Shown in pieces: positions 1-64,000 of a stretch of DNA of 64,000 bases. Origin of the DNA: a bacterium (lineage in GTDB: Bacteria > UBA8248 > JACPRG01 > G963555815); NCBI GenBank assembly GCA_965261595.1, contig CBDHDG010000003.1, positions 1 through 64,000 of the forward strand, written 5' to 3'. The translations under genes were made by a program, and so were the position numbers. Positions within the stretch are counted from its first letter, which is position 1; the number at the start of each line of letters is the position of its first letter. The notes under the pieces were generated by a model. The model did no database searches. It was not told the origin of the DNA and worked only from the letters and a program-made list of their open reading frames with translations.

Positions 1-665
1 CCTCCGGATCGGTGAACGACTGCAAGGCGGGACTCGAGCGCGCCGGGGCCGGCGGCCATTGCGGCTCGGTCTCCTGGTGCGTGGGCGCCGAGTGCGGAAC
101 CGCGGCGTCCCGGGCCAACACCGGGTTCGTCGATTCGGCGGCCCGGCTCAACATGGCCATCGAGCTGGGCGGAGAGGAATTCGACCGCCAGACCCTCCGG
201 TTCTTCAGGGGCGATCGCCAGTCCTGCCGGATCCAGTGGGGAGGCCTCGCCGATTGCTGCAAGAACTCGGGCGCGCTCGTGGGCGTGGCCGGCTGCACCA
301 AGGAGGAACGCCTCCTGGCCGAGGAGCGCCATGCCGGGAACACGCATTACCTGGGCAAGGGATGCGCGAAGCGGATCTTCGGCGTGTGCATCCGCTGGAA
401 ACGTTCCTGGTGCGTGTTCGGCTCCAAGCTCGGGCGCATCCTGCAGGAAGCGACACGCGGCCAGCTCGGGATCGGCTGGGGCAGCTGCCGCGGCTTCACG
501 GTCGATGAGATGGAACGCATCGACTTCGAGGCCGTGGACCTCTCCGAGTTCACCGAGAATCTGACCGACGGGTCGTATGAGCCCTCGATCGAGCTTCCGG
601 AAGCCGGCCGAACCGGCGCGGTGATGCGTGAGCGCATCCACGGCTTCTACACCAAAAGCAAGTGA
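1..665 (+). CDS. traN: F-type mating-pair stabilisation protein TraN, C-terminal part (runs off window)
   Basis: Cys-rich C-terminus (FFRGDRQSC...DCC...HYLGKGCAKRIFGVC...WCVFGSKLGRILQE...CRGFT...IDFEAVDLSEF); directly upstream of traF-traH-traG. Confidence 0.88.
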   Translation, partial: SGSVNDCKAGLERAGAGGHCGSVSWCVGAECGTAASRANTGFVDSAARLNMAIELGGEEFDRQTLRFFRGDRQSCRIQWGGLADCCKNSGALVGVAGCTKEERLLAEERHAGNTHYLGKGCAKRIFGVCIRWKRSWCVFGSKLGRILQEATRGQLGIGWGSCRGFTVDEMERIDFEAVDLSEFTENLTDGSYEPSIELPEAGRTGAVMRERIHGFYTKSK

Positions 666-676
666 AGGGGGCAGCC

Positions 677-1510
677 ATGACCATCCCGTACGCCCTCGCA
701 CTCGCCTGCCTCCTCGCCGTCCTCGCGGCGCTGCCCGCGGATGCGCGGGAATGGCGGCCTTGGTGCGGTCCCCGATCGGGCCCAAATCGGGAGACTGAGC
801 CCTCGCTCGGCTGGCACTTCTATTGCGACCGGAACGAGGAAGACGCGGAAGAGGACGCGCCGGCGGCGCAAACGCCTCCCGCAAGACCCTCTTCGCGGCC
901 CGAGACCGCAATGGAGCGCCTCCTGGGGATGCGCCGGGCCCTGGAGGAAGCCCGGGCCAGGGCGATCCTGGACCCGAGCCCGGAGAACGTCACGGCCTAC
1001 CTGCGCCTCCAGCAGGAGACCCTGCAAAAAGCCGCCTCCTTCTCGGACGCCTTCCGCCGCACGGTCTGGGCGAGCCCGGATCTCGATTACACGCTGAAGC
1101 GTCCGGTGGGCGCCCTGGCCAAGCAGGTCTGGTCGGAGCAGCGCCGGGCCGAGCGCGACGCCGTCCTGGCCCGGCTCGGCGAGCGTTACGGCCTCATCTA
1201 TCTCGGCCATGCGCGATGCCCGGGATGCCGCGTGTTCGGCCCCCTTCTGCGCGCCTTCGCGCTGCGCCACGGCCTCGACGTGCTCGCGGTCTCGATGACG
1301 GGCGAGCCCCTCGATGGGTGGCCCGAGGCGGTCCCCGACCAGGGCCGCGCCGCGCGTCTCGGCCTCGAGGCCCCGGTGTTCCCCGCCCTTGTCCTCTACG
1401 ACACGCGAACCAGGCGGGCGCTTCCGGTTTCCTTCGGCGTGGTCGCCAAGGACCAGCTCGCCGAGCGCATCTTCACCCTCACCGCACGGGAGATCGGACA
1501 TGACTATTAA
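677..1510 (+). CDS. traF: F-type pilus assembly protein TraF (thioredoxin-like)
   Basis: Signal peptide, GWHFYC motif, AILDPSPENV, C-terminal CPGC thioredoxin-like motif. Confidence 0.9.
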   Translation: MTIPYALALACLLAVLAALPADAREWRPWCGPRSGPNRETEPSLGWHFYCDRNEEDAEEDAPAAQTPPARPSSRPETAMERLLGMRRALEEARARAILDPSPENVTAYLRLQQETLQKAASFSDAFRRTVWASPDLDYTLKRPVGALAKQVWSEQRRAERDAVLARLGERYGLIYLGHARCPGCRVFGPLLRAFALRHGLDVLAVSMTGEPLDGWPEAVPDQGRAARLGLEAPVFPALVLYDTRTRRALPVSFGVVAKDQLAERIFTLTAREIGHDY

Positions 1511-2939
1511 GCAAAGGATTGCGGGCATGACCATGGCTGCCCGCGAATTCGTGCTCGTGTGGGCCATCTCGCTCTGCCTCGCCCCGCCCGCGGGCGCGGA
1601 CGTGCTCTCGGAGATGGAGAGCTTCTGGAGGGGCGCGGCGGTGAACACCACCGGGCCGACCGCCTTCGACGGCCAGGCCTCGGGCCACTGGACCCTGGGC
1701 AACCTCTACCTGCGCGCCCCCGTGCGCTCCGAGCCCATCGCCACGGTGAGCCTGCCCTCCTTCCGGGCCGGCTGCGGCGGCATCGACACGTTCGCCGGCG
1801 CCTTCTCCTTCATCAATTCCGACCAGCTGATCGCCTTTGGCCGCGCCGTGGCCCAGAACGCCGCGGGCTTCGCCTTCGAGCTGGCGCTCGAGACCATCTC
1901 GCCGGTGATCGCCGAGACCCTGTCCAAGCTCCGGGCCCTGGCCCAGTGGGTGAACAGCCAGAACCTCAACTCCTGCGAGACCGCCCAGGCCCTGGTCGGG
2001 GCGGTCTGGTCCAAAAACGACCGGGCGAGCGCGGCGATCTGTGCGGCCATCGGCACGCGACAGGGGATCTTCTCCGACTACGCCGCCGCCCGCCACGGCT
2101 GCGGCGCGGACGGCAAGCGCCACTCGACCCTGGCCGCCGCCTCGGGACCGCTCAAGGACCAGGCCCCGGTCAACGTCAACTACGCCTGGCGCGCGGTGAG
2201 GGCGTCGGGCTTCCTGGCGTCCGACCGGGATCTCGGCGAGTTCGCCATGTCGATCTCGGGCACCGCGATCGTCACCGCCCCGGTCTCCGACGGCGACACC
2301 TCCGGCCCCAGGATACGCATCCTGGAGCCGCTGGCCCTTGACCGCCGGGTGACCGAGATCCTGATGGAGGGGGGAGGCGACCTCCCGGTCTATCGCTGCG
2401 ACACCTCCGTCGACTGTCTCAACCCCGTCCTCGGACGGCTCACCGTGCCGGCGGCGCGGGGTTTCCGGGACCGGGTGGCCGGCCTGCTCCGCCGGCTGGT
2501 CGAGGCGGTGCGCGCCGACACGGCGCCCCCGGCCGACGCGCTGGGGCTCGTCAATCTCACCACCCTGCCGGTCTACCGGGTGATCAACACGGCCGCCGCC
2601 TACCGCGGGGCGGTGGTGGACCAGGAGGTGGACGCGCTGGCCGAGGCGGTGGCCCTCGACGTGCTCCAGGTCTGGATCTCGGACCTCCACCGGACGGTCG
2701 AGGAACGCGCCGGCACCCTGGACATCGCCGACGGCGACCAGTTGGAGCGCTGGCGCGAGGGGCTGCGCCGGAACCGGGCCGCCCTCGCCAAACACCGCCA
2801 CGAGGGGCTGGAGCGGTTCAACACCGCCCTCGCCGTCGTGGAGAAGCTCAGGCTGATCGAGACCGAGCTCGCGGGCGCGCTCTCGGCCGATCTCAGGGCG
2901 GCGCTCGCCTTCTCCCGGGGCGGCGCAGGAGCCCGGTAG
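1500..2939 (+). CDS. traH: F-type conjugative transfer protein TraH
   Basis: NTTGPTAFDGQASGHWTLG, LPSFRAGCGGIDTFAGAFSFIN, NSCETAQALV; start is 1500 or a nearby downstream ATG. Confidence 0.92.
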   Translation: MTIKQRIAGMTMAAREFVLVWAISLCLAPPAGADVLSEMESFWRGAAVNTTGPTAFDGQASGHWTLGNLYLRAPVRSEPIATVSLPSFRAGCGGIDTFAGAFSFINSDQLIAFGRAVAQNAAGFAFELALETISPVIAETLSKLRALAQWVNSQNLNSCETAQALVGAVWSKNDRASAAICAAIGTRQGIFSDYAAARHGCGADGKRHSTLAAASGPLKDQAPVNVNYAWRAVRASGFLASDRDLGEFAMSISGTAIVTAPVSDGDTSGPRIRILEPLALDRRVTEILMEGGGDLPVYRCDTSVDCLNPVLGRLTVPAARGFRDRVAGLLRRLVEAVRADTAPPADALGLVNLTTLPVYRVINTAAAYRGAVVDQEVDALAEAVALDVLQVWISDLHRTVEERAGTLDIADGDQLERWREGLRRNRAALAKHRHEGLERFNTALAVVEKLRLIETELAGALSADLRAALAFSRGGAGAR

Positions 2940-2950
2940 GGGCAACGACC

Positions 2951-5821
2951 ATGTACGAGCTCTTCACCCTGGGCGGCGGGACCTATCTGGTCGACCTGCT
3001 GAACGCGGTCGCCGCGATCACCGGCGGCGGGGCCTTCGTGACCCTGGCCCGGATCGCGGGCGTGGCCGGGCTCGCCTGGGTCCTGTTCCGCACCGCCTTC
3101 GGCGGCTCGTGGAAGGACAACGCCAAGTGGATCCTCCTCTTCATCGCCGTCTGGGGCGCGATGGTGGTCCCCAAGGCGACCGTGCGGGTCGTGGACCGGC
3201 TCGACCCGGCGCTGGCGCCCGCGGTCGTGGCGGGCGTCCCGCTCGGCCTGGCCCTCTTCGCCTCCCTGACGAGCCAGGTGGGCGACGGGTTGACGCGGCT
3301 CACCGAGCAGGCCTTCTCCCTTCCGGACGACCTGACCTACCGCCGCCACGGCCTGATCTTCGGCGCGAGGCTCGCGGCCGCCGCGACCCGCATGGAGGTG
3401 ACCGACACGGTGTTCGCGCGGAACCTCCGGGCCTACGCAAGGCAATGCGTGTTCCACGCCCTGCTCCTGGGCCACGTCTCGGCCGACGATCTGCGCGAGA
3501 GCACCGATATCTGGCGGCTCGTCACATCCACTGGATCGCCTTCCGCCGGGGCCTCGCCCGCGCGCATGGTGGAGTACGCGACCCGGGGGACGCCGTCCGG
3601 CACCGGCGCCACGCCAATCGATCGCGAGATCGTCACCTGCGCCGAGGCCGCCCCGCGGCTCAACGCGCTCTGGGGGGCCGAGATCGCGAGGGCGTCCGGC
3701 ATCTTCGGATGGAGACTCTTCCCCGGTGCGGCGACCGAGGCGCTGGCCCGGGCCGAGCTCATGGCCGCGCTGCCCGTGGCCCACGACTACCTGATCGGCG
3801 CCTCCAGGACCGCGGCCGAGATCCTGCGCCAGCAGATGGTCCTCAACACCCTCCACGGCGCGGGCGAGCAATGGGCCGCGGAGGCAGGCAACGCCGCCGC
3901 GCTCAGGTCCTATACCGAAGCCCGGGCCGAGGCCCAGACCGTCTCGGCCTACCGGGCCATCGGAAGGCAGGCCGAGACCTGGGTCCCGATGCTGCGCATC
4001 GTGTTCGAGTGCCTCTACGTGGGCGCCTTCCCCATGGCGGTGCTGCTCATGCTCACCCCCGCGGGCGGCGGGCTCTTCCGGTCCTACTTCGCCGGGATCG
4101 TCTGGATCCAGAGCTGGGGGCCGCTCTACGCGATCCTCCACCGGATCTCCATGGGCGAGGCCGCCGAGCGCATGAGCGCGGGCGCCCTCATGCCGGACGG
4201 CGAGAGCGGCGTATCGCTCGTCGCCCAGGCGGGGATCCGGGCCGTGGCCTCCGACGTGGCCGTGATGTCGGGCTACCTCTCGATGTCGGTGCCCTTCCTC
4301 GCCGCGGCCCTGGCCTACGGGGTGGGCAAGGCGACCATGCTCGCCACCTCGGTGCTCGCGGTCGGCCAGGACGCGGCCTCCTCGGCCGCCCACGAGGGCA
4401 CGACGGGCAATATCTCCCTCGCCAACACCCAGGCCGACGTCCACCGCTTCGCAACGCTCGAGGGCCGCCAGCTCCGCACCTCCATGCACGTCGATACGGA
4501 CCGCTATACCGGGTTCGCTCCCGAGGGCGCGGCCTTCACCGTGACTGGAGACGGTACCGCGGTCATGGACGCCGGCTCCGCCACCAGCCGGATCCCGGCG
4601 GCGGGCGTCAGACTCTCCGAATCCCTTGCGGTCAGCCACGAGAGCCGGGCAGGCGCCGCCCGGGAGCAGGCCCGGCACTGGTCGGCCGAGGCCGACACGG
4701 CGCGCACGGCCGTTGCGACCGATTCGGCGGCCATGGTCGAGCGGTTCTCCCGGGACGTGCACACGGGCCTCGCCCATTCGAGGGGCGTGACGGAAAGCGA
4801 GAGCACGCAAGTCCAGGCCCTGGAAAGCCACATGAAACGCCTCTCCGAGGCGGGCGGGATCTCGAAGGAGGAGGCGGCCGTTCTCATGGGCGAGGCCAGG
4901 GTGGGAGGGGGGTTCGACTTCATCGTGAAGTTCGGGGCCGACGGTTCGGCGAGCTGGCGGGGCCAGACCATCGGCCGGGAAGCCTGGAACCGGATGACCG
5001 ACTATGCCGAGCAGAACCAAGTGATCGATCACTGGTCCCGGGTCGCCGATGCCTCCAGGCGCTACTCCACCGCCTCGGGCGAGAGCGAGCTCAAGAGCCT
5101 GGAGGAGAGTTTTGGCGCCAACCTGACGCGGATGCGCCGCTTCGGCGAGCAGGAGGCCCTGAGCCACCGGGAAGCCGAGAGCTGGAGCTCTCAGGCGGCC
5201 GAGGTGCGAAGCCGGTCCCGGGCCGTCGACCAGGAGCTGGGCCAGCCCTTCTTCGCCTGGCTGACCGCCCGGCCTGGCGCCGACGGGCGCGAGATCGGCG
5301 TGGGGGGCGCCATGCGGCTCGCCTCGCCCCAGACCCCGGAGGACGCCGAAGAGCTGCGCGCGCATGCCGCCGCCTTCATCGCGGAGCGCTTCCCGGCGCC
5401 CGAGGGGGTGGATCCGGCCTCGGTCCCGGGGCTGGCGGACTACGAGCGGAGGAGAGACGGGCTGAAAGAGTATCACGCGGGCGAGACCGAGGCGGCCTGG
5501 GGCGGCTGGTCGGCCTCGGTGCGCGACCGCGGACGCGGGGCCGGGACGCCCGGGCCGGGAAAGGTCGAGAACCGGGCAAGGCGCGAAAGCGCCAGGACCG
5601 AGCATGATCTGAGGGTAAGGGAGGCGGGACGAGAGGAGCGGGCCGGGATGACGGACGAACGCATCGAGCAAGGCCGCGCGAAGGTCGCGGCCGAGGCCGA
5701 CAAACCCTTCGTCGAGCATGCCACCGAGGCGGTCCCGTTCATCGGGAAGTGGCTCGGCGGCAAGCTCTACGGCACCGCCAGGAACGCGGCGCCGGACCCG
5801 GGGAAGAAGGACGACCGCTGA
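2951..5821 (+). CDS. traG: F-type mating-pair stabilisation protein TraG
   Basis: N-terminal TM region (LLNAVAA...VVDRLDP...VPLGLA), WIQSWGPLYAIL motif, long Ser/Ala-rich C-terminus; follows traH. Confidence 0.92.
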   Translation: MYELFTLGGGTYLVDLLNAVAAITGGGAFVTLARIAGVAGLAWVLFRTAFGGSWKDNAKWILLFIAVWGAMVVPKATVRVVDRLDPALAPAVVAGVPLGLALFASLTSQVGDGLTRLTEQAFSLPDDLTYRRHGLIFGARLAAAATRMEVTDTVFARNLRAYARQCVFHALLLGHVSADDLRESTDIWRLVTSTGSPSAGASPARMVEYATRGTPSGTGATPIDREIVTCAEAAPRLNALWGAEIARASGIFGWRLFPGAATEALARAELMAALPVAHDYLIGASRTAAEILRQQMVLNTLHGAGEQWAAEAGNAAALRSYTEARAEAQTVSAYRAIGRQAETWVPMLRIVFECLYVGAFPMAVLLMLTPAGGGLFRSYFAGIVWIQSWGPLYAILHRISMGEAAERMSAGALMPDGESGVSLVAQAGIRAVASDVAVMSGYLSMSVPFLAAALAYGVGKATMLATSVLAVGQDAASSAAHEGTTGNISLANTQADVHRFATLEGRQLRTSMHVDTDRYTGFAPEGAAFTVTGDGTAVMDAGSATSRIPAAGVRLSESLAVSHESRAGAAREQARHWSAEADTARTAVATDSAAMVERFSRDVHTGLAHSRGVTESESTQVQALESHMKRLSEAGGISKEEAAVLMGEARVGGGFDFIVKFGADGSASWRGQTIGREAWNRMTDYAEQNQVIDHWSRVADASRRYSTASGESELKSLEESFGANLTRMRRFGEQEALSHREAESWSSQAAEVRSRSRAVDQELGQPFFAWLTARPGADGREIGVGGAMRLASPQTPEDAEELRAHAAAFIAERFPAPEGVDPASVPGLADYERRRDGLKEYHAGETEAAWGGWSASVRDRGRGAGTPGPGKVENRARRESARTEHDLRVREAGREERAGMTDERIEQGRAKVAAEADKPFVEHATEAVPFIGKWLGGKLYGTARNAAPDPGKKDDR

Positions 5822-5835
5822 CGCGACGGTCCCTT

Positions 5836-6204
5836 CTACGGGGACCGGGTGCTCGGGCCGTGACCGCGAAGGCGCCCGTGGTCGTGGAGATCCCGGTCCT
5901 CGACGTCGCGGAGCCAGGCGTAGCGGCCGGTCTTGGTCGACCAGTCGAACCGGTCGCCGCCCTCTTCCGGGAGCCCGTAGCGGCCGAAGGCCGACCAGTC
6001 GCCATAGCGGAACCCCCGCCACAGGGCGCACGCGAGGGCGGCAAGGACGGTCCAGAGCACCGCCCAGAACCAGATGGCCCCCAGGAAGCGGGCACCGATC
6101 GCGATGACGACGGAAAAGACGGTGACGGCAAGGGCGAGTGCGATCCCGCCGAGGACGAAGGCCCGGGCGCGCCAGCCGTTGGATGGGTCGGATGGATTGG
6201 ACAT
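5836..6204 (-). CDS. Small two-TM membrane protein convergent with traG (entry-exclusion candidate)
   Basis: 122 aa, two hydrophobic segments then a charged C-terminus; GAGGA RBS upstream. Confidence 0.65.
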   Translation of the reverse strand: MSNPSDPSNGWRARAFVLGGIALALAVTVFSVVIAIGARFLGAIWFWAVLWTVLAALACALWRGFRYGDWSAFGRYGLPEEGGDRFDWSTKTGRYAWLRDVEDRDLHDHGRLRGHGPSTRSP

Positions 6205-6375
6205 GGGTCGTTCCTCCGGGGTTGCGGTTCAAGTTCAAGCCTCTCGGGCGCCGGCCTCTCCGGTCCCGGCGTCCCGCGCCCTTGACCCCGCCTTCCTCGG
6301 CCTCCCGCCTGGCGCATTGCAACGGAACGGCGCCAAGACCGCCGCTATCCACACAACCTTGAATGGGAGAACCCG

Positions 6376-8457
6376 ATGATGTTCGGCAACGCAACGCTCA
6401 GGGGCGGCCAGACCCTGGCCCACGACGTCCACATGTGGGGCCAGCTGGTCCGCTGGGGGCTTTTGGGCATCGCCCTGACGGTCGTCCTGGTCCCCGCCGT
6501 TGCCTTGTTCCGCACGACCGCCGCCCATGAATGGCGCCTCGTCGGAACGGGCACCCTCGCCCAGGTCAAGCTCGCGCTCGGGTATCCACGTCATTCCCTC
6601 CAGGCGTACGAGTGGCGAGAGGGCCAAAAAACGGCCCTGAGAATCGTGGATATCGCCCAGGACCCCAGGATCGAAAGGATCCGGAAACGCATGCTCCATA
6701 CCGTCTACGCCAGGGCGTGGCTCGGCCTCTGGATCGGAGTGGGGGGCGCGGTCCTCTGTACGGTCCTGTTCTCGGTCCTGGGAAGGCGCCTGGACCGCGC
6801 CCAACGGGTCCGCGGCGCGGAAATGACGACGGCCCGGGAGCTGAGAAGGCGCGTGCAGCCCGTGTCCGCGCGCTTGGCGGAGGCCCTGTTCCCCGCCGCG
6901 CGCCGCGCCTCCTGCCGCATCGCCGGGATCCCCTGGCCCAGGCGCGCCGAGACCCAGCACACCATCGTCTCCGGCACCACCGGCTCGGGCAAGACCGTGC
7001 TGATCTCCGACCTCGTCGCCCGGCTCCGCGCCCGGGGCGAGCGCTGCATCCTCTACGACAAGATGGGGAGCTATACCCGCTCCTTCTTCGATCCCTCTTG
7101 TGACGTGCTGATGAACCCCCTGGACGCCCGGGCGCCCCGCTGGTCCCCCTTCTTCGAGGCGAGGACGCCCCGGGACTTCGACATGATGGCCGCGGCCCTC
7201 ATCCCCCAGCAGAAGGACACGGTGGATCCCTTCTGGGTCACCGCCGCCAGGCAGCTGTTCTCCAACGGCGCGGGCGTGCTCTGGAAGAAGGGCGTGACCG
7301 AGAACCGGGTGCTCGTCGACCACCTGCTCAAGACCGACCTGACGGCCCTGGCCCGGGCCATGGAGGGCACGGTGGCCCAGTCCATCGTGGACCCCGAAAA
7401 CCCCAAGACCGCCCTCTCGGTCCGGGCCATGCTGACCGCGCACCTGGGAGCGCTCGAGTTCCTGCCCGATACGGGAGAGCCCTTCTCGATCCGGGACTGG
7501 GTGGGCCAAGAGGACGGGACCGGGTTCCTGTTCCTGACCTCCCGGGGCGACCAGCACGCGAGCCTGAGAGGGCTCATCTCCACCTGGCTGGAGATCGCGG
7601 TGAACGCGCTCCTCTCCCTCCATCAGGACGACGCGAGAAGGGTCTGGGTGGTCCTGGACGAGCTGCCCACCCTCCACCAGGTGCCGAGCCTCCAGCCGGG
7701 GCTGGCCGAGTCCCGCCAGTTCGGAGGGTGCTTCGTGCTCGGGATCCAGGTGATCTCGGCCCTGCGCGACCTCTACGGAAAAAACGGGGCGGAGACGATC
7801 TCCGGGCTGTGCGGCACCCGGGTGGTGCTGGCCGCGCCCGACCAGGAGACGGCCCGGTGGTCGGCCGAAAGCCTGGGGCGGGGCGAGGTCGAGGAATACT
7901 CCCACGGGATGAGCTACGGGGCCAGCGTGCTGCGGGACGGGGTCTCGCTGACCCAGCGCCGGGAGATGCGCTCCCTGGCCCTGCCGTCGGAGATCATGCG
8001 GCTCGAGAACCTGCACGGCTACCTGAAGTTCCCCGGGCCCTGGCCCGTGGCCCGGATCGGGCTCGACTACGTCAAGAGGCCCAAGGCGGCCGAACGGTTC
8101 GTGCCCAGGGAGGATGGCGACACCGTGGAAACCCCGGAAAACACAGCGGAGGAGGCACCGGTAATCGGAGACCATCAAGGGGACATCGATCTCAAGAAAC
8201 CCCAGGGTTCCGGCCCGGCGACGCGGGAACGGGTCGAGACAACGGAGCCCAGGCAGGCCTCAGCGACACCCCGTGGAGAATCCACGAGGCAGCCTCACAA
8301 GAAATCCGAAAAGGACGAAACGGGTGCGGCCGATGATCATGGGACCGACACCGAAGGCGTCCCGGCCCTTTCGCTTCCGGGCAAGAGCGGGAACAGCACG
8401 CCCGGGTGCGGGGAGCCACGACCAAAGCCGCCTCAGGGCCGTTTGAGGCGCCTCTGA
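6376..8457 (+). CDS. traD: Type IV coupling protein TraD/TrwB
   Basis: Two TM segments, Walker A GTTGSGKT, NPLDARAPRW, Walker B VVLDELPTL, ESRQFGG. Confidence 0.95.
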   Translation: MMFGNATLRGGQTLAHDVHMWGQLVRWGLLGIALTVVLVPAVALFRTTAAHEWRLVGTGTLAQVKLALGYPRHSLQAYEWREGQKTALRIVDIAQDPRIERIRKRMLHTVYARAWLGLWIGVGGAVLCTVLFSVLGRRLDRAQRVRGAEMTTARELRRRVQPVSARLAEALFPAARRASCRIAGIPWPRRAETQHTIVSGTTGSGKTVLISDLVARLRARGERCILYDKMGSYTRSFFDPSCDVLMNPLDARAPRWSPFFEARTPRDFDMMAAALIPQQKDTVDPFWVTAARQLFSNGAGVLWKKGVTENRVLVDHLLKTDLTALARAMEGTVAQSIVDPENPKTALSVRAMLTAHLGALEFLPDTGEPFSIRDWVGQEDGTGFLFLTSRGDQHASLRGLISTWLEIAVNALLSLHQDDARRVWVVLDELPTLHQVPSLQPGLAESRQFGGCFVLGIQVISALRDLYGKNGAETISGLCGTRVVLAAPDQETARWSAESLGRGEVEEYSHGMSYGASVLRDGVSLTQRREMRSLALPSEIMRLENLHGYLKFPGPWPVARIGLDYVKRPKAAERFVPREDGDTVETPENTAEEAPVIGDHQGDIDLKKPQGSGPATRERVETTEPRQASATPRGESTRQPHKKSEKDETGAADDHGTDTEGVPALSLPGKSGNSTPGCGEPRPKPPQGRLRRL

Positions 8458-8458
8458 C

Positions 8459-11374
8459 ATGGTCGCCTCGATCGGCGTTGTCTCGGCCCCGTCCCAGGGC
8501 GCGGGCTACTACGAGCGGGACGGCTACTACGCGAAGGACGACCCGGCCCACAGGGAAGCGAGCGCCTGGGCCGGCAAGGGCGCGGAGGATCACGGCCTCT
8601 CCGGCCCGGTCGATCCGGACCTCTTCCGGGCGGTGCTGGAGGGCAAGGCGCCCGACGGCTCCGGACAACAGCTCGGACGCAGGGGGCCCGATGGGGCCCT
8701 GGAGCACCGGCCCGGGCGGGATCTCACCTTCTCCGCCCCCAAGTCCGTCTCCCTCGCCGCGCTCGTCGGCGGCGACAAGCGCATCGTCGAGGCCCATGAC
8801 CGGGCCGTGAAGCGCGCCCTCGACTGGGTCGAGAGGAACGTCGCCGAGACCCGCATGAAGGACCCGGAGACCGGACGTATGGTAAAGAAGGGCGATCAGA
8901 AGATGATCGCCGCCACCTTTCGCCACGACGCCTCGCGCAATCTCGATCCCCTGCTTCATACCCATTCGGTGATCGCCAACATGGTGCAGGGCGCGGACGG
9001 CAAGTGGCGGACCATGTCCAACGAGAAGCTCTATGCCTCGAAGATGCTGATCGGCGCCATGTACCGAAGCGAACTGGCGCGCAATCTGGGCAGGCTCGGC
9101 TACGGGATCGAGAAGACCCATGCTGACGGGCGATTCGAGATCGCGGGCGTTCCCCGCGAGGTGATCGAGACGTTCTCGACACGGCGGGCGGAGATCGAGG
9201 CGGCCATGGCCGAACGGGGCGTGGACACACCGGCAAAGAACCAGCGCCTCGCCCAGCGGGCGGCGCTCATGACCCGGGCCCGCAAGCGGGACGTGGACAA
9301 GGCCGAGTTGCGGGGGATCTGGGAGAAGCAGGCCGCCCATCTCGGGTTCGACGCAAAGGCCCTTGCGGCCGAAGCGATCTCGAAGGGCGCCGTATCGCGG
9401 GACGCCGGCCGGGAAGGCGCCGGTGCGGCTCGCGAGACGTCTCGGGACCGGCGGCTGGCCGGGGAAGCCGTGGAATGGGCCGTGGCGCATCTCGCCGAGC
9501 GCGAGGCGGTGTTCTCACGCGCCGATCTGCTCGCCGGCGCGCTCGCCTGGGACCCCGGCGCGGTGGCCATGCCGGAGGCGGAACGGGAAGTGGGCAGGCT
9601 GGAGAAGGCCGGAACGCTGCACGCGGCGAGCCTGCCAGGGGCAAAGGACATGCTCACCACGAGCAGGGCCGTGGCCGACGAGCGGGAAACGATCGCCCTG
9701 GTGGAGGCCGGCCAGGGACGGGAAGCGGTCCCGATGCGCGCCCGGGCCGTGGACAAGGCCCTCAGAAAGGGTCCGCTGACACAAGGCCAGCGGGACGCCG
9801 TCAAACTCATCCTGTCGGACAGGGACCGCGTTATCGGCGTGCAGGGCTATGCCGGGACCGGCAAGACCACCATGCTGAGCCGCGCCCGCGCGCTCCTCAA
9901 GAAGCGGGGCTACGAGGTCAAGGGCCTCGCGCCCTCGGCCTCGGCCGCGCGGACCCTGGAAACGGAGGCCGGGATCAAGAGCGAGACCCTGCAACGCTTC
10001 CTTGCCAGCAACGCCGGGGTGGGCGAGGGACGGCTGACGAAGAAGGGCGAGAGGGAGATGCGAGCCGCTTATCGGAAGACCGTGCTGGTGGTGGACGAGG
10101 GATCCCTCGCCTCCACGGTCCAAGCCCGCAACCTCCTGAGGATCGCCAACACCTTGCGCCTTCCCCGGGTCGTGCTGGTGGGCGATGCGAAGCAGCTCGA
10201 CGCGGTGGATGCAGGCAAGCCGTTCGCGCAATTGCAGCAAGCCGGCATGAAGACGGCGACCATGGAGGAGATCATGCGCCAGCGCGACCCCGACCTGAAA
10301 GCCGCGGTCGAGGCGAGCCTCGCGGGCAACGTTAGGAAAGCCTTCGAGAAGCTCGGCTCCAACGTGGCGGAGGTGAAGCCCGACAATCTCGCCGGCGCGG
10401 CCGCCGCACGGTGGCTCAGGATCTCGCCGGAAGCGCGCGCCAGGGCCGGACTGATGGCGCCGAGCCATACGCTTCGGGAGGAGATCAACGCCATCGTCCG
10501 CGATCGCCTGGTCCGCGACGGCATGGTCCATGGCCCGGCCATGAAGTCCGGGCGACTGGTCTCCCACGGCTTCACTCATGCCGAGAAGTCGCTCGCGGCC
10601 AACTACGGCCCGGGCGACGTGGTGGCGTTCCACCGCCCCTACAAGCGTCTCGGCGTCGAGAAGGGCGACGAGTTGCGCGTGGCCGGGGTCGATCACGAGG
10701 CACGCGCGGTTAGGCTTGAAGGCAAGGACGGGCAATCCGTCCTCTGGGAGCCCGGCCGTCTCGCGGCGCGGAGCGGCGGGGTCGAGGTCTACAAGGTCGA
10801 GCAGTTGGAGTTGCGCCAGGGCGACCGCATCCGCTGGACCCGCAACGACGCGGGGCTCGGTCTGGTCAACAGCCAGACCGCCGAGGTCGCGAGCGTGAAG
10901 GACGGCCGCGTGACCTTCCGTCTGGAGGACGGGCGCATGCTCGACATGAAGGCGGGCGATCCGCAACTGCGCCATATCGATCGCGCCTGGGCCTCGACCG
11001 TGCATGCGTTCCAGGGCCGGACGGTGGACACGGTCATCGCCGCGATGGAGGCGAACCACCCCAATCTCACCAATCAGAAGACGCTTTACGTGGAGATCAG
11101 CCGGGCCCGGGACCGGGCGGAACTGGTGACCGACGATGCCAAAGCGTTGCGGGAAAGGCTGGAGGCCGCGACGGGTGAGCGCATCGCGGCGCTCGAAGCG
11201 GTCGCGCCGGAGAAAGCGAAGACGCCGGAAGCCCGACTGGAGGTGACCCACAGTCTCGACAGGGAGGGTGCCGCGCGGGAGTCCAAGGGGCCGAACACGC
11301 CGGAGCGGGTGTCCGGACCGGAGGCGGAAAAGGCCCGCGCACCGAAGAGCGTCGATCGCGATCTCGGGCTGTAA
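8459..11374 (+). CDS. traI: MOBF relaxase-helicase TraI/TrwC
   Basis: YYERDGYY tyrosines, DLTFSAPKSVS, HDASRNLDPLLHTH HUH motif, helicase GYAGTGKTT, VVDEGS, HAFQGRTVD. Confidence 0.96.
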   Translation: MVASIGVVSAPSQGAGYYERDGYYAKDDPAHREASAWAGKGAEDHGLSGPVDPDLFRAVLEGKAPDGSGQQLGRRGPDGALEHRPGRDLTFSAPKSVSLAALVGGDKRIVEAHDRAVKRALDWVERNVAETRMKDPETGRMVKKGDQKMIAATFRHDASRNLDPLLHTHSVIANMVQGADGKWRTMSNEKLYASKMLIGAMYRSELARNLGRLGYGIEKTHADGRFEIAGVPREVIETFSTRRAEIEAAMAERGVDTPAKNQRLAQRAALMTRARKRDVDKAELRGIWEKQAAHLGFDAKALAAEAISKGAVSRDAGREGAGAARETSRDRRLAGEAVEWAVAHLAEREAVFSRADLLAGALAWDPGAVAMPEAEREVGRLEKAGTLHAASLPGAKDMLTTSRAVADERETIALVEAGQGREAVPMRARAVDKALRKGPLTQGQRDAVKLILSDRDRVIGVQGYAGTGKTTMLSRARALLKKRGYEVKGLAPSASAARTLETEAGIKSETLQRFLASNAGVGEGRLTKKGEREMRAAYRKTVLVVDEGSLASTVQARNLLRIANTLRLPRVVLVGDAKQLDAVDAGKPFAQLQQAGMKTATMEEIMRQRDPDLKAAVEASLAGNVRKAFEKLGSNVAEVKPDNLAGAAAARWLRISPEARARAGLMAPSHTLREEINAIVRDRLVRDGMVHGPAMKSGRLVSHGFTHAEKSLAANYGPGDVVAFHRPYKRLGVEKGDELRVAGVDHEARAVRLEGKDGQSVLWEPGRLAARSGGVEVYKVEQLELRQGDRIRWTRNDAGLGLVNSQTAEVASVKDGRVTFRLEDGRMLDMKAGDPQLRHIDRAWASTVHAFQGRTVDTVIAAMEANHPNLTNQKTLYVEISRARDRAELVTDDAKALRERLEAATGERIAALEAVAPEKAKTPEARLEVTHSLDREGAARESKGPNTPERVSGPEAEKARAPKSVDRDLGL

Positions 11375-11457
11375 TGCATGACCGCCGGATCGGGCGGCGG
11401 CGACTTCCCGGTCCCGCGGATGAACGTCGGACGCCGCCTGCCGGGAAAAGCCGACTC

Positions 11458-11486
11458 TTGACCTTCATCGCCACCGGAGCTAGATT
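11458..11486 (+). promoter_or_regulatory. sigma70-type promoter upstream of the NYN gene
   Basis: TTGACC (11458-11463), 17-nt spacer, TAGATT (11481-11486). Confidence 0.65.
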
Positions 11487-11521
11487 GTCAGGAATACCCC
11501 CTGCGGTTTCGAGCGCAGGGC

Positions 11522-11552
11522 GCGGGGCCTCTTCGGAGGCCCTTGCTTTTTT
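11522..11552 (+). terminator. Intrinsic terminator-like hairpin between the promoter and the NYN start
   Basis: GGGCCTC-TTCG-GAGGCCC stem-loop followed by TTGCTTTTTT. Confidence 0.7.
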
Positions 11553-11563
11553 GGCGGGAATCG

Positions 11564-12187
11564 ATGCGCACTTTCGTCTATGTCGACGGGTTCAATCTCT
11601 ATTACGGGGCGCTCAAGGAATCTTCCTGGAAATGGCTGGACCTGCTCGCCCTGTTCGAGAAGGTGCTGCAGCCCCATCACGATATTCTGGCGATCAAGTA
11701 CTTCACGGCAAGGGTGTCGGGCACGTCCGGCGATCCGTCCAAACCCCAGAGGCAGGACGTGTATCTCCGCGCCCTGCGGCATTATCGGCCCCGGGTGGAA
11801 ATCTACTTCGGCCACTTCCTCAGCCACAAGGTCTGGGCGCCGCTTGCGCAACCGCTTGGGAGCCAGCGCATGGCGGAGGTGATCAGGACCGAAGAGAAAG
11901 GCTCGGACGTCAATCTCGCCGTGCATCTGCTGAATGACGGGTGGATGAACGCCTACGATTGCGCTGTGGTCGTCTCCAACGACAGCGACATCGCCGAAGC
12001 GATGCGCCTGGTGAGACAGCATCATGCTAAGCGGATCGGCCTGATAACGCCGGGAACCGGCCGTCCATCCCGCCAGCTGATGGCGCATGCGGACTTTTCA
12101 AGGCATATCAGGGACAACGCCCTGCGGCGTTCGCAACTCCCGAATCCGATCCCCGGTGCCAATATACGGAAACCTTCGCACTGGTAG
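11564..12187 (+). CDS. NYN (LabA/PIN-like) domain RNase
   Basis: VYVDGFNLYYG, IKYFTA, EEKGSDVNLA, VVSNDSD acidic motifs all intact. Confidence 0.9.
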   Translation: MRTFVYVDGFNLYYGALKESSWKWLDLLALFEKVLQPHHDILAIKYFTARVSGTSGDPSKPQRQDVYLRALRHYRPRVEIYFGHFLSHKVWAPLAQPLGSQRMAEVIRTEEKGSDVNLAVHLLNDGWMNAYDCAVVVSNDSDIAEAMRLVRQHHAKRIGLITPGTGRPSRQLMAHADFSRHIRDNALRRSQLPNPIPGANIRKPSHW

Positions 12188-12349
12188 CATGACTTCCGAA
12201 GCGTGGCCGTGGACGCCGGCGCCGGAAACGGAGATAGCGAGCGCTCTGTAACACATCAGGCACAATCCGGGACTGTAGGCGCGCGACTCCGGGGACTCGT
12301 AAGGCTCGTTCCCGGAGTCGCCGTTACAGTCCGGCCGCTCCGCGAAGAC

Positions 12350-12860
12350 CCGCTCGGCAAACGCCGTCCACCCCTTCCGGTCGAACCCGAGCCGGGCATT
12401 CATGCCGTCGCAGAAATCCGCCGCGCTCGAAGCCGTGGGTGTTCGCGTCGTGCCGAGCGCGACGGGGAGCTGTGGGGCACGATCCGGGCCATCCACGAGG
12501 GCTCTCGTGGCACCTACGCGAGGCGCCTCGGGTGCATGCCGAGCTGGTGGCCCAGGGATGTCGGGTGAGTCGCAAACGGGTGGCTCGTCTGATGCGTGAG
12601 GCGGGCTTGGCCCGGGTGAGCCGACGCCGAGGCACGGGCACCACGCGGGTGGACCCGAGTCATCGTGCGGTCCCGGACCAGGTCGAACGCCAGTTCCAGG
12701 CCGATGCGCCGGATCGCATCTGGGTGGCCGACATCACCTACGTGCCGACTTGGGCCGGGTTCGTGTACCTAGCCATGGTGCTCGACGTGTTCAGCCGCCG
12801 GGTGGTGGGATGGTCGATGGCCCACCCTCTTCGTACCCAACTGGTGCTCGGGGCGCTCAA
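12350..12860 (+). pseudogene. Degenerate IS3-family orfB fragment, related to the element at 46473-47883
   Basis: RKRVARLMREAGL...WVADITYVPTWAGFVYLA..LDVFSRRVVGW; frameshifted and truncated. Confidence 0.85.
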
Positions 12861-12861
12861 C

Positions 12862-13170
12862 AGGTCACCGAGACCCCCTTCAGCTTCAGTTGCTGGCTCA
12901 GGCGCACTCCCCCCACATGGGATGCTCCAGGGATAAGGCCAGGATCTGCTCCATCACCTCGGGGGGCATGGTGAAGGGATGGGAGAAATGAATCGGGGGC
13001 AGGTCTTTGAGGCCCTCCCCCCCGTGGGTCTGAAAGCGGCGCTTGTACTCGTAGAACTGGCTGCGGCTCATGCCCCGTCGCGGTAGGCCTCCGATACGTT
13101 GCCCAGGGCCTCGGCCAGTTGCAGGGCGCTGAGTCGATGCTTCACAACCTTCTTCTCTGCCGTTGTTATG
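12862..13170 (-). pseudogene. IS481-family transposase N-terminal remnant
   Basis: Manual translation with a frameshift: TTAEKKVVKHRLSALQLAEALGNVSEA / RGMSRSQFYEYKRRFQTHG.EGLKDLPP. Confidence 0.75.
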
Positions 13171-13322
13171 GCTCCTCCCGCTCTGTCATTCGGGGGTTCT
13201 CCTTCCCCCTTTGAAAGATATCATCTGTTCGGATACAGCCGTAAGGACGTTCTTTTCAGCCGTAAAACTCCGCTATCCTATTGATATTATTTGGGAATAT
13301 ACATTGCTCCCCATCTTGCTCT

Positions 13323-13390
13323 GAACCAGCCTTCTACAGTCTGTAATCAAAATGAAAGCGGATTCGTTAAAACGCCCGCGCATCCGGGCG
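13323..13390. repeat. Diverged direct repeat, copy 1 (copy 2 at 16481-16548)
   Basis: 59/68 identical without gaps by manual alignment; looser similarity extends about 65 bp upstream. Confidence 0.8.
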
Positions 13391-13401
13391 AGCCCCTGAC
13401 G

Positions 13402-13636
13402 GTAAGCATTCAGTCGTGGGGTGATAGATCGGACTACAGCATCGGCTGGGTCTAGCTTGACAGCGGGTGCACGGACATGATGACCAAGTAGAGAATCTTG
13501 GCCGTGTACCGCAACCGCTTGACTCTCCTGCCGCCATCGAATTGCGAAAGCACTGGGTCGGGGCGACCACGTTCGGACAGGACAACGGACCGCTGCTGGC
13601 CCCGGCGCCATCATCACCCCACGACTGAATGCTTAC
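13402..13636. mobile_element. 235-bp IS66-type MITE / internally deleted IS
   Basis: Perfect 24-bp terminal IR GTAAGCATTCAGTCGTGGGGTGAT; 8-bp flanks CCCTGACG / CCCTGGCG; no transposase. Confidence 0.85.
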
Positions 13637-13683
13637 CCCTGGCGGACCGTTGTACCTTCACCCTAATATAAAAAGGGTCATGC

Positions 13684-14305
13684 CTAGCTGATGGGATTTT
13701 CTCGCAGGTAGGTTAACAGGGTTTTGTATTTGTTGAAATGGCGATAATTGTAGCGCCACTCGGTTTCTTTGAGATGGAGGTGGAAGGTGTGTTTGGGCAG
13801 GCCCTTGAATTTTGCCAGCCGAATCTTGGTCAGTCCCCAGAAGACTTCGATGCCGTTGGTGTGGACGGCACCGCAAGTGAACTCATCAAAGCAATGGTCG
13901 ACCCGGAAGTGGCCGTATCCGAGCTCGACCAAGCCGTTGTAGCCACGCCAGTTGTCCGAGTTGACGACGGTGTTCAGGTCCACCTTGCCGCGGATGATCC
14001 CTTGCAGTGTGGGCTTTGAGCAATCCGAGACGATCTCCGTATAGACCTGTCCCTCACGTTCGAAGATACCAAAGACGGTCGTTTTGCCATAGGCTCCACG
14101 CCCGCGCCTGCCCTTCACGCGGCGAGCGCCGAAGAGACTTTCGTCTACCTCGACCACACCGAACAGAGGGCGTTGCGCCTCACAAGCTAGCAGGATGCGT
14201 TCCCGCAGAGCGCGGTATAGACGGTTCACCGTGTTCCGGTTCAATCCGCTCAACTCGGCCGCCTGGACAGCGGTGAGATCTGCGGCGAAATACCGAACAG
14301 CTTCA
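13684..14305 (-). pseudogene. IS1595-family transposase, 5'-truncated
   Basis: VEVDESLFG...RGRGAYGKTTVFGI...VNSDNWRGY...HTNGIEVFW...LKETEWRYN; N-terminus replaced by unrelated sequence. Confidence 0.88.
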
Positions 14306-14312
14306 CGTCCCT

Positions 14313-14838
14313 TTACTTCGAGAAGAAGTGCCCAACCGGCCTCCAGGGCACGCCGCCCAACCTCGACGTGCTGGTCGAGCGTGCGGACCGCGTTGTCGCA
14401 ATCGAGTCGAAATGCACGGAGTATCTCTCGTCGCACACCGCACGGTTTTCAGCGTCCTACGAGACAAGGATCCGCGACGCACGTCGTGAGAGCGGTTGGT
14501 TTCACGAGATGCTGCGGCTGATTAAGGCACCTCAAGCTTACCGCTGCGTGGACGCAGCCCAACTCATCAAGCACGCGCTCGGCCTGATGCATTGCTATCC
14601 CAATCGCCGGCTGACGTTGCTCTATCTCTACTGGGAACCTCAGAACGCTAGCGATTACCCGGTCTTCGAAGAGCATCGCAGCGAGACTGCCGCGTTCGCC
14701 GAACGGATCGCCGGACCTCACCTGGCTCTTGAGGCGATGACCTACAACGACCTCTGGTCATCCTGGGACGAGACGGCACCGCAGTGGGTGGGCACACATC
14801 TCCGAGACCTCCGCTCCCGATACGCCGTCACGATTTGA
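14313..14838 (+). pseudogene. PGN_0703-like PD-(D/E)XK restriction endonuclease, C-terminal fragment
   Basis: FEKKCPTGLQGTPPNLDVL...AIESKCTEY...DAAQLIKHALGL...LLYLYWEP; abuts the truncated IS1595. Confidence 0.7.
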
Positions 14839-14924
14839 AGCGGTACTACGTGCGGCCGCCGCACACACATCACCGACACGCCGCCATCCCCGAGACCGAT
14901 CCCGCGCCCGTAGCGGACACGGGC

Positions 14925-14963
14925 GACCGCCATAAACTGTCCACCGAAATCGGGGTAGCTCCA
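14925..14963 (+). mobile_element. Isolated IS3-family right-end remnant
   Basis: TAAACTGTCCACCGAAATCGGGGTAGCTCCA resembles the IRR of the 46473-47883 element. Confidence 0.65.
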
Positions 14964-14968
14964 CTGCG

Positions 14969-15592
14969 TCAACTTTGCAAATAAGCGTTAATTCCGGTGA
15001 TCGCCTGGGCCGCTGCGTCATGAAGAGGGTTGACATCGATACCGGCGGCTCGGATCGGCACGAGTTCTTCCTTGCTCAAAACGTAGTTTTCCCAAGAATC
15101 CTCGGTGATCCAATCGTCGCCAAGCCCTAGCTCACTCGACCTTCCTTCGTTGTGTGCGCCATAGACAGCAAGCGTCAGGCGGACTGTCTCATGATCGGCA
15201 TATGTACCGAGATCAAACTTGAAATCCATGCCGGCTATTTCGAAGGTGCCGCCGCCGAACCAGCCTTCGTTCCAAATCGTATAGGGATCGAAACCCTCGT
15301 ATTCGTTCCACTTATGCGTCTCGGCGACCGACAGTTCGCGTATTCCTCCGCTGAAGTCGCATTTTTCCAAGGCCGGCTGCCAGATTTCCCTCCAGAGATC
15401 ATAAAGAAAAATCGCGAATTCGCACCGCACCTGATGGGCCGACAGTACCGCCTTGTGGAACGCTGGTAGATCGTTCCAGCCGAAATCGGCGGGAAGCGTC
15501 AGACGCTTGGAGTGGAGGAGATGATCCACCGCCGTCCTTACCGCGGGGTCAGTCGCGTAGGTCCGGTAGCTTTCGGGCATTTCGAAAGGCAT
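14969..15592 (-). CDS. Hypothetical protein
   Basis: About 207-aa ORF with a GGAGA RBS; immediately downstream of the PD-(D/E)XK gene. Confidence 0.65.
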   Translation of the reverse strand: MPFEMPESYRTYATDPAVRTAVDHLLHSKRLTLPADFGWNDLPAFHKAVLSAHQVRCEFAIFLYDLWREIWQPALEKCDFSGGIRELSVAETHKWNEYEGFDPYTIWNEGWFGGGTFEIAGMDFKFDLGTYADHETVRLTLAVYGAHNEGRSSELGLGDDWITEDSWENYVLSKEELVPIRAAGIDVNPLHDAAAQAITGINAYLQS

Positions 15593-15635
15593 GGGCGTGT
15601 TCTCCGATAGGATTGGCGAGGGCAGGGCAGAAGCG

Positions 15636-16382
15636 TCAGGCAGCGCGATCCCAAAGGGTGCGGCGGAACTGGCGGAATGCATCGTCGTGGTCGTCGCCGT
15701 CCAGGGCGCGGTCATACGCGAGCAGCAGGTCGCGCCACGCTATCCAGCGCCACCGGCGGTTGCGTCCGAGCGCCTTGAGCGTGTCAGGACGAAGCCGCGG
15801 TGAAACCACGATGAGCAGGCTCCGTTCCTCCTCGACCTTTAATTTTCGAAGATATTCACGATATGCGGGCAACTGACCGCTGGTAACTTGATGGTCGAAC
15901 TTGGCCTCGACAATGGCGGCGTGAGGTCGACTCGACGAATCCTTCCATTTGATCAGGAGGTCTATGCGCCGGTTGCCTCCGGCGGGCTCTTCCGCCGTCA
16001 CCCGGGCCTCGTTCATGCCCTCGCTCAGATCGGCGTCCAATGCGGTCAACAGCGCGCGGGTTCGCGCGAGCCGCGTGGTTCGCCCGGGGACCGTGAGAAA
16101 ATGAGCGAGGCCTTGGGTGATCTGGGGCTCGGTGAACCTCGCCCAGGTTATCGGCTCGGCGTGAAACAGGTGATGCGCGAGGTCCGTCCCGAAAACGCTG
16201 TCCAAGGCCGGAAGCGCAAGGGACCAGTCCGGCCGCGTCCCGAACGTGAGGGTGCCACTTCTGACTGTCCACGTCAGGGAGCCGGACAACATCCCGCCAA
16301 CGTGGCGCAATTCGACGGAGTCGAATTGCAGGCTGGGAAAATCGAGCAGTCTCCAGTCCGATGATGGTTCGGCAACGGGCAT
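15636..16382 (-). CDS. PD-(D/E)XK nuclease-family protein
   Basis: VTAEE...RRIDLLI...AIVEAKF...GQLPAY motif set. Confidence 0.78.
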   Translation of the reverse strand: MPVAEPSSDWRLLDFPSLQFDSVELRHVGGMLSGSLTWTVRSGTLTFGTRPDWSLALPALDSVFGTDLAHHLFHAEPITWARFTEPQITQGLAHFLTVPGRTTRLARTRALLTALDADLSEGMNEARVTAEEPAGGNRRIDLLIKWKDSSSRPHAAIVEAKFDHQVTSGQLPAYREYLRKLKVEEERSLLIVVSPRLRPDTLKALGRNRRWRWIAWRDLLLAYDRALDGDDHDDAFRQFRRTLWDRAA

Positions 16383-16480
16383 TCTTGCCTCAGGTGCATC
16401 GAGCCGTTTTCATTCGGCCGTGAAACCCTATTATACTATTGATGTTATTGGATAATGCATACTTCATCTGCTCCCGCAAG

Positions 16481-16548
16481 GAACCTGCCTTCTGCAGTCC
16501 GTAATCAAAATTAAAGCGGATTCATTAAAAACCCTGCGCATCCCGGCG
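16481..16548. repeat. Diverged direct repeat, copy 2
   Basis: Matches 13323-13390 at 59/68 positions. Confidence 0.8.
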
Positions 16549-16655
16549 GGTTCCAGTCGGCTTATTCTTCAGCCTATGTGGACGCCCCCGTTATGCAAGC
16601 ATGTCGTGTGAGCGATTCAGGGTCTGCGGTCAGGCGCAATTAAATATAAAGGGCA

Positions 16656-17510
16656 TTATAAAGGTTTTGACACCAATTGGGTGAGTTGTTGGACCACCAG
16701 GGGAAAGAGATCCTGGTGGCGGTGATTGTAGCGGAATTCCATCTCCTTCAGGTAGAGGGGGAACCGCTCTTTGGACACGCCATGATGTTTGATGAGCCTC
16801 TGCTTGGCGTAGGCCCAAAAGCCTTCCAGGCCGTTGATGTGCACTTTGCCCCGACTGAAGCGCCGATCATGATCCACCCGCAGGTGGCGATAGCCGCAGA
16901 ACATCAGGGCGTCATAGACCTGGTAGCGGTCGGTGTAGACCACGCTGCCCCGACGGACCCGCTTGAGGGTGGAGGCCAAGAGGGTCTGGGCCTTGACATT
17001 GCCGACCGCCTCCACCTTCACCCGGCCACCCCGCTCCAAAATACCGAAAACAGGGACTTTACCCGCTGCGCCTCGGCCTCTCTTCCCCTTGCGCCTGCCC
17101 CCGAAGTAGGCCTCGTCCGCCTCCACCTCCCCTCGAAGAAGCTCCTGTCCCCCCGGCGTTCCGGCCACAAGATTGCGCCTGAGCGTCGTCACAGCCCTGA
17201 GCGCCGTCGGATAGCTCACGGCGAGTTGCTGGGCCATCTTGCGGGCCGAGACCTCCAGCTCAAAGAGCTTCACCACCCAAAGCCACTGCCGGGCCGAGAG
17301 GCGAAGCTGGCCCAGCCAGCGGCCCGTGAACGGCCCGAAGGTGTACCGACACCCAGCGCAGCGAAAGCGCCCTTTCGTGCCCAGAACGTAGCATTTTCGA
17401 CCCTCACAACGAGGGCAGATTTTACGCCCGTTTTTCTGACACGCCCTGAGCAAATGGCGTCTCGCTGTAACCTCCGTTTTTACAAGCCTTTCAAAGCTCT
17501 TTACGTCCAC
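16656..17510 (-). mobile_element. IS1595-family transposase (Zn-ribbon + DDE), element about 16663-17538
   Basis: CPRC..CAGC ribbon, VEADEAYFGG, VYTDRY, HINGLEGFW, LKEMEFRYN; imperfect IRs around TGACACC. Confidence 0.9.
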
Positions 17511-17785
17511 GACACCAGCCTAATCCGGTGTCATAGCTTTTACAATCCCCAATATAAATGATAATTTGAGACAGACAAACGGCCTCCAGACCGTTCAAGA
17601 AGACAATCAACGCCATTGCAACACGGCTTGGGAACCGTATCTCCGTCATCGTATGGCGTCGATGCTGAAGCACTGGCCGTGTCGAGGGTGACTGCGGCCA
17701 CCCGGCCCGCAAGTTGGTGAACCGCCGCGGGAGATGGGCTCGCGACCTAAGGTCGCGAAACGAGCAAGCTCATCACCAATCTCGA

Positions 17786-20700
17786 TCAATATGGAGGACT
17801 GGCGACGACTTTGGCTTCCTCTGCCACCATCCGCCAGGATTCACCGCACAGTATCCACTTGGCGGCAACGTGCACCGGATTTGCAATGGGCAGCACATGG
17901 TAGCAGCCTTCATCCGTCTTCTCTACGACGTACAGATACCAAGATTCCGTCGCTTCAAACGCCTTGCGTATCTGCGCACCGCTAAGCTCCACAACCTCGA
18001 CATCGTCCCACGGACGTCCTCTGCCCTTAACCTCGATTAGCCGGACTTCGTGGGTCTCCGGGTCGATGCTGCGGATATCCCAACCGGACTGACGCGGATC
18101 ACCAAGCTCCGGCTCGCGTCCAGCCTCTCTCTCATACTGCGCGGTGACCTCTCGGTATTCTTCATCTCCGAGGCTCTTGTCCGTGTCTCCGTTGATCGCG
18201 GTGGCTTCACCTGCATCGTCCTCTTCGGGACTTGGCACGATTTCCCCCTTGAGCGAACTCTTCAATTGGTGGGCCAGGGCGTTCTGTTTGGAAAGAGCTC
18301 TGTCTCTGGTGTACGAGCCACCCATCGAACCCGACTCCTCTCGCCCGGAGTTCTCGGACGTTGCAGCGTCGATGTCGTCTGCCGTCGCACTACCGGACGG
18401 ATCGGACTCAACTTGTTCGGAAGTCTTTAATGTCGGTGTCTGTCCTTTGGGCACATGCCTATCTACACCTGCTTCTGCGATCGGCCCGGTGGTTTCAGCG
18501 GTCTCGCCCGATCCGTCTCCCGAACTGACGTTTTCGCCACTATCCAAGCCAAGCCCGAACGGTGCCGGCAATACGAACCCCGGGACATGGGAACGCCCGA
18601 ATTTCTCGGCAGCGAGATTGAAATCGGAATTCTCGATTGCGGTGAGCATCCCGGTGAGATCCGCGGCAAGACTGGCGCGTTGTCCGAAGGAGAAGTGGCG
18701 CAGGAGCTCCTTGGCTGCGTCGGCACCAAACTGCACAGGACGACCCGCAACCGTCAGAGTGCCCTCGTGGAGCCGGGCGTTCACAGGCACGCGTTCAGCG
18801 GCGCAACTCCCAACACTGGCATCCAGAGCAAGCTCATAAACATGAATCAGCCGCAGTCGTGTTCCGATTCCGTTATCCGACCAATCGCCCTCCAAAGGCT
18901 CGCTTCCCCGCACCTCTCGAAGAAGCTCACAGACTAGTTTAAATCTGGAGGCCCAGGCATCGGAGACAGGCAACATCTCATCGCCGCTAATCCACTCCAT
19001 GGTTACAATTGAGGACAGTAGCGGCAAGCAGATCGCTTCCGCAGTGCGAAGCTGTCCGGGCCGAGAGCGGCCGAGGTGCCCGCCCGTGGCGGTTCGCAAC
19101 TGGGCTTGCCGTGGAAAAAACCGTCGATCTTCGATGTCGTCGAAGTAGACATCGTCAGCGTCAGCCAAGGCGATCCATTCTCGCTCCGCGACAACCATCG
19201 CCTGCGGTACTGACTCACGCCATCGCTCCAAGAGCGAAGTGTCCTCGGCAATATCTTCCAGACAGTAGGCATATGCCGTCGGGAGCACGTCGCGAACCTC
19301 GTTTGCCAGTCCCTCGGGCGACAACCGGGCGCGCCTCCAAACATGCAAAAGGTAATCCAGCGCTTGCCCACCTGTTGTTGTCACCGGAAACTCGCGTGGA
19401 AACTCAGCATGTACCAACTCCGTACGCAATGTCTCTTCGATGCGGTCAAGCGGAACAACCCAGTCGCCCAGAGAGCCACGGAGGCGTCCTCCAACTCGCT
19501 GAACGATTCGGTCGAGCTCGACACGTTGGTTATCGCTCATCGGCAACCTAAGGTTTTGCAGAGCTTGTTCGAAGAGATGCCGATCTTTGTCTGACGTTGC
19601 CTGCTCGCGGCACTCGGAAAGAAGCCCCGCTAGCTCTGTCGCATCGAGTTGGGAGCCTACCGTCGTGAGTCTGCGGAGCGATGTAGCTTCGGGAAGCGCC
19701 GTACCGAACTTTACTCCTTCTTGGTCCAATACAGACAGAAATTCGGATGACAGTTTCGCAAACGGCGCGTCCTCCCGCGCTGGATCAGACAACGGAAGTA
19801 CGTCTTGCGGACGTCTAAGCTCGTCGTCGTCGCAAGGCACCCACGCGAGTTTGGAGAGCTTTGCTACCCAGGCGCTCGGCTTGTTTCCTGTCGGCTCCGA
19901 GACGTTTCGATATTTGTAACGCGCCTTCCGCTTACCCTGGCCCTTGAGGACTCTGAAGCCGTCAGAGAGCCAAGCGGCGATGGGCCGTCGCAGTTCTTCG
20001 GGTACATCTGGATCGGGAAGTCTTGGGTCGATGTCGAAGTCCAGAAGCTGATAGCCGCTGTCATTCGATTCATCGATCCTGCCAACGTCGAGGCCAAGAA
20101 ACTCGGCGACGCACTGACGCGCCCATCGTGACGCATATTTCTCCAAGGGCCGAACTTCGACACCGCCCTTGGCACCGGCCTTCTCAAGGAAAGCACGCCA
20201 TTCATGGGCACCTCCACTTTTCAGATCTTCTTCCAAATAGTCCGCTGAGATTGCGGGGACCTCCGGGAACAGACGCCGGCGATCTTGACCATGGTCGACA
20301 TATGGATCTGCCAGGAGTGCATCTCCTACCGGAACACCCAACTGGTCCTCATTCGATTGCACAAGCACGTGGGTTAATAGGTCAGCGCGATTTCGATGCT
20401 TTGCCCAGTGCCCAAACGGAGCAAGCACCGACCAGTCTGGTTTCCTAGATGACATCAGAGCATTCAAGGTATGCTCGACGATTTCTCGGAGACTGATGCT
20501 GCGGGCATGGCTCTCGATCCAGTCCCAGGCTTGTGACAGAAGCGCGTACTCCGGCTCTTGCTGCCTCCGTTGGCGGAGCGCGGTAACCCATTCGGTTTCC
20601 AGGCGGTTCGTGTCCGGGATGAACGGCTGCATTAGCTGCTGCGTTTCTGGTCCGCCAGGCTCGTCGTCGGCAGCGAGCGCCTCGTTAAGAAACGCCGCCT

Positions 20701-21603
20701 CACTAATAGCAACCCATTCCCCGGTCACTGATCGAACGCACCGAGCATTGAGGCTCCGCCACGCCTCATCGGAGGCCAATTCGGCGACAGCGGCCCAGAT
20801 GCGGAAAAGCAGCCGTGGGCGTTTCCCTTGTTCCTCAGGGAGCGTTTTCCACCAATCCCCGAGACCGCCATCCCACACTCGCTCCAATTCGTGCAGAGAC
20901 ATCTCGGTAAGAAGACCAATTCTGCGCAGAAGCCCGATCGCATTGCGTCCAAGCACATCATTCATGAGGACGCGTCCTTTCAGGAGAACCGCTGGTCGCA
21001 ACTCCGGCTGGTTCCAAAAAGCCTTCGCTAGCGGCGCGGGCGGAACAAGGGTATCGCCCGGCTTCGCGTACGCCAGCTTGCCTGTCGTTTCTGACCACAC
21101 CGGAATCACCGCTGCATCCTCAATGCGGTCCCGCAACATCGACAGCCAGCGCTCTTCGGCGAGAAGCGATTCAAGGCCACCTGCTTCCGATGATGGCTGC
21201 CCGAGAACCTTGAAGGCCGCTTTCGCCGCGTCGGGTTGAGAGTGCTTATTGGCAGACCAGTCGAGGAAACGCGCCAAAATGTCCGCGATCTTGTCGACGA
21301 TATCGCGTTGCCAGGGATTGTCCTCAATCTCCCGTAGGCCGCTCCGTGAGATATTCAAAAGCCAATCGGCATTGATGTGGAGGCCAAAGGGCAATGTAAC
21401 TTCGGTGGGCAAGGTAGCGTAAACGTGTCCCCTAGCCGGTGGAGCAGGCATGCCGTGGTTGTCCAGGGGCAGTACCCCAAGCACCTGGCGATCGCGGGCC
21501 GCATCGGAGTACACCTGCTTGCGCTCTTCTTTAGAAGGCTGGATTCTTCGGTGTACAAGAAAACAGGCAATCGCTTCCCTTGAAGGTCGGAATTGAGCGG
21601 GGA
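17786..21603 (-). pseudogene. Large sacsin-like / DUF3883 (NOV_C) nuclease protein, N-terminus removed by IS
   Basis: VYATLPTEVTLPFGLHINADWLLNISR (sacsin-like); C-terminal GWDIRS...RLIEVKG...WYLYVVE; the first 9 codons of the listed ORF are IS sequence. Confidence 0.75.
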
Positions 21604-23007
21604 TCCCCCGCTCTAGGGTTTTGTTGGACACTCGATTGATCCATGATTCATGGAGAAAGGGGTGTCGCGATGAACGAACAAAAGCAAGAGGGGGCTTTGG
21701 CGGAGGGCGCCCGCAGGGCGAACGGAGCCAAGGCCCCAGGGCATCGCAGTGAGCGGGGTCGGTTCTCCTGCCAGCGCAAGCGGGAGGCGGTCCTGCGTCT
21801 TTTGCGGGGCGAGAGCCTGGAGACGCTCTGCCGCGAGTTGGGCACGACAGCGGCTCGGCTTTCCGCCTGGCGCGAGGCGTTCCTTCGCGGGGGCGAGGCG
21901 GCGCTCAAAGCCCGCCCGGCGGATGAGCGGGCCGAGGAGAACGCCCGGCTCAAGGCCAAGGTGGGCGAACTCACGATGGAGGGCGAGGTCCTGCGGGAGA
22001 AGATCGACCGCCTGGAGGCCGGCCGCCCTTTAGCCGGCAGGAGGTGGAGGCGATGAGTCAGGCCCGCTTCACCTCCACGGGCAGAGCCTACGGCCTGAAG
22101 CGGGTGTGCGCCCTTTGGGGCTTGGCGCGCTCCACGGTCTACGCGCAACGGCGGCGAGAGGCGGTCCCCGTTCATGAACGCCCCACGCCCAATAAGCGCG
22201 GCCCTGTGGGCCCGTGCACCGATGCGGAACTCCTCGGCCACATCCGGCAGGTCCTGGAGGACTCTCCCTTCCATGGCGAGGGCTACCGCAAGGTGTGGGC
22301 GAGGCTGCGCTTCGCGGGCATCCGCACCAGCAAGGAGCGGGTGCGTCGCCTGATGCGGGAGGCGGGGCTTCAGGCCCCCCACCGGGTGGGCAAACCCCGA
22401 GGTCCCAAGGCCCACAACGGGACCATCCGCACCGAGCGGCCCGACCGAATGTGGGGCACGGACATGACGACGACGGTGACCACCGAGGAGGGGGTGGCCT
22501 CGGTGTTCGTGGCGGTGGATCACTGCTCGGTGGACTGCGTGGGGATCCATGCGGCCAAGAGCGGCAACCGCTTCGAGGCCCTGGAGCCGATCCGGCAGGG
22601 GGTCGCCGAGCGCTTCGCCGGCTTGGAGGCGGACGTCGCCGAGGGGCTTAAAGTTCGTCACGACCACGGCCCCGCCTATCTGTCCGATGACTTTCAGCGG
22701 GAGATCACCTACCTGGGCATGACCAGTTCGCCCAGCTTCGTGCGGGCGCCCGAGGGAAATGGCTACTGTGAGTGGTTTATCCGCATCTTGAAGGAGAATC
22801 TCCTGTGGGTGCGCTCTTTCGCCACCGTAGAGGAACTGCGGTGGGCGCTGCTTGAGTTCAAGAACCTGTATAACCATCATTGGATTCTCGAGGGCTACGG
22901 CTACCGAACGCCGGCCCAGGCAAGGCAGGAAAAACTCGCTCAAGTTGCGGAGGCCGCATGAGGTCGAATACCCTCACCCGAGTGTCCAATAACCCAGGGG
23001 CGGTCCA
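21604..23007 (+). mobile_element. 1404-bp IS3-family element, copy 1 (orfA 21670-22056, orfB 22053-22961)
   Basis: Ends TCCCCCGCTCTAGGG...GGGGCGGTCCA; DDE motifs WGTDMT / RHDHG / GYCEWF; no TSD (flanks GGGA / CCCC). Confidence 0.95.
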
Positions 23008-23134
23008 CCCCGCCCATCCGGCGATCCGTAGAAATCCCGGTTTTCATTGCTCAATTTTGCAACAAACACCCTCGGACTCTTCTTTGCGCTGTCCATTCGG
23101 CTTCTTCCTTGGCTGATGCTGCGCATTGCGCGGT

Positions 23135-23615
23135 TGACCAGACCGATTTTTTGTACCACTTATTGGGAGAGAGTTTACGTGACAGCCTGAGGCTGTGAAA
23201 CCGGTTTGGGGGGAAGGAATGGAGTGCAGACCTCCGGCGCCGGGGGCCTATAATTCAGCGCCGAGTGCGGTCTCCGGGTGTTATATTCCTCCCGCCATTG
23301 CTCAATCACAATCTGGGCCTCCTTCAACGAATAGAAGATCTCACCATTCAGGCATTCGTCTCTCAGCTTCCCATTGAAACTCTCACAATACCCATTGTCC
23401 CAGGGACTACCGGGTTCGATGTATAACGTTCCGGTTCCGACCTTCCCCAGCCACTGGCGCAAGTCCCGGGCCAGAAACTCTGGGCCGTTGTCGGATCGAA
23501 TATGCTCCGGGACCCCTTGCCACACCATCACGTCCGACAACGTCTCGATCACCTCCGGGCTGCCTATCCTCCGCTCGACTCGGATGGCCAGGCATTCCCT
23601 CGTATGGACATTCTC
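23135..23615 (-). pseudogene. IS3-family (IS407-like) orfB C-terminal remnant with right IR
   Basis: IRSDNGPEF...IEPGSPWDNGYCESFNGKLRDECLN; end GTGGTACAAAAAATCGGTCTGGTCA. Confidence 0.88.
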
Positions 23616-23914
23616 CGCGTACTCAATGCGTGTGTAGCGCCCGAAATGGTGTTGACAGGTCCGGTAGAGAGCGGTCAAATCGGGCCAAACAACAACAAAT
23701 CGTCGGTACGGGTCTGTCCAGATTTCAAATGGGAAATTCCCGATACTGCTCTGCGAAGGTGGATAGGTCATGTTGCGAATCAGTCGGAAATCCATACCAC
23801 AAATGATAATCGTGCTGCTTCTGGGCACAGCAACCGCTGCTTGGGGAGCCGGTCGGGAAATCAAAATCTCGCTGATAGAGTACTCTGTGGATAAGTCCGA
23901 TATGCAGCCGAGTC

Positions 23915-25162
23915 TCAGCCCGACCGGTGGATTCGGCTCTTCAGGCTCGATTCGGCGATGATCCTCCCGTTCCGGACGACCCAAAGCCGGTGCGGGTGGA
24001 GCCGGACGGCTTGGACGACGGTCTCACAGTCGATGACGACCAGGTCCGCCGCGCCGCCCTCCCGGATGCCGTAGTCGTCCAGCCCCCATATCTTCGCCGA
24101 GTTGACCGTGGGCATCCGGAACGTCTCGGCGACCTCCTCCGGCAGGGAGAGGTGGGCCACGTGGGCGGTCAGCAGGGCGATCTCCAGCAGGTCCGCCGTT
24201 CCGAACGGATAAAAGCCGTCATAGACACAATCCTGACCGAACGCCACGTTGATTCCGACCGCAATGAGTTCTTTCACGCGCGTGACGCCCCGGCGAATGA
24301 GACCCCGGTCCCCCCTGCCCTGCACCACCAGGTTCGTGGCGGGATTCGTGATCATGTGAACACCCGCCCGCTTCACCTTCCCGATGACCTCCTCGGCGTA
24401 ATCGTCCGGATAGGCGGCGAGGGCGCAGGTGTGTCCGGCCGTGACCCGACCCTGATAACCCTCGGCAAGGGTCTTATCCGCAAGGACCTCCAGGGACCGG
24501 ACGGCGGGGTCGTCCGTCTCGTCCACGTGCATGTCGATATCGGCGTCGAATTCCTTTGCGATGCGGAAAGCGATGTCGATGTGCTCCGCCCAGTGGTCCA
24601 GCCGCTTTTCGTGGTGCGGCATTCCGCCGACGAGGTCGGCCCCCATCTCCATCGCTTGCCGGAGCAGGTCCTCCGCGCCTGGATCGCGCAGGATGCCCTC
24701 CTGGGGAAACGCCACAATCTGCACGTCCACGAGGTCGGTGAAGCGCCTTTTGACTTCGAGAAGCCCTTCCACGGCCCGGAGGCCGACGATGGTGTCCACG
24801 TCGGCGTGCGTGCGGAGCCGCGTGGTTCCGTTCCGGACGGCCATCTCGATCGTCTTTCCCGCGCGCGCGACGATGTCCTCGACCGTGTATCGGCGCTTGC
24901 GCTCCCAGATGACCTCGATCCCGCCCAGGAGCGTCCCCGTCCGGTTGGGCGGTATGTCCCCGGCGATCTGCGTCTTGTCCAGGTGGATGTGCGGCTCGAT
25001 GAAGGGCGGGCTGACCAGGCATCCGCCCGCGTCGATCTCCCGTTTGGCTTTCTCTTCAATCCCGGGCGCGATCCGGGCGATCCGGTCTCCGGCGATCGCG
25101 ATGTCCACCGAAGTGTCCGCCTTCACCCCGACCGGCCGCGCGTTTCGGAGGATCAGGTCCAA
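23915..25162 (-). CDS. Cytosine deaminase-like amidohydrolase
   Basis: PPFIEPHIHLDK, RTHADVD, VAFPQEG, DMHVDE, AGHTCAL, FGQD motifs. Confidence 0.88.
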   Translation of the reverse strand: MDLILRNARPVGVKADTSVDIAIAGDRIARIAPGIEEKAKREIDAGGCLVSPPFIEPHIHLDKTQIAGDIPPNRTGTLLGGIEVIWERKRRYTVEDIVARAGKTIEMAVRNGTTRLRTHADVDTIVGLRAVEGLLEVKRRFTDLVDVQIVAFPQEGILRDPGAEDLLRQAMEMGADLVGGMPHHEKRLDHWAEHIDIAFRIAKEFDADIDMHVDETDDPAVRSLEVLADKTLAEGYQGRVTAGHTCALAAYPDDYAEEVIGKVKRAGVHMITNPATNLVVQGRGDRGLIRRGVTRVKELIAVGINVAFGQDCVYDGFYPFGTADLLEIALLTAHVAHLSLPEEVAETFRMPTVNSAKIWGLDDYGIREGGAADLVVIDCETVVQAVRLHPHRLWVVRNGRIIAESSLKSRIHRSG

Positions 25163-25181
25163 ATCCCGGCTCCTCTTCGCC

Positions 25182-26672
25182 TCACTCCTTCACCCACTTG
25201 AGCTCCCAGGTCTCCGGCTCCGCCAGCCAGGGAGCCGTCGGGATAATCCCCTCGCCGAACTCCTGGACCTTCCGGAGGATCTCCTCCTCGTCCATCGTCG
25301 TCAGACGGTAATCGTCGATTACCGGCGCGCCGTTGACGATGACCGTCCGCGCGCTCCGGCCCGTGGCGTTGAAGATGAAGTTGCTGATCAGGTTGTGGCG
25401 GGTCGTGGGAATCCACTCGTAGCTGGTCAGGTCCCAGAGGACCAGGTCCGCCTTCTTGCCCGCCTCGATGCTCCCGACCTCCTTCTCCAGAAGCAGGCCC
25501 TTCGCGCCGTTGCGGGTCGCCATGTCGATGGCCGTCGCGCGCGTCGCGCCCGAGTGGATCTGGAACAGATCCTCGTCGGGGAAGACGTGCGTCCCCCGCG
25601 CCTCGGCGTGACAGCCGGAGACCAGGTACATCTCCCGGACCATGTCGTGGCAGGTCCCGGTGTTGGTCTCATCGTTCCCCAGGGCCACGTTCACGCCCAG
25701 GTTCACCAACTCGGGGATCCGGCTGCGGGAATGGACGGAGGAATAGAGGCCGTGAAGGCTTGCGCCCGGCACGTGGGCGACGTGGGCGCCGGTCTCCTTC
25801 ATCAGAACCAGCTCGCCGGCGTCCAGCCAGGCCATGTGCGCGCAAATGAGCCGCGGACCGAGGACGCCCACGTGGTTCAGGTACTCCACGTCCCGCATCC
25901 CGGTCCGCTTGCGGGTCATCTCCACCATGTCGTGGGTGACGGCCACGTGGGACTGGATCCCGATGTCGTAACGGTTCGCCAGGTCGAGAATGCCCTCAAT
26001 CAGCTCCGGCGAGCAGTTGCAGACCTGCTGGATGTCCAGGGCCGCCCGCACGCGCCCATCGGCCCCCATGTGGTGCTCGCGGATGAAGGCCTCGCTGTTC
26101 TCGACGCACGCCCGCGTGTCTTCCTGGAGCCGGTCGCAGAGCTGCGTGAAGGCATCGTAGGATGCGTAGGAGGTCTTCGTCGCCGTATGGATGTCCATGA
26201 GCTCTCGCGCCAGGACGCCCCGGATGCCGATGTCCCGGACGGCCCGCACCACCGAATCCTCCATCGTGGGGATCGTTCCGCAGTCCCCGATGGTCGTCGT
26301 CCCGGTCTTGAGGCAGGAAAGCATGGTGTGGAGCGCGGCGTAGTAATAATTCTCATCCGTCAGGCTTCCCCAGGTGAAAGAGAACTTCCGCTCGCAATAC
26401 GGCACGGCGGGAACGTCGTCCAGAAGCCCCTTGTCGTAACAGGACTCCATGTGAGTGTGGGCGTTGATGAGACCGGGCGTGACGAAGCGATCCGAGGCGT
26501 CGATCATCCGCCGGGCGGAATACCGCTCTCGGATCTCCGAGGCCGGACCGACGGCGGTGATTGTGTCTTCCCGGACGGCGATGGAGACCCCTTCCAAAAG
26601 GTTTCGCTCCGCGTCCTGCGTAAGGACGAACCGGGCATTTTCGATGAGGAGGTCAACCTGCGTGTCACTCAT
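25182..26672 (-). CDS. Amidohydrolase family protein (MtaD/AtzA-like deaminase fold)
   Basis: PGLINAHTH, GTTTIGD, CAH, ALGND, GSIEAGKKADL; likely start MSDTQ at 26672. Confidence 0.85.
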   Translation of the reverse strand: MSDTQVDLLIENARFVLTQDAERNLLEGVSIAVREDTITAVGPASEIRERYSARRMIDASDRFVTPGLINAHTHMESCYDKGLLDDVPAVPYCERKFSFTWGSLTDENYYYAALHTMLSCLKTGTTTIGDCGTIPTMEDSVVRAVRDIGIRGVLARELMDIHTATKTSYASYDAFTQLCDRLQEDTRACVENSEAFIREHHMGADGRVRAALDIQQVCNCSPELIEGILDLANRYDIGIQSHVAVTHDMVEMTRKRTGMRDVEYLNHVGVLGPRLICAHMAWLDAGELVLMKETGAHVAHVPGASLHGLYSSVHSRSRIPELVNLGVNVALGNDETNTGTCHDMVREMYLVSGCHAEARGTHVFPDEDLFQIHSGATRATAIDMATRNGAKGLLLEKEVGSIEAGKKADLVLWDLTSYEWIPTTRHNLISNFIFNATGRSARTVIVNGAPVIDDYRLTTMDEEEILRKVQEFGEGIIPTAPWLAEPETWELKWVKE

Positions 26673-26742
26673 TGCGTTGCGCTCCCGAATCGTGACCTGT
26701 GTGAATACCTGATCCCTACTCCTCGGATATGGATCATATAAT

Positions 26743-28179
26743 CCGGAATTTCCCATATCAACTTGCTTGGGTGGTTTCCGGTCCCCTTTCCCGATGAAAA
26801 CCAGTTGATCCCCTTCCGATGGGTTTGTCAAGAGCCTTCCAACCCTCCGCAACAAGGTGCTGACGGCCATCGACTGCCCCAAAAGGCGGACCCTCGCCCT
26901 TCGGTCCCCTTTATTCGCGGTTCAACCCGTTAACCAATCACCTCATGCTGCCGGGAACCCTCTGCACAAGGTTAGACCGGCACCGGCCGTAATCGGTTGA
27001 TTCGGTCCAGGATGATGGCGAACTCTTCCCTGGACACCGCTACTTCGGCCAATTGAAAGATGATCTGCCGGGCGTGCCGCACAATCCTCCCGCCCATTTT
27101 GATGAGCTTGACCTGGAGGCTTCGCAGCGACCAGTGCTTGAGCCCCCTGGGCAAGGCTAGCCTGCGCAGGAAATTGCCCAGGTTGTACGCCAGGACGAAG
27201 AGAAGGAGCCGCACCTGGTTGCACACGAACCGGTGACAGGAAAGGCGTGTCCAGTTCAGGGCGTACTTGCCTTCCTTGATCCATTGCTCGGCTGTGCCTC
27301 GCTGGTTGTAGAAGTGCACGACCCCCTCGGGTCGAGCCGTCAGGTTCGTGACAATGAATCCGACGCGAGGGAAGAGTTCGCCTGAGTGCCATTCCACCTT
27401 CGCCACGACCCGCCGGGAACGGTCCCAGCTTCCAGCCTGATACCGGAAGTCGTAATAGAAGATGATGGGTCTCTTGGGCGGGCGACCGACCGGGCGGGTG
27501 AGGAGGAAGTCGATCTCTCGCTGCACCACGTCGTTGGCGGGAAGGCGGATGGCGTAAAGGAAGCTGTGCGCTTCCAGGCACTCATAGACCTCCGGGCGCG
27601 CAAAGGCGGCATCGGCTCGGAAGTAACGGCGAACACCCGCCCGCTCATACCGGGCCGCGATGGGCGAAAGCAACTCGCGCCAGCCATCGGCGCTGTGCAC
27701 GTTGCCGGGGCGCAACATCGCCCCTTCGCAGTCCCCAAACTGGTTAAAGCAAAAAAGAGGGTGATAACAGGTGCAACGAAAGTGGCCGTTGTAGGCCGTA
27801 CCTTCCTGCTCCCCATGGACGGGGCTTTCCGAGCTGTCCATGTCCAGGATGATTCGCTGATGGGGTGAGTGTGCCATGGCCCGGTCCACCCACTCCCGGT
27901 TCAGCTCGCTCCGGCCCCTTGAGATTCTCCTCCCTGGTGAGAACCTCGGTCTCGAACCGGCTCAGGGTGTTGGCGCCCGCCGCCTGCTTCTCAAGCGCTC
28001 GGCGGCCGACCACGGCTTGCATCGCGGGGTCCTGGGCCAACCGCTCGGCATCGTTGGTGTCTTCATACCCTGCCAAGCGGCTATAGACCGACTGGCGCAA
28101 TAGCGGCGCCAACTCATGCTGGATGTTCCGGCCATGACGGATCTCTTGCAATTGCACTGGCGCTCTCACCGTCAAACCC
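26743..28179 (-). mobile_element. IS1380-family element, frameshifted (about 27915) and 5'-truncated by IS copy 2
   Basis: LRQSVYSRLAGYEDTNDA, ILDMDSS..HGEQEG.AYNGH, FRADAAF, YNQRGTAEQWIKEGK; terminal CCGGAATTTCCCATAT. Confidence 0.9.
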
Positions 28180-29585
28180 TCCCCCGCTCTAGGGTTTTGT
28201 TGGACACTCGGGTGAGGGTATTCGACCTCATGCGGCCTCCGCAACTTGAGCGAGTTTTTCCTGCCTTGCCTGGGCCGGCGTTCGGTAGCCGTAGCCCTCG
28301 AGAATCCAATGATGGTTATACAGGTTCTTGAACTCAAGCAGCGCCCACCGCAGTTCCTCTACGGTGGCGAAAGAGCGCACCCACAGGAGATTCTCCTTCA
28401 AGATGCGGATGAACCACTCACAGTAGCCATTTCCCTCGGGCGCCCGCACGAAGCTGGGCGAACTGGTCATGCCCAGGTAGGCGATCTCCCGCTGAAAGTC
28501 ATCGGACAGATAGGCGGGGCCGTGGTCGTGACGAACTTTAAGCCCCTCGGCGACGTCCGCCTCCAAGCCGGCGAAGCGCTCGGCGACCCCCTGCCGGATC
28601 GGCTCCAGGGCCTCGAAGCGGTTGCCGCTCTTGGCCGCATGGATCCCCACGCAGTCCACCGAGCAGTGATCCACCGCCACGAACACCGAGGCCACCCCCT
28701 CCTCGGTGGTCACCGTCGTCGTCATGTCCGTGCCCCACATTCGGTCGGGCCGCTCGGTGCGGATGGTCCCGTTGTGGGCCTTGGGACCTCGGGGTTTGCC
28801 CACCCGGTGGGGGGCCTGAAGCCCCGCCTCCCGCATCAGGCGACGCACCCGCTCCTTGCTGGTGCGGATGCCCGCGAAGCGCAGCCTCGCCCACACCTTG
28901 CGGTAGCCCTCGCCATGGAAGGGAGAGTCCTCCAGGACCTGCCGGATGTGGCCGAGGAGTTCCGCATCGGTGCACGGGCCCACAGGGCCGCGCTTATTGG
29001 GCGTGGGGCGTTCATGAACGGGGACCGCCTCTCGCCGCCGTTGCGCGTAGACCGTGGAGCGCGCCAAGCCCCAAAGGGCGCACACCCGCTTCAGGCCGTA
29101 GGCTCTGCCCGTGGAGGTGAAGCGGGCCTGACTCATCGCCTCCACCTCCTGCCGGCTAAAGGGCGGCCGGCCTCCAGGCGGTCGATCTTCTCCCGCAGGA
29201 CCTCGCCCTCCATCGTGAGTTCGCCCACCTTGGCCTTGAGCCGGGCGTTCTCCTCGTCCCGCTCATCCGCCGGGCAGGCTTTGAGCGCCGCCTCGCCCCC
29301 GCGAAGGAACGCCTCGCGCCAGGCGGAAAGCCGAGCCGCTGTCGTGCCCAACTCGCGGCAGAGCGTCTCCAGGCTCTCGCCCCGCAAAAGACGCAGGACC
29401 GCCTCCCGCTTGCGCTGGCAGGAGAACCGACCCCGCTCACTGCGATGCCCTGGGGCCTTGGCTCCGTTCGCCCTGCGGGCGCCCTCCGCCAAAGCCCCCT
29501 CTTGCTTTTGTTCGTTCATCGCGACACCCCTTTCTCCATGAATCATGGATCAATCGAGTGTCCAACAAAACCCTAGAGCGGGGGA
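28180..29585 (-). mobile_element. IS3-family element, copy 2 (1406 bp; left-type tip at both ends)
   Basis: Near-identical orfA/orfB; both termini read TCCCCCGCTCTAGGGTTTTGTTGGACACTCG inward. Confidence 0.95.
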
Positions 29586-30640
29586 CCAGTGTTTGGCAAC
29601 GGTTGCTCTTTGAAGGTCTCCCTATGCAATTCCTCTGCATCACGCCGAGTCTCGTTCTTTTGGTCATGCGCCGCGAACAGCGCCTCGATTGCGGTATCAG
29701 ACAGCGCCTCGTCAGTAGTCTTGACTCTCGCTACTAATACTTCCGTGCGCTCTGCGTGGAGCTCGATTGCGCAAGCGGTCTTTTCGGGATTGTCCGACTG
29801 TAGATCGCGAATTCTCTTCCGCGCGTCCTCGCTGCACGCCTTCTCAGCTTCAGCCAAGGTAGCGAGCTCCTTGACTGACTCCGGATCAGTGAGGGAGGTC
29901 AGATCTGTGATCAACTCGTGGACGGCCGTTCCCTCAGGTACATCGGGGAACTGGAGTATCTGTGACTCAAGCGCACTTCGTTCCTTTTCCAAGAGTTTCC
30001 TAACAGCTTCACAGCCGTCAGAGAGCTTGTCGAAGAGGTCAAGACCCATGGGACGAAACGCGACATCAGTTTGTTTTGAGACATACACGCTCGCACAATG
30101 ATGATCGAATACACTAACTCTCGAAAGGAATACGTTAGGAGGCTGATCATCATCCCATAGAAAATCGCATGACTTTTCATCTGCCGTGAACTTAATGGTC
30201 GCAGATGGGCGTCCGGGAGTAGTTCCAGACACGACGTTCCCTAGAATCTCTTCGGCACCGCGCGCTCGACACGCACGTTTCAAGATGCGTGTGTAACCGG
30301 ACTTGCCAGCAGCATTTGCACCATAGACGACTGTCAACCGAGGCCCGAATTCGATCTTCTGATTTTGGGCAAGTGCGTTGACTCCAGCATGGTGTGTGAG
30401 CGATTTCAGCAATATGGGCTTCTTCCCAGCATGTGGCTGAGGGAGGTGGCTTGCATCGAGTGGCACAGGTTTCGCCTTATCACCCAGTCCGTATTGAGAT
30501 CTGCAGAGATTCGACAGCTCCTTGATGTCCGTCTCGTCGAGTTTACCTCTCGTGACCAATCGTCGTAATGCATCACGTTGCCAGGGCGGACGGTCTAATG
30601 ACCACTGAAGAATCTCGTTAAGGACATTTACTCTCACCAC
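29586..30640 (-). pseudogene. AAA/ABC-type ATPase with coiled coil, C-terminus removed by IS
   Basis: WQRDALRRL N-terminus, Walker A YGANAAGKSG, VSVFD; GTG start with GGAGA RBS. Confidence 0.8.
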
Positions 30641-30657
30641 GTATTTCTCCAAACTTT

Positions 30658-32061
30658 TCCCCCGCTCTAGGGTTTTGTTGGACACTCGATTGATCCATGA
30701 TTCATGGAGAAAGGGGTGTCGCGATGAACGAACAAAAGCAAGAGGGGGCTTTGGCGGAGGGCGCCCGTAGGGCGAACGGAGCCAAGGCCCCAGGGCATCG
30801 CAGTGAGCGGGGTCGGTTCTCCTGCCAGCGCAAGCGGGAGGCGGTCCTGCGTCTTTTGCGGGGCGAGAGCCTGGAGACGCTCTGCCGCGAGTTGGGCACG
30901 ACAGCGGCTCGGCTTTCCGCCTGGCGCGAGGCGTTCCTTCGCGGGGGCGAGGCGGCGCTCAAAGCCCGCCCGGCGGATGAGCGGGCCGAGGAGAACGCCC
31001 GGCTCAAGGCCAAGGTGGGCGAACTCACGATGGAGGGCGAGGTCCTGCGGGAGAAGATCGACCGCCTGGAGGCCGGCCGCCCTTTAGCCGGCAGGAGGTG
31101 GAGGCGATGAGTCAGGCCCGCTTCACCTCCACGGGCAGAGCCTACGGCCTGAAGCGGGTGTGCGCCCTTTGGGGCTTGGCGCGCTCCACGGTCTACGCGC
31201 AACGGCGGCGAGAGGCGGTCCCCGTTCATGAACGCCCCACGCCCCATAAGCGCGGCCCTGTGGGCCCGTGCACCGATGCGGAACTCCTCGGCCACATCCG
31301 GCAGGTCCTGGAGGACTCTCCCTTCCATGGCGAGGGCTACCGTAAGGTGTGGGCGAGGCTGCGCTTCGCGGGCATCCGCACCAGCAAGGAGCGGGTGCGT
31401 CGCCTGATGCGGGAGGCGGGGCTTCAGGCCCCCCACCGGGTGGGCAAACCCCGAGGTCCCAAGGCCCACAACGGGACCATCCGCACCGAGCGGCCCGACC
31501 GAATGTGGGGCACGGACATGACGACGACGGTGACCACCGAGGAGGGGATGGCCTCGGTGTTCGTGGCGGTGGATCACTGCTCGGTGGACTGCGTGGGGAT
31601 CCATGCGGCCAAGAGCGGCAACCGCTTCGAGGCCCTGGAGCCGATCCGGCAGGGGGTCGCCGAGCGCTTCGCCGGCTTGGAGGCGGACGTCGCCGAGGGG
31701 CTTAAAGTTCGTCACGACCACGGCCCCGCCTATCTGTCCGATGACTTTCAGCGGGAGATCGCCTACCTGGGCATGACCAGTTCGCCCAGCTTCGTGCGGG
31801 CGCCCGAGGGAAATGGCTACTGTGAGTGGTTCATCCGCATCTTGAAGGAGAATCTCCTGTGGGTGCGCTCTTTCGCCACCGTAGAGGAACTGCGGTGGGC
31901 GCTGCTTGAGTTCAAGAACCTGTACAACCATCATTGGATTCTCGAGGGCTACGGCTACCGAACGCCGGCCCAGGCAAGGCAGGAAAAACTCGCTCAAGTT
32001 GCGGAGGCCGCATGAGGTCGAATACCCTCACCCGAGTGTCCAATAACCCAGGGGCGGTCCA
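30658..32061 (+). mobile_element. 1404-bp IS3-family element, copy 3
   Basis: Complete, with 4-bp TSD CTTT (30654-30657 / 32062-32065). Confidence 0.96.
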
Positions 32062-32444
32062 CTTTAGTATTGAAAGTCCTGAATAAGGTTTGCAACCCTC
32101 ACCTTTTAGTCTGAGCAGCGCGATCGGCCGGTTGCTTTTGAGACACGGCATTGCCTGTCGCTTGCGTACTGCATTGCCCGCTCCTTGTCCTCGTGGGAGA
32201 CCAACGGACACCCCAGGGGCAAGACGGAAAGGAAACGAGCTTACATCGTACGCCTCGCTTTCGCATTGTTTCCTCGTTCTCACCGTCTCGGAGACGAATG
32301 ACTGGACAGGGCCGTGGCGGTGAGGCCGATCCTGTTAACCAGATACCGGGCCGGCGAAGTGTAACCTGCCCGTATGGCGCGCGATTTCTGATCGTAAAGT
32401 TGGATCGTGCCATTTCCGCAGTCTGAAGACTGGCATCTTAGTCA

Positions 32445-32750
32445 TCACCTTCCGGTGATTCGCCGGGGTAATTCCGGAGCGATTTCGGAGATATTCCTGC
32501 TGATTTCCTTGACCTCGTCCCCCCGTCCGGCTCTCTCCATGTCCCGCGCAATGGCCTGGGCCGCGAACATGGCCGACCGAAGGAGCTGGATCTCATGCTC
32601 CGTGCGGGGCCACTCGCTGTGGTCGAGTGCCTCCATGGCGAGCTCGACCACGACCCGGTTCGCCGAAATCCCCCGCTCCTCCGCCTCCTTTTCGATCCGT
32701 TTCCATTGCCCGGGCGTGACCCGAATGTTCTTTTGCAGTGTCTGAACCAT
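32445..32750 (-). CDS. Small ribbon-helix-helix-like DNA-binding protein
   Basis: QKNIRVTPGQWKRIEKEAEERGISANRVVVELAMEAL fits the beta-alpha-alpha RHH pattern. Confidence 0.6.
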   Translation of the reverse strand: MVQTLQKNIRVTPGQWKRIEKEAEERGISANRVVVELAMEALDHSEWPRTEHEIQLLRSAMFAAQAIARDMERAGRGDEVKEISRNISEIAPELPRRITGR

Positions 32751-33430
32751 CCGTTCTACCGATCCTTTCGTGAAGACTTCAGTCCATTCCGGTCCCGAAA
32801 CAACCGCAAAGTCCAGCTTCTTTACACCGCACACCCTCGTCCCGGACCGGAGAAAACTTCCGAATGATGCCGGAGGCCGAACAACCAAATTGGTAGCCAT
32901 CATAGCGCAGCGCGGATCCGCGCGCGACCAGTCTGGTATCGGGCGTATGCCGTTTGAGATCTCACTCGAACTCCAGGTGCGATGCGCCCTTCGATAAGTG
33001 TAACGATATCAGTGAGATAGCGCCGCATACCCCCGAGCTACCAGATTGGTAGGACTTTTGCCGGCATCACGGAGTCGTCGCAGGTCGTTGATTGCGCACA
33101 GGAATGCAGGACAAGCGCGCGCAGGGAGTACACATGCAGCCTGCTGCGTCAGGTGTGAGAGTAAAAGCGCCGACCGGCGTCCGACAGACCAAAATGTGAG
33201 GAACGAGCGAAGAGGGGATCTCCGCGGGCGCGGGACGCGCGGGGGAGCCGCCGCGGCGATTGAGCGGGTGGCCGTGCGGAGCACAGTGCATGGAGCGGTG
33301 CAGGACGGATTGAGCAGTGGGGTTCGCACCGGTGCGGTGCGAAGAGCGGCGGGCGGTGCGGCAGCGGGCAACGCGGAAGAAGAACGGGCCGCGCCGCCGG
33401 GTGGCGACGCGACCCGCGAGGTCGTTCGGA

Positions 33431-34354
33431 TCAGGCGGCGACGCACTGGACCGGGATACCGAGCTTGCGCGCCTTGTCGACCAGATTGTCGGTGATGCCG
33501 GAACCCGGGAACGCGATGACGCCCTTGGGGAGGAGATCGAGCAGTTCGTCATTGCGCCGGAAGGGCGCCGCGCGTCCGTGTGCGTCCCAGTTGGGCTTGC
33601 AGACGATCTGATGGACGCCGTTGCGGTCCGCCCACTTGGCCGCGATCTTCTCGACGCCGGGGCCGCCGCCGTGGACCAGGACCACATCGTCGTACTTGGC
33701 CTTGAGCTTCTCGAGGGTGCGGATGATGGCGCCTGCGTCGCCGGCGTGCTTGCCGCCTGCCACCGCGACGAGCGTTCCCTGGGGCAGGAGCGCCTTGTTC
33801 TCGCGGTCCCTGCGGGCACGCTGGAAGTCTCGGGCGTCGATCATGGCCGAAGTGAGCTTGCCGGTCTGGGAGGTGTGGGACCCGCGCCGGGGCCGCCAGA
33901 GGTCTCCGGTCTCGACCCGGTAGGCCTCGGCCGCTGCATCTCTGAGTTGCTCGAAGGCGTCTCGCCGGTCCGTGAGGTTCTTGGTTCGGTCGGTGACGAG
34001 TTCGAGCTCTCGGGACCGGATCTCCGAGCCGTCCTGCTCTCGCTGGAGGTCGCGCATGTCGGGGAGGAGCCTGTCGGCCGCGCGGTCGAGGCGTTGGGTC
34101 TGGGCGTCGAGCATGTTGACGAATCCCCAGAGCAGGCTCTCGCGCTCGTCGGCGAGTTGCGTTCCGTCGGGGGCGACGCCGTGTGCCATGATGCGGAAGG
34201 CTTCCGTGACGGCGGAGAGGGCGTTCTCCGGGTCCCAGACCTCCCGGTTGTCGAATTCGTCGCGCTCTGGAGTCGCGCCGAAGAGAGCCGCCTGCTCGCA
34301 GACGGTGGCGGTGACGGACTGGTTCTGTTCTGAGATGTTGTCGATATCGTGCAT
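33431..34354 (-). CDS. DUF2493 / YspA-like SLOG-domain plasmid protein
   Basis: LLWGFVN, GDLWRPRRGS, VLVHGGGPGVEKIAAKWA, AAPFRRNDELL, IAFPGSGITDNL. Confidence 0.85.
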   Translation of the reverse strand: MHDIDNISEQNQSVTATVCEQAALFGATPERDEFDNREVWDPENALSAVTEAFRIMAHGVAPDGTQLADERESLLWGFVNMLDAQTQRLDRAADRLLPDMRDLQREQDGSEIRSRELELVTDRTKNLTDRRDAFEQLRDAAAEAYRVETGDLWRPRRGSHTSQTGKLTSAMIDARDFQRARRDRENKALLPQGTLVAVAGGKHAGDAGAIIRTLEKLKAKYDDVVLVHGGGPGVEKIAAKWADRNGVHQIVCKPNWDAHGRAAPFRRNDELLDLLPKGVIAFPGSGITDNLVDKARKLGIPVQCVAA

Positions 34355-34859
34355 GATGCTCTCCTTATGGATTGAGTGTAGAGAACCGTTATGGTTCGTT
34401 GTGCGGAGAGAGTCTCCGAACGTGATGGTTGAGTGGCCCACGCGCGCGCTGCAAAGCCACCGTGGCCGCAAGGCTTGGCGCGGCGAGAAGCGCGAGTGGT
34501 GCGGGCGCACAAGCGACCGCAGGGAGCGCGGAGCCTCGGTCGCGGTTCTTGCCGCGCCTAGGCGCTTCAGCGCCGTAGCCTTGCGAGCCAGGGCCGGAAC
34601 GAAGAGGAGGACCCCGCCGGAGGCGGGGTTGGCGCAGCGAGCACGTGTGGGACAATGGGCCATCACGTCGAGAGGGATATTGTTTGTCACTGTCCCGGAC
34701 GCCCTGTGCGGTTCCGGGATTGAGATGCGGGTCTCGGGCGCCGGCCCGGCAAGCGGACTCCTCACCAACTTGCAAGGGGGTAGTCCTATGGATTTGTGGA
34801 CGAGTCCTGAGGACCGGCGCGAGCCCTGCGGGCCGTATGGACAAGTCCGTGGACAACGC

Positions 34860-36230
34860 TTACGCGTTGCCCACCGCGCTGCCCACACTCTCGCCCCTCT
34901 CGCCCACAAGCTCCACAGGACCAACAACAGATGATTCAATTGAGATTCCATTGACCGCTTCGCGGTGTGAACCTGCTGCAGCGCTGGCGTGCTGCGGGTC
35001 GAACAGTGTCTGGTCGCGAAGCATGGCGCAGGCGACATTGAGGAGGCGGTCTGCGACGGAGCGCAGCGAACGGGCGTGGCCGTGGCCTCGGGAGCGAAGC
35101 ACCTGGTACTTGGCTTTGCAGACGAGGTCCTTCTGCATGGCCACGCGTGCCCAATGGTAGGTGGCATTGCGCAGGCGACGATGCGCGGCGCGTCTGAGGG
35201 AGACGCGCATGCTCTTGCCGGAGCGCTTGGTGACGGGCGCCACGCCGCACAAGCAGCGCAGCGCGTGGTAGTCTCGGCGCTGCAGAGCGTCATCGGCCTC
35301 TGCGAACAGCGTGGCGAGGACAACCGTGCCGACTCCGGGCAGAGAACGCAGGATAGCCACGTCACGCTGTTCTTTGTGTTGCCCCGGTTCGGAACTTTCG
35401 TCCGGATCGGGGGCGGCTTCGGCGAGCTGGGTGACGAGCGCCTCGAGACGTGAGTTGGCCTCTGTCAACTGCTGGTTCACGAGCGCAAGCTGCTTCGCAA
35501 TGATGCGGGCGTGGGTCTCGGCGGCGCGTATTGCGCTGGGGTCGATGTCGATGGCGCGCGCGGTAAGCTGGTCGCGGAGCTCCTCGGCGGTGATACGTCG
35601 AACGCGGTGCTTTTTCAGAAGCTTCTCGAGCGTGGAAAGCCGGACGCCGCGCACGGCCGCGGGCGTCGGCACGCGGTTCCAAAGGGCCAGTGCCCAGTGA
35701 ACATTGAAGTCCTCCACGACATTGATGAACTCGGGGTAGTAACGCCAGAGCTGGTCGCACATGCGATTGGACAGGCGCACCCGCTCGCGCGTCAGGCTCT
35801 CGACGATGCGGGACCACTCGCGCAGCTCGACGATTGCGGGAGCCGTTGGTTTGACCCGCAGCAGCCGGTGCGGGTCGGTGCGTAGCGCCGACGCCAGCAC
35901 CAGGGCGTCGCGACGATCGTCCTTCGCCCCGGCGTGCGAGTAACGGTCGCGGAAGCGGTCCAGTTGCCTGGGGTTGATGGAGTGAACGGCGAAGCCGCAT
36001 CCGAGGAGCGTTTCGACCACGGGTCCGCGAGGCGTCTCGATGGCCACGCCGACCTGGTCCGCCGGCGCCTCCTCGGTGCCGGACAGAATCCAGTCCGTCA
36101 ACGCGGCGAAACCGGCGCCGCCGTGGGCGAACGCATGCTCGGCTCGAACGTCGCCGTTCGCGTCGAGGATGCAGGCCTGGTGGATTCGGGACCCCCAATC
36201 GATTCCGACAAACCACTTGAGATCTGCCAA
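34860..36230 (-). mobile_element. IS110-family transposase (element about 34935-36420)
   Basis: FVGIDWG, AIETP, KDDRRDA (DEDD), SLPGVG, GVAPVTKRSG (catalytic Ser). Confidence 0.92.
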
Positions 36231-36425
36231 TTCGTCTCCCTCCCTAATCTGTGCGATGGTGGCTGGGCCTGCCGCGACGCCTGCCGACTCCTGTACTTGG
36301 CGCTCAAGGCGCTAACTCCTCACGGGGCATCCGTCGTGGCAGGACCGCCGGGGCACCTGTCCGCTTGAGGTGCTGATGGCACTGAGCGCGCAAGGGTTGC
36401 TCCCGGCGGCCTGCCCAATTCCGTG

Positions 36426-37106
36426 CTATTGAAGCGCAGAGTCACTTATAAGAGGTACAGGAGCGCGCAGCGAGCGCCAGCGAGCGGAGGCGATAGGGAT
36501 AGAAGCGCAAATCGGAGCGGAGCGGAGATTGCAGCGGGGAGCCCGGCCCGAAGGGATCGCCCGAAGACGGCATGGCCCGTCACCGCAACGGACGCGTATC
36601 GACGAGTCGCTCCGCAACCTCGCAGGCGAGATTGCCATCGTGGTAGAGCCTCGACTCGTACGGGCGATGCTCCTCGAGGTAACGGATTGCATTTCGGTTC
36701 TCCTTCCGTGTTGCCGATGCCCGGGGCCCTCTCTCTCCCTCCTCGCGGCGTTCGCCCTCTCTCCCGCTTCACTCTCCCCTCCGTTCCGCCAGAACGGAGG
36801 CCGCCCATGCCGCGCGGCGCGGGCGAGGACCTGCCCATGGCAGGGCAGCGGCGCGCACCGGCAGGCCAGCGGCTTTCCGTGAAGGGCGGCGAGTTCGTCG
36901 AACCCGACCTCGGCGGCGCGAACGCGGCGCCAGAGATCGGCGCGATAGCGCGCGATCACTTCATCGCGCGGTCCGTCCGGGCCGATGCGGAACCGGTTTC
37001 CCCATTGAGAGCGGCGGTCGATCCGCACGGTCCCGCCGTGCTCCGCCTTGCCGTCGAGCGCCGCCCGCAGGGCGGGCGCATGCCTGAGATTGACGATGTG
37101 CGCCAT
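36426..37106 (-). CDS. DUF4326-domain protein (C-terminus probably frameshift read-through)
   Basis: RIDRRSQWGNRF.IG.DG.RDEVIARY...LHGKPLACRCAPLPCHGQVL in the first ~100 aa. Confidence 0.75.
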   Translation of the reverse strand: MAHIVNLRHAPALRAALDGKAEHGGTVRIDRRSQWGNRFRIGPDGPRDEVIARYRADLWRRVRAAEVGFDELAALHGKPLACRCAPLPCHGQVLARAARHGRPPFWRNGGESEAGERANAARREREGPGHRQHGRRTEMQSVTSRSIARTSRGSTTMAISPARLRSDSSIRVRCGDGPCRLRAIPSGRAPRCNLRSAPICASIPIASARWRSLRAPVPLISDSALQ

Positions 37107-37130
37107 GCTCTCTTTCTCCTTTGGAGCCGT

Positions 37131-38162
37131 TCATCCCTCCCCCGCTCTTCCCTCCCTCTCTCCGACCCGCTGCGGCGCGGGGAACAGGGCGGCGAGCCGA
37201 AGGGCCAGGGCCCGGGGTCCGAGGGTAACGAGGTCGTTGTTGAAGTCGCCGTATTCGGAGACGATGACGTGGGCGGCGACGCCCGCCCGCGCGCAGCGCC
37301 GGGCGAGGCGTTGGGCGGCCCGTTCGCCCTCGGAATCGTTGTCGCGGGCGATGACGAGCCGTTTGAGCCCGCCAGGCGGAGCGAAGGCGCCGAGGCTTCC
37401 GGCCGAGAGCGCGGCCGCCGAAATGACCCCGGGCGCCGCGGTGACGATCGACAGCACCGTCTCGATGCCTTCGCCGACGAGCAGCGAAGCGCCGTCGGCG
37501 GGCCTGCCGAAGCACACGGCGCGTCCGTGGATGCGGCCGAGCGCCTTGCGCGGGGCCGCGACGTCCGCCTTGGCGGGCAAGCGCGAATCGAGCCAGGTGC
37601 GCTGCACGCCGTGGATGGCGCCGTCGTCGCCGGTCACGGCGGCGACCAGCGCCGGAAAACGGCGCAGGGAAGAGCCTTCGCGATAGCGAAGCTCGGGATG
37701 GAAGCGCAATGCCGGGAACCGGCAGCGCGCGAGTCCGCGGGCGTGGAGGTAGGCCTCGGCATGGGTGCCGTCGATGGCGCGGCAACGCCGCCAGAGGCGG
37801 CGGGCCGCTTCTGTTGCGTCGTAGCTCCCGCCCGACGCCGGCGGAGCCGGCAGGGCGAGGAAGGCGCGGGCCTCGGCGAGCGCCGCGCGAAGCGTCGGCG
37901 CGCCCGAGCGATGCCGGACGAGATCGAGCAGGTCCCCGTGCTCTCCGGTGGCCGCGTCGGTCCACTTGCCGGGGACGCCGGGACCGTGCAGGCGGACGAA
38001 GAGCGAGCGGCCGCGAGCGCCTTCGAGATCGCCGGCGACCCAGTACCGGCCCTGCTTTTTGCCCTGGGGCAGGTAACGCCGGCAGACGGCCTCGGCGCGC
38101 GCGCCGAGCGCGGCGGCGATGTCGGCGGCGGGAGATGCGGGACGGGACGATGGGGGCGGCAT
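37131..38162 (-). CDS. Plasmid primase-like toprim-domain protein
   Basis: YWVAGDLEG..GRSL..GKWTDAATGEHGDLLDL; LLVGEGIETVLS; IARDND. Confidence 0.85.
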   Translation of the reverse strand: MPPPSSRPASPAADIAAALGARAEAVCRRYLPQGKKQGRYWVAGDLEGARGRSLFVRLHGPGVPGKWTDAATGEHGDLLDLVRHRSGAPTLRAALAEARAFLALPAPPASGGSYDATEAARRLWRRCRAIDGTHAEAYLHARGLARCRFPALRFHPELRYREGSSLRRFPALVAAVTGDDGAIHGVQRTWLDSRLPAKADVAAPRKALGRIHGRAVCFGRPADGASLLVGEGIETVLSIVTAAPGVISAAALSAGSLGAFAPPGGLKRLVIARDNDSEGERAAQRLARRCARAGVAAHVIVSEYGDFNNDLVTLGPRALALRLAALFPAPQRVGEREGRAGEG

Positions 38163-38356
38163 GACGGGCCTCCTCTGGATGAACGGGGAACGCCCGATAC
38201 CGGCCGGCCTCCGCCTCCGGCCGGCGCCGGAGGACGAAGCGCCGCGCGTAGCGCTGGCGCGAGGCCCGAACGGGCGCTGTCTCGGAACGGGCAGCAAGAA
38301 AAAGGGCCGACGCGCGAAGCGCCGGCCCAGGTAGAGGGAGGAAACGGAATGCGCGC

Positions 38357-38583
38357 TCAGAACGGGATGTCGTCGATGGGCGCTTCGGCGGACGGCGTCT
38401 CCGCCTCCGCGACCGGCGCGCCGTTGCCGTTGGGCTTGTCGAGGAACTGCACGCGCCCGCCCGGAACCAGCAGGATCTCGGTCGAGAACCGGTCGGAGTC
38501 CTCGTCGTCCTTCTTCCAGCGACGGGTCTGCAGCTTGCCCGCCACATAGACCAGCCGGCCCTTCGTCGCGTGCTTCTCGAACA
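38357..38583 (-). pseudogene. ssb: Single-stranded DNA-binding protein, C-terminal half
   Basis: KGRLVYVAGKLQTRRW...STEI...DDIPF; N-terminus replaced by AT-rich sequence. Confidence 0.88.
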
Positions 38584-38964
38584 TGTATTCAATAGTTTTT
38601 ATGTGATATAACCTATTGAATATAAATAATTTATTGATAAATAGATTTACTAGATAATGATTGTCAACACTATTGCAACACGACGCATCGATCATAAACA
38701 CGACATCGCTTGCCTACGCCCGGGTGAGAACGGCAACGATATTCCGGTTCGGTGGGGCGTTCAACCTCCGCAATCCGAATGGCCATTTATGGGATTTCCC
38801 ACAATTTCCCTTGGTGGGGTGACCGCCCTGCGGCAGCCGGCACAGTCGTCAACGTCGGTCTCCAACGCTCGATAAAATCCGACGGCCACGAAAGCCGCCA
38901 GCCAGGATGGGAACGCTCCAGGAACCCTCTCGGAACTCCCCGGGATCGCCCCGGCCCTGCTCAT

Positions 38965-39123
38965 CCGCAGCACATCCTCGCTCCGTATCCTTCCATGAAG
39001 CACAGAATCGCGCTTACAGCCTGGGGCAGGATAGATACGCTCGACGCTTATGACGAGAAGCGAATCACCGCCTTCATCAACGCCTTTCGCGGTATCGACC
39101 ATCACCCGCGAAGGAGGAGATAG
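38965..39123 (+). pseudogene. DUF3105-like protein C-terminal fragment
   Basis: ILAPYPSMKHRIALTAWGRIDTLDAYDEKRITAFINAFRGIDHH. Confidence 0.55.
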
Positions 39124-39160
39124 GGTTTCTCCAAAGAACAAATGCGCCCGAGCGGGCTTC

Positions 39161-40927
39161 TCAACTCCCCCCGCCGCGCGCCGTTCCCGTAGGTTCCACG
39201 CGAACGGTCACGATGTCCGTGTCGTGGTATTGCTGGTGGCGAACCGATGAGGCGAGGTGGCGCAGTAGCCTGAGCGAGACTTCGCGCTCAATGGGCGCGG
39301 CGGCTGTCTGATCGCCGAGCAACACGATTTTGTCCTGCAGGTTCTCCTCCCCGCCCGAAGCAATGAACTCCAGCACCGCGCCGCCGTCTTCTTTGTGCGC
39401 CACCACGAGCAGGCGTCGGGGGCCGCGTTCCTCGTCAGCCTCATCCTGGCGCAAAAGCGTCAGCAGCGTCTCTTCGCCCGCGGCGTCGAGGCGATGCGCC
39501 ATCGCCTCGTCCCAGCCGCCGGCCGAGGCGAACTCACCGAAAAACTTCCTTATCTTCGGTAGAGCCGATATGTCGAACGCCACCTCGAGACGGCTGCGCC
39601 GCGGCTCGGTGAGTTCGACGAACATGATCACGGCGACGAGGCCGCCGGCCGTCATTCCGTTGTTCAGGAGCCCGCCTGCGAACGTGGAGAAAAATTCCGG
39701 ATATATGACGCCGTTCTGGAAGCCGACGCCCACCCAGAACGCGACGCCCGCGACCAGCCCCTTGCGGTAGTCGATTCCGTCCTGGACGACCATCCGCATG
39801 CCGACCACGAAGAGCATCGCCAGCAATACGGTGATGTAGGCCGCGGCGACCGGGGTCGGTATCGCCAGCACCACGGCGACCAGCTTGGGCAAAAACGCAA
39901 GGGCGAGAAACACCACTCCGGCGGCGATGCCGACCGAGCGTGCGCCGACGCCGGTGAGTTCGGTGGCGGACACGCTCGTCGAATAGGTCGTGTTCGGCAC
40001 CGTCGCCAAAAGGCAAGAGATCAGGTTGCCCACCCCGTCGGCGGCCACCGCGCCCTGCACCGCCTTGAAATCCACCGCCCGGGGCCGCCGCCAGGAAACG
40101 CGCTGGATGGCGGCGCCGTCGCCCACCGTTTCGATGGCGCCGATCAAGGTGACGAACACGAACCCGGGTAGAAGCGTCCAGAAAACCGGCCCGAGGCTCA
40201 GGTCCAGGCCCGGCCACGCGCCCTCGGGAAGGCCGACCCACGAAGCCCCGGCGACGCGTGCCGTATCGTAGATGCCGAACCAGCCGCCCACGAGCGAGCC
40301 AGCGACCACGCCGACCACCGGCGCCCACAGGCGCAGCGCGCCCGTAGCCTTGAGCGCGATGGCGAGGATGACGGCCACGGTCACCAGCGCGCTCAGCGCA
40401 GCGGCGAGCGGCGGGCTGCCCTTCGGCACGTCATCGAGCATCTTGAAGACGATGGGCATCACCGTTACCGCTATCAGCATGATAACGGTTCCCGCGACTG
40501 TCGGCGTCAGAATACGCCTGAACAGGGGGAGGCGATCGGAAAGAATGAACTGAAACAGCGAGGATGCGAGGACCAGCGTGGCGAGCATACCCGGCCCTCC
40601 CTTGGCGAGCGCAGCGATGCAGACCGCGATGAAGGCGCCCGAGGTGCCCATGATGAGAACGTAGCCCTCGCCGAAGCGGCCGACCCGGAACTCCTGGAGC
40701 ATCGTGGTCAAGCCGCAGACCGCTAGGGCGGCGAACACGGCCCACGAGAGATAATCCTCCGTTCCGCCGGCGGCCCGCACCACGATCAACGGCGTGAACA
40801 CGATGCCGCTCACGCAGAGGATGGCGAGTTGCAAACCCAGGCCGAAAGCGAGCAGGGGCGGCGGTTTTTCGTCGGCTTCGTAGCGTACGTCGGTATTCAT
40901 GTGCTGGTCGGAATTCTCGGCGCTCAT
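39161..40927 (-). CDS. NCS2 xanthine/uracil-type permease with an extra C-terminal soluble domain
   Basis: LGLQLA..TPLIV, MGTSGAFI, TPTVAGTVIMLI, IETVGD, ADGVGN, PNTTYSTS; about 140-aa soluble tail. Confidence 0.85.
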   Translation of the reverse strand: MSAENSDQHMNTDVRYEADEKPPPLLAFGLGLQLAILCVSGIVFTPLIVVRAAGGTEDYLSWAVFAALAVCGLTTMLQEFRVGRFGEGYVLIMGTSGAFIAVCIAALAKGGPGMLATLVLASSLFQFILSDRLPLFRRILTPTVAGTVIMLIAVTVMPIVFKMLDDVPKGSPPLAAALSALVTVAVILAIALKATGALRLWAPVVGVVAGSLVGGWFGIYDTARVAGASWVGLPEGAWPGLDLSLGPVFWTLLPGFVFVTLIGAIETVGDGAAIQRVSWRRPRAVDFKAVQGAVAADGVGNLISCLLATVPNTTYSTSVSATELTGVGARSVGIAAGVVFLALAFLPKLVAVVLAIPTPVAAAYITVLLAMLFVVGMRMVVQDGIDYRKGLVAGVAFWVGVGFQNGVIYPEFFSTFAGGLLNNGMTAGGLVAVIMFVELTEPRRSRLEVAFDISALPKIRKFFGEFASAGGWDEAMAHRLDAAGEETLLTLLRQDEADEERGPRRLLVVAHKEDGGAVLEFIASGGEENLQDKIVLLGDQTAAAPIEREVSLRLLRHLASSVRHQQYHDTDIVTVRVEPTGTARGGGS

Positions 40928-40974
40928 GTGCATCCTTCCCGGCTGGAAACCGGGTCTTCGGTGGCTCGGAACCC

Positions 40975-43416
40975 TGTGTTGACCCCCTTTAACCGGAGCC
41001 ATTTGCTGAGTTAGTGTATTTCGGCATTTGGGTCATTGAGGAGGGGGATCAGATGCCCAGGAAACGTTTTACAGTCGAGCAGATCATCAATCATCTTCGG
41101 GAGGCGGAAGTGCTGCTGGCACAGGGCCAGCGGGTTGGCGAGCTCTGTCGTCAGATAGGCATCACGGAGCAGACGTTTTACCGGTGGCGCCGCGAGTATG
41201 GCGGCCTGAAGCTGGACCAGGCGAAGCGTCTGAAGGTGCTAGAGCAGGAGAATGCCCGGCTCAAGCGTGCGGTTGCCGATCTGACGCTGGACAAGTTGAT
41301 CCTGAAGGAAGCTGTTGAGGGAAACTGGTAAGCCCCGAGCGTCGCCGACGCTGTGTGTCCTACGTGATGGAACGCCACCCTGTTTCCGAACGTCGGGCCT
41401 GCATGGTCCTGGGCCAGTCGCGCACGAGCCAGCGCTACAGTCCGATCATCGTGGAGGAGGCCGGTCCGTTGGCGGCGGTCCCCCGCTCTAGGGTTTTGTT
41501 GGACACTCGATTGATCCATGATTCATGGAGAAAGGGGTGTCGCGATGAACGAACAAAAGCAAGAGGGGGCTTTGGCGGAGGGCGCCCGCAGGGCGAACGG
41601 AGCCAAGGCCCCAGGGCATCGCAGTGAGCGGGGTCGGTTCTCCTGCCAGCGCAAGCGGGAGGCGGTCCTGCGTCTTTTGCGGGGCGAGAGCCTGGAGACG
41701 CTCTGCCGCGAGTTGGGCACGACAGCGGCTCGGCTTTCCGCCTGGCGCGAGGCGTTCCTTCGCGGGGGCGAGGCGGCGCTCAAAGCCCGCCCGGCGGATG
41801 AGCGGGACGAGGAGAACGCCCGGCTCAAGGCCAAGGTGGGCGAACTCACGATGGAGGGCGAGGTCCTGCGGGAGAAGATCGACCGCCTGGAGGCCGGCCG
41901 CCCTTTAGCCGGCAGGAGGTGGAGGCGATGAGTCAGGCCCGCTTCACCTCCACGGGCAGAGCCTACGGCCTGAAGCGGGTGTGCGCCCTTTGGGGCTTGG
42001 CGCGCTCCACGGTCTACGCGCAACGGCGGCGAGAGGCGGTCCCCGTTCATGAACGCCCCACGCCCAATAAGCGCGGCCCTGTGGGCCCGTGCACCGATGC
42101 GGAACTCCTCGGCCACATCCGGCAGGTCCTGGAGGACTCTCCCTTCCATGGCGAGGGCTACCGCAAGGTGTGGGCGAGGCTGCGCTTCGCGGGCATCCGC
42201 ACCAGCAAGGAGCGGGTGCGTCGCCTGATGCGGGAGGCGGGGCTTCAGGCCCCCCACCGGGTGGGCAAACCCCGAGGTCCCAAGGCCCACAACGGGACCA
42301 TCCGCACCGAGCGGCCCGACCGAATGTGGGGCACGGACATGACGACGACGGTGACCACCGAGGAGGGGGTGGCCTCGGTGTTCGTGGCGGTGGATCACTG
42401 CTCGGTGGACTGCGTGGGGATCCATGCGGCCAAGAGCGGCAACCGCTTCGAGGCCCTGGAGCCGATCCGGCAGGGGGTCGCCGAGCGCTTCGCCGGCTTG
42501 GAGGCGGATGTCGCCGAGGGGCTTAAAGTTCGTCACGACCACGGCCCCGCCTATCTGTCCGATGACTTTCAGCGGGAGATCGCCTACCTGGGCATGACCA
42601 GTTCGCCCAGCTTCGTGCGGGCGCCCGAGGGAAATGGCTACTGTGAGTGGTTCATCCGCATCTTGAAGGAGAATCTCCTGTGGGTGCGCTCTTTCGCCAC
42701 CGTAGAGGAACTGCGGTGGGCGCTGCTTGAGTTCAAGAACCTGTACAACCATCATTGGATTCTCGAGGGCTACGGCTACCGAACGCCGGCCCAGGCAAGG
42801 CAGGAAAAACTCGCTCAAGTTGCGGAGGCCGCATGAGGTCGAATACCCTCACCCGAGTGTCCAATAACCCAGGGGCGGTCCAGCGGCGATCATCCGCTTG
42901 GCTGGTCAGTATGGCCGTTATGGCTATCGCCGGGTGACGGCGTTGCTTCGAGCAGAGGGTTGGCGCGTGAACCACAAGCGGGTGGAACGGATCTGGCGGC
43001 GGGAGGGGCTGAAGGTGCCTAAGAAGCAACCCAGACGGGGACGTCTGTGGCTCAATGATGGTTCCTGTATCCGTCTGAGGCCCTGCTGGCCCCATCATGT
43101 CTGGGCCTATGACTTCGTCCAGGGACGCACGCATGACGGCAAGGCCTTCCGGATGCTGACAGTGCTCGACGAATACACGCGTGAGTGCCTTGCCATCGAG
43201 ATCGGCCGCAAGCTGTGCAGCGACGATGTCCTGCACTGCCTGAGTGCCCTGTTCGCTCGCCATGGAGCGCCGGAGCACATTCGGTCGGATAACGGGCCGG
43301 AGTTTACCGCTCAGGTTGTTCGGGACTGGCTACCGCGAGTCGGGGTGAGAACCCTGTTCATCGAGCCCCGCTCGCCCTGGGAGAACGGCTACAACGAGAG
43401 CTTTAATGGCAAGCTA
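40975..43416 (+). mobile_element. IS3-family (IS407 group) element interrupted by IS copy 4 and 3'-truncated
   Basis: IRL TGTGTTGACCCC; orfA 41053-41331 (MPRKRFTVEQII); GGGAAACTGGTAAG frameshift window; orfB resumes after 42882 (YGYRR, WAYDF, SDNGPEF). Confidence 0.9.
41479..42882 (+). mobile_element. 1404-bp IS3-family element, copy 4
   Basis: Complete, with 4-bp TSD GCGG (41475-41478 / 42883-42886); removing it restores the host orfB frame. Confidence 0.96.
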
Positions 43417-43505
43417 CAAACTCATTAGTGTGTGTTGCTCACGATTGAAGAGCAGTAATTCAGCGATCGTCGTTTCACGATTTGCGATTCACCAAGTGTT
43501 GGTTA

Positions 43506-43709
43506 CTACCAGTCGTTCCAAAGCTTGATCGTGGCCGCAAGAAAGGTATCGCAGTTAGCTGGCGCCCAACAAGTGTGGGCATTGTCATACAACAAATAAT
43601 ACTGCTTATTCGCACAAATCAACTTGGTCTTATCTGCATCATTTTGAATCCAATTTAGGGCGTTGACGAAGCAGTCCTGGTAACTATTAGTAAACTTGCA
43701 GCTCGGTAC
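43506..43709 (-). pseudogene. C-terminal 67 aa of a CdnE-like CD-NTase (not in the ORF track)
   Basis: Manual translation VPSCKFTNSYQDCFVNALNWIQNDADKTKLICANKQYYLLYDNAHTCWAPANCDTFLAATIKLWNDW*, resembling clade-E CD-NTase C-termini as I recall them. Confidence 0.75.
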
Positions 43710-45113
43710 TCCCCCGCTCTAGGGTTTTGTTGGACACTCGATTGATCCATGATTCATGGAGAAAGGGGTGTCGCGATGAACGAACAAAAGCAAGAGGGGG
43801 CTTTGGCGGAGGGCGCCCGCAGGGCGAACGGAGCCAAGGCCCCAGGGCATCGCAGTGAGCGGGGTCGGTTCTCCTGCCAGCGCAAGCGGGAGGCGGTCCT
43901 GCGTCTTTTGCGGGGCGAGAGCCTGGAGACGCTCTGCCGCGAGTTGGGCACGACAGCGGTTCGGCTTTCCGCCTGGCGCGAGGCGTTCCTTCGCGGGGGC
44001 GAGGCGGCGCTCAAAGCCCGCCCGGCGGATGAGCGGGACGAGGAGAACGCCCGGCTCAAGGCCAAGGTGGGCGAACTCACGATGGAGGGCGAGGTCCTGC
44101 GGGAGAAGATCGACCGCCTGGAGGCCGGCCGCCCTTTAGCCGGCAGGAGGTGGAGGCGATGAGTCAGGCCCGCTTCACCTCCACGGGCAGAGCCTACGGC
44201 CTGAAGCGGGTGTGCGCCCTTTGGGGCTTGGCGCTCTCCACGGTCTACGCGCAACGGCGGCGAGAGGCGGTCCCCGTTCATGAACGCCCCACGCCCAATA
44301 AGCGCGGCCCTGTGGGCCCGTGCACCGATGCGGAACTCCTCGGCCACATCCGGCAGGTCCTGGAGGACTCTCCCTTCCATGGCGAGGGCTACCGCAAGGT
44401 GTGGGCGAGGCTGCGCTTCGCGGGCATCCGCACCAGCAAGGAGCGGGTGCGTCGCCTGATGCGGGAGGCGGGGCTTCAGGCCCCCCACCGGGTGGGCAAA
44501 CCCCGAGGTCCCAAGGCCCACAACGGGACCATCCGCACCGAGCGGCCCGACCGAATGTGGGGCACGGACATGACGACGACGGTGACCACCGAGGAGGGGG
44601 TGGCCTCGGTGTTCGTGGCGGTGGATCACTGCTCGGTGGACTGCGTGGGGATCCATGCGGCCAAGAGCGGCAACCGCTTCGAGGCCCTGGAGCCGATCCG
44701 GCAGGGGGTCGCCGAGCGCTTCGCCGGCTTGGAGGCGGACGTCGCCGAGGGGCTTAAAGTTCGTCACGACCACGGCCCCGCCTATCTGTCCGATGACTTT
44801 CAGCGGGAGATCGCCTACCTGGGCATGACCAGTTCGCCCAGCTTCGTGCGGGCGCCCGAGGGAAATGGCTACTGTGAGTGGTTTATCCGCATCTTGAAGG
44901 AGAATCTCCTGTGGGTGCGCTCTTTCGCCACCGTAGAGGAACTGCGGTGGGCGCTGCTTGAGTTCAAGAACCTGTACAACCATCATTGGATTCTCGAGGG
45001 CTACGGCTACCGAACGCCGGCCCAGGCAAGGCAGGAAAAACTCGCTCAAGTTGCGGAGGCCGCATGAGGTCGAATACCCTCACCCGAGTGTCCAATAACC
45101 CAGGGGCGGTCCA
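43710..45113 (+). mobile_element. 1404-bp IS3-family element, copy 5
   Basis: Complete; flanks GTAC / TGTG give no TSD, consistent with an adjacent deletion or recombination. Confidence 0.95.
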
Positions 45114-45484
45114 TGTGCTTCGACTAGGACGAGTAAGTGAAGAAGCCCATCGCTAAAAATCCAGCGTTCAGCTTTATTTGCCTTGGGGTACCACATGCAA
45201 AGTTGCCCGTTGCTATAACGGTGTGGGTAGTCTTCAGGGCCATCGACCGTAACTTCTGGGGACTTACGTGAATCGCTAAATAGCTTGATTGTCACGGCCC
45301 TAGTTACGTCAAAATCCTTCGAGAAAATGTTGACGTTATATTGTATCCACCGCTTGTGTCCAAGTTTGCACTTTTTTGTGCGGAGGGAGGGATATTCATC
45401 AAATACACGCCGTTCGAAAATATAGCGCTTGCTATAAGTTTCATACCATGGGCTTCTTGACTGTTTACCCCTCCTTCTTGCCAC
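45114..45484 (-). pseudogene. Prokaryotic E2 (UBC-fold)-like CBASS accessory protein, C-terminus cut by IS
   Basis: SPEVTVDGPEDYPHRYSNGQLCMWYP...RW...GLLHLL (PH..Y.nG.LC..YP..W pattern); overlaps the cyclase stop. Confidence 0.72.
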
Positions 45485-46472
45485 CGTACGCCTCTGTTTG
45501 CTTAACACGAGGATATGATGAATCCACAGCAGGCCTCAGGCCAGCGGTAATGGCCAAACCCGCGTTACCCTCCCTTAACAGGTTGGCTTTTTTGAGCTTT
45601 GACTCTTCCTTGCTGATACGATCAATCCAGAACTGATGCTTAAAGATGCTGTTCCAAGCCTTCAAAGCTTTGAGTCGTGTGCAATCACTGTCGAACAGTA
45701 CTTCAAGGTCTTCAAGCGCTTCAGATAGCTTCTCTCGTAAGTGTTTGGTTCGTGCATCATCTGCTCCTTTCGTTAACATCTCGTTCCGAACAGGATGGCA
45801 GACTTCTAAATTCAACTTTAGACGATCACGAATAGTCTTTATGGTCTTGTAAAGCGAAACATCATCCCGATCATCAGATACGTAACACTCAACAACAAGG
45901 GCTGATATAACAAACCCACTTGCCATCTTAGCCTTCCAGCTTGCCCGGCTGTTTTTATATGCTTTTACATGTCGTGTGATTCGTCGAAGTTGACGGCCAT
46001 TAACTGTGTCTGGACTTTTTTCAATTACTGCTTTATTGTACCATTCCGTCACTTCACTCGGACTGCTCCCTTCCCAATCACTGCTGGCTAATTCGAGGGT
46101 TTTATCATCCAACTGCCGGTATACGGGCACATCGACATGATAGCCCTTTTGATAAATTACACGCACACAATTTATTAGCACTTCTGGAGGTGTTGCGAAT
46201 GAGCCATCGTCAAGCGCGGAGCATACCATTTTCCGGGCATCTAATGCTATTTTATCAGTTCCCTGGCTGCCCACTAAGTCTTCTTTGAGAAAAATAACTC
46301 CATCGTCAATGTCGTAATCATTGTTTTCGTCCTGAACCATTGTGTGCATAGCATATGAACCCTGCGCCTGATATGAATCTGGAGAAGGACCCTCATTTGC
46401 ATCAAGACCTTTTTTTAACCGCGTTCGGTTAGCGTCGCGGCGCTCACGCATTTCCGACTGCTGCGTCGAGTT
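45465..46472 (-). CDS. DncV-like CD-NTase (CBASS cyclase), extreme N-terminus removed by IS
   Basis: QGSYAMHTMVQ..DYDIDDG, CVRVIY.KGYHVDVPVY, SSPSEVTEW, QLRRITRHVK; ends ...EAYGGKKEG. Confidence 0.9.
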   Translation of the reverse strand, partial: NSTQQSEMRERRDANRTRLKKGLDANEGPSPDSYQAQGSYAMHTMVQDENNDYDIDDGVIFLKEDLVGSQGTDKIALDARKMVCSALDDGSFATPPEVLINCVRVIYQKGYHVDVPVYRQLDDKTLELASSDWEGSSPSEVTEWYNKAVIEKSPDTVNGRQLRRITRHVKAYKNSRASWKAKMASGFVISALVVECYVSDDRDDVSLYKTIKTIRDRLKLNLEVCHPVRNEMLTKGADDARTKHLREKLSEALEDLEVLFDSDCTRLKALKAWNSIFKHQFWIDRISKEESKLKKANLLREGNAGLAITAGLRPAVDSSYPRVKQTEAYGGKKEG

Positions 46473-47883
46473 TGGAGTTGCCCCGTTTTTGTGGACACCT
46501 TCAGACTGTGGGGAGGAGGTGTTCAGATGCCGAAAACTCATTCACCCTACGCGCCGGAATACCGGCGCCAGATGGGTGAGCTGGTTCGCTCGGGCCGTAC
46601 GCCCGGGGAGCTGGCCCGGGAGTTCGAGTGTTCCGCTTCGGCGATTCGCAACTGGGTGCGCCAGGCCGACCGCGACGAGGGCCGTCGTGAGGACGGTCTG
46701 ACAAGCTCAGAGCTCGAGGAGCTACGGCGGCTTCGTCGGGACAATCGTCAGCTTCGCGAAGAACGCGAGATACTGGCAAGAGCTACGGCTTGGTTCGCTC
46801 GGGAGACCGGCTCGGTCCGGGCGAAGTCTTCGAGCTCGTGAAGGCGAATCAGGCCTGCCATCGGGTGGCCACGATGTGCCGTCGGCTGGGTGTCTCCCCC
46901 AGCGGATACTACGCGTGGCGAAGCCGTGGGCGTTCGAATCGTGCGAAGCGCGAGGAGGCGTTGCGTGGCACGATCCGGGCCATCCACGAGGTATCTGGTG
47001 GCACCTACGGGGCGCCTCGGGTCCATGCCGAGATGATGGCCGGCGGCTGCCGGGTGAGCCGCAATCGGGTGGCTCGTCTGATGCGCGAGGCAGGGTTGGC
47101 CGGGGTGAGCCGACGCCGAGGCATGCGCACTACGCGCGTGGACCAGAGCCATTGTGTGGTCCCGGACCGGGTCGAACGCCAGTTCCAGGCCGATGCGCCG
47201 GATCGGCTTTGGGTGGCCGACGTGACCTACGTGCCGACCTGGACGGGGTTCGTGTACCTGGCCATCGTGCTCGACGTGTTCAGCCGCCGGGTGGTGGGAT
47301 GGTCCATGACCCACCATCTTCGCACCGAACTGGTGCTCGGGGCGCTGAACATGGCGTTGGGACAGCGCCGCCCCGACGGGGTCGTGCATCACTCCGACAG
47401 GGGATCGCAGTACACTTCGCTCGCCTTCGGCAAGCGGTGCCGGGAGATGGGGGTGGTTCCCTCGACCGGGTCGGCCGGGGATTGCTTCGACAACGCCATG
47501 GCCGAGAGCTTCTTTGCCACGCTGGAGTGCGAGCTCATCGACCGGCGCTCGTTCCGTACCCAGGCCGAAGCGCACATGGCGATCTTCCAATTCATCGAAG
47601 GCTGGTACAACCCACGCCGTCGTCATTCGGCCCTGGGTTACCTCAGCCCCAACGACTTCGAACGCGCCGTGGCGAAGGAAACGCCACGTGCAGTGCGCAA
47701 CGCTCATCGTCCGGCTCGAGCCGTCCCCGGTGCTTCCCGGAGCAGCGAGCCAAAGGTCAAGACATACCCCCCGGGGGCACCCTATCTATCGGATAGGGAG
47801 AAGACTGTACGTCCACCGGCTGTCGCCCACCTCAGGGCTGGGGACGACAGCCCTAAACTGTCCACTGAAACGGGTCAAATCCA
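46473..47883 (+). mobile_element. IS3-family element (orfA 46527-46841; orfB within ORF 46790-47926)
   Basis: IRL TGGAGTTGCCCCGTTTTTGTGGACA, IRR TGTCCACTGAAACGGGTCAAATCCA; WVADVT / HSDRGSQY / AMAESF; no TSD (flanks AGTT / CATC). Confidence 0.93.
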
Positions 47884-49794
47884 CATCTGGAGGAGCAAAA
47901 GGCCCTGCTGCAGTTCCTGGAGTTAGATCAACCCGACCAGAACGCTATCCTCGAAAAGATCAATGCCAAGCGCTCGGTTCTGTCGCTGCCACCACTGGAG
48001 GAACTCAAGGCGACAACTTCCTTCAGAATGGGGGTGCCCGATCCCGCCACGGTGCAGGCACCGGCCCTAAAAAAAGCTGATGCGCAAGCAGATTTGGCAG
48101 TGCTTGCGAAATTCGATACAGAGGGCGAGCCGCAGGATGCGGCATCCAAGCGTCAAATCGCGCTGTCAGACCTCCAGGGACTGATTGATGATGTGGGCTT
48201 ACTGCGCACTCTGAAGCAGCAATCCCTGGTCACGGCTGGGATTGAGCTTGTTGACGGCGACGCTTGTCCACTTTGCGATCTGGAATGGGATCGCGAAACC
48301 TTGTTGGAACATTTGAGCGCCAAGCTGAATGGCGCCAAGCACGCTACCACGCTTCTCAAGGAGCTGAATGAGAACGTCAACTATGTCATTGCTGAACGCG
48401 AATCGTTGAGCAGTGTGCTGGACCGGCTGGTTGCCGTGTCCGCAAAGCTGACCCCGGTAGTTCCCGCTGATTGCATAAGCGCCCACGCGAAGCGAATCGC
48501 GACTGGGACAAATTCACTCCGGGCCTTTGTCGCTCATTTCAGCGGCCTCAGTGACGCCAAGGAAGCCCTGGAACAGGAATGGTGGATTCCGCCCGCGGAC
48601 GTTCAGGAGCAGATCAATGCCTGCTCCAAGGGAATTGCCGCTCTACCGGAGGTGTCAGAGGAAGACATAGCCAGGGATTTTCTGACCCGAGCGGAGGACC
48701 AGTATCATAGAGCCGTCGCAACACACGCTGCTTTCAAAACTGCGGATTCGCGTTCGTCGGTCGCTGCCAAGGTCCTTGAGTCATACAAGGAAAACAGCGA
48801 TACAATACTGAAATCACTGTACGACGATGTGGCAGAGGATTTCTCAGGGTACTACCGCAGTCTCAACCCGGAGGATGAACGCAAGTTCGTAGGCAACCTG
48901 ATCCCGTCCGCTGCCAAGCTCGGATTCAACGTCGATTTCTACGGACGCGGTAAGTTCCCGCCGGGTGCCTATCACAGTGAAGGTCATCAGGACGGTATGG
49001 GCGTGTGTCTCTACCTCGCCCTTATTAAACGAACCCAGGGCGAGAAATTTAGGTTTTCCGTTCTAGACGACGTGTTGATGTCGATCGACGCCGATCACCG
49101 GCGTCAAGTGTGCAAGCTGCTCAAGCGGGAGTTCCCCGACACACAGTTCATCGTGACTACCCATGATCGCGTGTGGCTGAAATTTATGCATACCGAAGGG
49201 CTAATTCAAAACAGTCAGACTTTTGGAGCTTGGTCCGTAGAGGCCGGTCCGCGAGTCTGGAAGCACCAGGAGATATGGGCTGAGATAGAGGAAGAACTAG
49301 AAAAAAATGACATTGAAACGGCGGCGGCTAAACTACGGCACTATCTTGAATATGTTTTCACTTTGCAAGCTGATTCGTTGCAAGCTCAGGTTCGGTACAA
49401 AGGGGACGGCCAGTATTCTTTAAACGACCTTATGCCCTCCGTGATCAACCGTTGGCACAAAAAAGTTACCAATGCCGTCAAGGCCGCTAAGTCATGGGGT
49501 CAAGCTGAAAAGGAAGCAGAGCTATTAGAGTTGCTTGTACGCATTGATGACGCAAAGACTCGGATGAATGCAGAGCAATGGGCTGTGAACCCAGCTGTTC
49601 ACTACAATCAGTGGGCAAACTTCCAAATCGCTGAATTCCGCGAGGTTCTTCGTGCTTTTACCGATCTGCTTGCGACCATGCAGTGCGATGTTTGCAACGC
49701 CTTGGTAGAGTTGCAGCCGCGAGACAAGGCGGCCAAAACGATCCGCTGCAATTGCGGAGTTATCGTGATCAATCTCAATATGAAGGAGGCGTGA
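47884..49794 (+). pseudogene. SMC/Rad50-like ABC ATPase lacking its N-terminal Walker A region
   Basis: CPLC Zn-hook, signature HSEGHQD, Walker B VLDDVLMSID, TTHD; begins at the IS end. Confidence 0.82.
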
Positions 49795-49914
49795 TCCCTC
49801 GGAGTTGCTCCTGGCCTTTCCCCGTGCTTAGGGCCAAGCTAGCTGAGGGTTTTCGGTGGAGATCATAGAGCGAAAGGGCAGCTGAGCGGAGCCCTTGCGG
49901 AGCTCGAGCGATGT

Positions 49915-50181
49915 TTCCCATTCTCCGCCTCCAGCTCGCGCAGACGACGGGTGCCGGATATCTCCATCCCCCCGCACTTCGACTTCCAGCGGTACAACGT
50001 CTGCTCCGATATGCCGTGGCGACGGCTTATCTCGCGTGCCGTGGCGACGGCCTCATGCTCGCGCAGCACCCCGACAATCTGCTCTTCGGTAAACCGTTTG
50101 CGTCTCATATCGAGTTCTCCTGTACTCAGTCTCTCCAGGAAAACTCTCACATGCAATGGCCTGAATGACGGGGAGAAAGTC
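49915..50181 (-). pseudogene. IS3-family orfA remnant with degenerate left end
   Basis: MRRKRFTEEQIVGVLREHE...GISEQTLYRWKSKCGGME...LRELEAEN. Confidence 0.82.
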
Positions 50182-50204
50182 CGCGAAGGACCGTCCTTGC
50201 ACGA

Positions 50205-50320
50205 TATACGGGAGGTTACAAACGTGAGGCTGGCGGGGATGTCTGGTTATTTCGAGGCGATGTATTCGCACACAGGCAGCGCGGGGACCGCGAGTGAGAA
50301 GCTGTTGCGGGCGCTTCAGG
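50205..50320 (+). pseudogene. IS5-family transposase remnant
   Basis: IREVTNVRLAGMSGYFEAMYSHTG....SEKLLRAL. Confidence 0.5.
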
Positions 50321-50491
50321 GTGAGAGACTGGATGACCTGCCCTGGCACGCTTGCCGCCGCTCTCAAGAACCTAACACATCCTCCGTACCGGCCCCCAGA
50401 CGCTCGTCTCTCAGCCATCTTACCAAGCCGCTCACGGACCATTTCTCGCGGTCTCTGCGCAAGGAGTGATGTCTGGCCCGTGGGCCGCGCA

Positions 50492-51706
50492 TTACCCGAA
50501 CGCCTGGCTCCACCCCTCGCCCAGAATATCGGTCGCGATACTGTCGGCGATACGGTCGGCGGCCTCCTGCACCGAATCCCGCGCCAGATGGGCGTACCGG
50601 GCCGTGGTCTCGACCTGGCTGTGGCCCAACAGCTTGCCGATCATCGGAAGACTCTCGCCGAGCGCCAGTGCACGGCTGGCATACGAGTGACGTAGATCAT
50701 GAATTCGAAAGTCCTCCAAGCCGGCCCGCGCCCGGATGACCTGCCAGGCCTGATCCACGTTGCTCATATGCGTGCCCGGCTTCCGGCCGGGAATGACACA
50801 GGGGTTGGCCGGTTCTCGCGGCAGACCGGAAAGAAGCCTCACCGCCGAGGGCGACAATGGAACCACCCGTGCGCCCGTCTTGGCGTCGGGCAGTCTCAAT
50901 TCGTTCTGATCCAGCGCCACGTCCTCCCACCGCAGGGTCAGGATCTCGTTCTTCCGGCATCCGGTCAGCATAAGCAGACGGAGAGCGGTCACCGCGGATG
51001 CCGACGCGCCGCCCCGGGTCTCGACCTCATCCAGTACCTTTCCCAGGCGGGTGAACTCTCCATCGGTCAGAAACCTTTCCCGCTTGCGCTCGGGAAACCT
51101 GACCGCCAGCCGGCAGGGGTTGCATCCCTCCGGAACGAGCCCCCAGCTCTCGGCCAGCCTGTACATCAGCGACAGGGTGCGGACCACCATGTTCGCCATC
51201 GCAGGGGTCTCGTAGAGTTCGTCATGCAGCTCCATGACCCGTGCGCGGCTGACCGCCTCCAGCGGTAGCTGACCGAGGGCGGGCACGATATGACGATTCA
51301 CCACCGTCCGGGTCGACTTCATGGTGCTCGGCTTGTAGCGCACCGCCACGTGCTCTTCGAGAAACCGCCTCGCAAGCTGGCCCACTGTCGGCCCACCGGA
51401 CAGCTTCACCGCCATGGGCTCGGGCACCGGCTCCTCGCCGGCCTTGACCCGGGCGATGATCAGGGCCGCCCGCTGACGTGCCTGCTCCGCGCCGAGCACC
51501 CCGTGTCGGCCCACCGTGACCCGCTTCGGTCCCCCCGGTCCCCGGGCCTGGGCGACATAGACCTTGCCGCCCGCGGGATAGACCCGCATCCCGAAGCCGG
51601 TGAGCTCGTGATCCCAGAACACCGTGTCTTTTTCTACCTTCAGCTTCTCGACCGTGCGGTTCGAGAGCGTCTTGTATTCCAGCTTCGCCATGTCATCCAG
51701 CCTCAT
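50492..51706 (-). CDS. Tyrosine integrase 2 (N-terminal arm-binding domain)
   Basis: FWDHELTGFGMRV, TGCRKNEI, DAKTG, HDLRHSYAS, LGHSQVETTARYAH. Confidence 0.93.
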   Translation of the reverse strand: MRLDDMAKLEYKTLSNRTVEKLKVEKDTVFWDHELTGFGMRVYPAGGKVYVAQARGPGGPKRVTVGRHGVLGAEQARQRAALIIARVKAGEEPVPEPMAVKLSGGPTVGQLARRFLEEHVAVRYKPSTMKSTRTVVNRHIVPALGQLPLEAVSRARVMELHDELYETPAMANMVVRTLSLMYRLAESWGLVPEGCNPCRLAVRFPERKRERFLTDGEFTRLGKVLDEVETRGGASASAVTALRLLMLTGCRKNEILTLRWEDVALDQNELRLPDAKTGARVVPLSPSAVRLLSGLPREPANPCVIPGRKPGTHMSNVDQAWQVIRARAGLEDFRIHDLRHSYASRALALGESLPMIGKLLGHSQVETTARYAHLARDSVQEAADRIADSIATDILGEGWSQAFG

Positions 51707-52887
51707 GTCGCCTCGGTGCTCCGCGGCCCGATGTGGGCGCCGATGCTGTCGCCCACCCGGGTCGCGGCTTCCTTCTCCGCATCCCGCATCAAGTGCGCAT
51801 AACGTGCTGTCGTTGATACTTGACTGTGACCGAGCAGCTTGCCGATCACGGGCAGGCTCTCGCCCAGCGCCAGGGCCCTCGATGCATAGCTGTGCCGGAT
51901 GTCGTGAATCCGGACGTCATCCAAGCCGGCCTGCGCCCGGATGGGTTGCCAGTAGTGGTCGAGGTTCGTCAGACCGGTCCCCGGCCTTTGTCCGACAAGC
52001 ACCCAGGGAGTGCCTTCGATACGGGGAATGCCGTTAAGCACTCTCAGCACGTGCCCGGTTAGGGGCGCCATGCGCGGACCCGACTTGGCGTCCCTGAGCC
52101 TCAACTCGCCCGCCGTGCGGTCCACGTCGTCCCAGCGCAACGTCAGGATCTCGCTCTTCCGGCATCCGGTCAGCAGCAGCAGCCGGAGCGCCGCAATCAC
52201 CGGCGGCCACACCGAGCCGTCCGTTTCCGCGTCCCTCAACACACGGCCCAGCCGCCGGAACTCCTCCGGCGTCAGAAACCGCTCGCACGACCTCTCCTTG
52301 TAGCGGCGCACCGACCGGCACGGGTTCCGGCCGGGCGGCAGTCTTTCCCAGGCTTCCGCCAACGAGAACATTCTCGACAGAACCTTGACCGTCCGGTTGG
52401 CCATTGCAGGCGTGTCACGAAGCCGGTGATGCAGCGCGGAAATCTCCCTTCGTCCTACCTCGTTGATTGACATCGCGCCCAGGGTGGGAAGAATGTGCTT
52501 GTCGAGCACGCACCGGTACGTTGCAACGGTGCTCGGCTTGCAATGCACCTTGACATGGGTGCGCAGGAACCGTTCGGACAGTTCGGCCAACGTGAGCTCC
52601 GGCTCGGGCGGCGCGGGCACGGGGTCCTCCCCCCGCTTGATGCGGTCGATGACCACGGCCGCCCGCTTCCTCGCCTCCTCGGTCGACATGTCCCCATGCC
52701 GTCCGAGGGTCACTCGCTTCGGTCCGGCCGGCCCCCGGGACTGCACTACGTAGACCTTGCGACCCGTGGCATGGACCCGCACCCCGAAGCCCGCCAGGTC
52801 CCGGTCCCAGAAGACGCCATCCTTGGCATCGACGGTGAGTGCATCCACGGTGCGTTTGGTGATCCTGAGCTCGCTCCTTCTGGGCAT
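51703..52887 (-). CDS. Tyrosine integrase 1 (N-terminal arm-binding domain)
   Basis: FWDRDLAGFGVRV, TGCRKSEI, DAKSG, HDIRHSYAS, LGHSQVSTTARYAH; AAGGAG RBS. Confidence 0.93.
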   Translation of the reverse strand: MPRRSELRITKRTVDALTVDAKDGVFWDRDLAGFGVRVHATGRKVYVVQSRGPAGPKRVTLGRHGDMSTEEARKRAAVVIDRIKRGEDPVPAPPEPELTLAELSERFLRTHVKVHCKPSTVATYRCVLDKHILPTLGAMSINEVGRREISALHHRLRDTPAMANRTVKVLSRMFSLAEAWERLPPGRNPCRSVRRYKERSCERFLTPEEFRRLGRVLRDAETDGSVWPPVIAALRLLLLTGCRKSEILTLRWDDVDRTAGELRLRDAKSGPRMAPLTGHVLRVLNGIPRIEGTPWVLVGQRPGTGLTNLDHYWQPIRAQAGLDDVRIHDIRHSYASRALALGESLPVIGKLLGHSQVSTTARYAHLMRDAEKEAATRVGDSIGAHIGPRSTEAT

Positions 52888-53048
52888 GGTCGCTCCTTGC
52901 CTTTGTTCTATGGTGATTCGGTATGCAATTCCGTAATCAAATAGAACACACGCTGCATCAAATCGGTGCGTATTTGAGCACAAGCGTGGCGGGAATGCAA
53001 GGGGCAAGAGACGGGATAATGAAAAATAAATTCAATGTTTACAGCACT

Positions 53049-53999
53049 TTATCTCAGCACAGCGTTCTCGGTCGCACCATTGGCGAGGTGAGATATTTTA
53101 ACCACGTTTTCCATCTTGTGAAACCAGCACCGCTGATGGGGCGTGAAGGGGTAGACCACCTCCAGCGCCGCCAACAGCCCCGGGTTGCCGTCGGTGATGA
53201 TGAGGCGAAGGGAGTGACCCAAAAGCCCCCGGTGGTAGAGGTCGTCGAGGAACTTCGTCCACGTGGCCTCGCTCTCCGAGTCGGCCAGACGGAAGTCGAT
53301 GATCTCCCGCCGGCCCGCGAGTGTGACGCCCATCGCGCACAAAAGGACCTTGCGCCGGCTTCTCGACGCCCCGCGCACCTTGAAAGCCAGGCCATCCAGG
53401 AACACACAACGGTAGTGGTCGCTCAAAGGGCGGTCGTGGAACGCCGCAACGTCTCGGCTGAGCGCCGTGCACACCCGCGAGACGGTGGAGGCGCTCACCG
53501 CTTCACCCAACAACCCCTTCACGCACGCCCCCACCCGGCGGGTGGACACCCCGGCCAGGAAGCAATCGCGAAGCGTGCGGTCCACCACCGCCCGGCGGCG
53601 CCGGTAGCGCGAACGCCCGGCTCTGAAAGCCGCCGCCGCGAACCCGGGGCACACGCAGGGCGCGGATCAGCCCCCCCTCGGTCCCCAGGTCCCGGACGTA
53701 GTGGCCGTTGGCCCAGTCGCGCCGCTTGGGCGTGCGCTCCCGGAACCCGGCCGCCAGGTAGACGGCCCGCTCCTCGGCCATCAGGCCCTCCAAAAACCCT
53801 TTCAGGCTCGCCTCGATGGGCAACTCCACCTCCCACGTCTCATTCAGCTCTTGAAATGCCCGGCCCAAATCCTTATCCCCAAAAAGCAACTTCGGTTGCA
53901 TTGGGTGTGCTCCTCCAAAATGGGTTTCTTGCTCCCAGGAAGAGTACACCCTCTCTTTTTGCCCGAAAACACTTTCTACACACAAAACGGTACATCACC
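53049..53999 (-). mobile_element. IS256-family remnant (frameshifted, 3'-truncated; transposase start 53901)
   Basis: NGHYVRDLGT..LRVPRVR / GVSTRRV..VSASTVSR..VFLDG..IITDG..HQRCWFHK; terminal GGTGATGTACCGTTTTGTGT. Confidence 0.88.
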
Positions 54000-54143
54000 C
54001 GCTCAAGACGCATGTTGACAAATCTGATGTTTTTAGGGTAGCCCTGACAGTTAATCGGGAAAGGGTAGTAACTTCGGCGGCTTCTGATTGAGCAAGATGA
54101 AGCGTTCCGTGGGCGGCTTGCATTTTCAAAAGGAGGATTTGGA

Positions 54144-55064
54144 ATGAGAAATCTTCGACGAACCGCACAGACGTTGATACTCATTTTGATCCTTGCGGCC
54201 ATGGTTTGGGCCGTCCCTCGGGCCCTTGCTCAAAAGCAGACGACCTTTTGCGCCAGTTGGGTCATCAACGCGGAGCGGGCGATGCATATTCTCTCCGTGG
54301 AGAAGGGGTACTTCAAGGCCGAAGGGCTTGACGTCAAATACGTTCGCGGCTATGGGTCGGGAGACGCGTTCAAGCGTGTGGGGGCTGGGTCCTGCGATAT
54401 CGCGGAAACGGCGGGAGGCGCTGTTGTCCTAGGCCGGGCCAAGGGAATCCCGGCCAAGCTCGTGGCCATGCAGTCCCATAAGTTCGAAGAGACCCTATTC
54501 TTCTTCGCCGGGTCCGGGGTCAACTCTCCCAAGGATCTGGAAGGCAAGCGGGTGACGGGAGGCCCGAAGGCCGCCTCGAACACGTTGATGTTCCCCCTTT
54601 TCGCCAAGGCGAACAACATCGACCTTTCAAAGGTGGGGATTATTTACATGTCCCCGGGCGCCAAGGCCGCCAGCCTGGCCGCCGGCAAGGTGGACGCATT
54701 GGCGAGCTACCATCGGTCTCGGCCGAGACTTGACAAGGCCTCCAAGCAGGTCGGGAAAGATATTAAGATGATGGTCTATGCGGACTACGGCGTGGACCTC
54801 TATTCCGGGGGGATTACCGCATCGGACGCGACCATCGCCAACAAGGGCGAATTTGTTCTTGGTTTCCTGAGAGGCCTTTTCCGCGGTATGGCCGAGTCTT
54901 TGAAGGATCCTGAAGGAACAATCGACCTGTTCATGAAAGAACACGGTGGGTCCCGGGTGTTCAGCATCCGAACCCTCAAGCTCGTCCAGGATTTTTGGTT
55001 CGACCGCTACTATAAAAAAGAAGGCCTGGGCCATGTCAATGAGAAACGGAATTTCCTATATTAA
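54144..55064 (+). CDS. NMT1/THI5-like ABC substrate-binding protein, C-terminus clipped by IS1595
   Basis: Signal peptide, KGYFKAEGLDV, PKDLEGK, YGVDLYSGG; the last codons lie within the IS IR. Confidence 0.85.
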   Translation: MRNLRRTAQTLILILILAAMVWAVPRALAQKQTTFCASWVINAERAMHILSVEKGYFKAEGLDVKYVRGYGSGDAFKRVGAGSCDIAETAGGAVVLGRAKGIPAKLVAMQSHKFEETLFFFAGSGVNSPKDLEGKRVTGGPKAASNTLMFPLFAKANNIDLSKVGIIYMSPGAKAASLAAGKVDALASYHRSRPRLDKASKQVGKDIKMMVYADYGVDLYSGGITASDATIANKGEFVLGFLRGLFRGMAESLKDPEGTIDLFMKEHGGSRVFSIRTLKLVQDFWFDRYYKKEGLGHVNEKRNFLY

Positions 55065-56999
55065 GACCTTGGCAAACTCTCCCGCTTGGATTATATTTGA
55101 TCTCGTGAATGAAGATTGGATAACCCAAGCAAGGAGAGAATGTCATGGACATCATACAGGTTTTCGAGCAGTTTCCAACCCAAAAATCATGCATCGAACA
55201 TCTTGAGGCGGCGCGGTGGAGGGGTACGCCGTGCTGTATGTACTGCGGATCCATCAAGGTGGCCCGACACATTAAACGGTGGCGGTGCTATGACTGCCGG
55301 ACCTCCTTCAGCGTTATGGTTGGCACGATCTTTCATCACACGCACCTTCCCCTTCAGAAATGGTTCCTGGCGATCTCCCTCATCCTGAACGCCAAGAAGG
55401 GGCTGTCCGCCCTTCAGCTTTCGCGCGATCTCAAGGTGAACAAGAACACGGCTTGGCGCATTGCCATGCAGATCCGAAAGTCCATGACGCAGGCCGGGCA
55501 ACGAGAAATGCTCACCGGGATCGTGGAGATGGACGAAACCTATGTGGGCGGAAAACCACGGAAGGGAACCGGCAAGAAGGGTGACACATCGAAGCGCGGG
55601 CGCGGAACGGACAAGGCCCCCGTGGTCGGCGCTGTGGAGCGAGGCGGCCGGGTGACGGCCAAGGCCGTGAAGAAGGGGAGCATGAAGGCTAAGCACCTGA
55701 GAGCCTTTGTCCGGGAGCGAATCAAGACACATGAATCCGAGTTGATCACGGATGAATACAAGGGCTATCTCGGAATGTCGAAAGTTCTCCCCCACAGGGT
55801 CATCCGTCACGACAAATGGTATGTGGACGGTGACATCCACACGAATACGATTGACGGCTTCTGGGCCTTGCTGAAACGCGGGATGTTCGGCCAGTTCCAC
55901 AGTGTGAGCCGGAAGCACCTGCAACGTTACGTGGACGAGTTCTGCTTCCGATTCAACCTGCGCGAGTCCGATCCCATTATGGCGTTCGAGTTTACCATCA
56001 ACAGGGGTATGGGGGTGGCATGATGAGGGATAAACCACTGGAAGTCATTGCAGGCGCGCCGGATAGACCGTTGAGCATCGGGGATATCGAGATTCAATGC
56101 TACGTCCTGGAAGACGAGACAAGAGTTTTGTCACAATCCGGGATGTTCGCTGGACTTGGACTCGCTCGAAGTGGACTGGTCCAAATCGGCGGCGGGGCGC
56201 AAATGCCTCGTTTTGCCACCTCAAAATCTCTCAAGCCCTATATTCCCAATGAATTAACGGCGGGTCTAAGTTCTCCAAAAATATTTCAGCCGGTCAGGGG
56301 GGGGAGAACGGCGTACGGATTGGTAGCGACCATCTTGGCTGACATTTGCGAAGCAGTGCTTCTTGCGAGAGGTGCAGGATCATTGACAAATAAACAGGAA
56401 CGCTTAGCGGACAGATGCGAATTTCTTATGAGAGGATTTGCTCGTGTCGGAATCATAGCCCTCGTTGACGAGGCGACTGGCTATCAACGCATTCGGGAAG
56501 AACGCGCCCTTGCCAAAATCCTTGAAAGATACATTGCCGATGAACTGCAACCGTGGACAAAGACATTTCCCTACAACTTTTATGAGGGAATTGTCAAACT
56601 GAAACAGTGGCCGTCGATATATGCAATCAAACGCCCTTCCATCATTGGTCGATACACCAACAATATCGTCTACGAGCGCATAGAGGACGGTTTGTATCAT
56701 GCGCTTAGAAGGAAAAACCCCAAGCTCCCAGCTGGGTACAGGAAGCATAAACATCATCAGTGGTTCACGCCTGAGCATGGTCATCCCAAGCTGGAGGAAC
56801 ATATCTCCAATGTCAGCACCCTTATGCGAGTTGCGGCAAATTGGAAGTCGTTTTATGAGACCTTGCTCCCGAGAGCATTTCCCAAAAAGCGCGAGCAGAT
56901 ACCCTTGGCACTGGATGATTGATATGACCGCCCCAAGTTGAGATAACGCTGGCCTGTCGGGGAACATATTATCATAAGGTCTTAATCTAGGAAATTCCG
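55047..56999 (+). mobile_element. IS1595-family element with passenger gene (transposase 55145-56023)
   Basis: 24-bp IRs CGGAATTTCCTA(T/G)ATTAAGACCTT; VEMDETYVGG, ITDEY, HTNTIDGFW. Confidence 0.93.
56020..56922 (+). CDS. P63C-domain protein (IS passenger)
   Basis: IQCYVLEDETRVLS, GIIALVDEATGYQ, ELQPWTKTFP..FY, HHQWFT..HGHPKL. Confidence 0.85.
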   Translation: MMRDKPLEVIAGAPDRPLSIGDIEIQCYVLEDETRVLSQSGMFAGLGLARSGLVQIGGGAQMPRFATSKSLKPYIPNELTAGLSSPKIFQPVRGGRTAYGLVATILADICEAVLLARGAGSLTNKQERLADRCEFLMRGFARVGIIALVDEATGYQRIREERALAKILERYIADELQPWTKTFPYNFYEGIVKLKQWPSIYAIKRPSIIGRYTNNIVYERIEDGLYHALRRKNPKLPAGYRKHKHHQWFTPEHGHPKLEEHISNVSTLMRVAANWKSFYETLLPRAFPKKREQIPLALDD

Positions 57000-57364
57000 T
57001 TTAAAAGAGACAGGCGACAACGCTCTTCGCGCGATGTAGCGCGCAAAGAAGCCCTGTCTCTCCAGATGACGCCAAGACTTTCCATTCAGGGGTCCGCACG
57101 GCTTTGGGTCCCGGGTGAGGAGGGAAGGGGCGGTTCTCGGCCGAAAACGCACACAGACCATTATGAGGGACGAAAATCATAGGCCATTCTGGAGTTGCGC
57201 CATCGGCCGGACACCCAAAGTCAGTTCATCCGTTCGCACCCCGCCGGCGGCGATGGATTCGGTGATTGTCAGTCGGCGTGGGTTCGTCGGGGGATCGCGG
57301 GTGATTTCAGGTTCGGTTGTTTTCCGCCTTCACCGCGGAGATTGATCGACGCGGAAAGCTACGC

Positions 57365-57997
57365 ATGGAAGAAGGAAAAAAGGGACCTCGCATCCCGCCC
57401 TCCTCGGCCGCTCTCCTTGTCGTAGACATGCAAAATGGGTTTCTTCACCCGGAAGGTGCCCTGGGACGGGACGGGGCACCCGTCGAGCCGATGTGGGAAA
57501 TTGTGCCGCGGGTCGCGGAGCTTCACCGCCTCTGCCGGCAAATGGGCATTCCGGACATCTGGTCCATCCAGGAGAGGCTCGCGGAAGACAAGGCCAGAGC
57601 GGCCCGCCGCATTCCCGCCCATACGGCAAAACGGAGCGTCATCCCCTGCTTGAAGGACACTTGGGATGCGGAGATCGTGGCAGACCTGAAACCGCTCATC
57701 GATGAAAAGAGCACGATCCTGCGAAAGAATAGATTCAGCTGCTTCTATAACACGAACCTTGAATATCTCTTGCGCGCCTTTGGGGCCACGACCCTTATCC
57801 TCACTGGCGTAACAACCCAGGCCTGCGTCGAGACAACCGCGCGGGAGGCCTACTTGAGGGAATTGGATGTCTTGGTGGTTGAAGATTGCGTGGCCAGCCA
57901 ATCGGAGGCATTCCACCGGGCGTCCCTTCAGGTGATGAACCGGTACTTCGGCCTGGTGATTCCCTTGCGAGAACTCTCGGGCATACTCACTCCCTGA
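57365..57997 (+). CDS. Isochorismatase-family cysteine hydrolase
   Basis: LLVVDMQNGF, KNRFSCF, GVTTQACVETTAR. Confidence 0.9.
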   Translation: MEEGKKGPRIPPSSAALLVVDMQNGFLHPEGALGRDGAPVEPMWEIVPRVAELHRLCRQMGIPDIWSIQERLAEDKARAARRIPAHTAKRSVIPCLKDTWDAEIVADLKPLIDEKSTILRKNRFSCFYNTNLEYLLRAFGATTLILTGVTTQACVETTAREAYLRELDVLVVEDCVASQSEAFHRASLQVMNRYFGLVIPLRELSGILTP

Positions 57998-58011
57998 TCT
58001 GGAGGCTCGAC

Positions 58012-60204
58012 TTGGCCAATCCTCGAAAGCGTGAAGCGCAACCGGAGCGGCCGGCCTCTTCCGGCTCGCACCCCGCGGCGGAGGGCCGGAACCCTGAAGG
58101 CACCCGGCAGACCCCGCGAGCCATCCTTGGGGTGGATTCGGGGGGGACTTTCACGGACTGTGTCTTTATCGACGAAAGCGGCCTGATTTCTCACGACAAG
58201 GCGTTCTCGAACCCCCGGGACCTGGAGGGGAGCGTCCTTTCGGCCATTGGAAACGTTGCGGCCCGCTCAGGGAAAGACCTCTCGCACCTTTTGGGCGAGG
58301 CGCGTCTCCTGGGGCATGGGACAACGGTGGGAATTAACGCTTACTACACGGGTCGGGGCGCAAAGGTCGGTCTCATCACCACCAAGGGGCACGAGGACGC
58401 CATCCTTATCGGGCGCGTATATCAAAAGGTGACCGGTCTCATCGAGAAAGAGATCACCGTCGCCCACCGGCTCCGCAAGCCGAAACCGCTTGTTCCGAAA
58501 CCCCTCATTAAAGGGGTGACCGAGCGAGTCGACTTTCGCGGAGAAGCCATCGTCCCCCTCTGTCTTCCGGAGGTGGCTCAAGCGATCCGGGAGCTTCAGG
58601 AGGAAGGCGTCGAAGCGATTGCCGTTTCTTTTCTCTGGTCTTTCAAGAACCCCTCCCACGAACGCCATGTCCGGTCCTTGATCGAAGAAGCGGCCCCCGA
58701 TGTTTTTGTGACTTTGTCGAGCGAGCTTGCCCCGGTCATCAACGAGTACGAGCGCACCATCACCACCGTCCTGAACGCATACCTCGGTCCCGTCCTCTCT
58801 CGATACCTGGGTGCCCTTGAAGGAAAGCTGCAACAGGAGTTCTTCCGCGGCTCGTTCCTCGTCATGCAATCCACGGGGGGCGCTCTCCCGGCGGTGGAGG
58901 CCCAGGAAGTCGCGGTCCAGGTCTTGAACTCCGGACCCATTGGAGGGGTTTTGGGCGCCCTGGCCTTAAGCCGGGTCAAGGGGTGGGGAAATTTGATTGC
59001 CACCGACGTCGGCGGGACGATCTTCGACGTGAGCCTCGTGGTCGATGGGGAGTCCCTTCCCGCGGCCACGCCCATCTTCGACCGTTACCACCTGGCGTTG
59101 CCATTGACGGACATCTCCTCAATCGGGGCGGGCGGGGGGAGCATCGCCCGCGTGGAAGAGGGCGCCCGCCTCCTTCAGGTCGGACCCGACAGCGCCGGGG
59201 CCTATCCGGGTCCCGTTTGTTACAGGCGTGAAGGCACGGAGCCCACAGTTACGGACGCGGACGTCGTCTTGGGACGGATCAATCCGGAGAATTTCTTCGG
59301 CGGGAGACATCGCATCGATGTGGATGCCGCCAAGTCGGCGATCGAAGAGAAGGTGGCGAAGCCCCTGGGCATGGAGGTCCATGACGCCGCACAAGCCATC
59401 TTGGATGTTATCGATGCCCGGATGGCGGACCTGGTCCGGAAGGTGACGATCGAAAGAGGTCACGACCCGAGAGACTTCGTCCTCTTGGCTTACGGGGGAA
59501 GCGGGCCGACCCATGTGGGCGCCTACGGGAGAGATCTTGGCTCGCTCCTTGCCGTGATATCCCCCTATTCCTCAGTTTTCTCCGCCTTCGGCATCGCCTC
59601 AGCCGACATCCTGCGCACTTACGTTCAGTCGGACCCCAAGTTGATGCCTTGCACCGCGGCGGAGGTGAACGCCATTTTCAAAGCCTCGGAGGAAAGGGCC
59701 CTTCGGGAGTTCCAGGGAATGGGCCTTGATTCCGATGCCGTTTCACTTTGTCGCAGTGCCGCGATGAAGTTCCGGCGTCAGGTCCACGAACTCCAAGTGC
59801 CCGTCCCGGGCGGGGAGCTCCGGGATGGGGACATCTCCGAAATCCAGGCGCGCTTCAGCGATCTTTATGAGCGAACTTACGGAGAGGGGACATCCTACGA
59901 GGAGGCGGGAGTCGAAGTGAACACGTTCCGGGTGACCGCGATCGGCCATCTGCCGAAACCCTCTCCCAAACCGCTCCCCCTGAAAGGTCCGGAGGCTCAA
60001 GGGGCCCTCGATGGGGACCGCAAGGTCTACTTCAACGCGACGCAACGCTTTTTGGACACACCGGTCTATCGTGCCGGCCGGCTCGAACCGGGAAACGAAA
60101 TACAAGGCCCCGCCATCGTGGAGGATGCGACCCTGAGTCTTCCGGTTCATCCCGGGCAACGGATTCGCGTGGACGAGTACAGAAATCTTCTTTTGACTTT
60201 TTGA
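58012..60204 (+). CDS. Hydantoinase/oxoprolinase subunit A
   Basis: GVDSGGTFTD, HGTT, NSGPIGG, DVGGT, IGAGGGSIA, GPDSAGAYPGP; TTG start after GGAGG. Confidence 0.92.
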   Translation: MANPRKREAQPERPASSGSHPAAEGRNPEGTRQTPRAILGVDSGGTFTDCVFIDESGLISHDKAFSNPRDLEGSVLSAIGNVAARSGKDLSHLLGEARLLGHGTTVGINAYYTGRGAKVGLITTKGHEDAILIGRVYQKVTGLIEKEITVAHRLRKPKPLVPKPLIKGVTERVDFRGEAIVPLCLPEVAQAIRELQEEGVEAIAVSFLWSFKNPSHERHVRSLIEEAAPDVFVTLSSELAPVINEYERTITTVLNAYLGPVLSRYLGALEGKLQQEFFRGSFLVMQSTGGALPAVEAQEVAVQVLNSGPIGGVLGALALSRVKGWGNLIATDVGGTIFDVSLVVDGESLPAATPIFDRYHLALPLTDISSIGAGGGSIARVEEGARLLQVGPDSAGAYPGPVCYRREGTEPTVTDADVVLGRINPENFFGGRHRIDVDAAKSAIEEKVAKPLGMEVHDAAQAILDVIDARMADLVRKVTIERGHDPRDFVLLAYGGSGPTHVGAYGRDLGSLLAVISPYSSVFSAFGIASADILRTYVQSDPKLMPCTAAEVNAIFKASEERALREFQGMGLDSDAVSLCRSAAMKFRRQVHELQVPVPGGELRDGDISEIQARFSDLYERTYGEGTSYEEAGVEVNTFRVTAIGHLPKPSPKPLPLKGPEAQGALDGDRKVYFNATQRFLDTPVYRAGRLEPGNEIQGPAIVEDATLSLPVHPGQRIRVDEYRNLLLTF

Positions 60205-60218
60205 GGCCGGAGGCCCCC

Positions 60219-62441
60219 ATGTTCCAAACCCGTGTAGACCCCGTCACCTTTGAGGTTCTTCGACACCGGCTTTGGAGCATCAACAATGAAGCGGCCATCA
60301 CGTTGAAGCGGGTCTCCGGGTCCCCTGTGGCGACCGAGATCCAGGATTTCAATACGTCGCTTTGTACTTCCAACGGGCAAAACTTCATCGTTGGACCTTA
60401 CATCGTCTCCCACGGGGTCAGTCAGGGGATTCTGGTTGAGAACCTTCTCAAGGATTATCAGGAGAATCCTGGGATTCATGAAGGGGACGTCTTCGTTTCC
60501 AGCGACCCTTACCAGGGGGCCATGCACCAGAACGACGTGACCTGTCTCGCCCCCATTCACTGGCAAGGAGATCTCATCGCCTGGGCGGGCTCCACCATCC
60601 ACGAGATCGATGTCGGAGGGCCCGTTCTTGGAAGCCAAGCCAGCATCGGCGCCCAATCCATCTTCGGAGAAGGTCCGCCCATGTCCGCCCTCAAGATTGT
60701 GGAAGGGGGCGTATTTCGAAAAGATGTCGAGAGAGAATATCTCATTCGCTCTCGGACCCGCGAGCTGAACGCCCTGGATCTCCGGGCCAAGATTGCCGCT
60801 ACCAATGTGGCCAAAAAGAGGATTCACGAGGTCATCGAGAGATATGGGATCGAGACCCTGCAAGCCGTCATGGAGGACATCATCGACTACACGGAAGACC
60901 GCCTGCGAGCCCGGCTACGGGAGCTCCCCGACGGGGACTACCATCACGTGAGCTATCTGGATTACGACGACGGGGTGGAACAATTGGTCTACCCTTGCCG
61001 AATCAAAATGACCAAGGCGGGCGAAAGGCTGGTCTTTGATTTTGCCGGAACCGCCCCCCAGGCCCCCGCCGTCATCAACTGCGCCTATGCGGGTCTTGTC
61101 TCCGGAGTCGTCATCGCTGTCCTGGTCCACCTCTGCTATGACACCCCATGGTGTCCGGCTGGGGTCATGCGCGTGATCCGGATCGAAGCCGAGCCGGGGA
61201 CCATCGCTCATGCTTCCTGGCCCGCGGGCGTCAGCAAGGCGACAACGGCGGGGAGCTACACGGTGACCCATGCCGCAAGCGGCTGTATCACCAAGGTGCT
61301 GCTCTGTCACGAGGGCTATCGGAAAAATGCGATGGCCGCCTGGATGGGTCCCATGCCTACGCAAGAGCTCTTTGGGGTAGACGCGAATGGCGAGCCCTTC
61401 GGCCTGACCCTCCTCGACGGAATGGCTGGAGGGACCGGTGCCGGTCCCGATCACGACGGTGTGGATACGGGGGGATTCCTGCGGTCTCTCTCGGCCACCA
61501 TCTCGAACATCGAGACCCTCGAAGCCCGCTACCCCATCCTCTACCTTTACCGCCGCCAGCAAGTCGATACGGGCGGGGCGGGGACGTTCCGCGGCGGTGT
61601 CGGGGTCAGCACGATGTACACGCCCCACTTGGTCGAGGAGATCCACACCACCGTCCTCCACAGCCACTGTGTGATGCAACCCGAGGCGACAGGGATCTGC
61701 GGAGGGCTTCCATCGGCCACGAATGAATTTGCCATCGTCAGGGGATCGAGCGTCTGGGAGGAACTGGAGAATGGCCGGGTCCCCGGTGAGCTTGAATCCC
61801 TCGAGGGAGATTTGAATTTCCCGCCCTCCCTTTACATCAGTTCCCTGAAACGGGGAGATGTCTATCGGTGTGTCTCGACCGGGGGAGGGGGTTATGGAGA
61901 CCCGTTGCTCCGAGACCCGGAACGTGTGCTGAATGATTTCCTGTGCGGGCTGGTCTCCGCTGAGGCCGCCCGAACCCTTTACGGTGTGGTTCTGAATGCA
62001 AGGGGGAAACGTGTGGACATGGAAGGAACCTCGGACCTTCGGAATCAGCTCCGTGAGGCCAGACGGGACGCCGCCGGAGACGGAGGCCCCGGAACGGAGG
62101 CTTCCCGTCCGGGAACGCGGGCCCTTTCGCCGTCGGCACCCGGCGAGATCACCGCCACGTGTCTCGGCGAGTACCTGACCATCCGTCCTTCGAGTGAGGG
62201 GAAGGCAATCGTTTGCCGGGTGTGTGGTGAAGTCGTCTGTGCGGCGGCACCGGACTTCAAAGGCCGCCTGCTCTACGCTGAACTACCCCTTCAGGCTGCG
62301 GGTCCAAAGGTCTCTCCGCATGGCCGAGGCGAGGCCTTCTCGCTCCACGCCTATTATTGTCCTTCCTGCCTCACCCAGGTCCAAGTGGATGTGGCCCTGA
62401 AGGAAGAAGGCCCGATTGCCGACATGCAGCCGAAGCTCTGA
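60219..62441 (+). CDS. Hydantoinase/oxoprolinase subunit B with a C-terminal acetone-carboxylase-gamma-like domain
   Basis: DPVTFEVL, SDPY..MHQND, HEIDVGG, GGAGTFRGG, GGGGYGDP; tail CRVCG...YYCPSC. Confidence 0.9.
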   Translation: MFQTRVDPVTFEVLRHRLWSINNEAAITLKRVSGSPVATEIQDFNTSLCTSNGQNFIVGPYIVSHGVSQGILVENLLKDYQENPGIHEGDVFVSSDPYQGAMHQNDVTCLAPIHWQGDLIAWAGSTIHEIDVGGPVLGSQASIGAQSIFGEGPPMSALKIVEGGVFRKDVEREYLIRSRTRELNALDLRAKIAATNVAKKRIHEVIERYGIETLQAVMEDIIDYTEDRLRARLRELPDGDYHHVSYLDYDDGVEQLVYPCRIKMTKAGERLVFDFAGTAPQAPAVINCAYAGLVSGVVIAVLVHLCYDTPWCPAGVMRVIRIEAEPGTIAHASWPAGVSKATTAGSYTVTHAASGCITKVLLCHEGYRKNAMAAWMGPMPTQELFGVDANGEPFGLTLLDGMAGGTGAGPDHDGVDTGGFLRSLSATISNIETLEARYPILYLYRRQQVDTGGAGTFRGGVGVSTMYTPHLVEEIHTTVLHSHCVMQPEATGICGGLPSATNEFAIVRGSSVWEELENGRVPGELESLEGDLNFPPSLYISSLKRGDVYRCVSTGGGGYGDPLLRDPERVLNDFLCGLVSAEAARTLYGVVLNARGKRVDMEGTSDLRNQLREARRDAAGDGGPGTEASRPGTRALSPSAPGEITATCLGEYLTIRPSSEGKAIVCRVCGEVVCAAAPDFKGRLLYAELPLQAAGPKVSPHGRGEAFSLHAYYCPSCLTQVQVDVALKEEGPIADMQPKL

Positions 62442-62590
62442 ATACCGGGTTATGCGCCGGCAGGCTGCGAATCCGTAGAGCGACTTCCACAATTCCCGCG
62501 GAACGGCAGGGTGACCGGCAATGGGTGCGGCGCTGGATGGGAGCATTTTCCGTCCTGCTGATATCAAAGAGGAATACGAAAGGGGAGTGC

Positions 62591-63886
62591 ATGGGAACGG
62601 CTTCTGATGTTGACAAAGTCGTGTCTCTAATCCATCCGGAAGAGGTTGTTGATCTGGCCGTCGCGCTGGGCAACATCCCGAGCCCCAGCGGTGATGAGGA
62701 GGCTATTGGGGTTTTCTTATCGGAGTGGCTGAAGAAAGAGGGGTTTCAATCCTTTTCGCAATGCGCGGCGGAGGGCCGCAACAACATCATCGCGCGGATT
62801 CCGGGAAGCGGCGGGGGCAAGAGCTTGATCTTCAACGCGCACATGGACACATTCCTGTGGGCCCCCCACGATCTCTGGATAGAGGGCGAGGAAGAGCCGC
62901 ACTTCAACGGCGCGTGGGTCGATGGCGGCAAGGTCTACGGGCACGGCGTCGTCAACGACAAAGGACCGATGGCGGCCTTTCTCATCGCCGCCAAAGCCCT
63001 GCGCGAAAGCGGCGTCTCCATGGGAGGGGATGTAATCCTGACAATGGTCGTGGGAGAAATCGGGGGGGGCCCGATTGACGAATTCCAGGGACCCCGGCAT
63101 CTCGGGAAAGGTCTGGGCTCCAGGCATCTCGTCGATCACGGAATTTTCGCGGATTGCGCCCTGGTGGCCGAGACGACCGGGTTCGGGCTTGCCTGGGCCG
63201 AATGCGGCGCCCTCTACATCAAGATCACCACACGCGGAAAGAGGCTCTACACCCCGTACATCCAACGTCCTCACCCTCCCGAAGAGAGCCCCAACGCCCT
63301 GGTTCAAATGGCGAAACTCGTCCTGGCCATCGAGGAATGGGCGCTGGAATACGAACAAAAGAATGTGCTCCCCATCGAGAACGGTGAGATCCGGCCCAAG
63401 GCCGGCGTAGGGGCGATCAGGTCCGGCCTTCCTTTCCGGCCCTCCTGCTGTCCGGCCGTCTGCTCAAGCTATCTGGATGTGCGTCTCCTGCCGGGCGCGG
63501 ACCCCAAGCCGGTTCTGGAGGACCTTCGGTCCCTGGCGGGGAGGATAGGCGTTGGCGCCGAGTTCGAGGTTTATCTCCACCGGCGGGGATATATCGGGGA
63601 AAACATCGAACACCTGAGAGGGGCGATCGAGTCGGCCCACCGGCGCGTGTTCGGAACGACGCCCGGCGGCGTCTCCTCGCCGGTGACCAGCATGTGGAGG
63701 GATGTGAACGTGTTCAACGGCGCCGGAATTCCATCCATCACGTATGGTCCCGGCGCCGGGTCGGGCGGGGGGGCTACGTACTTGGAGGCGGAGGATTTGG
63801 TCCGCGCCTCACAGGTCTATGCCTTGACCGCGCTCTCGGCCTGTGGTGTAGGATCTCCTCCGGTGGGGGGGCGATTCCCAACCTGA
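62591..63886 (+). CDS. M20 (ArgE/DapE-like) metallohydrolase
   Basis: SPSGDE, FNAHMDT, YGHGVVNDKG, VAET, DVR, YGPG. Confidence 0.88.
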   Translation: MGTASDVDKVVSLIHPEEVVDLAVALGNIPSPSGDEEAIGVFLSEWLKKEGFQSFSQCAAEGRNNIIARIPGSGGGKSLIFNAHMDTFLWAPHDLWIEGEEEPHFNGAWVDGGKVYGHGVVNDKGPMAAFLIAAKALRESGVSMGGDVILTMVVGEIGGGPIDEFQGPRHLGKGLGSRHLVDHGIFADCALVAETTGFGLAWAECGALYIKITTRGKRLYTPYIQRPHPPEESPNALVQMAKLVLAIEEWALEYEQKNVLPIENGEIRPKAGVGAIRSGLPFRPSCCPAVCSSYLDVRLLPGADPKPVLEDLRSLAGRIGVGAEFEVYLHRRGYIGENIEHLRGAIESAHRRVFGTTPGGVSSPVTSMWRDVNVFNGAGIPSITYGPGAGSGGGATYLEAEDLVRASQVYALTALSACGVGSPPVGGRFPT

Positions 63887-64000
63887 CTTAGATTCCGAAA
63901 GGTGCTTTGTGTTAATCTTGGAAACCTATTTGCGTGGTCTTGTCGTGACAGGTCGTCACGGCTTCTCATGAAATCGGCCTGTTGCCGGAACCATCGTGGG

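Follow-up and report, generated by a model that had tools for sequence, protein, structure and literature searches.

A probable relic of two neighbouring CBASS operons in a low-GC island broken by insertion sequences

Described CBASS systems and the window locus

Type II CBASS of the Vibrio cholerae type has the gene order capV-dncV-cap2-cap3. E2-CBASS is a described class with an E2-cyclase ligation mechanism, exemplified by SmCdnG-SmE2 of Serratia marcescens, and 73.65% of its cyclases are reported to belong to clade G, with the cyclases described as long (PMC12948482); E2-CBASS, or 'type II short', is also mentioned in PMC11153139. For the CdnE-type cyclases, RmCdnE (6E0K) and EmCdnE (6E0M) are solved relatives named in PMC10442399, and the names of PDB structures used below follow PMC12804361 and PMC10442399.

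The stretch of DNA analyzed here (hereafter, the window) comprises 64,000 nt and contains two low-GC foreign scraps (45% GC; 44-46% in each) lying between three insertion sequences (IS) in a genome of 63% GC. Scrap 1 (45114-46472, minus strand) carries a CD-NTase with intact GS/DxD/D motifs, hereafter cyclase 1, and a stand-alone E2, each of them cut, and scrap 2 (43506-43709) carries the 67 C-terminal codons of a 297-aa CdnE-like CD-NTase, hereafter cyclase 2. Truncation therefore affects all three genes and not only the cyclase-2 fragment.

Scrap 1 resembles the SmCdnG-SmE2 system of PMC12948482 in that its CD-NTase gene overlaps a downstream gene for a stand-alone E2 of about 150 aa that has a conserved motif at its catalytic Cys. 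A further likeness is the conserved GG that precedes a short C-terminal tail in cyclase 1, reminiscent of the G397-G398 ligation site of SmCdnG. Unlike the cyclases of that class, which are reported to be long and mostly of clade G, cyclase 1 is a 358-aa protein whose nearest solved structure is BfCdnB. The arrangement also differs from SmCdnG-SmE2 in that the closest relative of scrap 1, genome G047, has a patatin effector placed upstream, and in that the window copy is truncated on either side and lacks an effector. The likeness to the Vibrio cholerae-type system is seen in more distant relatives: loci L004-L007 have an upstream patatin, the two complete loci among them have an ORF in the Cap2 position, and in a further locus, L080, the corresponding ORF is confirmed as an E1-E2 fusion. 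The window lineage, in contrast, has an E2 without an E1 domain, has no JAB gene, and has a cyclase that is not close to DncV. Scrap 2 invites comparison with type I CBASS (CapV-like patatin plus CdnE-type cyclase), since 297-aa relatives of cyclase 2 lie directly behind a phospholipase effector (PDLC00755), but the window keeps only the last 67 codons of cyclase 2, with no catalytic residue, start codon or effector.

Gene remnants and the insertion sequences that cut them

The ORF of cyclase 1 (45465-46541, minus strand, 358 aa) matches the Pfam DncV-like nucleotidyltransferase family PF21654 (3.9e-18) and the PADLOC cyclase model PDLC00783 (1.1e-123). Residues G61-S62, D77xD79 and D137 are invariant among 11 relatives (alignment A3) and are all present in the window protein, which thus has the core of a CD-NTase, a Pol-beta-type nucleotidyltransferase with GS and a DxD...D triad. 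The first 23 codons of this apparent 358-aa ORF are IS-C sequence, and homology to the G047 cyclase begins at codon 23 of the latter; the native first 22 codons are hence missing, the native gene remnant (codons 23-358 and stop) spans 45465-46472 on the minus strand, as delimited by alignment A3 and nucleotide identity with G047, and the promoter was lost to IS-C together with those codons. At its other end the protein terminates in AYGGKKEG. Of 9 close relatives in alignment A3, 8 have the YGG and P0063 has YGS, and one protein terminates exactly at YGG. Cyclase 1 thus keeps a C-terminal glycine to which an E2 could be ligated, and the conserved YGG of this family fits the E2-CBASS mechanism (PMC12948482).

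A search of PDB with cyclase 1 returned BfCdnB (7LJO, 1e-18) as the nearest solved structure, far ahead of DncV (4U0N, 7e-4). The sequence-only reading had named this protein a DncV-like CD-NTase; the label holds as the Pfam domain name, and the GS/DxD motifs are intact as it stated, but membership in clade A (DncV) is not supported by these values. We provisionally regard cyclase 1 as CdnB-like, a clade B label that derives from the nearest solved structures.

The E2 ORF (45080-45508, minus strand) overlaps cyclase 1 and matches the PADLOC E2 model PDLC00867 (7.7e-22, profile positions 3-122 of 145). The catalytic-Cys motif PHRY..G.LCMWYP is invariant in relatives and kept in the window (alignment A2), so that a stand-alone E2 with a catalytic Cys and without an E1 domain stands beside the cyclase. 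The native remnant, residues 1-124 of about 150, occupies 45114-45484 on the minus strand (PDLC00867; alignment A2) and shares 78% identity with the E2 of G047 across those residues. This E2 is not intact: the last 26 of 150 native codons are gone, including the conserved C-terminal LFRE.WWRETGEWLGPE segment, and have been replaced by 10 IS-A-derived codons running to 45080. Comparison with solved structures gave only chance-level matches (E >= 0.086). The possibility that the gene is the N-terminus of a cut Cap2 was rejected, as its relatives are stand-alone proteins of 144-155 aa and the models it matches are all of E2 and none of E1-E2. The earlier description of an overlapping E2-like gene of the E2-only, 'type II short' kind was thus borne out.

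The cyclase-2 remnant (43506-43709, minus strand, GC 0.448) consists of a 67-codon frame, VPSCKF...LWNDW*, at 43509-43709 and its stop codon at 43506-43508. The only in-frame starts are three TTG codons, yielding at most 37 codons, which is below the 40-aa listing limit and explains why the frame is not found in the ORF track. It matches the PADLOC cyclase PDLC00788 over profile positions 232-297 of 297 (9e-20), far beyond chance, and is 90% identical to a 297-aa full-length relative, P0001. Residues 231-297 alone survive, without a usable start codon or catalytic residues. P0001 in turn matches RmCdnE (6E0K, 3.8e-50), EmCdnE (4.4e-37), EfCdnE (9.6e-33) and ClCdnE (1.1e-24), as well as a structure named 'cyclic dipyrimidine nucleotide synthase' (7X4F, 9.2e-35). 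The frame is thus a CD-NTase C-terminus, and the matches of P0001 agree with the sequence-only remark that it resembles that of clade-E (CdnE-like) cyclases; we use the CdnE-like label provisionally, as it comes from the nearest solved structures of full-length P0001 and the part in the window has no active site. Behind the stop codon, 43418-43505 (minus strand) is untranslated low-GC DNA (GC 0.438 over 43429-43508), to which a metagenome contig described below aligns from position 43430.

The two scraps are separated by IS-A (43710-45113, plus strand), an IS3-family element of 1404 bp with orfA at 43749-44162 and orfB at 44150-45067 (Pfam HTH_Tnp_1 and rve). The genome holds 175 full-length IS-A copies at about 99% identity, of which 115 have a perfect 4-bp target duplication; 60 lack one, and 41 lack any flank match, indicating that rearrangements are common. 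The copy in question is flanked by GTAC and TGTG, confirming the earlier observation that an IS without a target-site duplication lies between the genes, and this, together with the two different broken genes on its flanks, indicates that DNA was lost or rearranged at IS-A. On the far side of scrap 1 lies IS-C (46473-47883, plus strand), another member of the IS3 family, about 1411 bp long, identified by BLAST against the genome (10 full-length copies, 34 HSPs) and by Pfam (rve and HTH_21). With the end coordinates used, which are probably a few bases off, 8 of 10 IS-C copies have no target duplication. IS-C also truncates an LmuB-like gene on its other side, whose frame is open up to the IS end. 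The third element, IS-B, is a truncated IS3-family element that begins at about 43417, is single-copy in the genome and has an orfB frame that breaks off at ...ESFNGKL. The locus is a well-bounded example of a defence island in which one gene after another has been eroded by an IS burst, and a caution against inferring operon architecture from IS-joined fragments.

The missing gene parts were not found anywhere in the 6.17-Mb assembly. A genome-wide tblastn with both patatin types revealed no effector remnant, the single distant patatin-like stretch being on contig C6 (23% identity, E 1e-4), and when 39 of the window's 51 larger ORFs were scanned with PADLOC, no CBASS effector was detected at E<=1e-10; the other 12 are IS frames and the CBASS and LmuB ORFs, which were PADLOC-scanned separately. 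The sequence-only statement that no effector survives in the window accordingly stands, and the locus has no cyclic-nucleotide-activated effector of the kind present in the operon of a functional CBASS.

Relatives of the two systems

The closest relative of scrap 1, G047, shares 84% nucleotide identity with the window over exactly 46472-45114 and nowhere else. Its operon, written capP-capH | patatin-cyclase-E2, comprises capP (1.8e-26), capH (2e-20), a PDLC00758 patatin, a 358-aa cyclase and a 150-aa E2 (PDLC00867, 5.3e-34). Downstream of the E2 the GC content rises and unrelated genes follow, with no second cyclase. The order patatin-cyclase-E2, ending at E2, places the effector of this system upstream of the cyclase, where IS-C now sits in the window, and not, as the sequence-only reading had it, between the E2 and a second cyclase. 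Among more distant cyclase-1 relatives (43-63% identity), the patatin of L004-L007 is likewise upstream, and the ORF in the Cap2 position of the two complete loci is 605-617 aa long.

Relatives of cyclase 1 number 1410. For cyclase 2, a metagenome scan identified 321 relatives, of which 80 loci were fetched and 74 were assessable. In 72 of these 74, the gene immediately upstream, on the same strand, encodes a patatin (PDLC00755, 3.3e-166). Many of the relatives are followed by a 581-aa ORF that was considered as a Cap2 and rejected, as it contains Pfam DACNG and DACNH sensor domains and has no PADLOC match. In L088, L090 and L091, about 5 kb of DNA encodes, on a single strand, a patatin and cyclase-2 relative, a DACNG/DACNH protein, and a patatin and PDLC00821 cyclase. 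These loci show two CBASS modules side by side, as we propose for the window, but are intact, and their second cyclase belongs to a different family. Relatives of P0001 or of the G047 cyclase were not found in viral contigs. In a tblastn search of plasmids the best match to P0001 was 65.7% identical and matches to the E2 reached at most 40%, and within the window's phylum (51 genomes) P0001 retrieved a single cyclase, 40% identical, in genome G011.

The two cyclase families are not obligately paired. The cyclase-2 family (PDLC00788) is found in none of the five genomes with a cyclase-1 relative, G047 included; conversely, 5 of 401 genomes of one class carry PDLC00788 and none of those five carries PDLC00783, so that 0 of 10 genomes with one family hold the other. 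A conserved order of DncV-like cyclase, E2, effector and CdnE-like cyclase, which the sequence-only reading led us to look for, was not seen in the neighbourhoods of homologues: both cyclases are not conserved within one operon of close homologues, and among the 74 assessable loci the two are combined in L080 only. This locus consists of a patatin, a PDLC00783 cyclase (5.3e-137), an E1-E2 protein (PDLC00836, 1.3e-203) and, 81 nt further on, a 297-aa cyclase-2 relative, with neither a second patatin nor a JAB gene called behind Cap2.

The ancestral arrangement

Metagenome data bear on whether the two scraps were once neighbours. P0013, a shortened (257 aa) protein 97% identical to cyclase 1, and P0001 are each found on an ENA contig of 10,463 nt, and given the equal size and the source we infer that this is one contig; none of the E2 relatives found came from a 10,463-nt contig. 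In metagenome run X1 both scraps are present, with 95-98% identity and comparable depths of 4.2-6.9. Run X8 also has the two scraps, at similar low depth. Coverage gaps in parts of the stretch in runs X1, X2 and X8 were taken as uninformative. In X1 the scraps are joined to neither IS-A nor IS-C at the junctions; instead the contigs continue for 1790 nt beyond 45114 and for 447 nt beyond 46473 in sequence that is not IS. The X1 contigs at this locus include one of 577 nt. One contig (A; 1879 nt, depth 5.67) aligns to 43430-43706 on the plus strand with its positions 1590-1866 and ends about 10 nt right of 43709; another (B; 1879 nt, depth 5.64) aligns to 45114-45202 on the minus strand with its positions 1-89 and extends from 45114 a further 1790 nt to the left. 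From these two contigs the missing segment would measure about 1.8 kb. If the genes ran head to tail, the expected gap would comprise 82 nt for the end of the E2, about 986 nt from patatin 2 to the start of cyclase 2, and 690 nt for cyclase-2 codons 1-230, that is, about 1758 nt plus a short spacer, which fits the size implied by X1. Judged from the 10,463-nt contig, run X1 and the shared GC content, the two cyclases were most likely neighbours before the event at IS-A.

We therefore consider it probable that the locus is the relic of two separate, neighbouring CBASS operons in one horizontally acquired low-GC island, probably arranged head to tail. System 1 would be an E2-CBASS ('type II short') of patatin phospholipase, CdnB-like CD-NTase and stand-alone E2, probably under capH/capP control, and system 2 a type I pair of patatin and CdnE-like CD-NTase. 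By analogy with published work on related systems, the E2 of system 1 would bind covalently to the glycine-rich cyclase C-terminus and thereby control the cyclase, and after infection the cyclic nucleotide would switch on the phospholipase, destroying the membrane so that the cell dies before the phage matures. Patatin 1 and the first 22 codons of cyclase 1 would have been lost to IS-C or to a deletion next to it. At IS-A, an adjacent deletion or recombination between two copies of the element would have taken about 1.8 kb, comprising the last 26 codons of the E2, patatin 2 and cyclase 2 up to codon 230, and an event at IS-B would have removed whatever lay behind cyclase 2. Here we infer that a patatin 2 existed, that the two operons ran head to tail and how much was deleted. 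As nothing is left that could signal to an effector, the locus no longer defends.

The sequence-only reading had offered either a dual-signal CBASS or two stacked modules, with the middle removed by IS-adjacent deletion. The stacked modules are favoured by the evidence, and the dual-signal alternative is opposed by the G047 operon that ends at E2, the cyclase-2 family's own patatin in 72 of 74 loci and the absence of co-occurrence in 10 genomes. The loss or rearrangement at IS-A likewise stands, but the deletion itself is a deduction for which inversion is a rival. According to this rival, the E2 faced the 3' end of cyclase 2 across about 1.4 kb, and an inversion between opposed IS-A copies, with later loss of the reciprocal product, generated the present order. 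An IS copy without target duplication would also be expected from inversion, and the X1 contigs A and B, both of 1879 nt and of near-equal depth, would make the genes convergent if they were one record. They are listed separately and differ in depth, however; the reciprocal junction is absent from the assembly, more events are needed (an inversion and two later losses), and the head-to-tail arrangement predicts the observed gap to within tens of bases. We hence regard convergent neighbours as unlikely.

A true dual-cyclase operon of patatin, CdnB-like cyclase, E2 and CdnE-like cyclase, from which the IS-A event removed only about 0.85 kb, has exactly the layout of L080 with Cap2 replacing E2, and the same two families also adjoin in the window's lineage. 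In such an operon a single phospholipase would receive its signal from two cyclases, of which the E2 controls just one. We think this quite improbable, because the layout is seen in just 1 of the 74 assessable loci, the closest relative ends at E2, neither family accompanies the other in the 10 genomes, and L080 itself could be a deletion product. Furthermore, X1 contig B, on the minus strand, would have to hold the whole of cyclase 2 in the 1790 nt past 45114, and yet 43430-43706 is covered by a single plus-strand contig. L080 nonetheless counts against two separate operons in that its cyclase of the cyclase-2 family lies directly behind Cap2 without a patatin of its own, and it may be more than chance that the same two families are adjacent in two diverged lineages, that of the window and that of L080, whose two instances are 48% and about 65% identical. 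The window's ancestor might have resembled L080, as a four-gene CBASS of patatin, CdnB-like cyclase, E2 or Cap2, and CdnE-like cyclase with two sensors and one effector, in which a second, unconjugated cyclase takes the place of the Cap3 isopeptidase and which arose twice or was kept over long divergence, although we give this proposal little chance. A literature search on CBASS with two CD-NTases found the phrase only in another sense. The relic itself has very little significance; the comparative lead is that the same two CD-NTase families are adjacent here and in L080. If the L080 layout is functional, two nucleotide synthases would share one phospholipase, which bears on how CBASS widens sensing.

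Chance juxtaposition, in which recombination among the roughly 175 IS-A copies that saturate this genome joined scraps from distant places, is very hard to credit, given that both scraps share an unusual GC content for the genome, that for each scrap the closest homologue comes from a 10,463-nt contig, and that X1 and X8 each hold the two at similar low depth. Apart from this locus, CBASS in this genome is limited to an unrelated cyclase and 2TM pair on contig C7.

Two CBASS remnants bordered by insertion sequences

The locus consists of the non-functional remains of two CBASS, adjacent in a foreign island; both kinds are already known, and there is little new in the locus itself. Within a genome (G000) of 6.17 Mb and 63% GC, of which the window covers C3:1–64000, the relic comprises two short stretches of 44–46% GC with insertion sequences of 65–70% GC between them, and this atypical composition is common to both scraps. 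IS-B, a single-copy IS3-family element (41014 to ~43417) that has lost its right end and is interrupted by a copy of IS-A (41479–42882, with an intact 4-bp duplication, GCGG), is followed by low-GC DNA carrying the cyclase-2 fragment (43418–43709), a further IS-A copy (43710–45113), low-GC DNA carrying cyclase 1 and E2 (45114–46472) and IS-C (46473–47883). Three IS-associated events would have cut down both operons in this IS-saturated genome.

Cyclase 1, encoded by a 358-aa ORF on the minus strand (45465–46541), matches PF21654 (3.9e-18) and PADLOC model PDLC00783 (1.1e-123), and retains the GS motif, the DxD and the third Asp, all of which are invariant across 11 aligned relatives. The overlapping ORF (45080–45508, minus strand) encodes a CBASS E2 (PDLC00867, 7.7e-22) with the invariant PHRY..G.LCMWYP motif. 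IS sequence makes up 23 codons at the start of the cyclase ORF and 10 at the end of the E2 ORF, revealing that both genes are themselves cut, which could not be recognised in the sequence-only reading. Among solved structures the best match is BfCdnB (7LJO, 1e-18), with DncV scoring only 7e-4; "DncV-like" therefore names a domain rather than a clade. System 1 belongs to the E2-CBASS class described in PMC12948482, in which E2 is covalently joined to the cyclase C-terminus, a mechanism that the conserved ...YGG(KKxx) tail of the cyclase-1 family fits.

The 67-codon frame at 43509–43709 (minus strand) matches the last 66 positions of cyclase model PDLC00788 (9e-20) and shares 90% identity with the C-terminal end of P0001, a full-length relative of 297 aa; its sole in-frame starts are three TTG codons, leaving at most 37 codons. 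The full-length relatives are 297 aa long and their PDB matches are all CdnE-type (RmCdnE 3.8e-50, EmCdnE 4.4e-37 and three more CdnE entries; structure names from PMC10442399). The IS-A copy between the scraps is flanked by GTAC and TGTG, without a target duplication, as against perfect 4-bp duplications at 115 of the 175 full-length copies in the genome. The protein, motif, fragment and IS-A checks thus bear out the initial description of an intact-motif cyclase with overlapping E2, a C-terminal cyclase fragment and an intervening IS lacking a duplication. In a separate cyclase-2 relative (P0007, 307 aa, 65-kb contig), the C-terminal tail, RFLRPRSSFGTTGS.QHLVNRK, agrees with a translation of the same window DNA in the other frame, and the gene is therefore a frameshifted, near-identical one.

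Effector position in the two systems

A search of the phylum, which is small (61 genomes), identified an 84%-identical cyclase in a single genome, G047, from another family. Over precisely the span bounded by the two IS ends (G047 locus 8356–9717, window 46472–45114), and nowhere else, the G047 island shows 84% DNA identity to the window. There, capP (1.8e-26) and capH (2e-20) lie on one strand, and a patatin phospholipase effector (PDLC00758), a 358-aa cyclase and a 150-aa E2 (PDLC00867, 5.3e-34) on the other; past E2, GC climbs from 44% to 53–56%, followed by unrelated genes. By this comparison the window lacks 22 cyclase codons, 26 E2 codons and the whole patatin, of which no remnant was found anywhere in the G000 assembly. 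The system 1 effector stood upstream of cyclase 1, and not between E2 and cyclase 2 as had been proposed. The G047 patatin (L011:5934–8309) is divided between two overlapping ORFs (profile positions 3–145 and 136–321 of 331) and its capP matches positions 75–241 only; this copy may be decaying as well, or contain sequencing errors.

Cyclase-2 neighbourhoods were analysed in 80 metagenome loci, the best 80 of 321 relatives. Among the 74 of these whose upstream sequence exceeds 300 nt, 72 carry a CBASS phospholipase (PDLC00755, 3.3e-166) immediately before the cyclase in the same orientation; only L069 and L080 do not. Cyclases of this type are normally part of their own two-gene patatin–cyclase system. 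In 16 of the best 80 loci (L059:10952–12697 and 15 others) a conserved ORF of ~580 aa, its sequence distinct in each, lies ~60 nt behind the cyclase. The one copy scanned matched no PADLOC model and carries the "probable sensor" domains DACNG (5.5e-64) and DACNH (1.6e-29), ruling out Cap2; the ORF may be an accessory or third component of a patatin plus CdnE-like subtype.

Adjacency of the two systems and the loss at IS-A

No second cyclase was found in G047, nor any PDLC00788 gene in four other genomes holding cyclase-1 relatives, contrary to the expectation of two cyclases in one operon among close homologues; of the 5 of 401 genomes of one class that have PDLC00788, none has PDLC00783. The closest cyclase-1 homologue, P0013 (97% identity over residues 65–317), and P0001 are each encoded on a single ENA contig, 10,463 nt long in both cases. 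Both scraps are also present in X1, a coral-reef metagenome run, at 95–98% identity and similar depth, and X1 contigs continue into non-IS sequence past 45114 (1790 nt) and 46473 (447 nt); an allele without the deletion therefore exists. The contig, X1 and GC evidence indicates that the two cyclases were at least neighbours. The proposal of two stacked modules is supported, but that of a dual-signal system with its effector in the middle is not. Complete stacked CBASS pairs occur elsewhere (L088, L090, L091).

One X1 contig starts in E2 and spans the 1790 nt beyond 45114, and another covers 43430–43706 and stops ~10 nt beyond 43709; on the assumption that they abut, ~1.8 kb is missing. Under a head-to-tail arrangement, 82 nt would come from the end of E2, ~986 nt from the interval between patatin and cyclase starts in the nearest cyclase-2 loci and 690 nt from 230 cyclase codons, or 1758 nt plus a short spacer, a fit that is arithmetic on contig extents and not direct observation. 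Both contigs measure 1879 nt, and were they one record, E2 and cyclase 2 would converge and today's order would have arisen by inversion; they are, however, listed as separate entries with different depths.

A true dual-cyclase operon has a small chance, kept open by L080 (3017–8104), whose layout is the one originally envisaged. Its genes are, in order, a patatin, a cyclase matching PDLC00783 (48% identity to cyclase 1), an E1-E2 Cap2 (PDLC00836) and, after a gap of 81 nt, a CdnE-like relative of cyclase 2 (297 aa), with neither a second patatin nor a called Cap3/JAB gene behind Cap2. The locus may be a genuine two-cyclase operon or the outcome of a deletion. Upstream, the opposite strand encodes a fusion regulator of capH/capP-like type.

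IS-A copies and other defence genes

The 1404-bp IS3-family IS-A has undergone a burst across G000 (175 full-length copies, ~99% identity). The absence of any flank match at 41 copies and of a perfect 4-bp duplication at 60 suggests that deletions or rearrangements mediated by the IS have been numerous. Five copies lie in the window (21604–23007, 28197–29585, 30658–32061, 41479–42882 and 43710–45113), which as a whole looks like an IS-eroded defence island. Next to IS-C, an LmuB-like SMC ATPase gene (47884–49794, plus strand; LmuB 8.2e-11, profile 291–593 of 611) lacks its N-terminal head and is open right up to the IS end, and so is a 5'-truncated Lamassu-type gene; with cyclase 1 also 5'-truncated, IS-C sits between two 5'-less genes. 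A PDC-S06 protein (29573–30685, minus strand) is truncated at position 350 of the 858-position profile, its end lying beside an IS-A copy; HEC-09 (11543–12187, plus strand; 2.4e-45) and a 1281-aa TmtA-like protein (17786–21631, minus strand) are also encoded. The only other CBASS in G000 (C7:931341–932890, minus strand) pairs a 300-aa PDLC00788-family cyclase (3.7e-65) with a 2TM effector (PDLC00702, 3.8e-81); this seemingly complete system lies between hsdS and hsdR of a type I restriction system.
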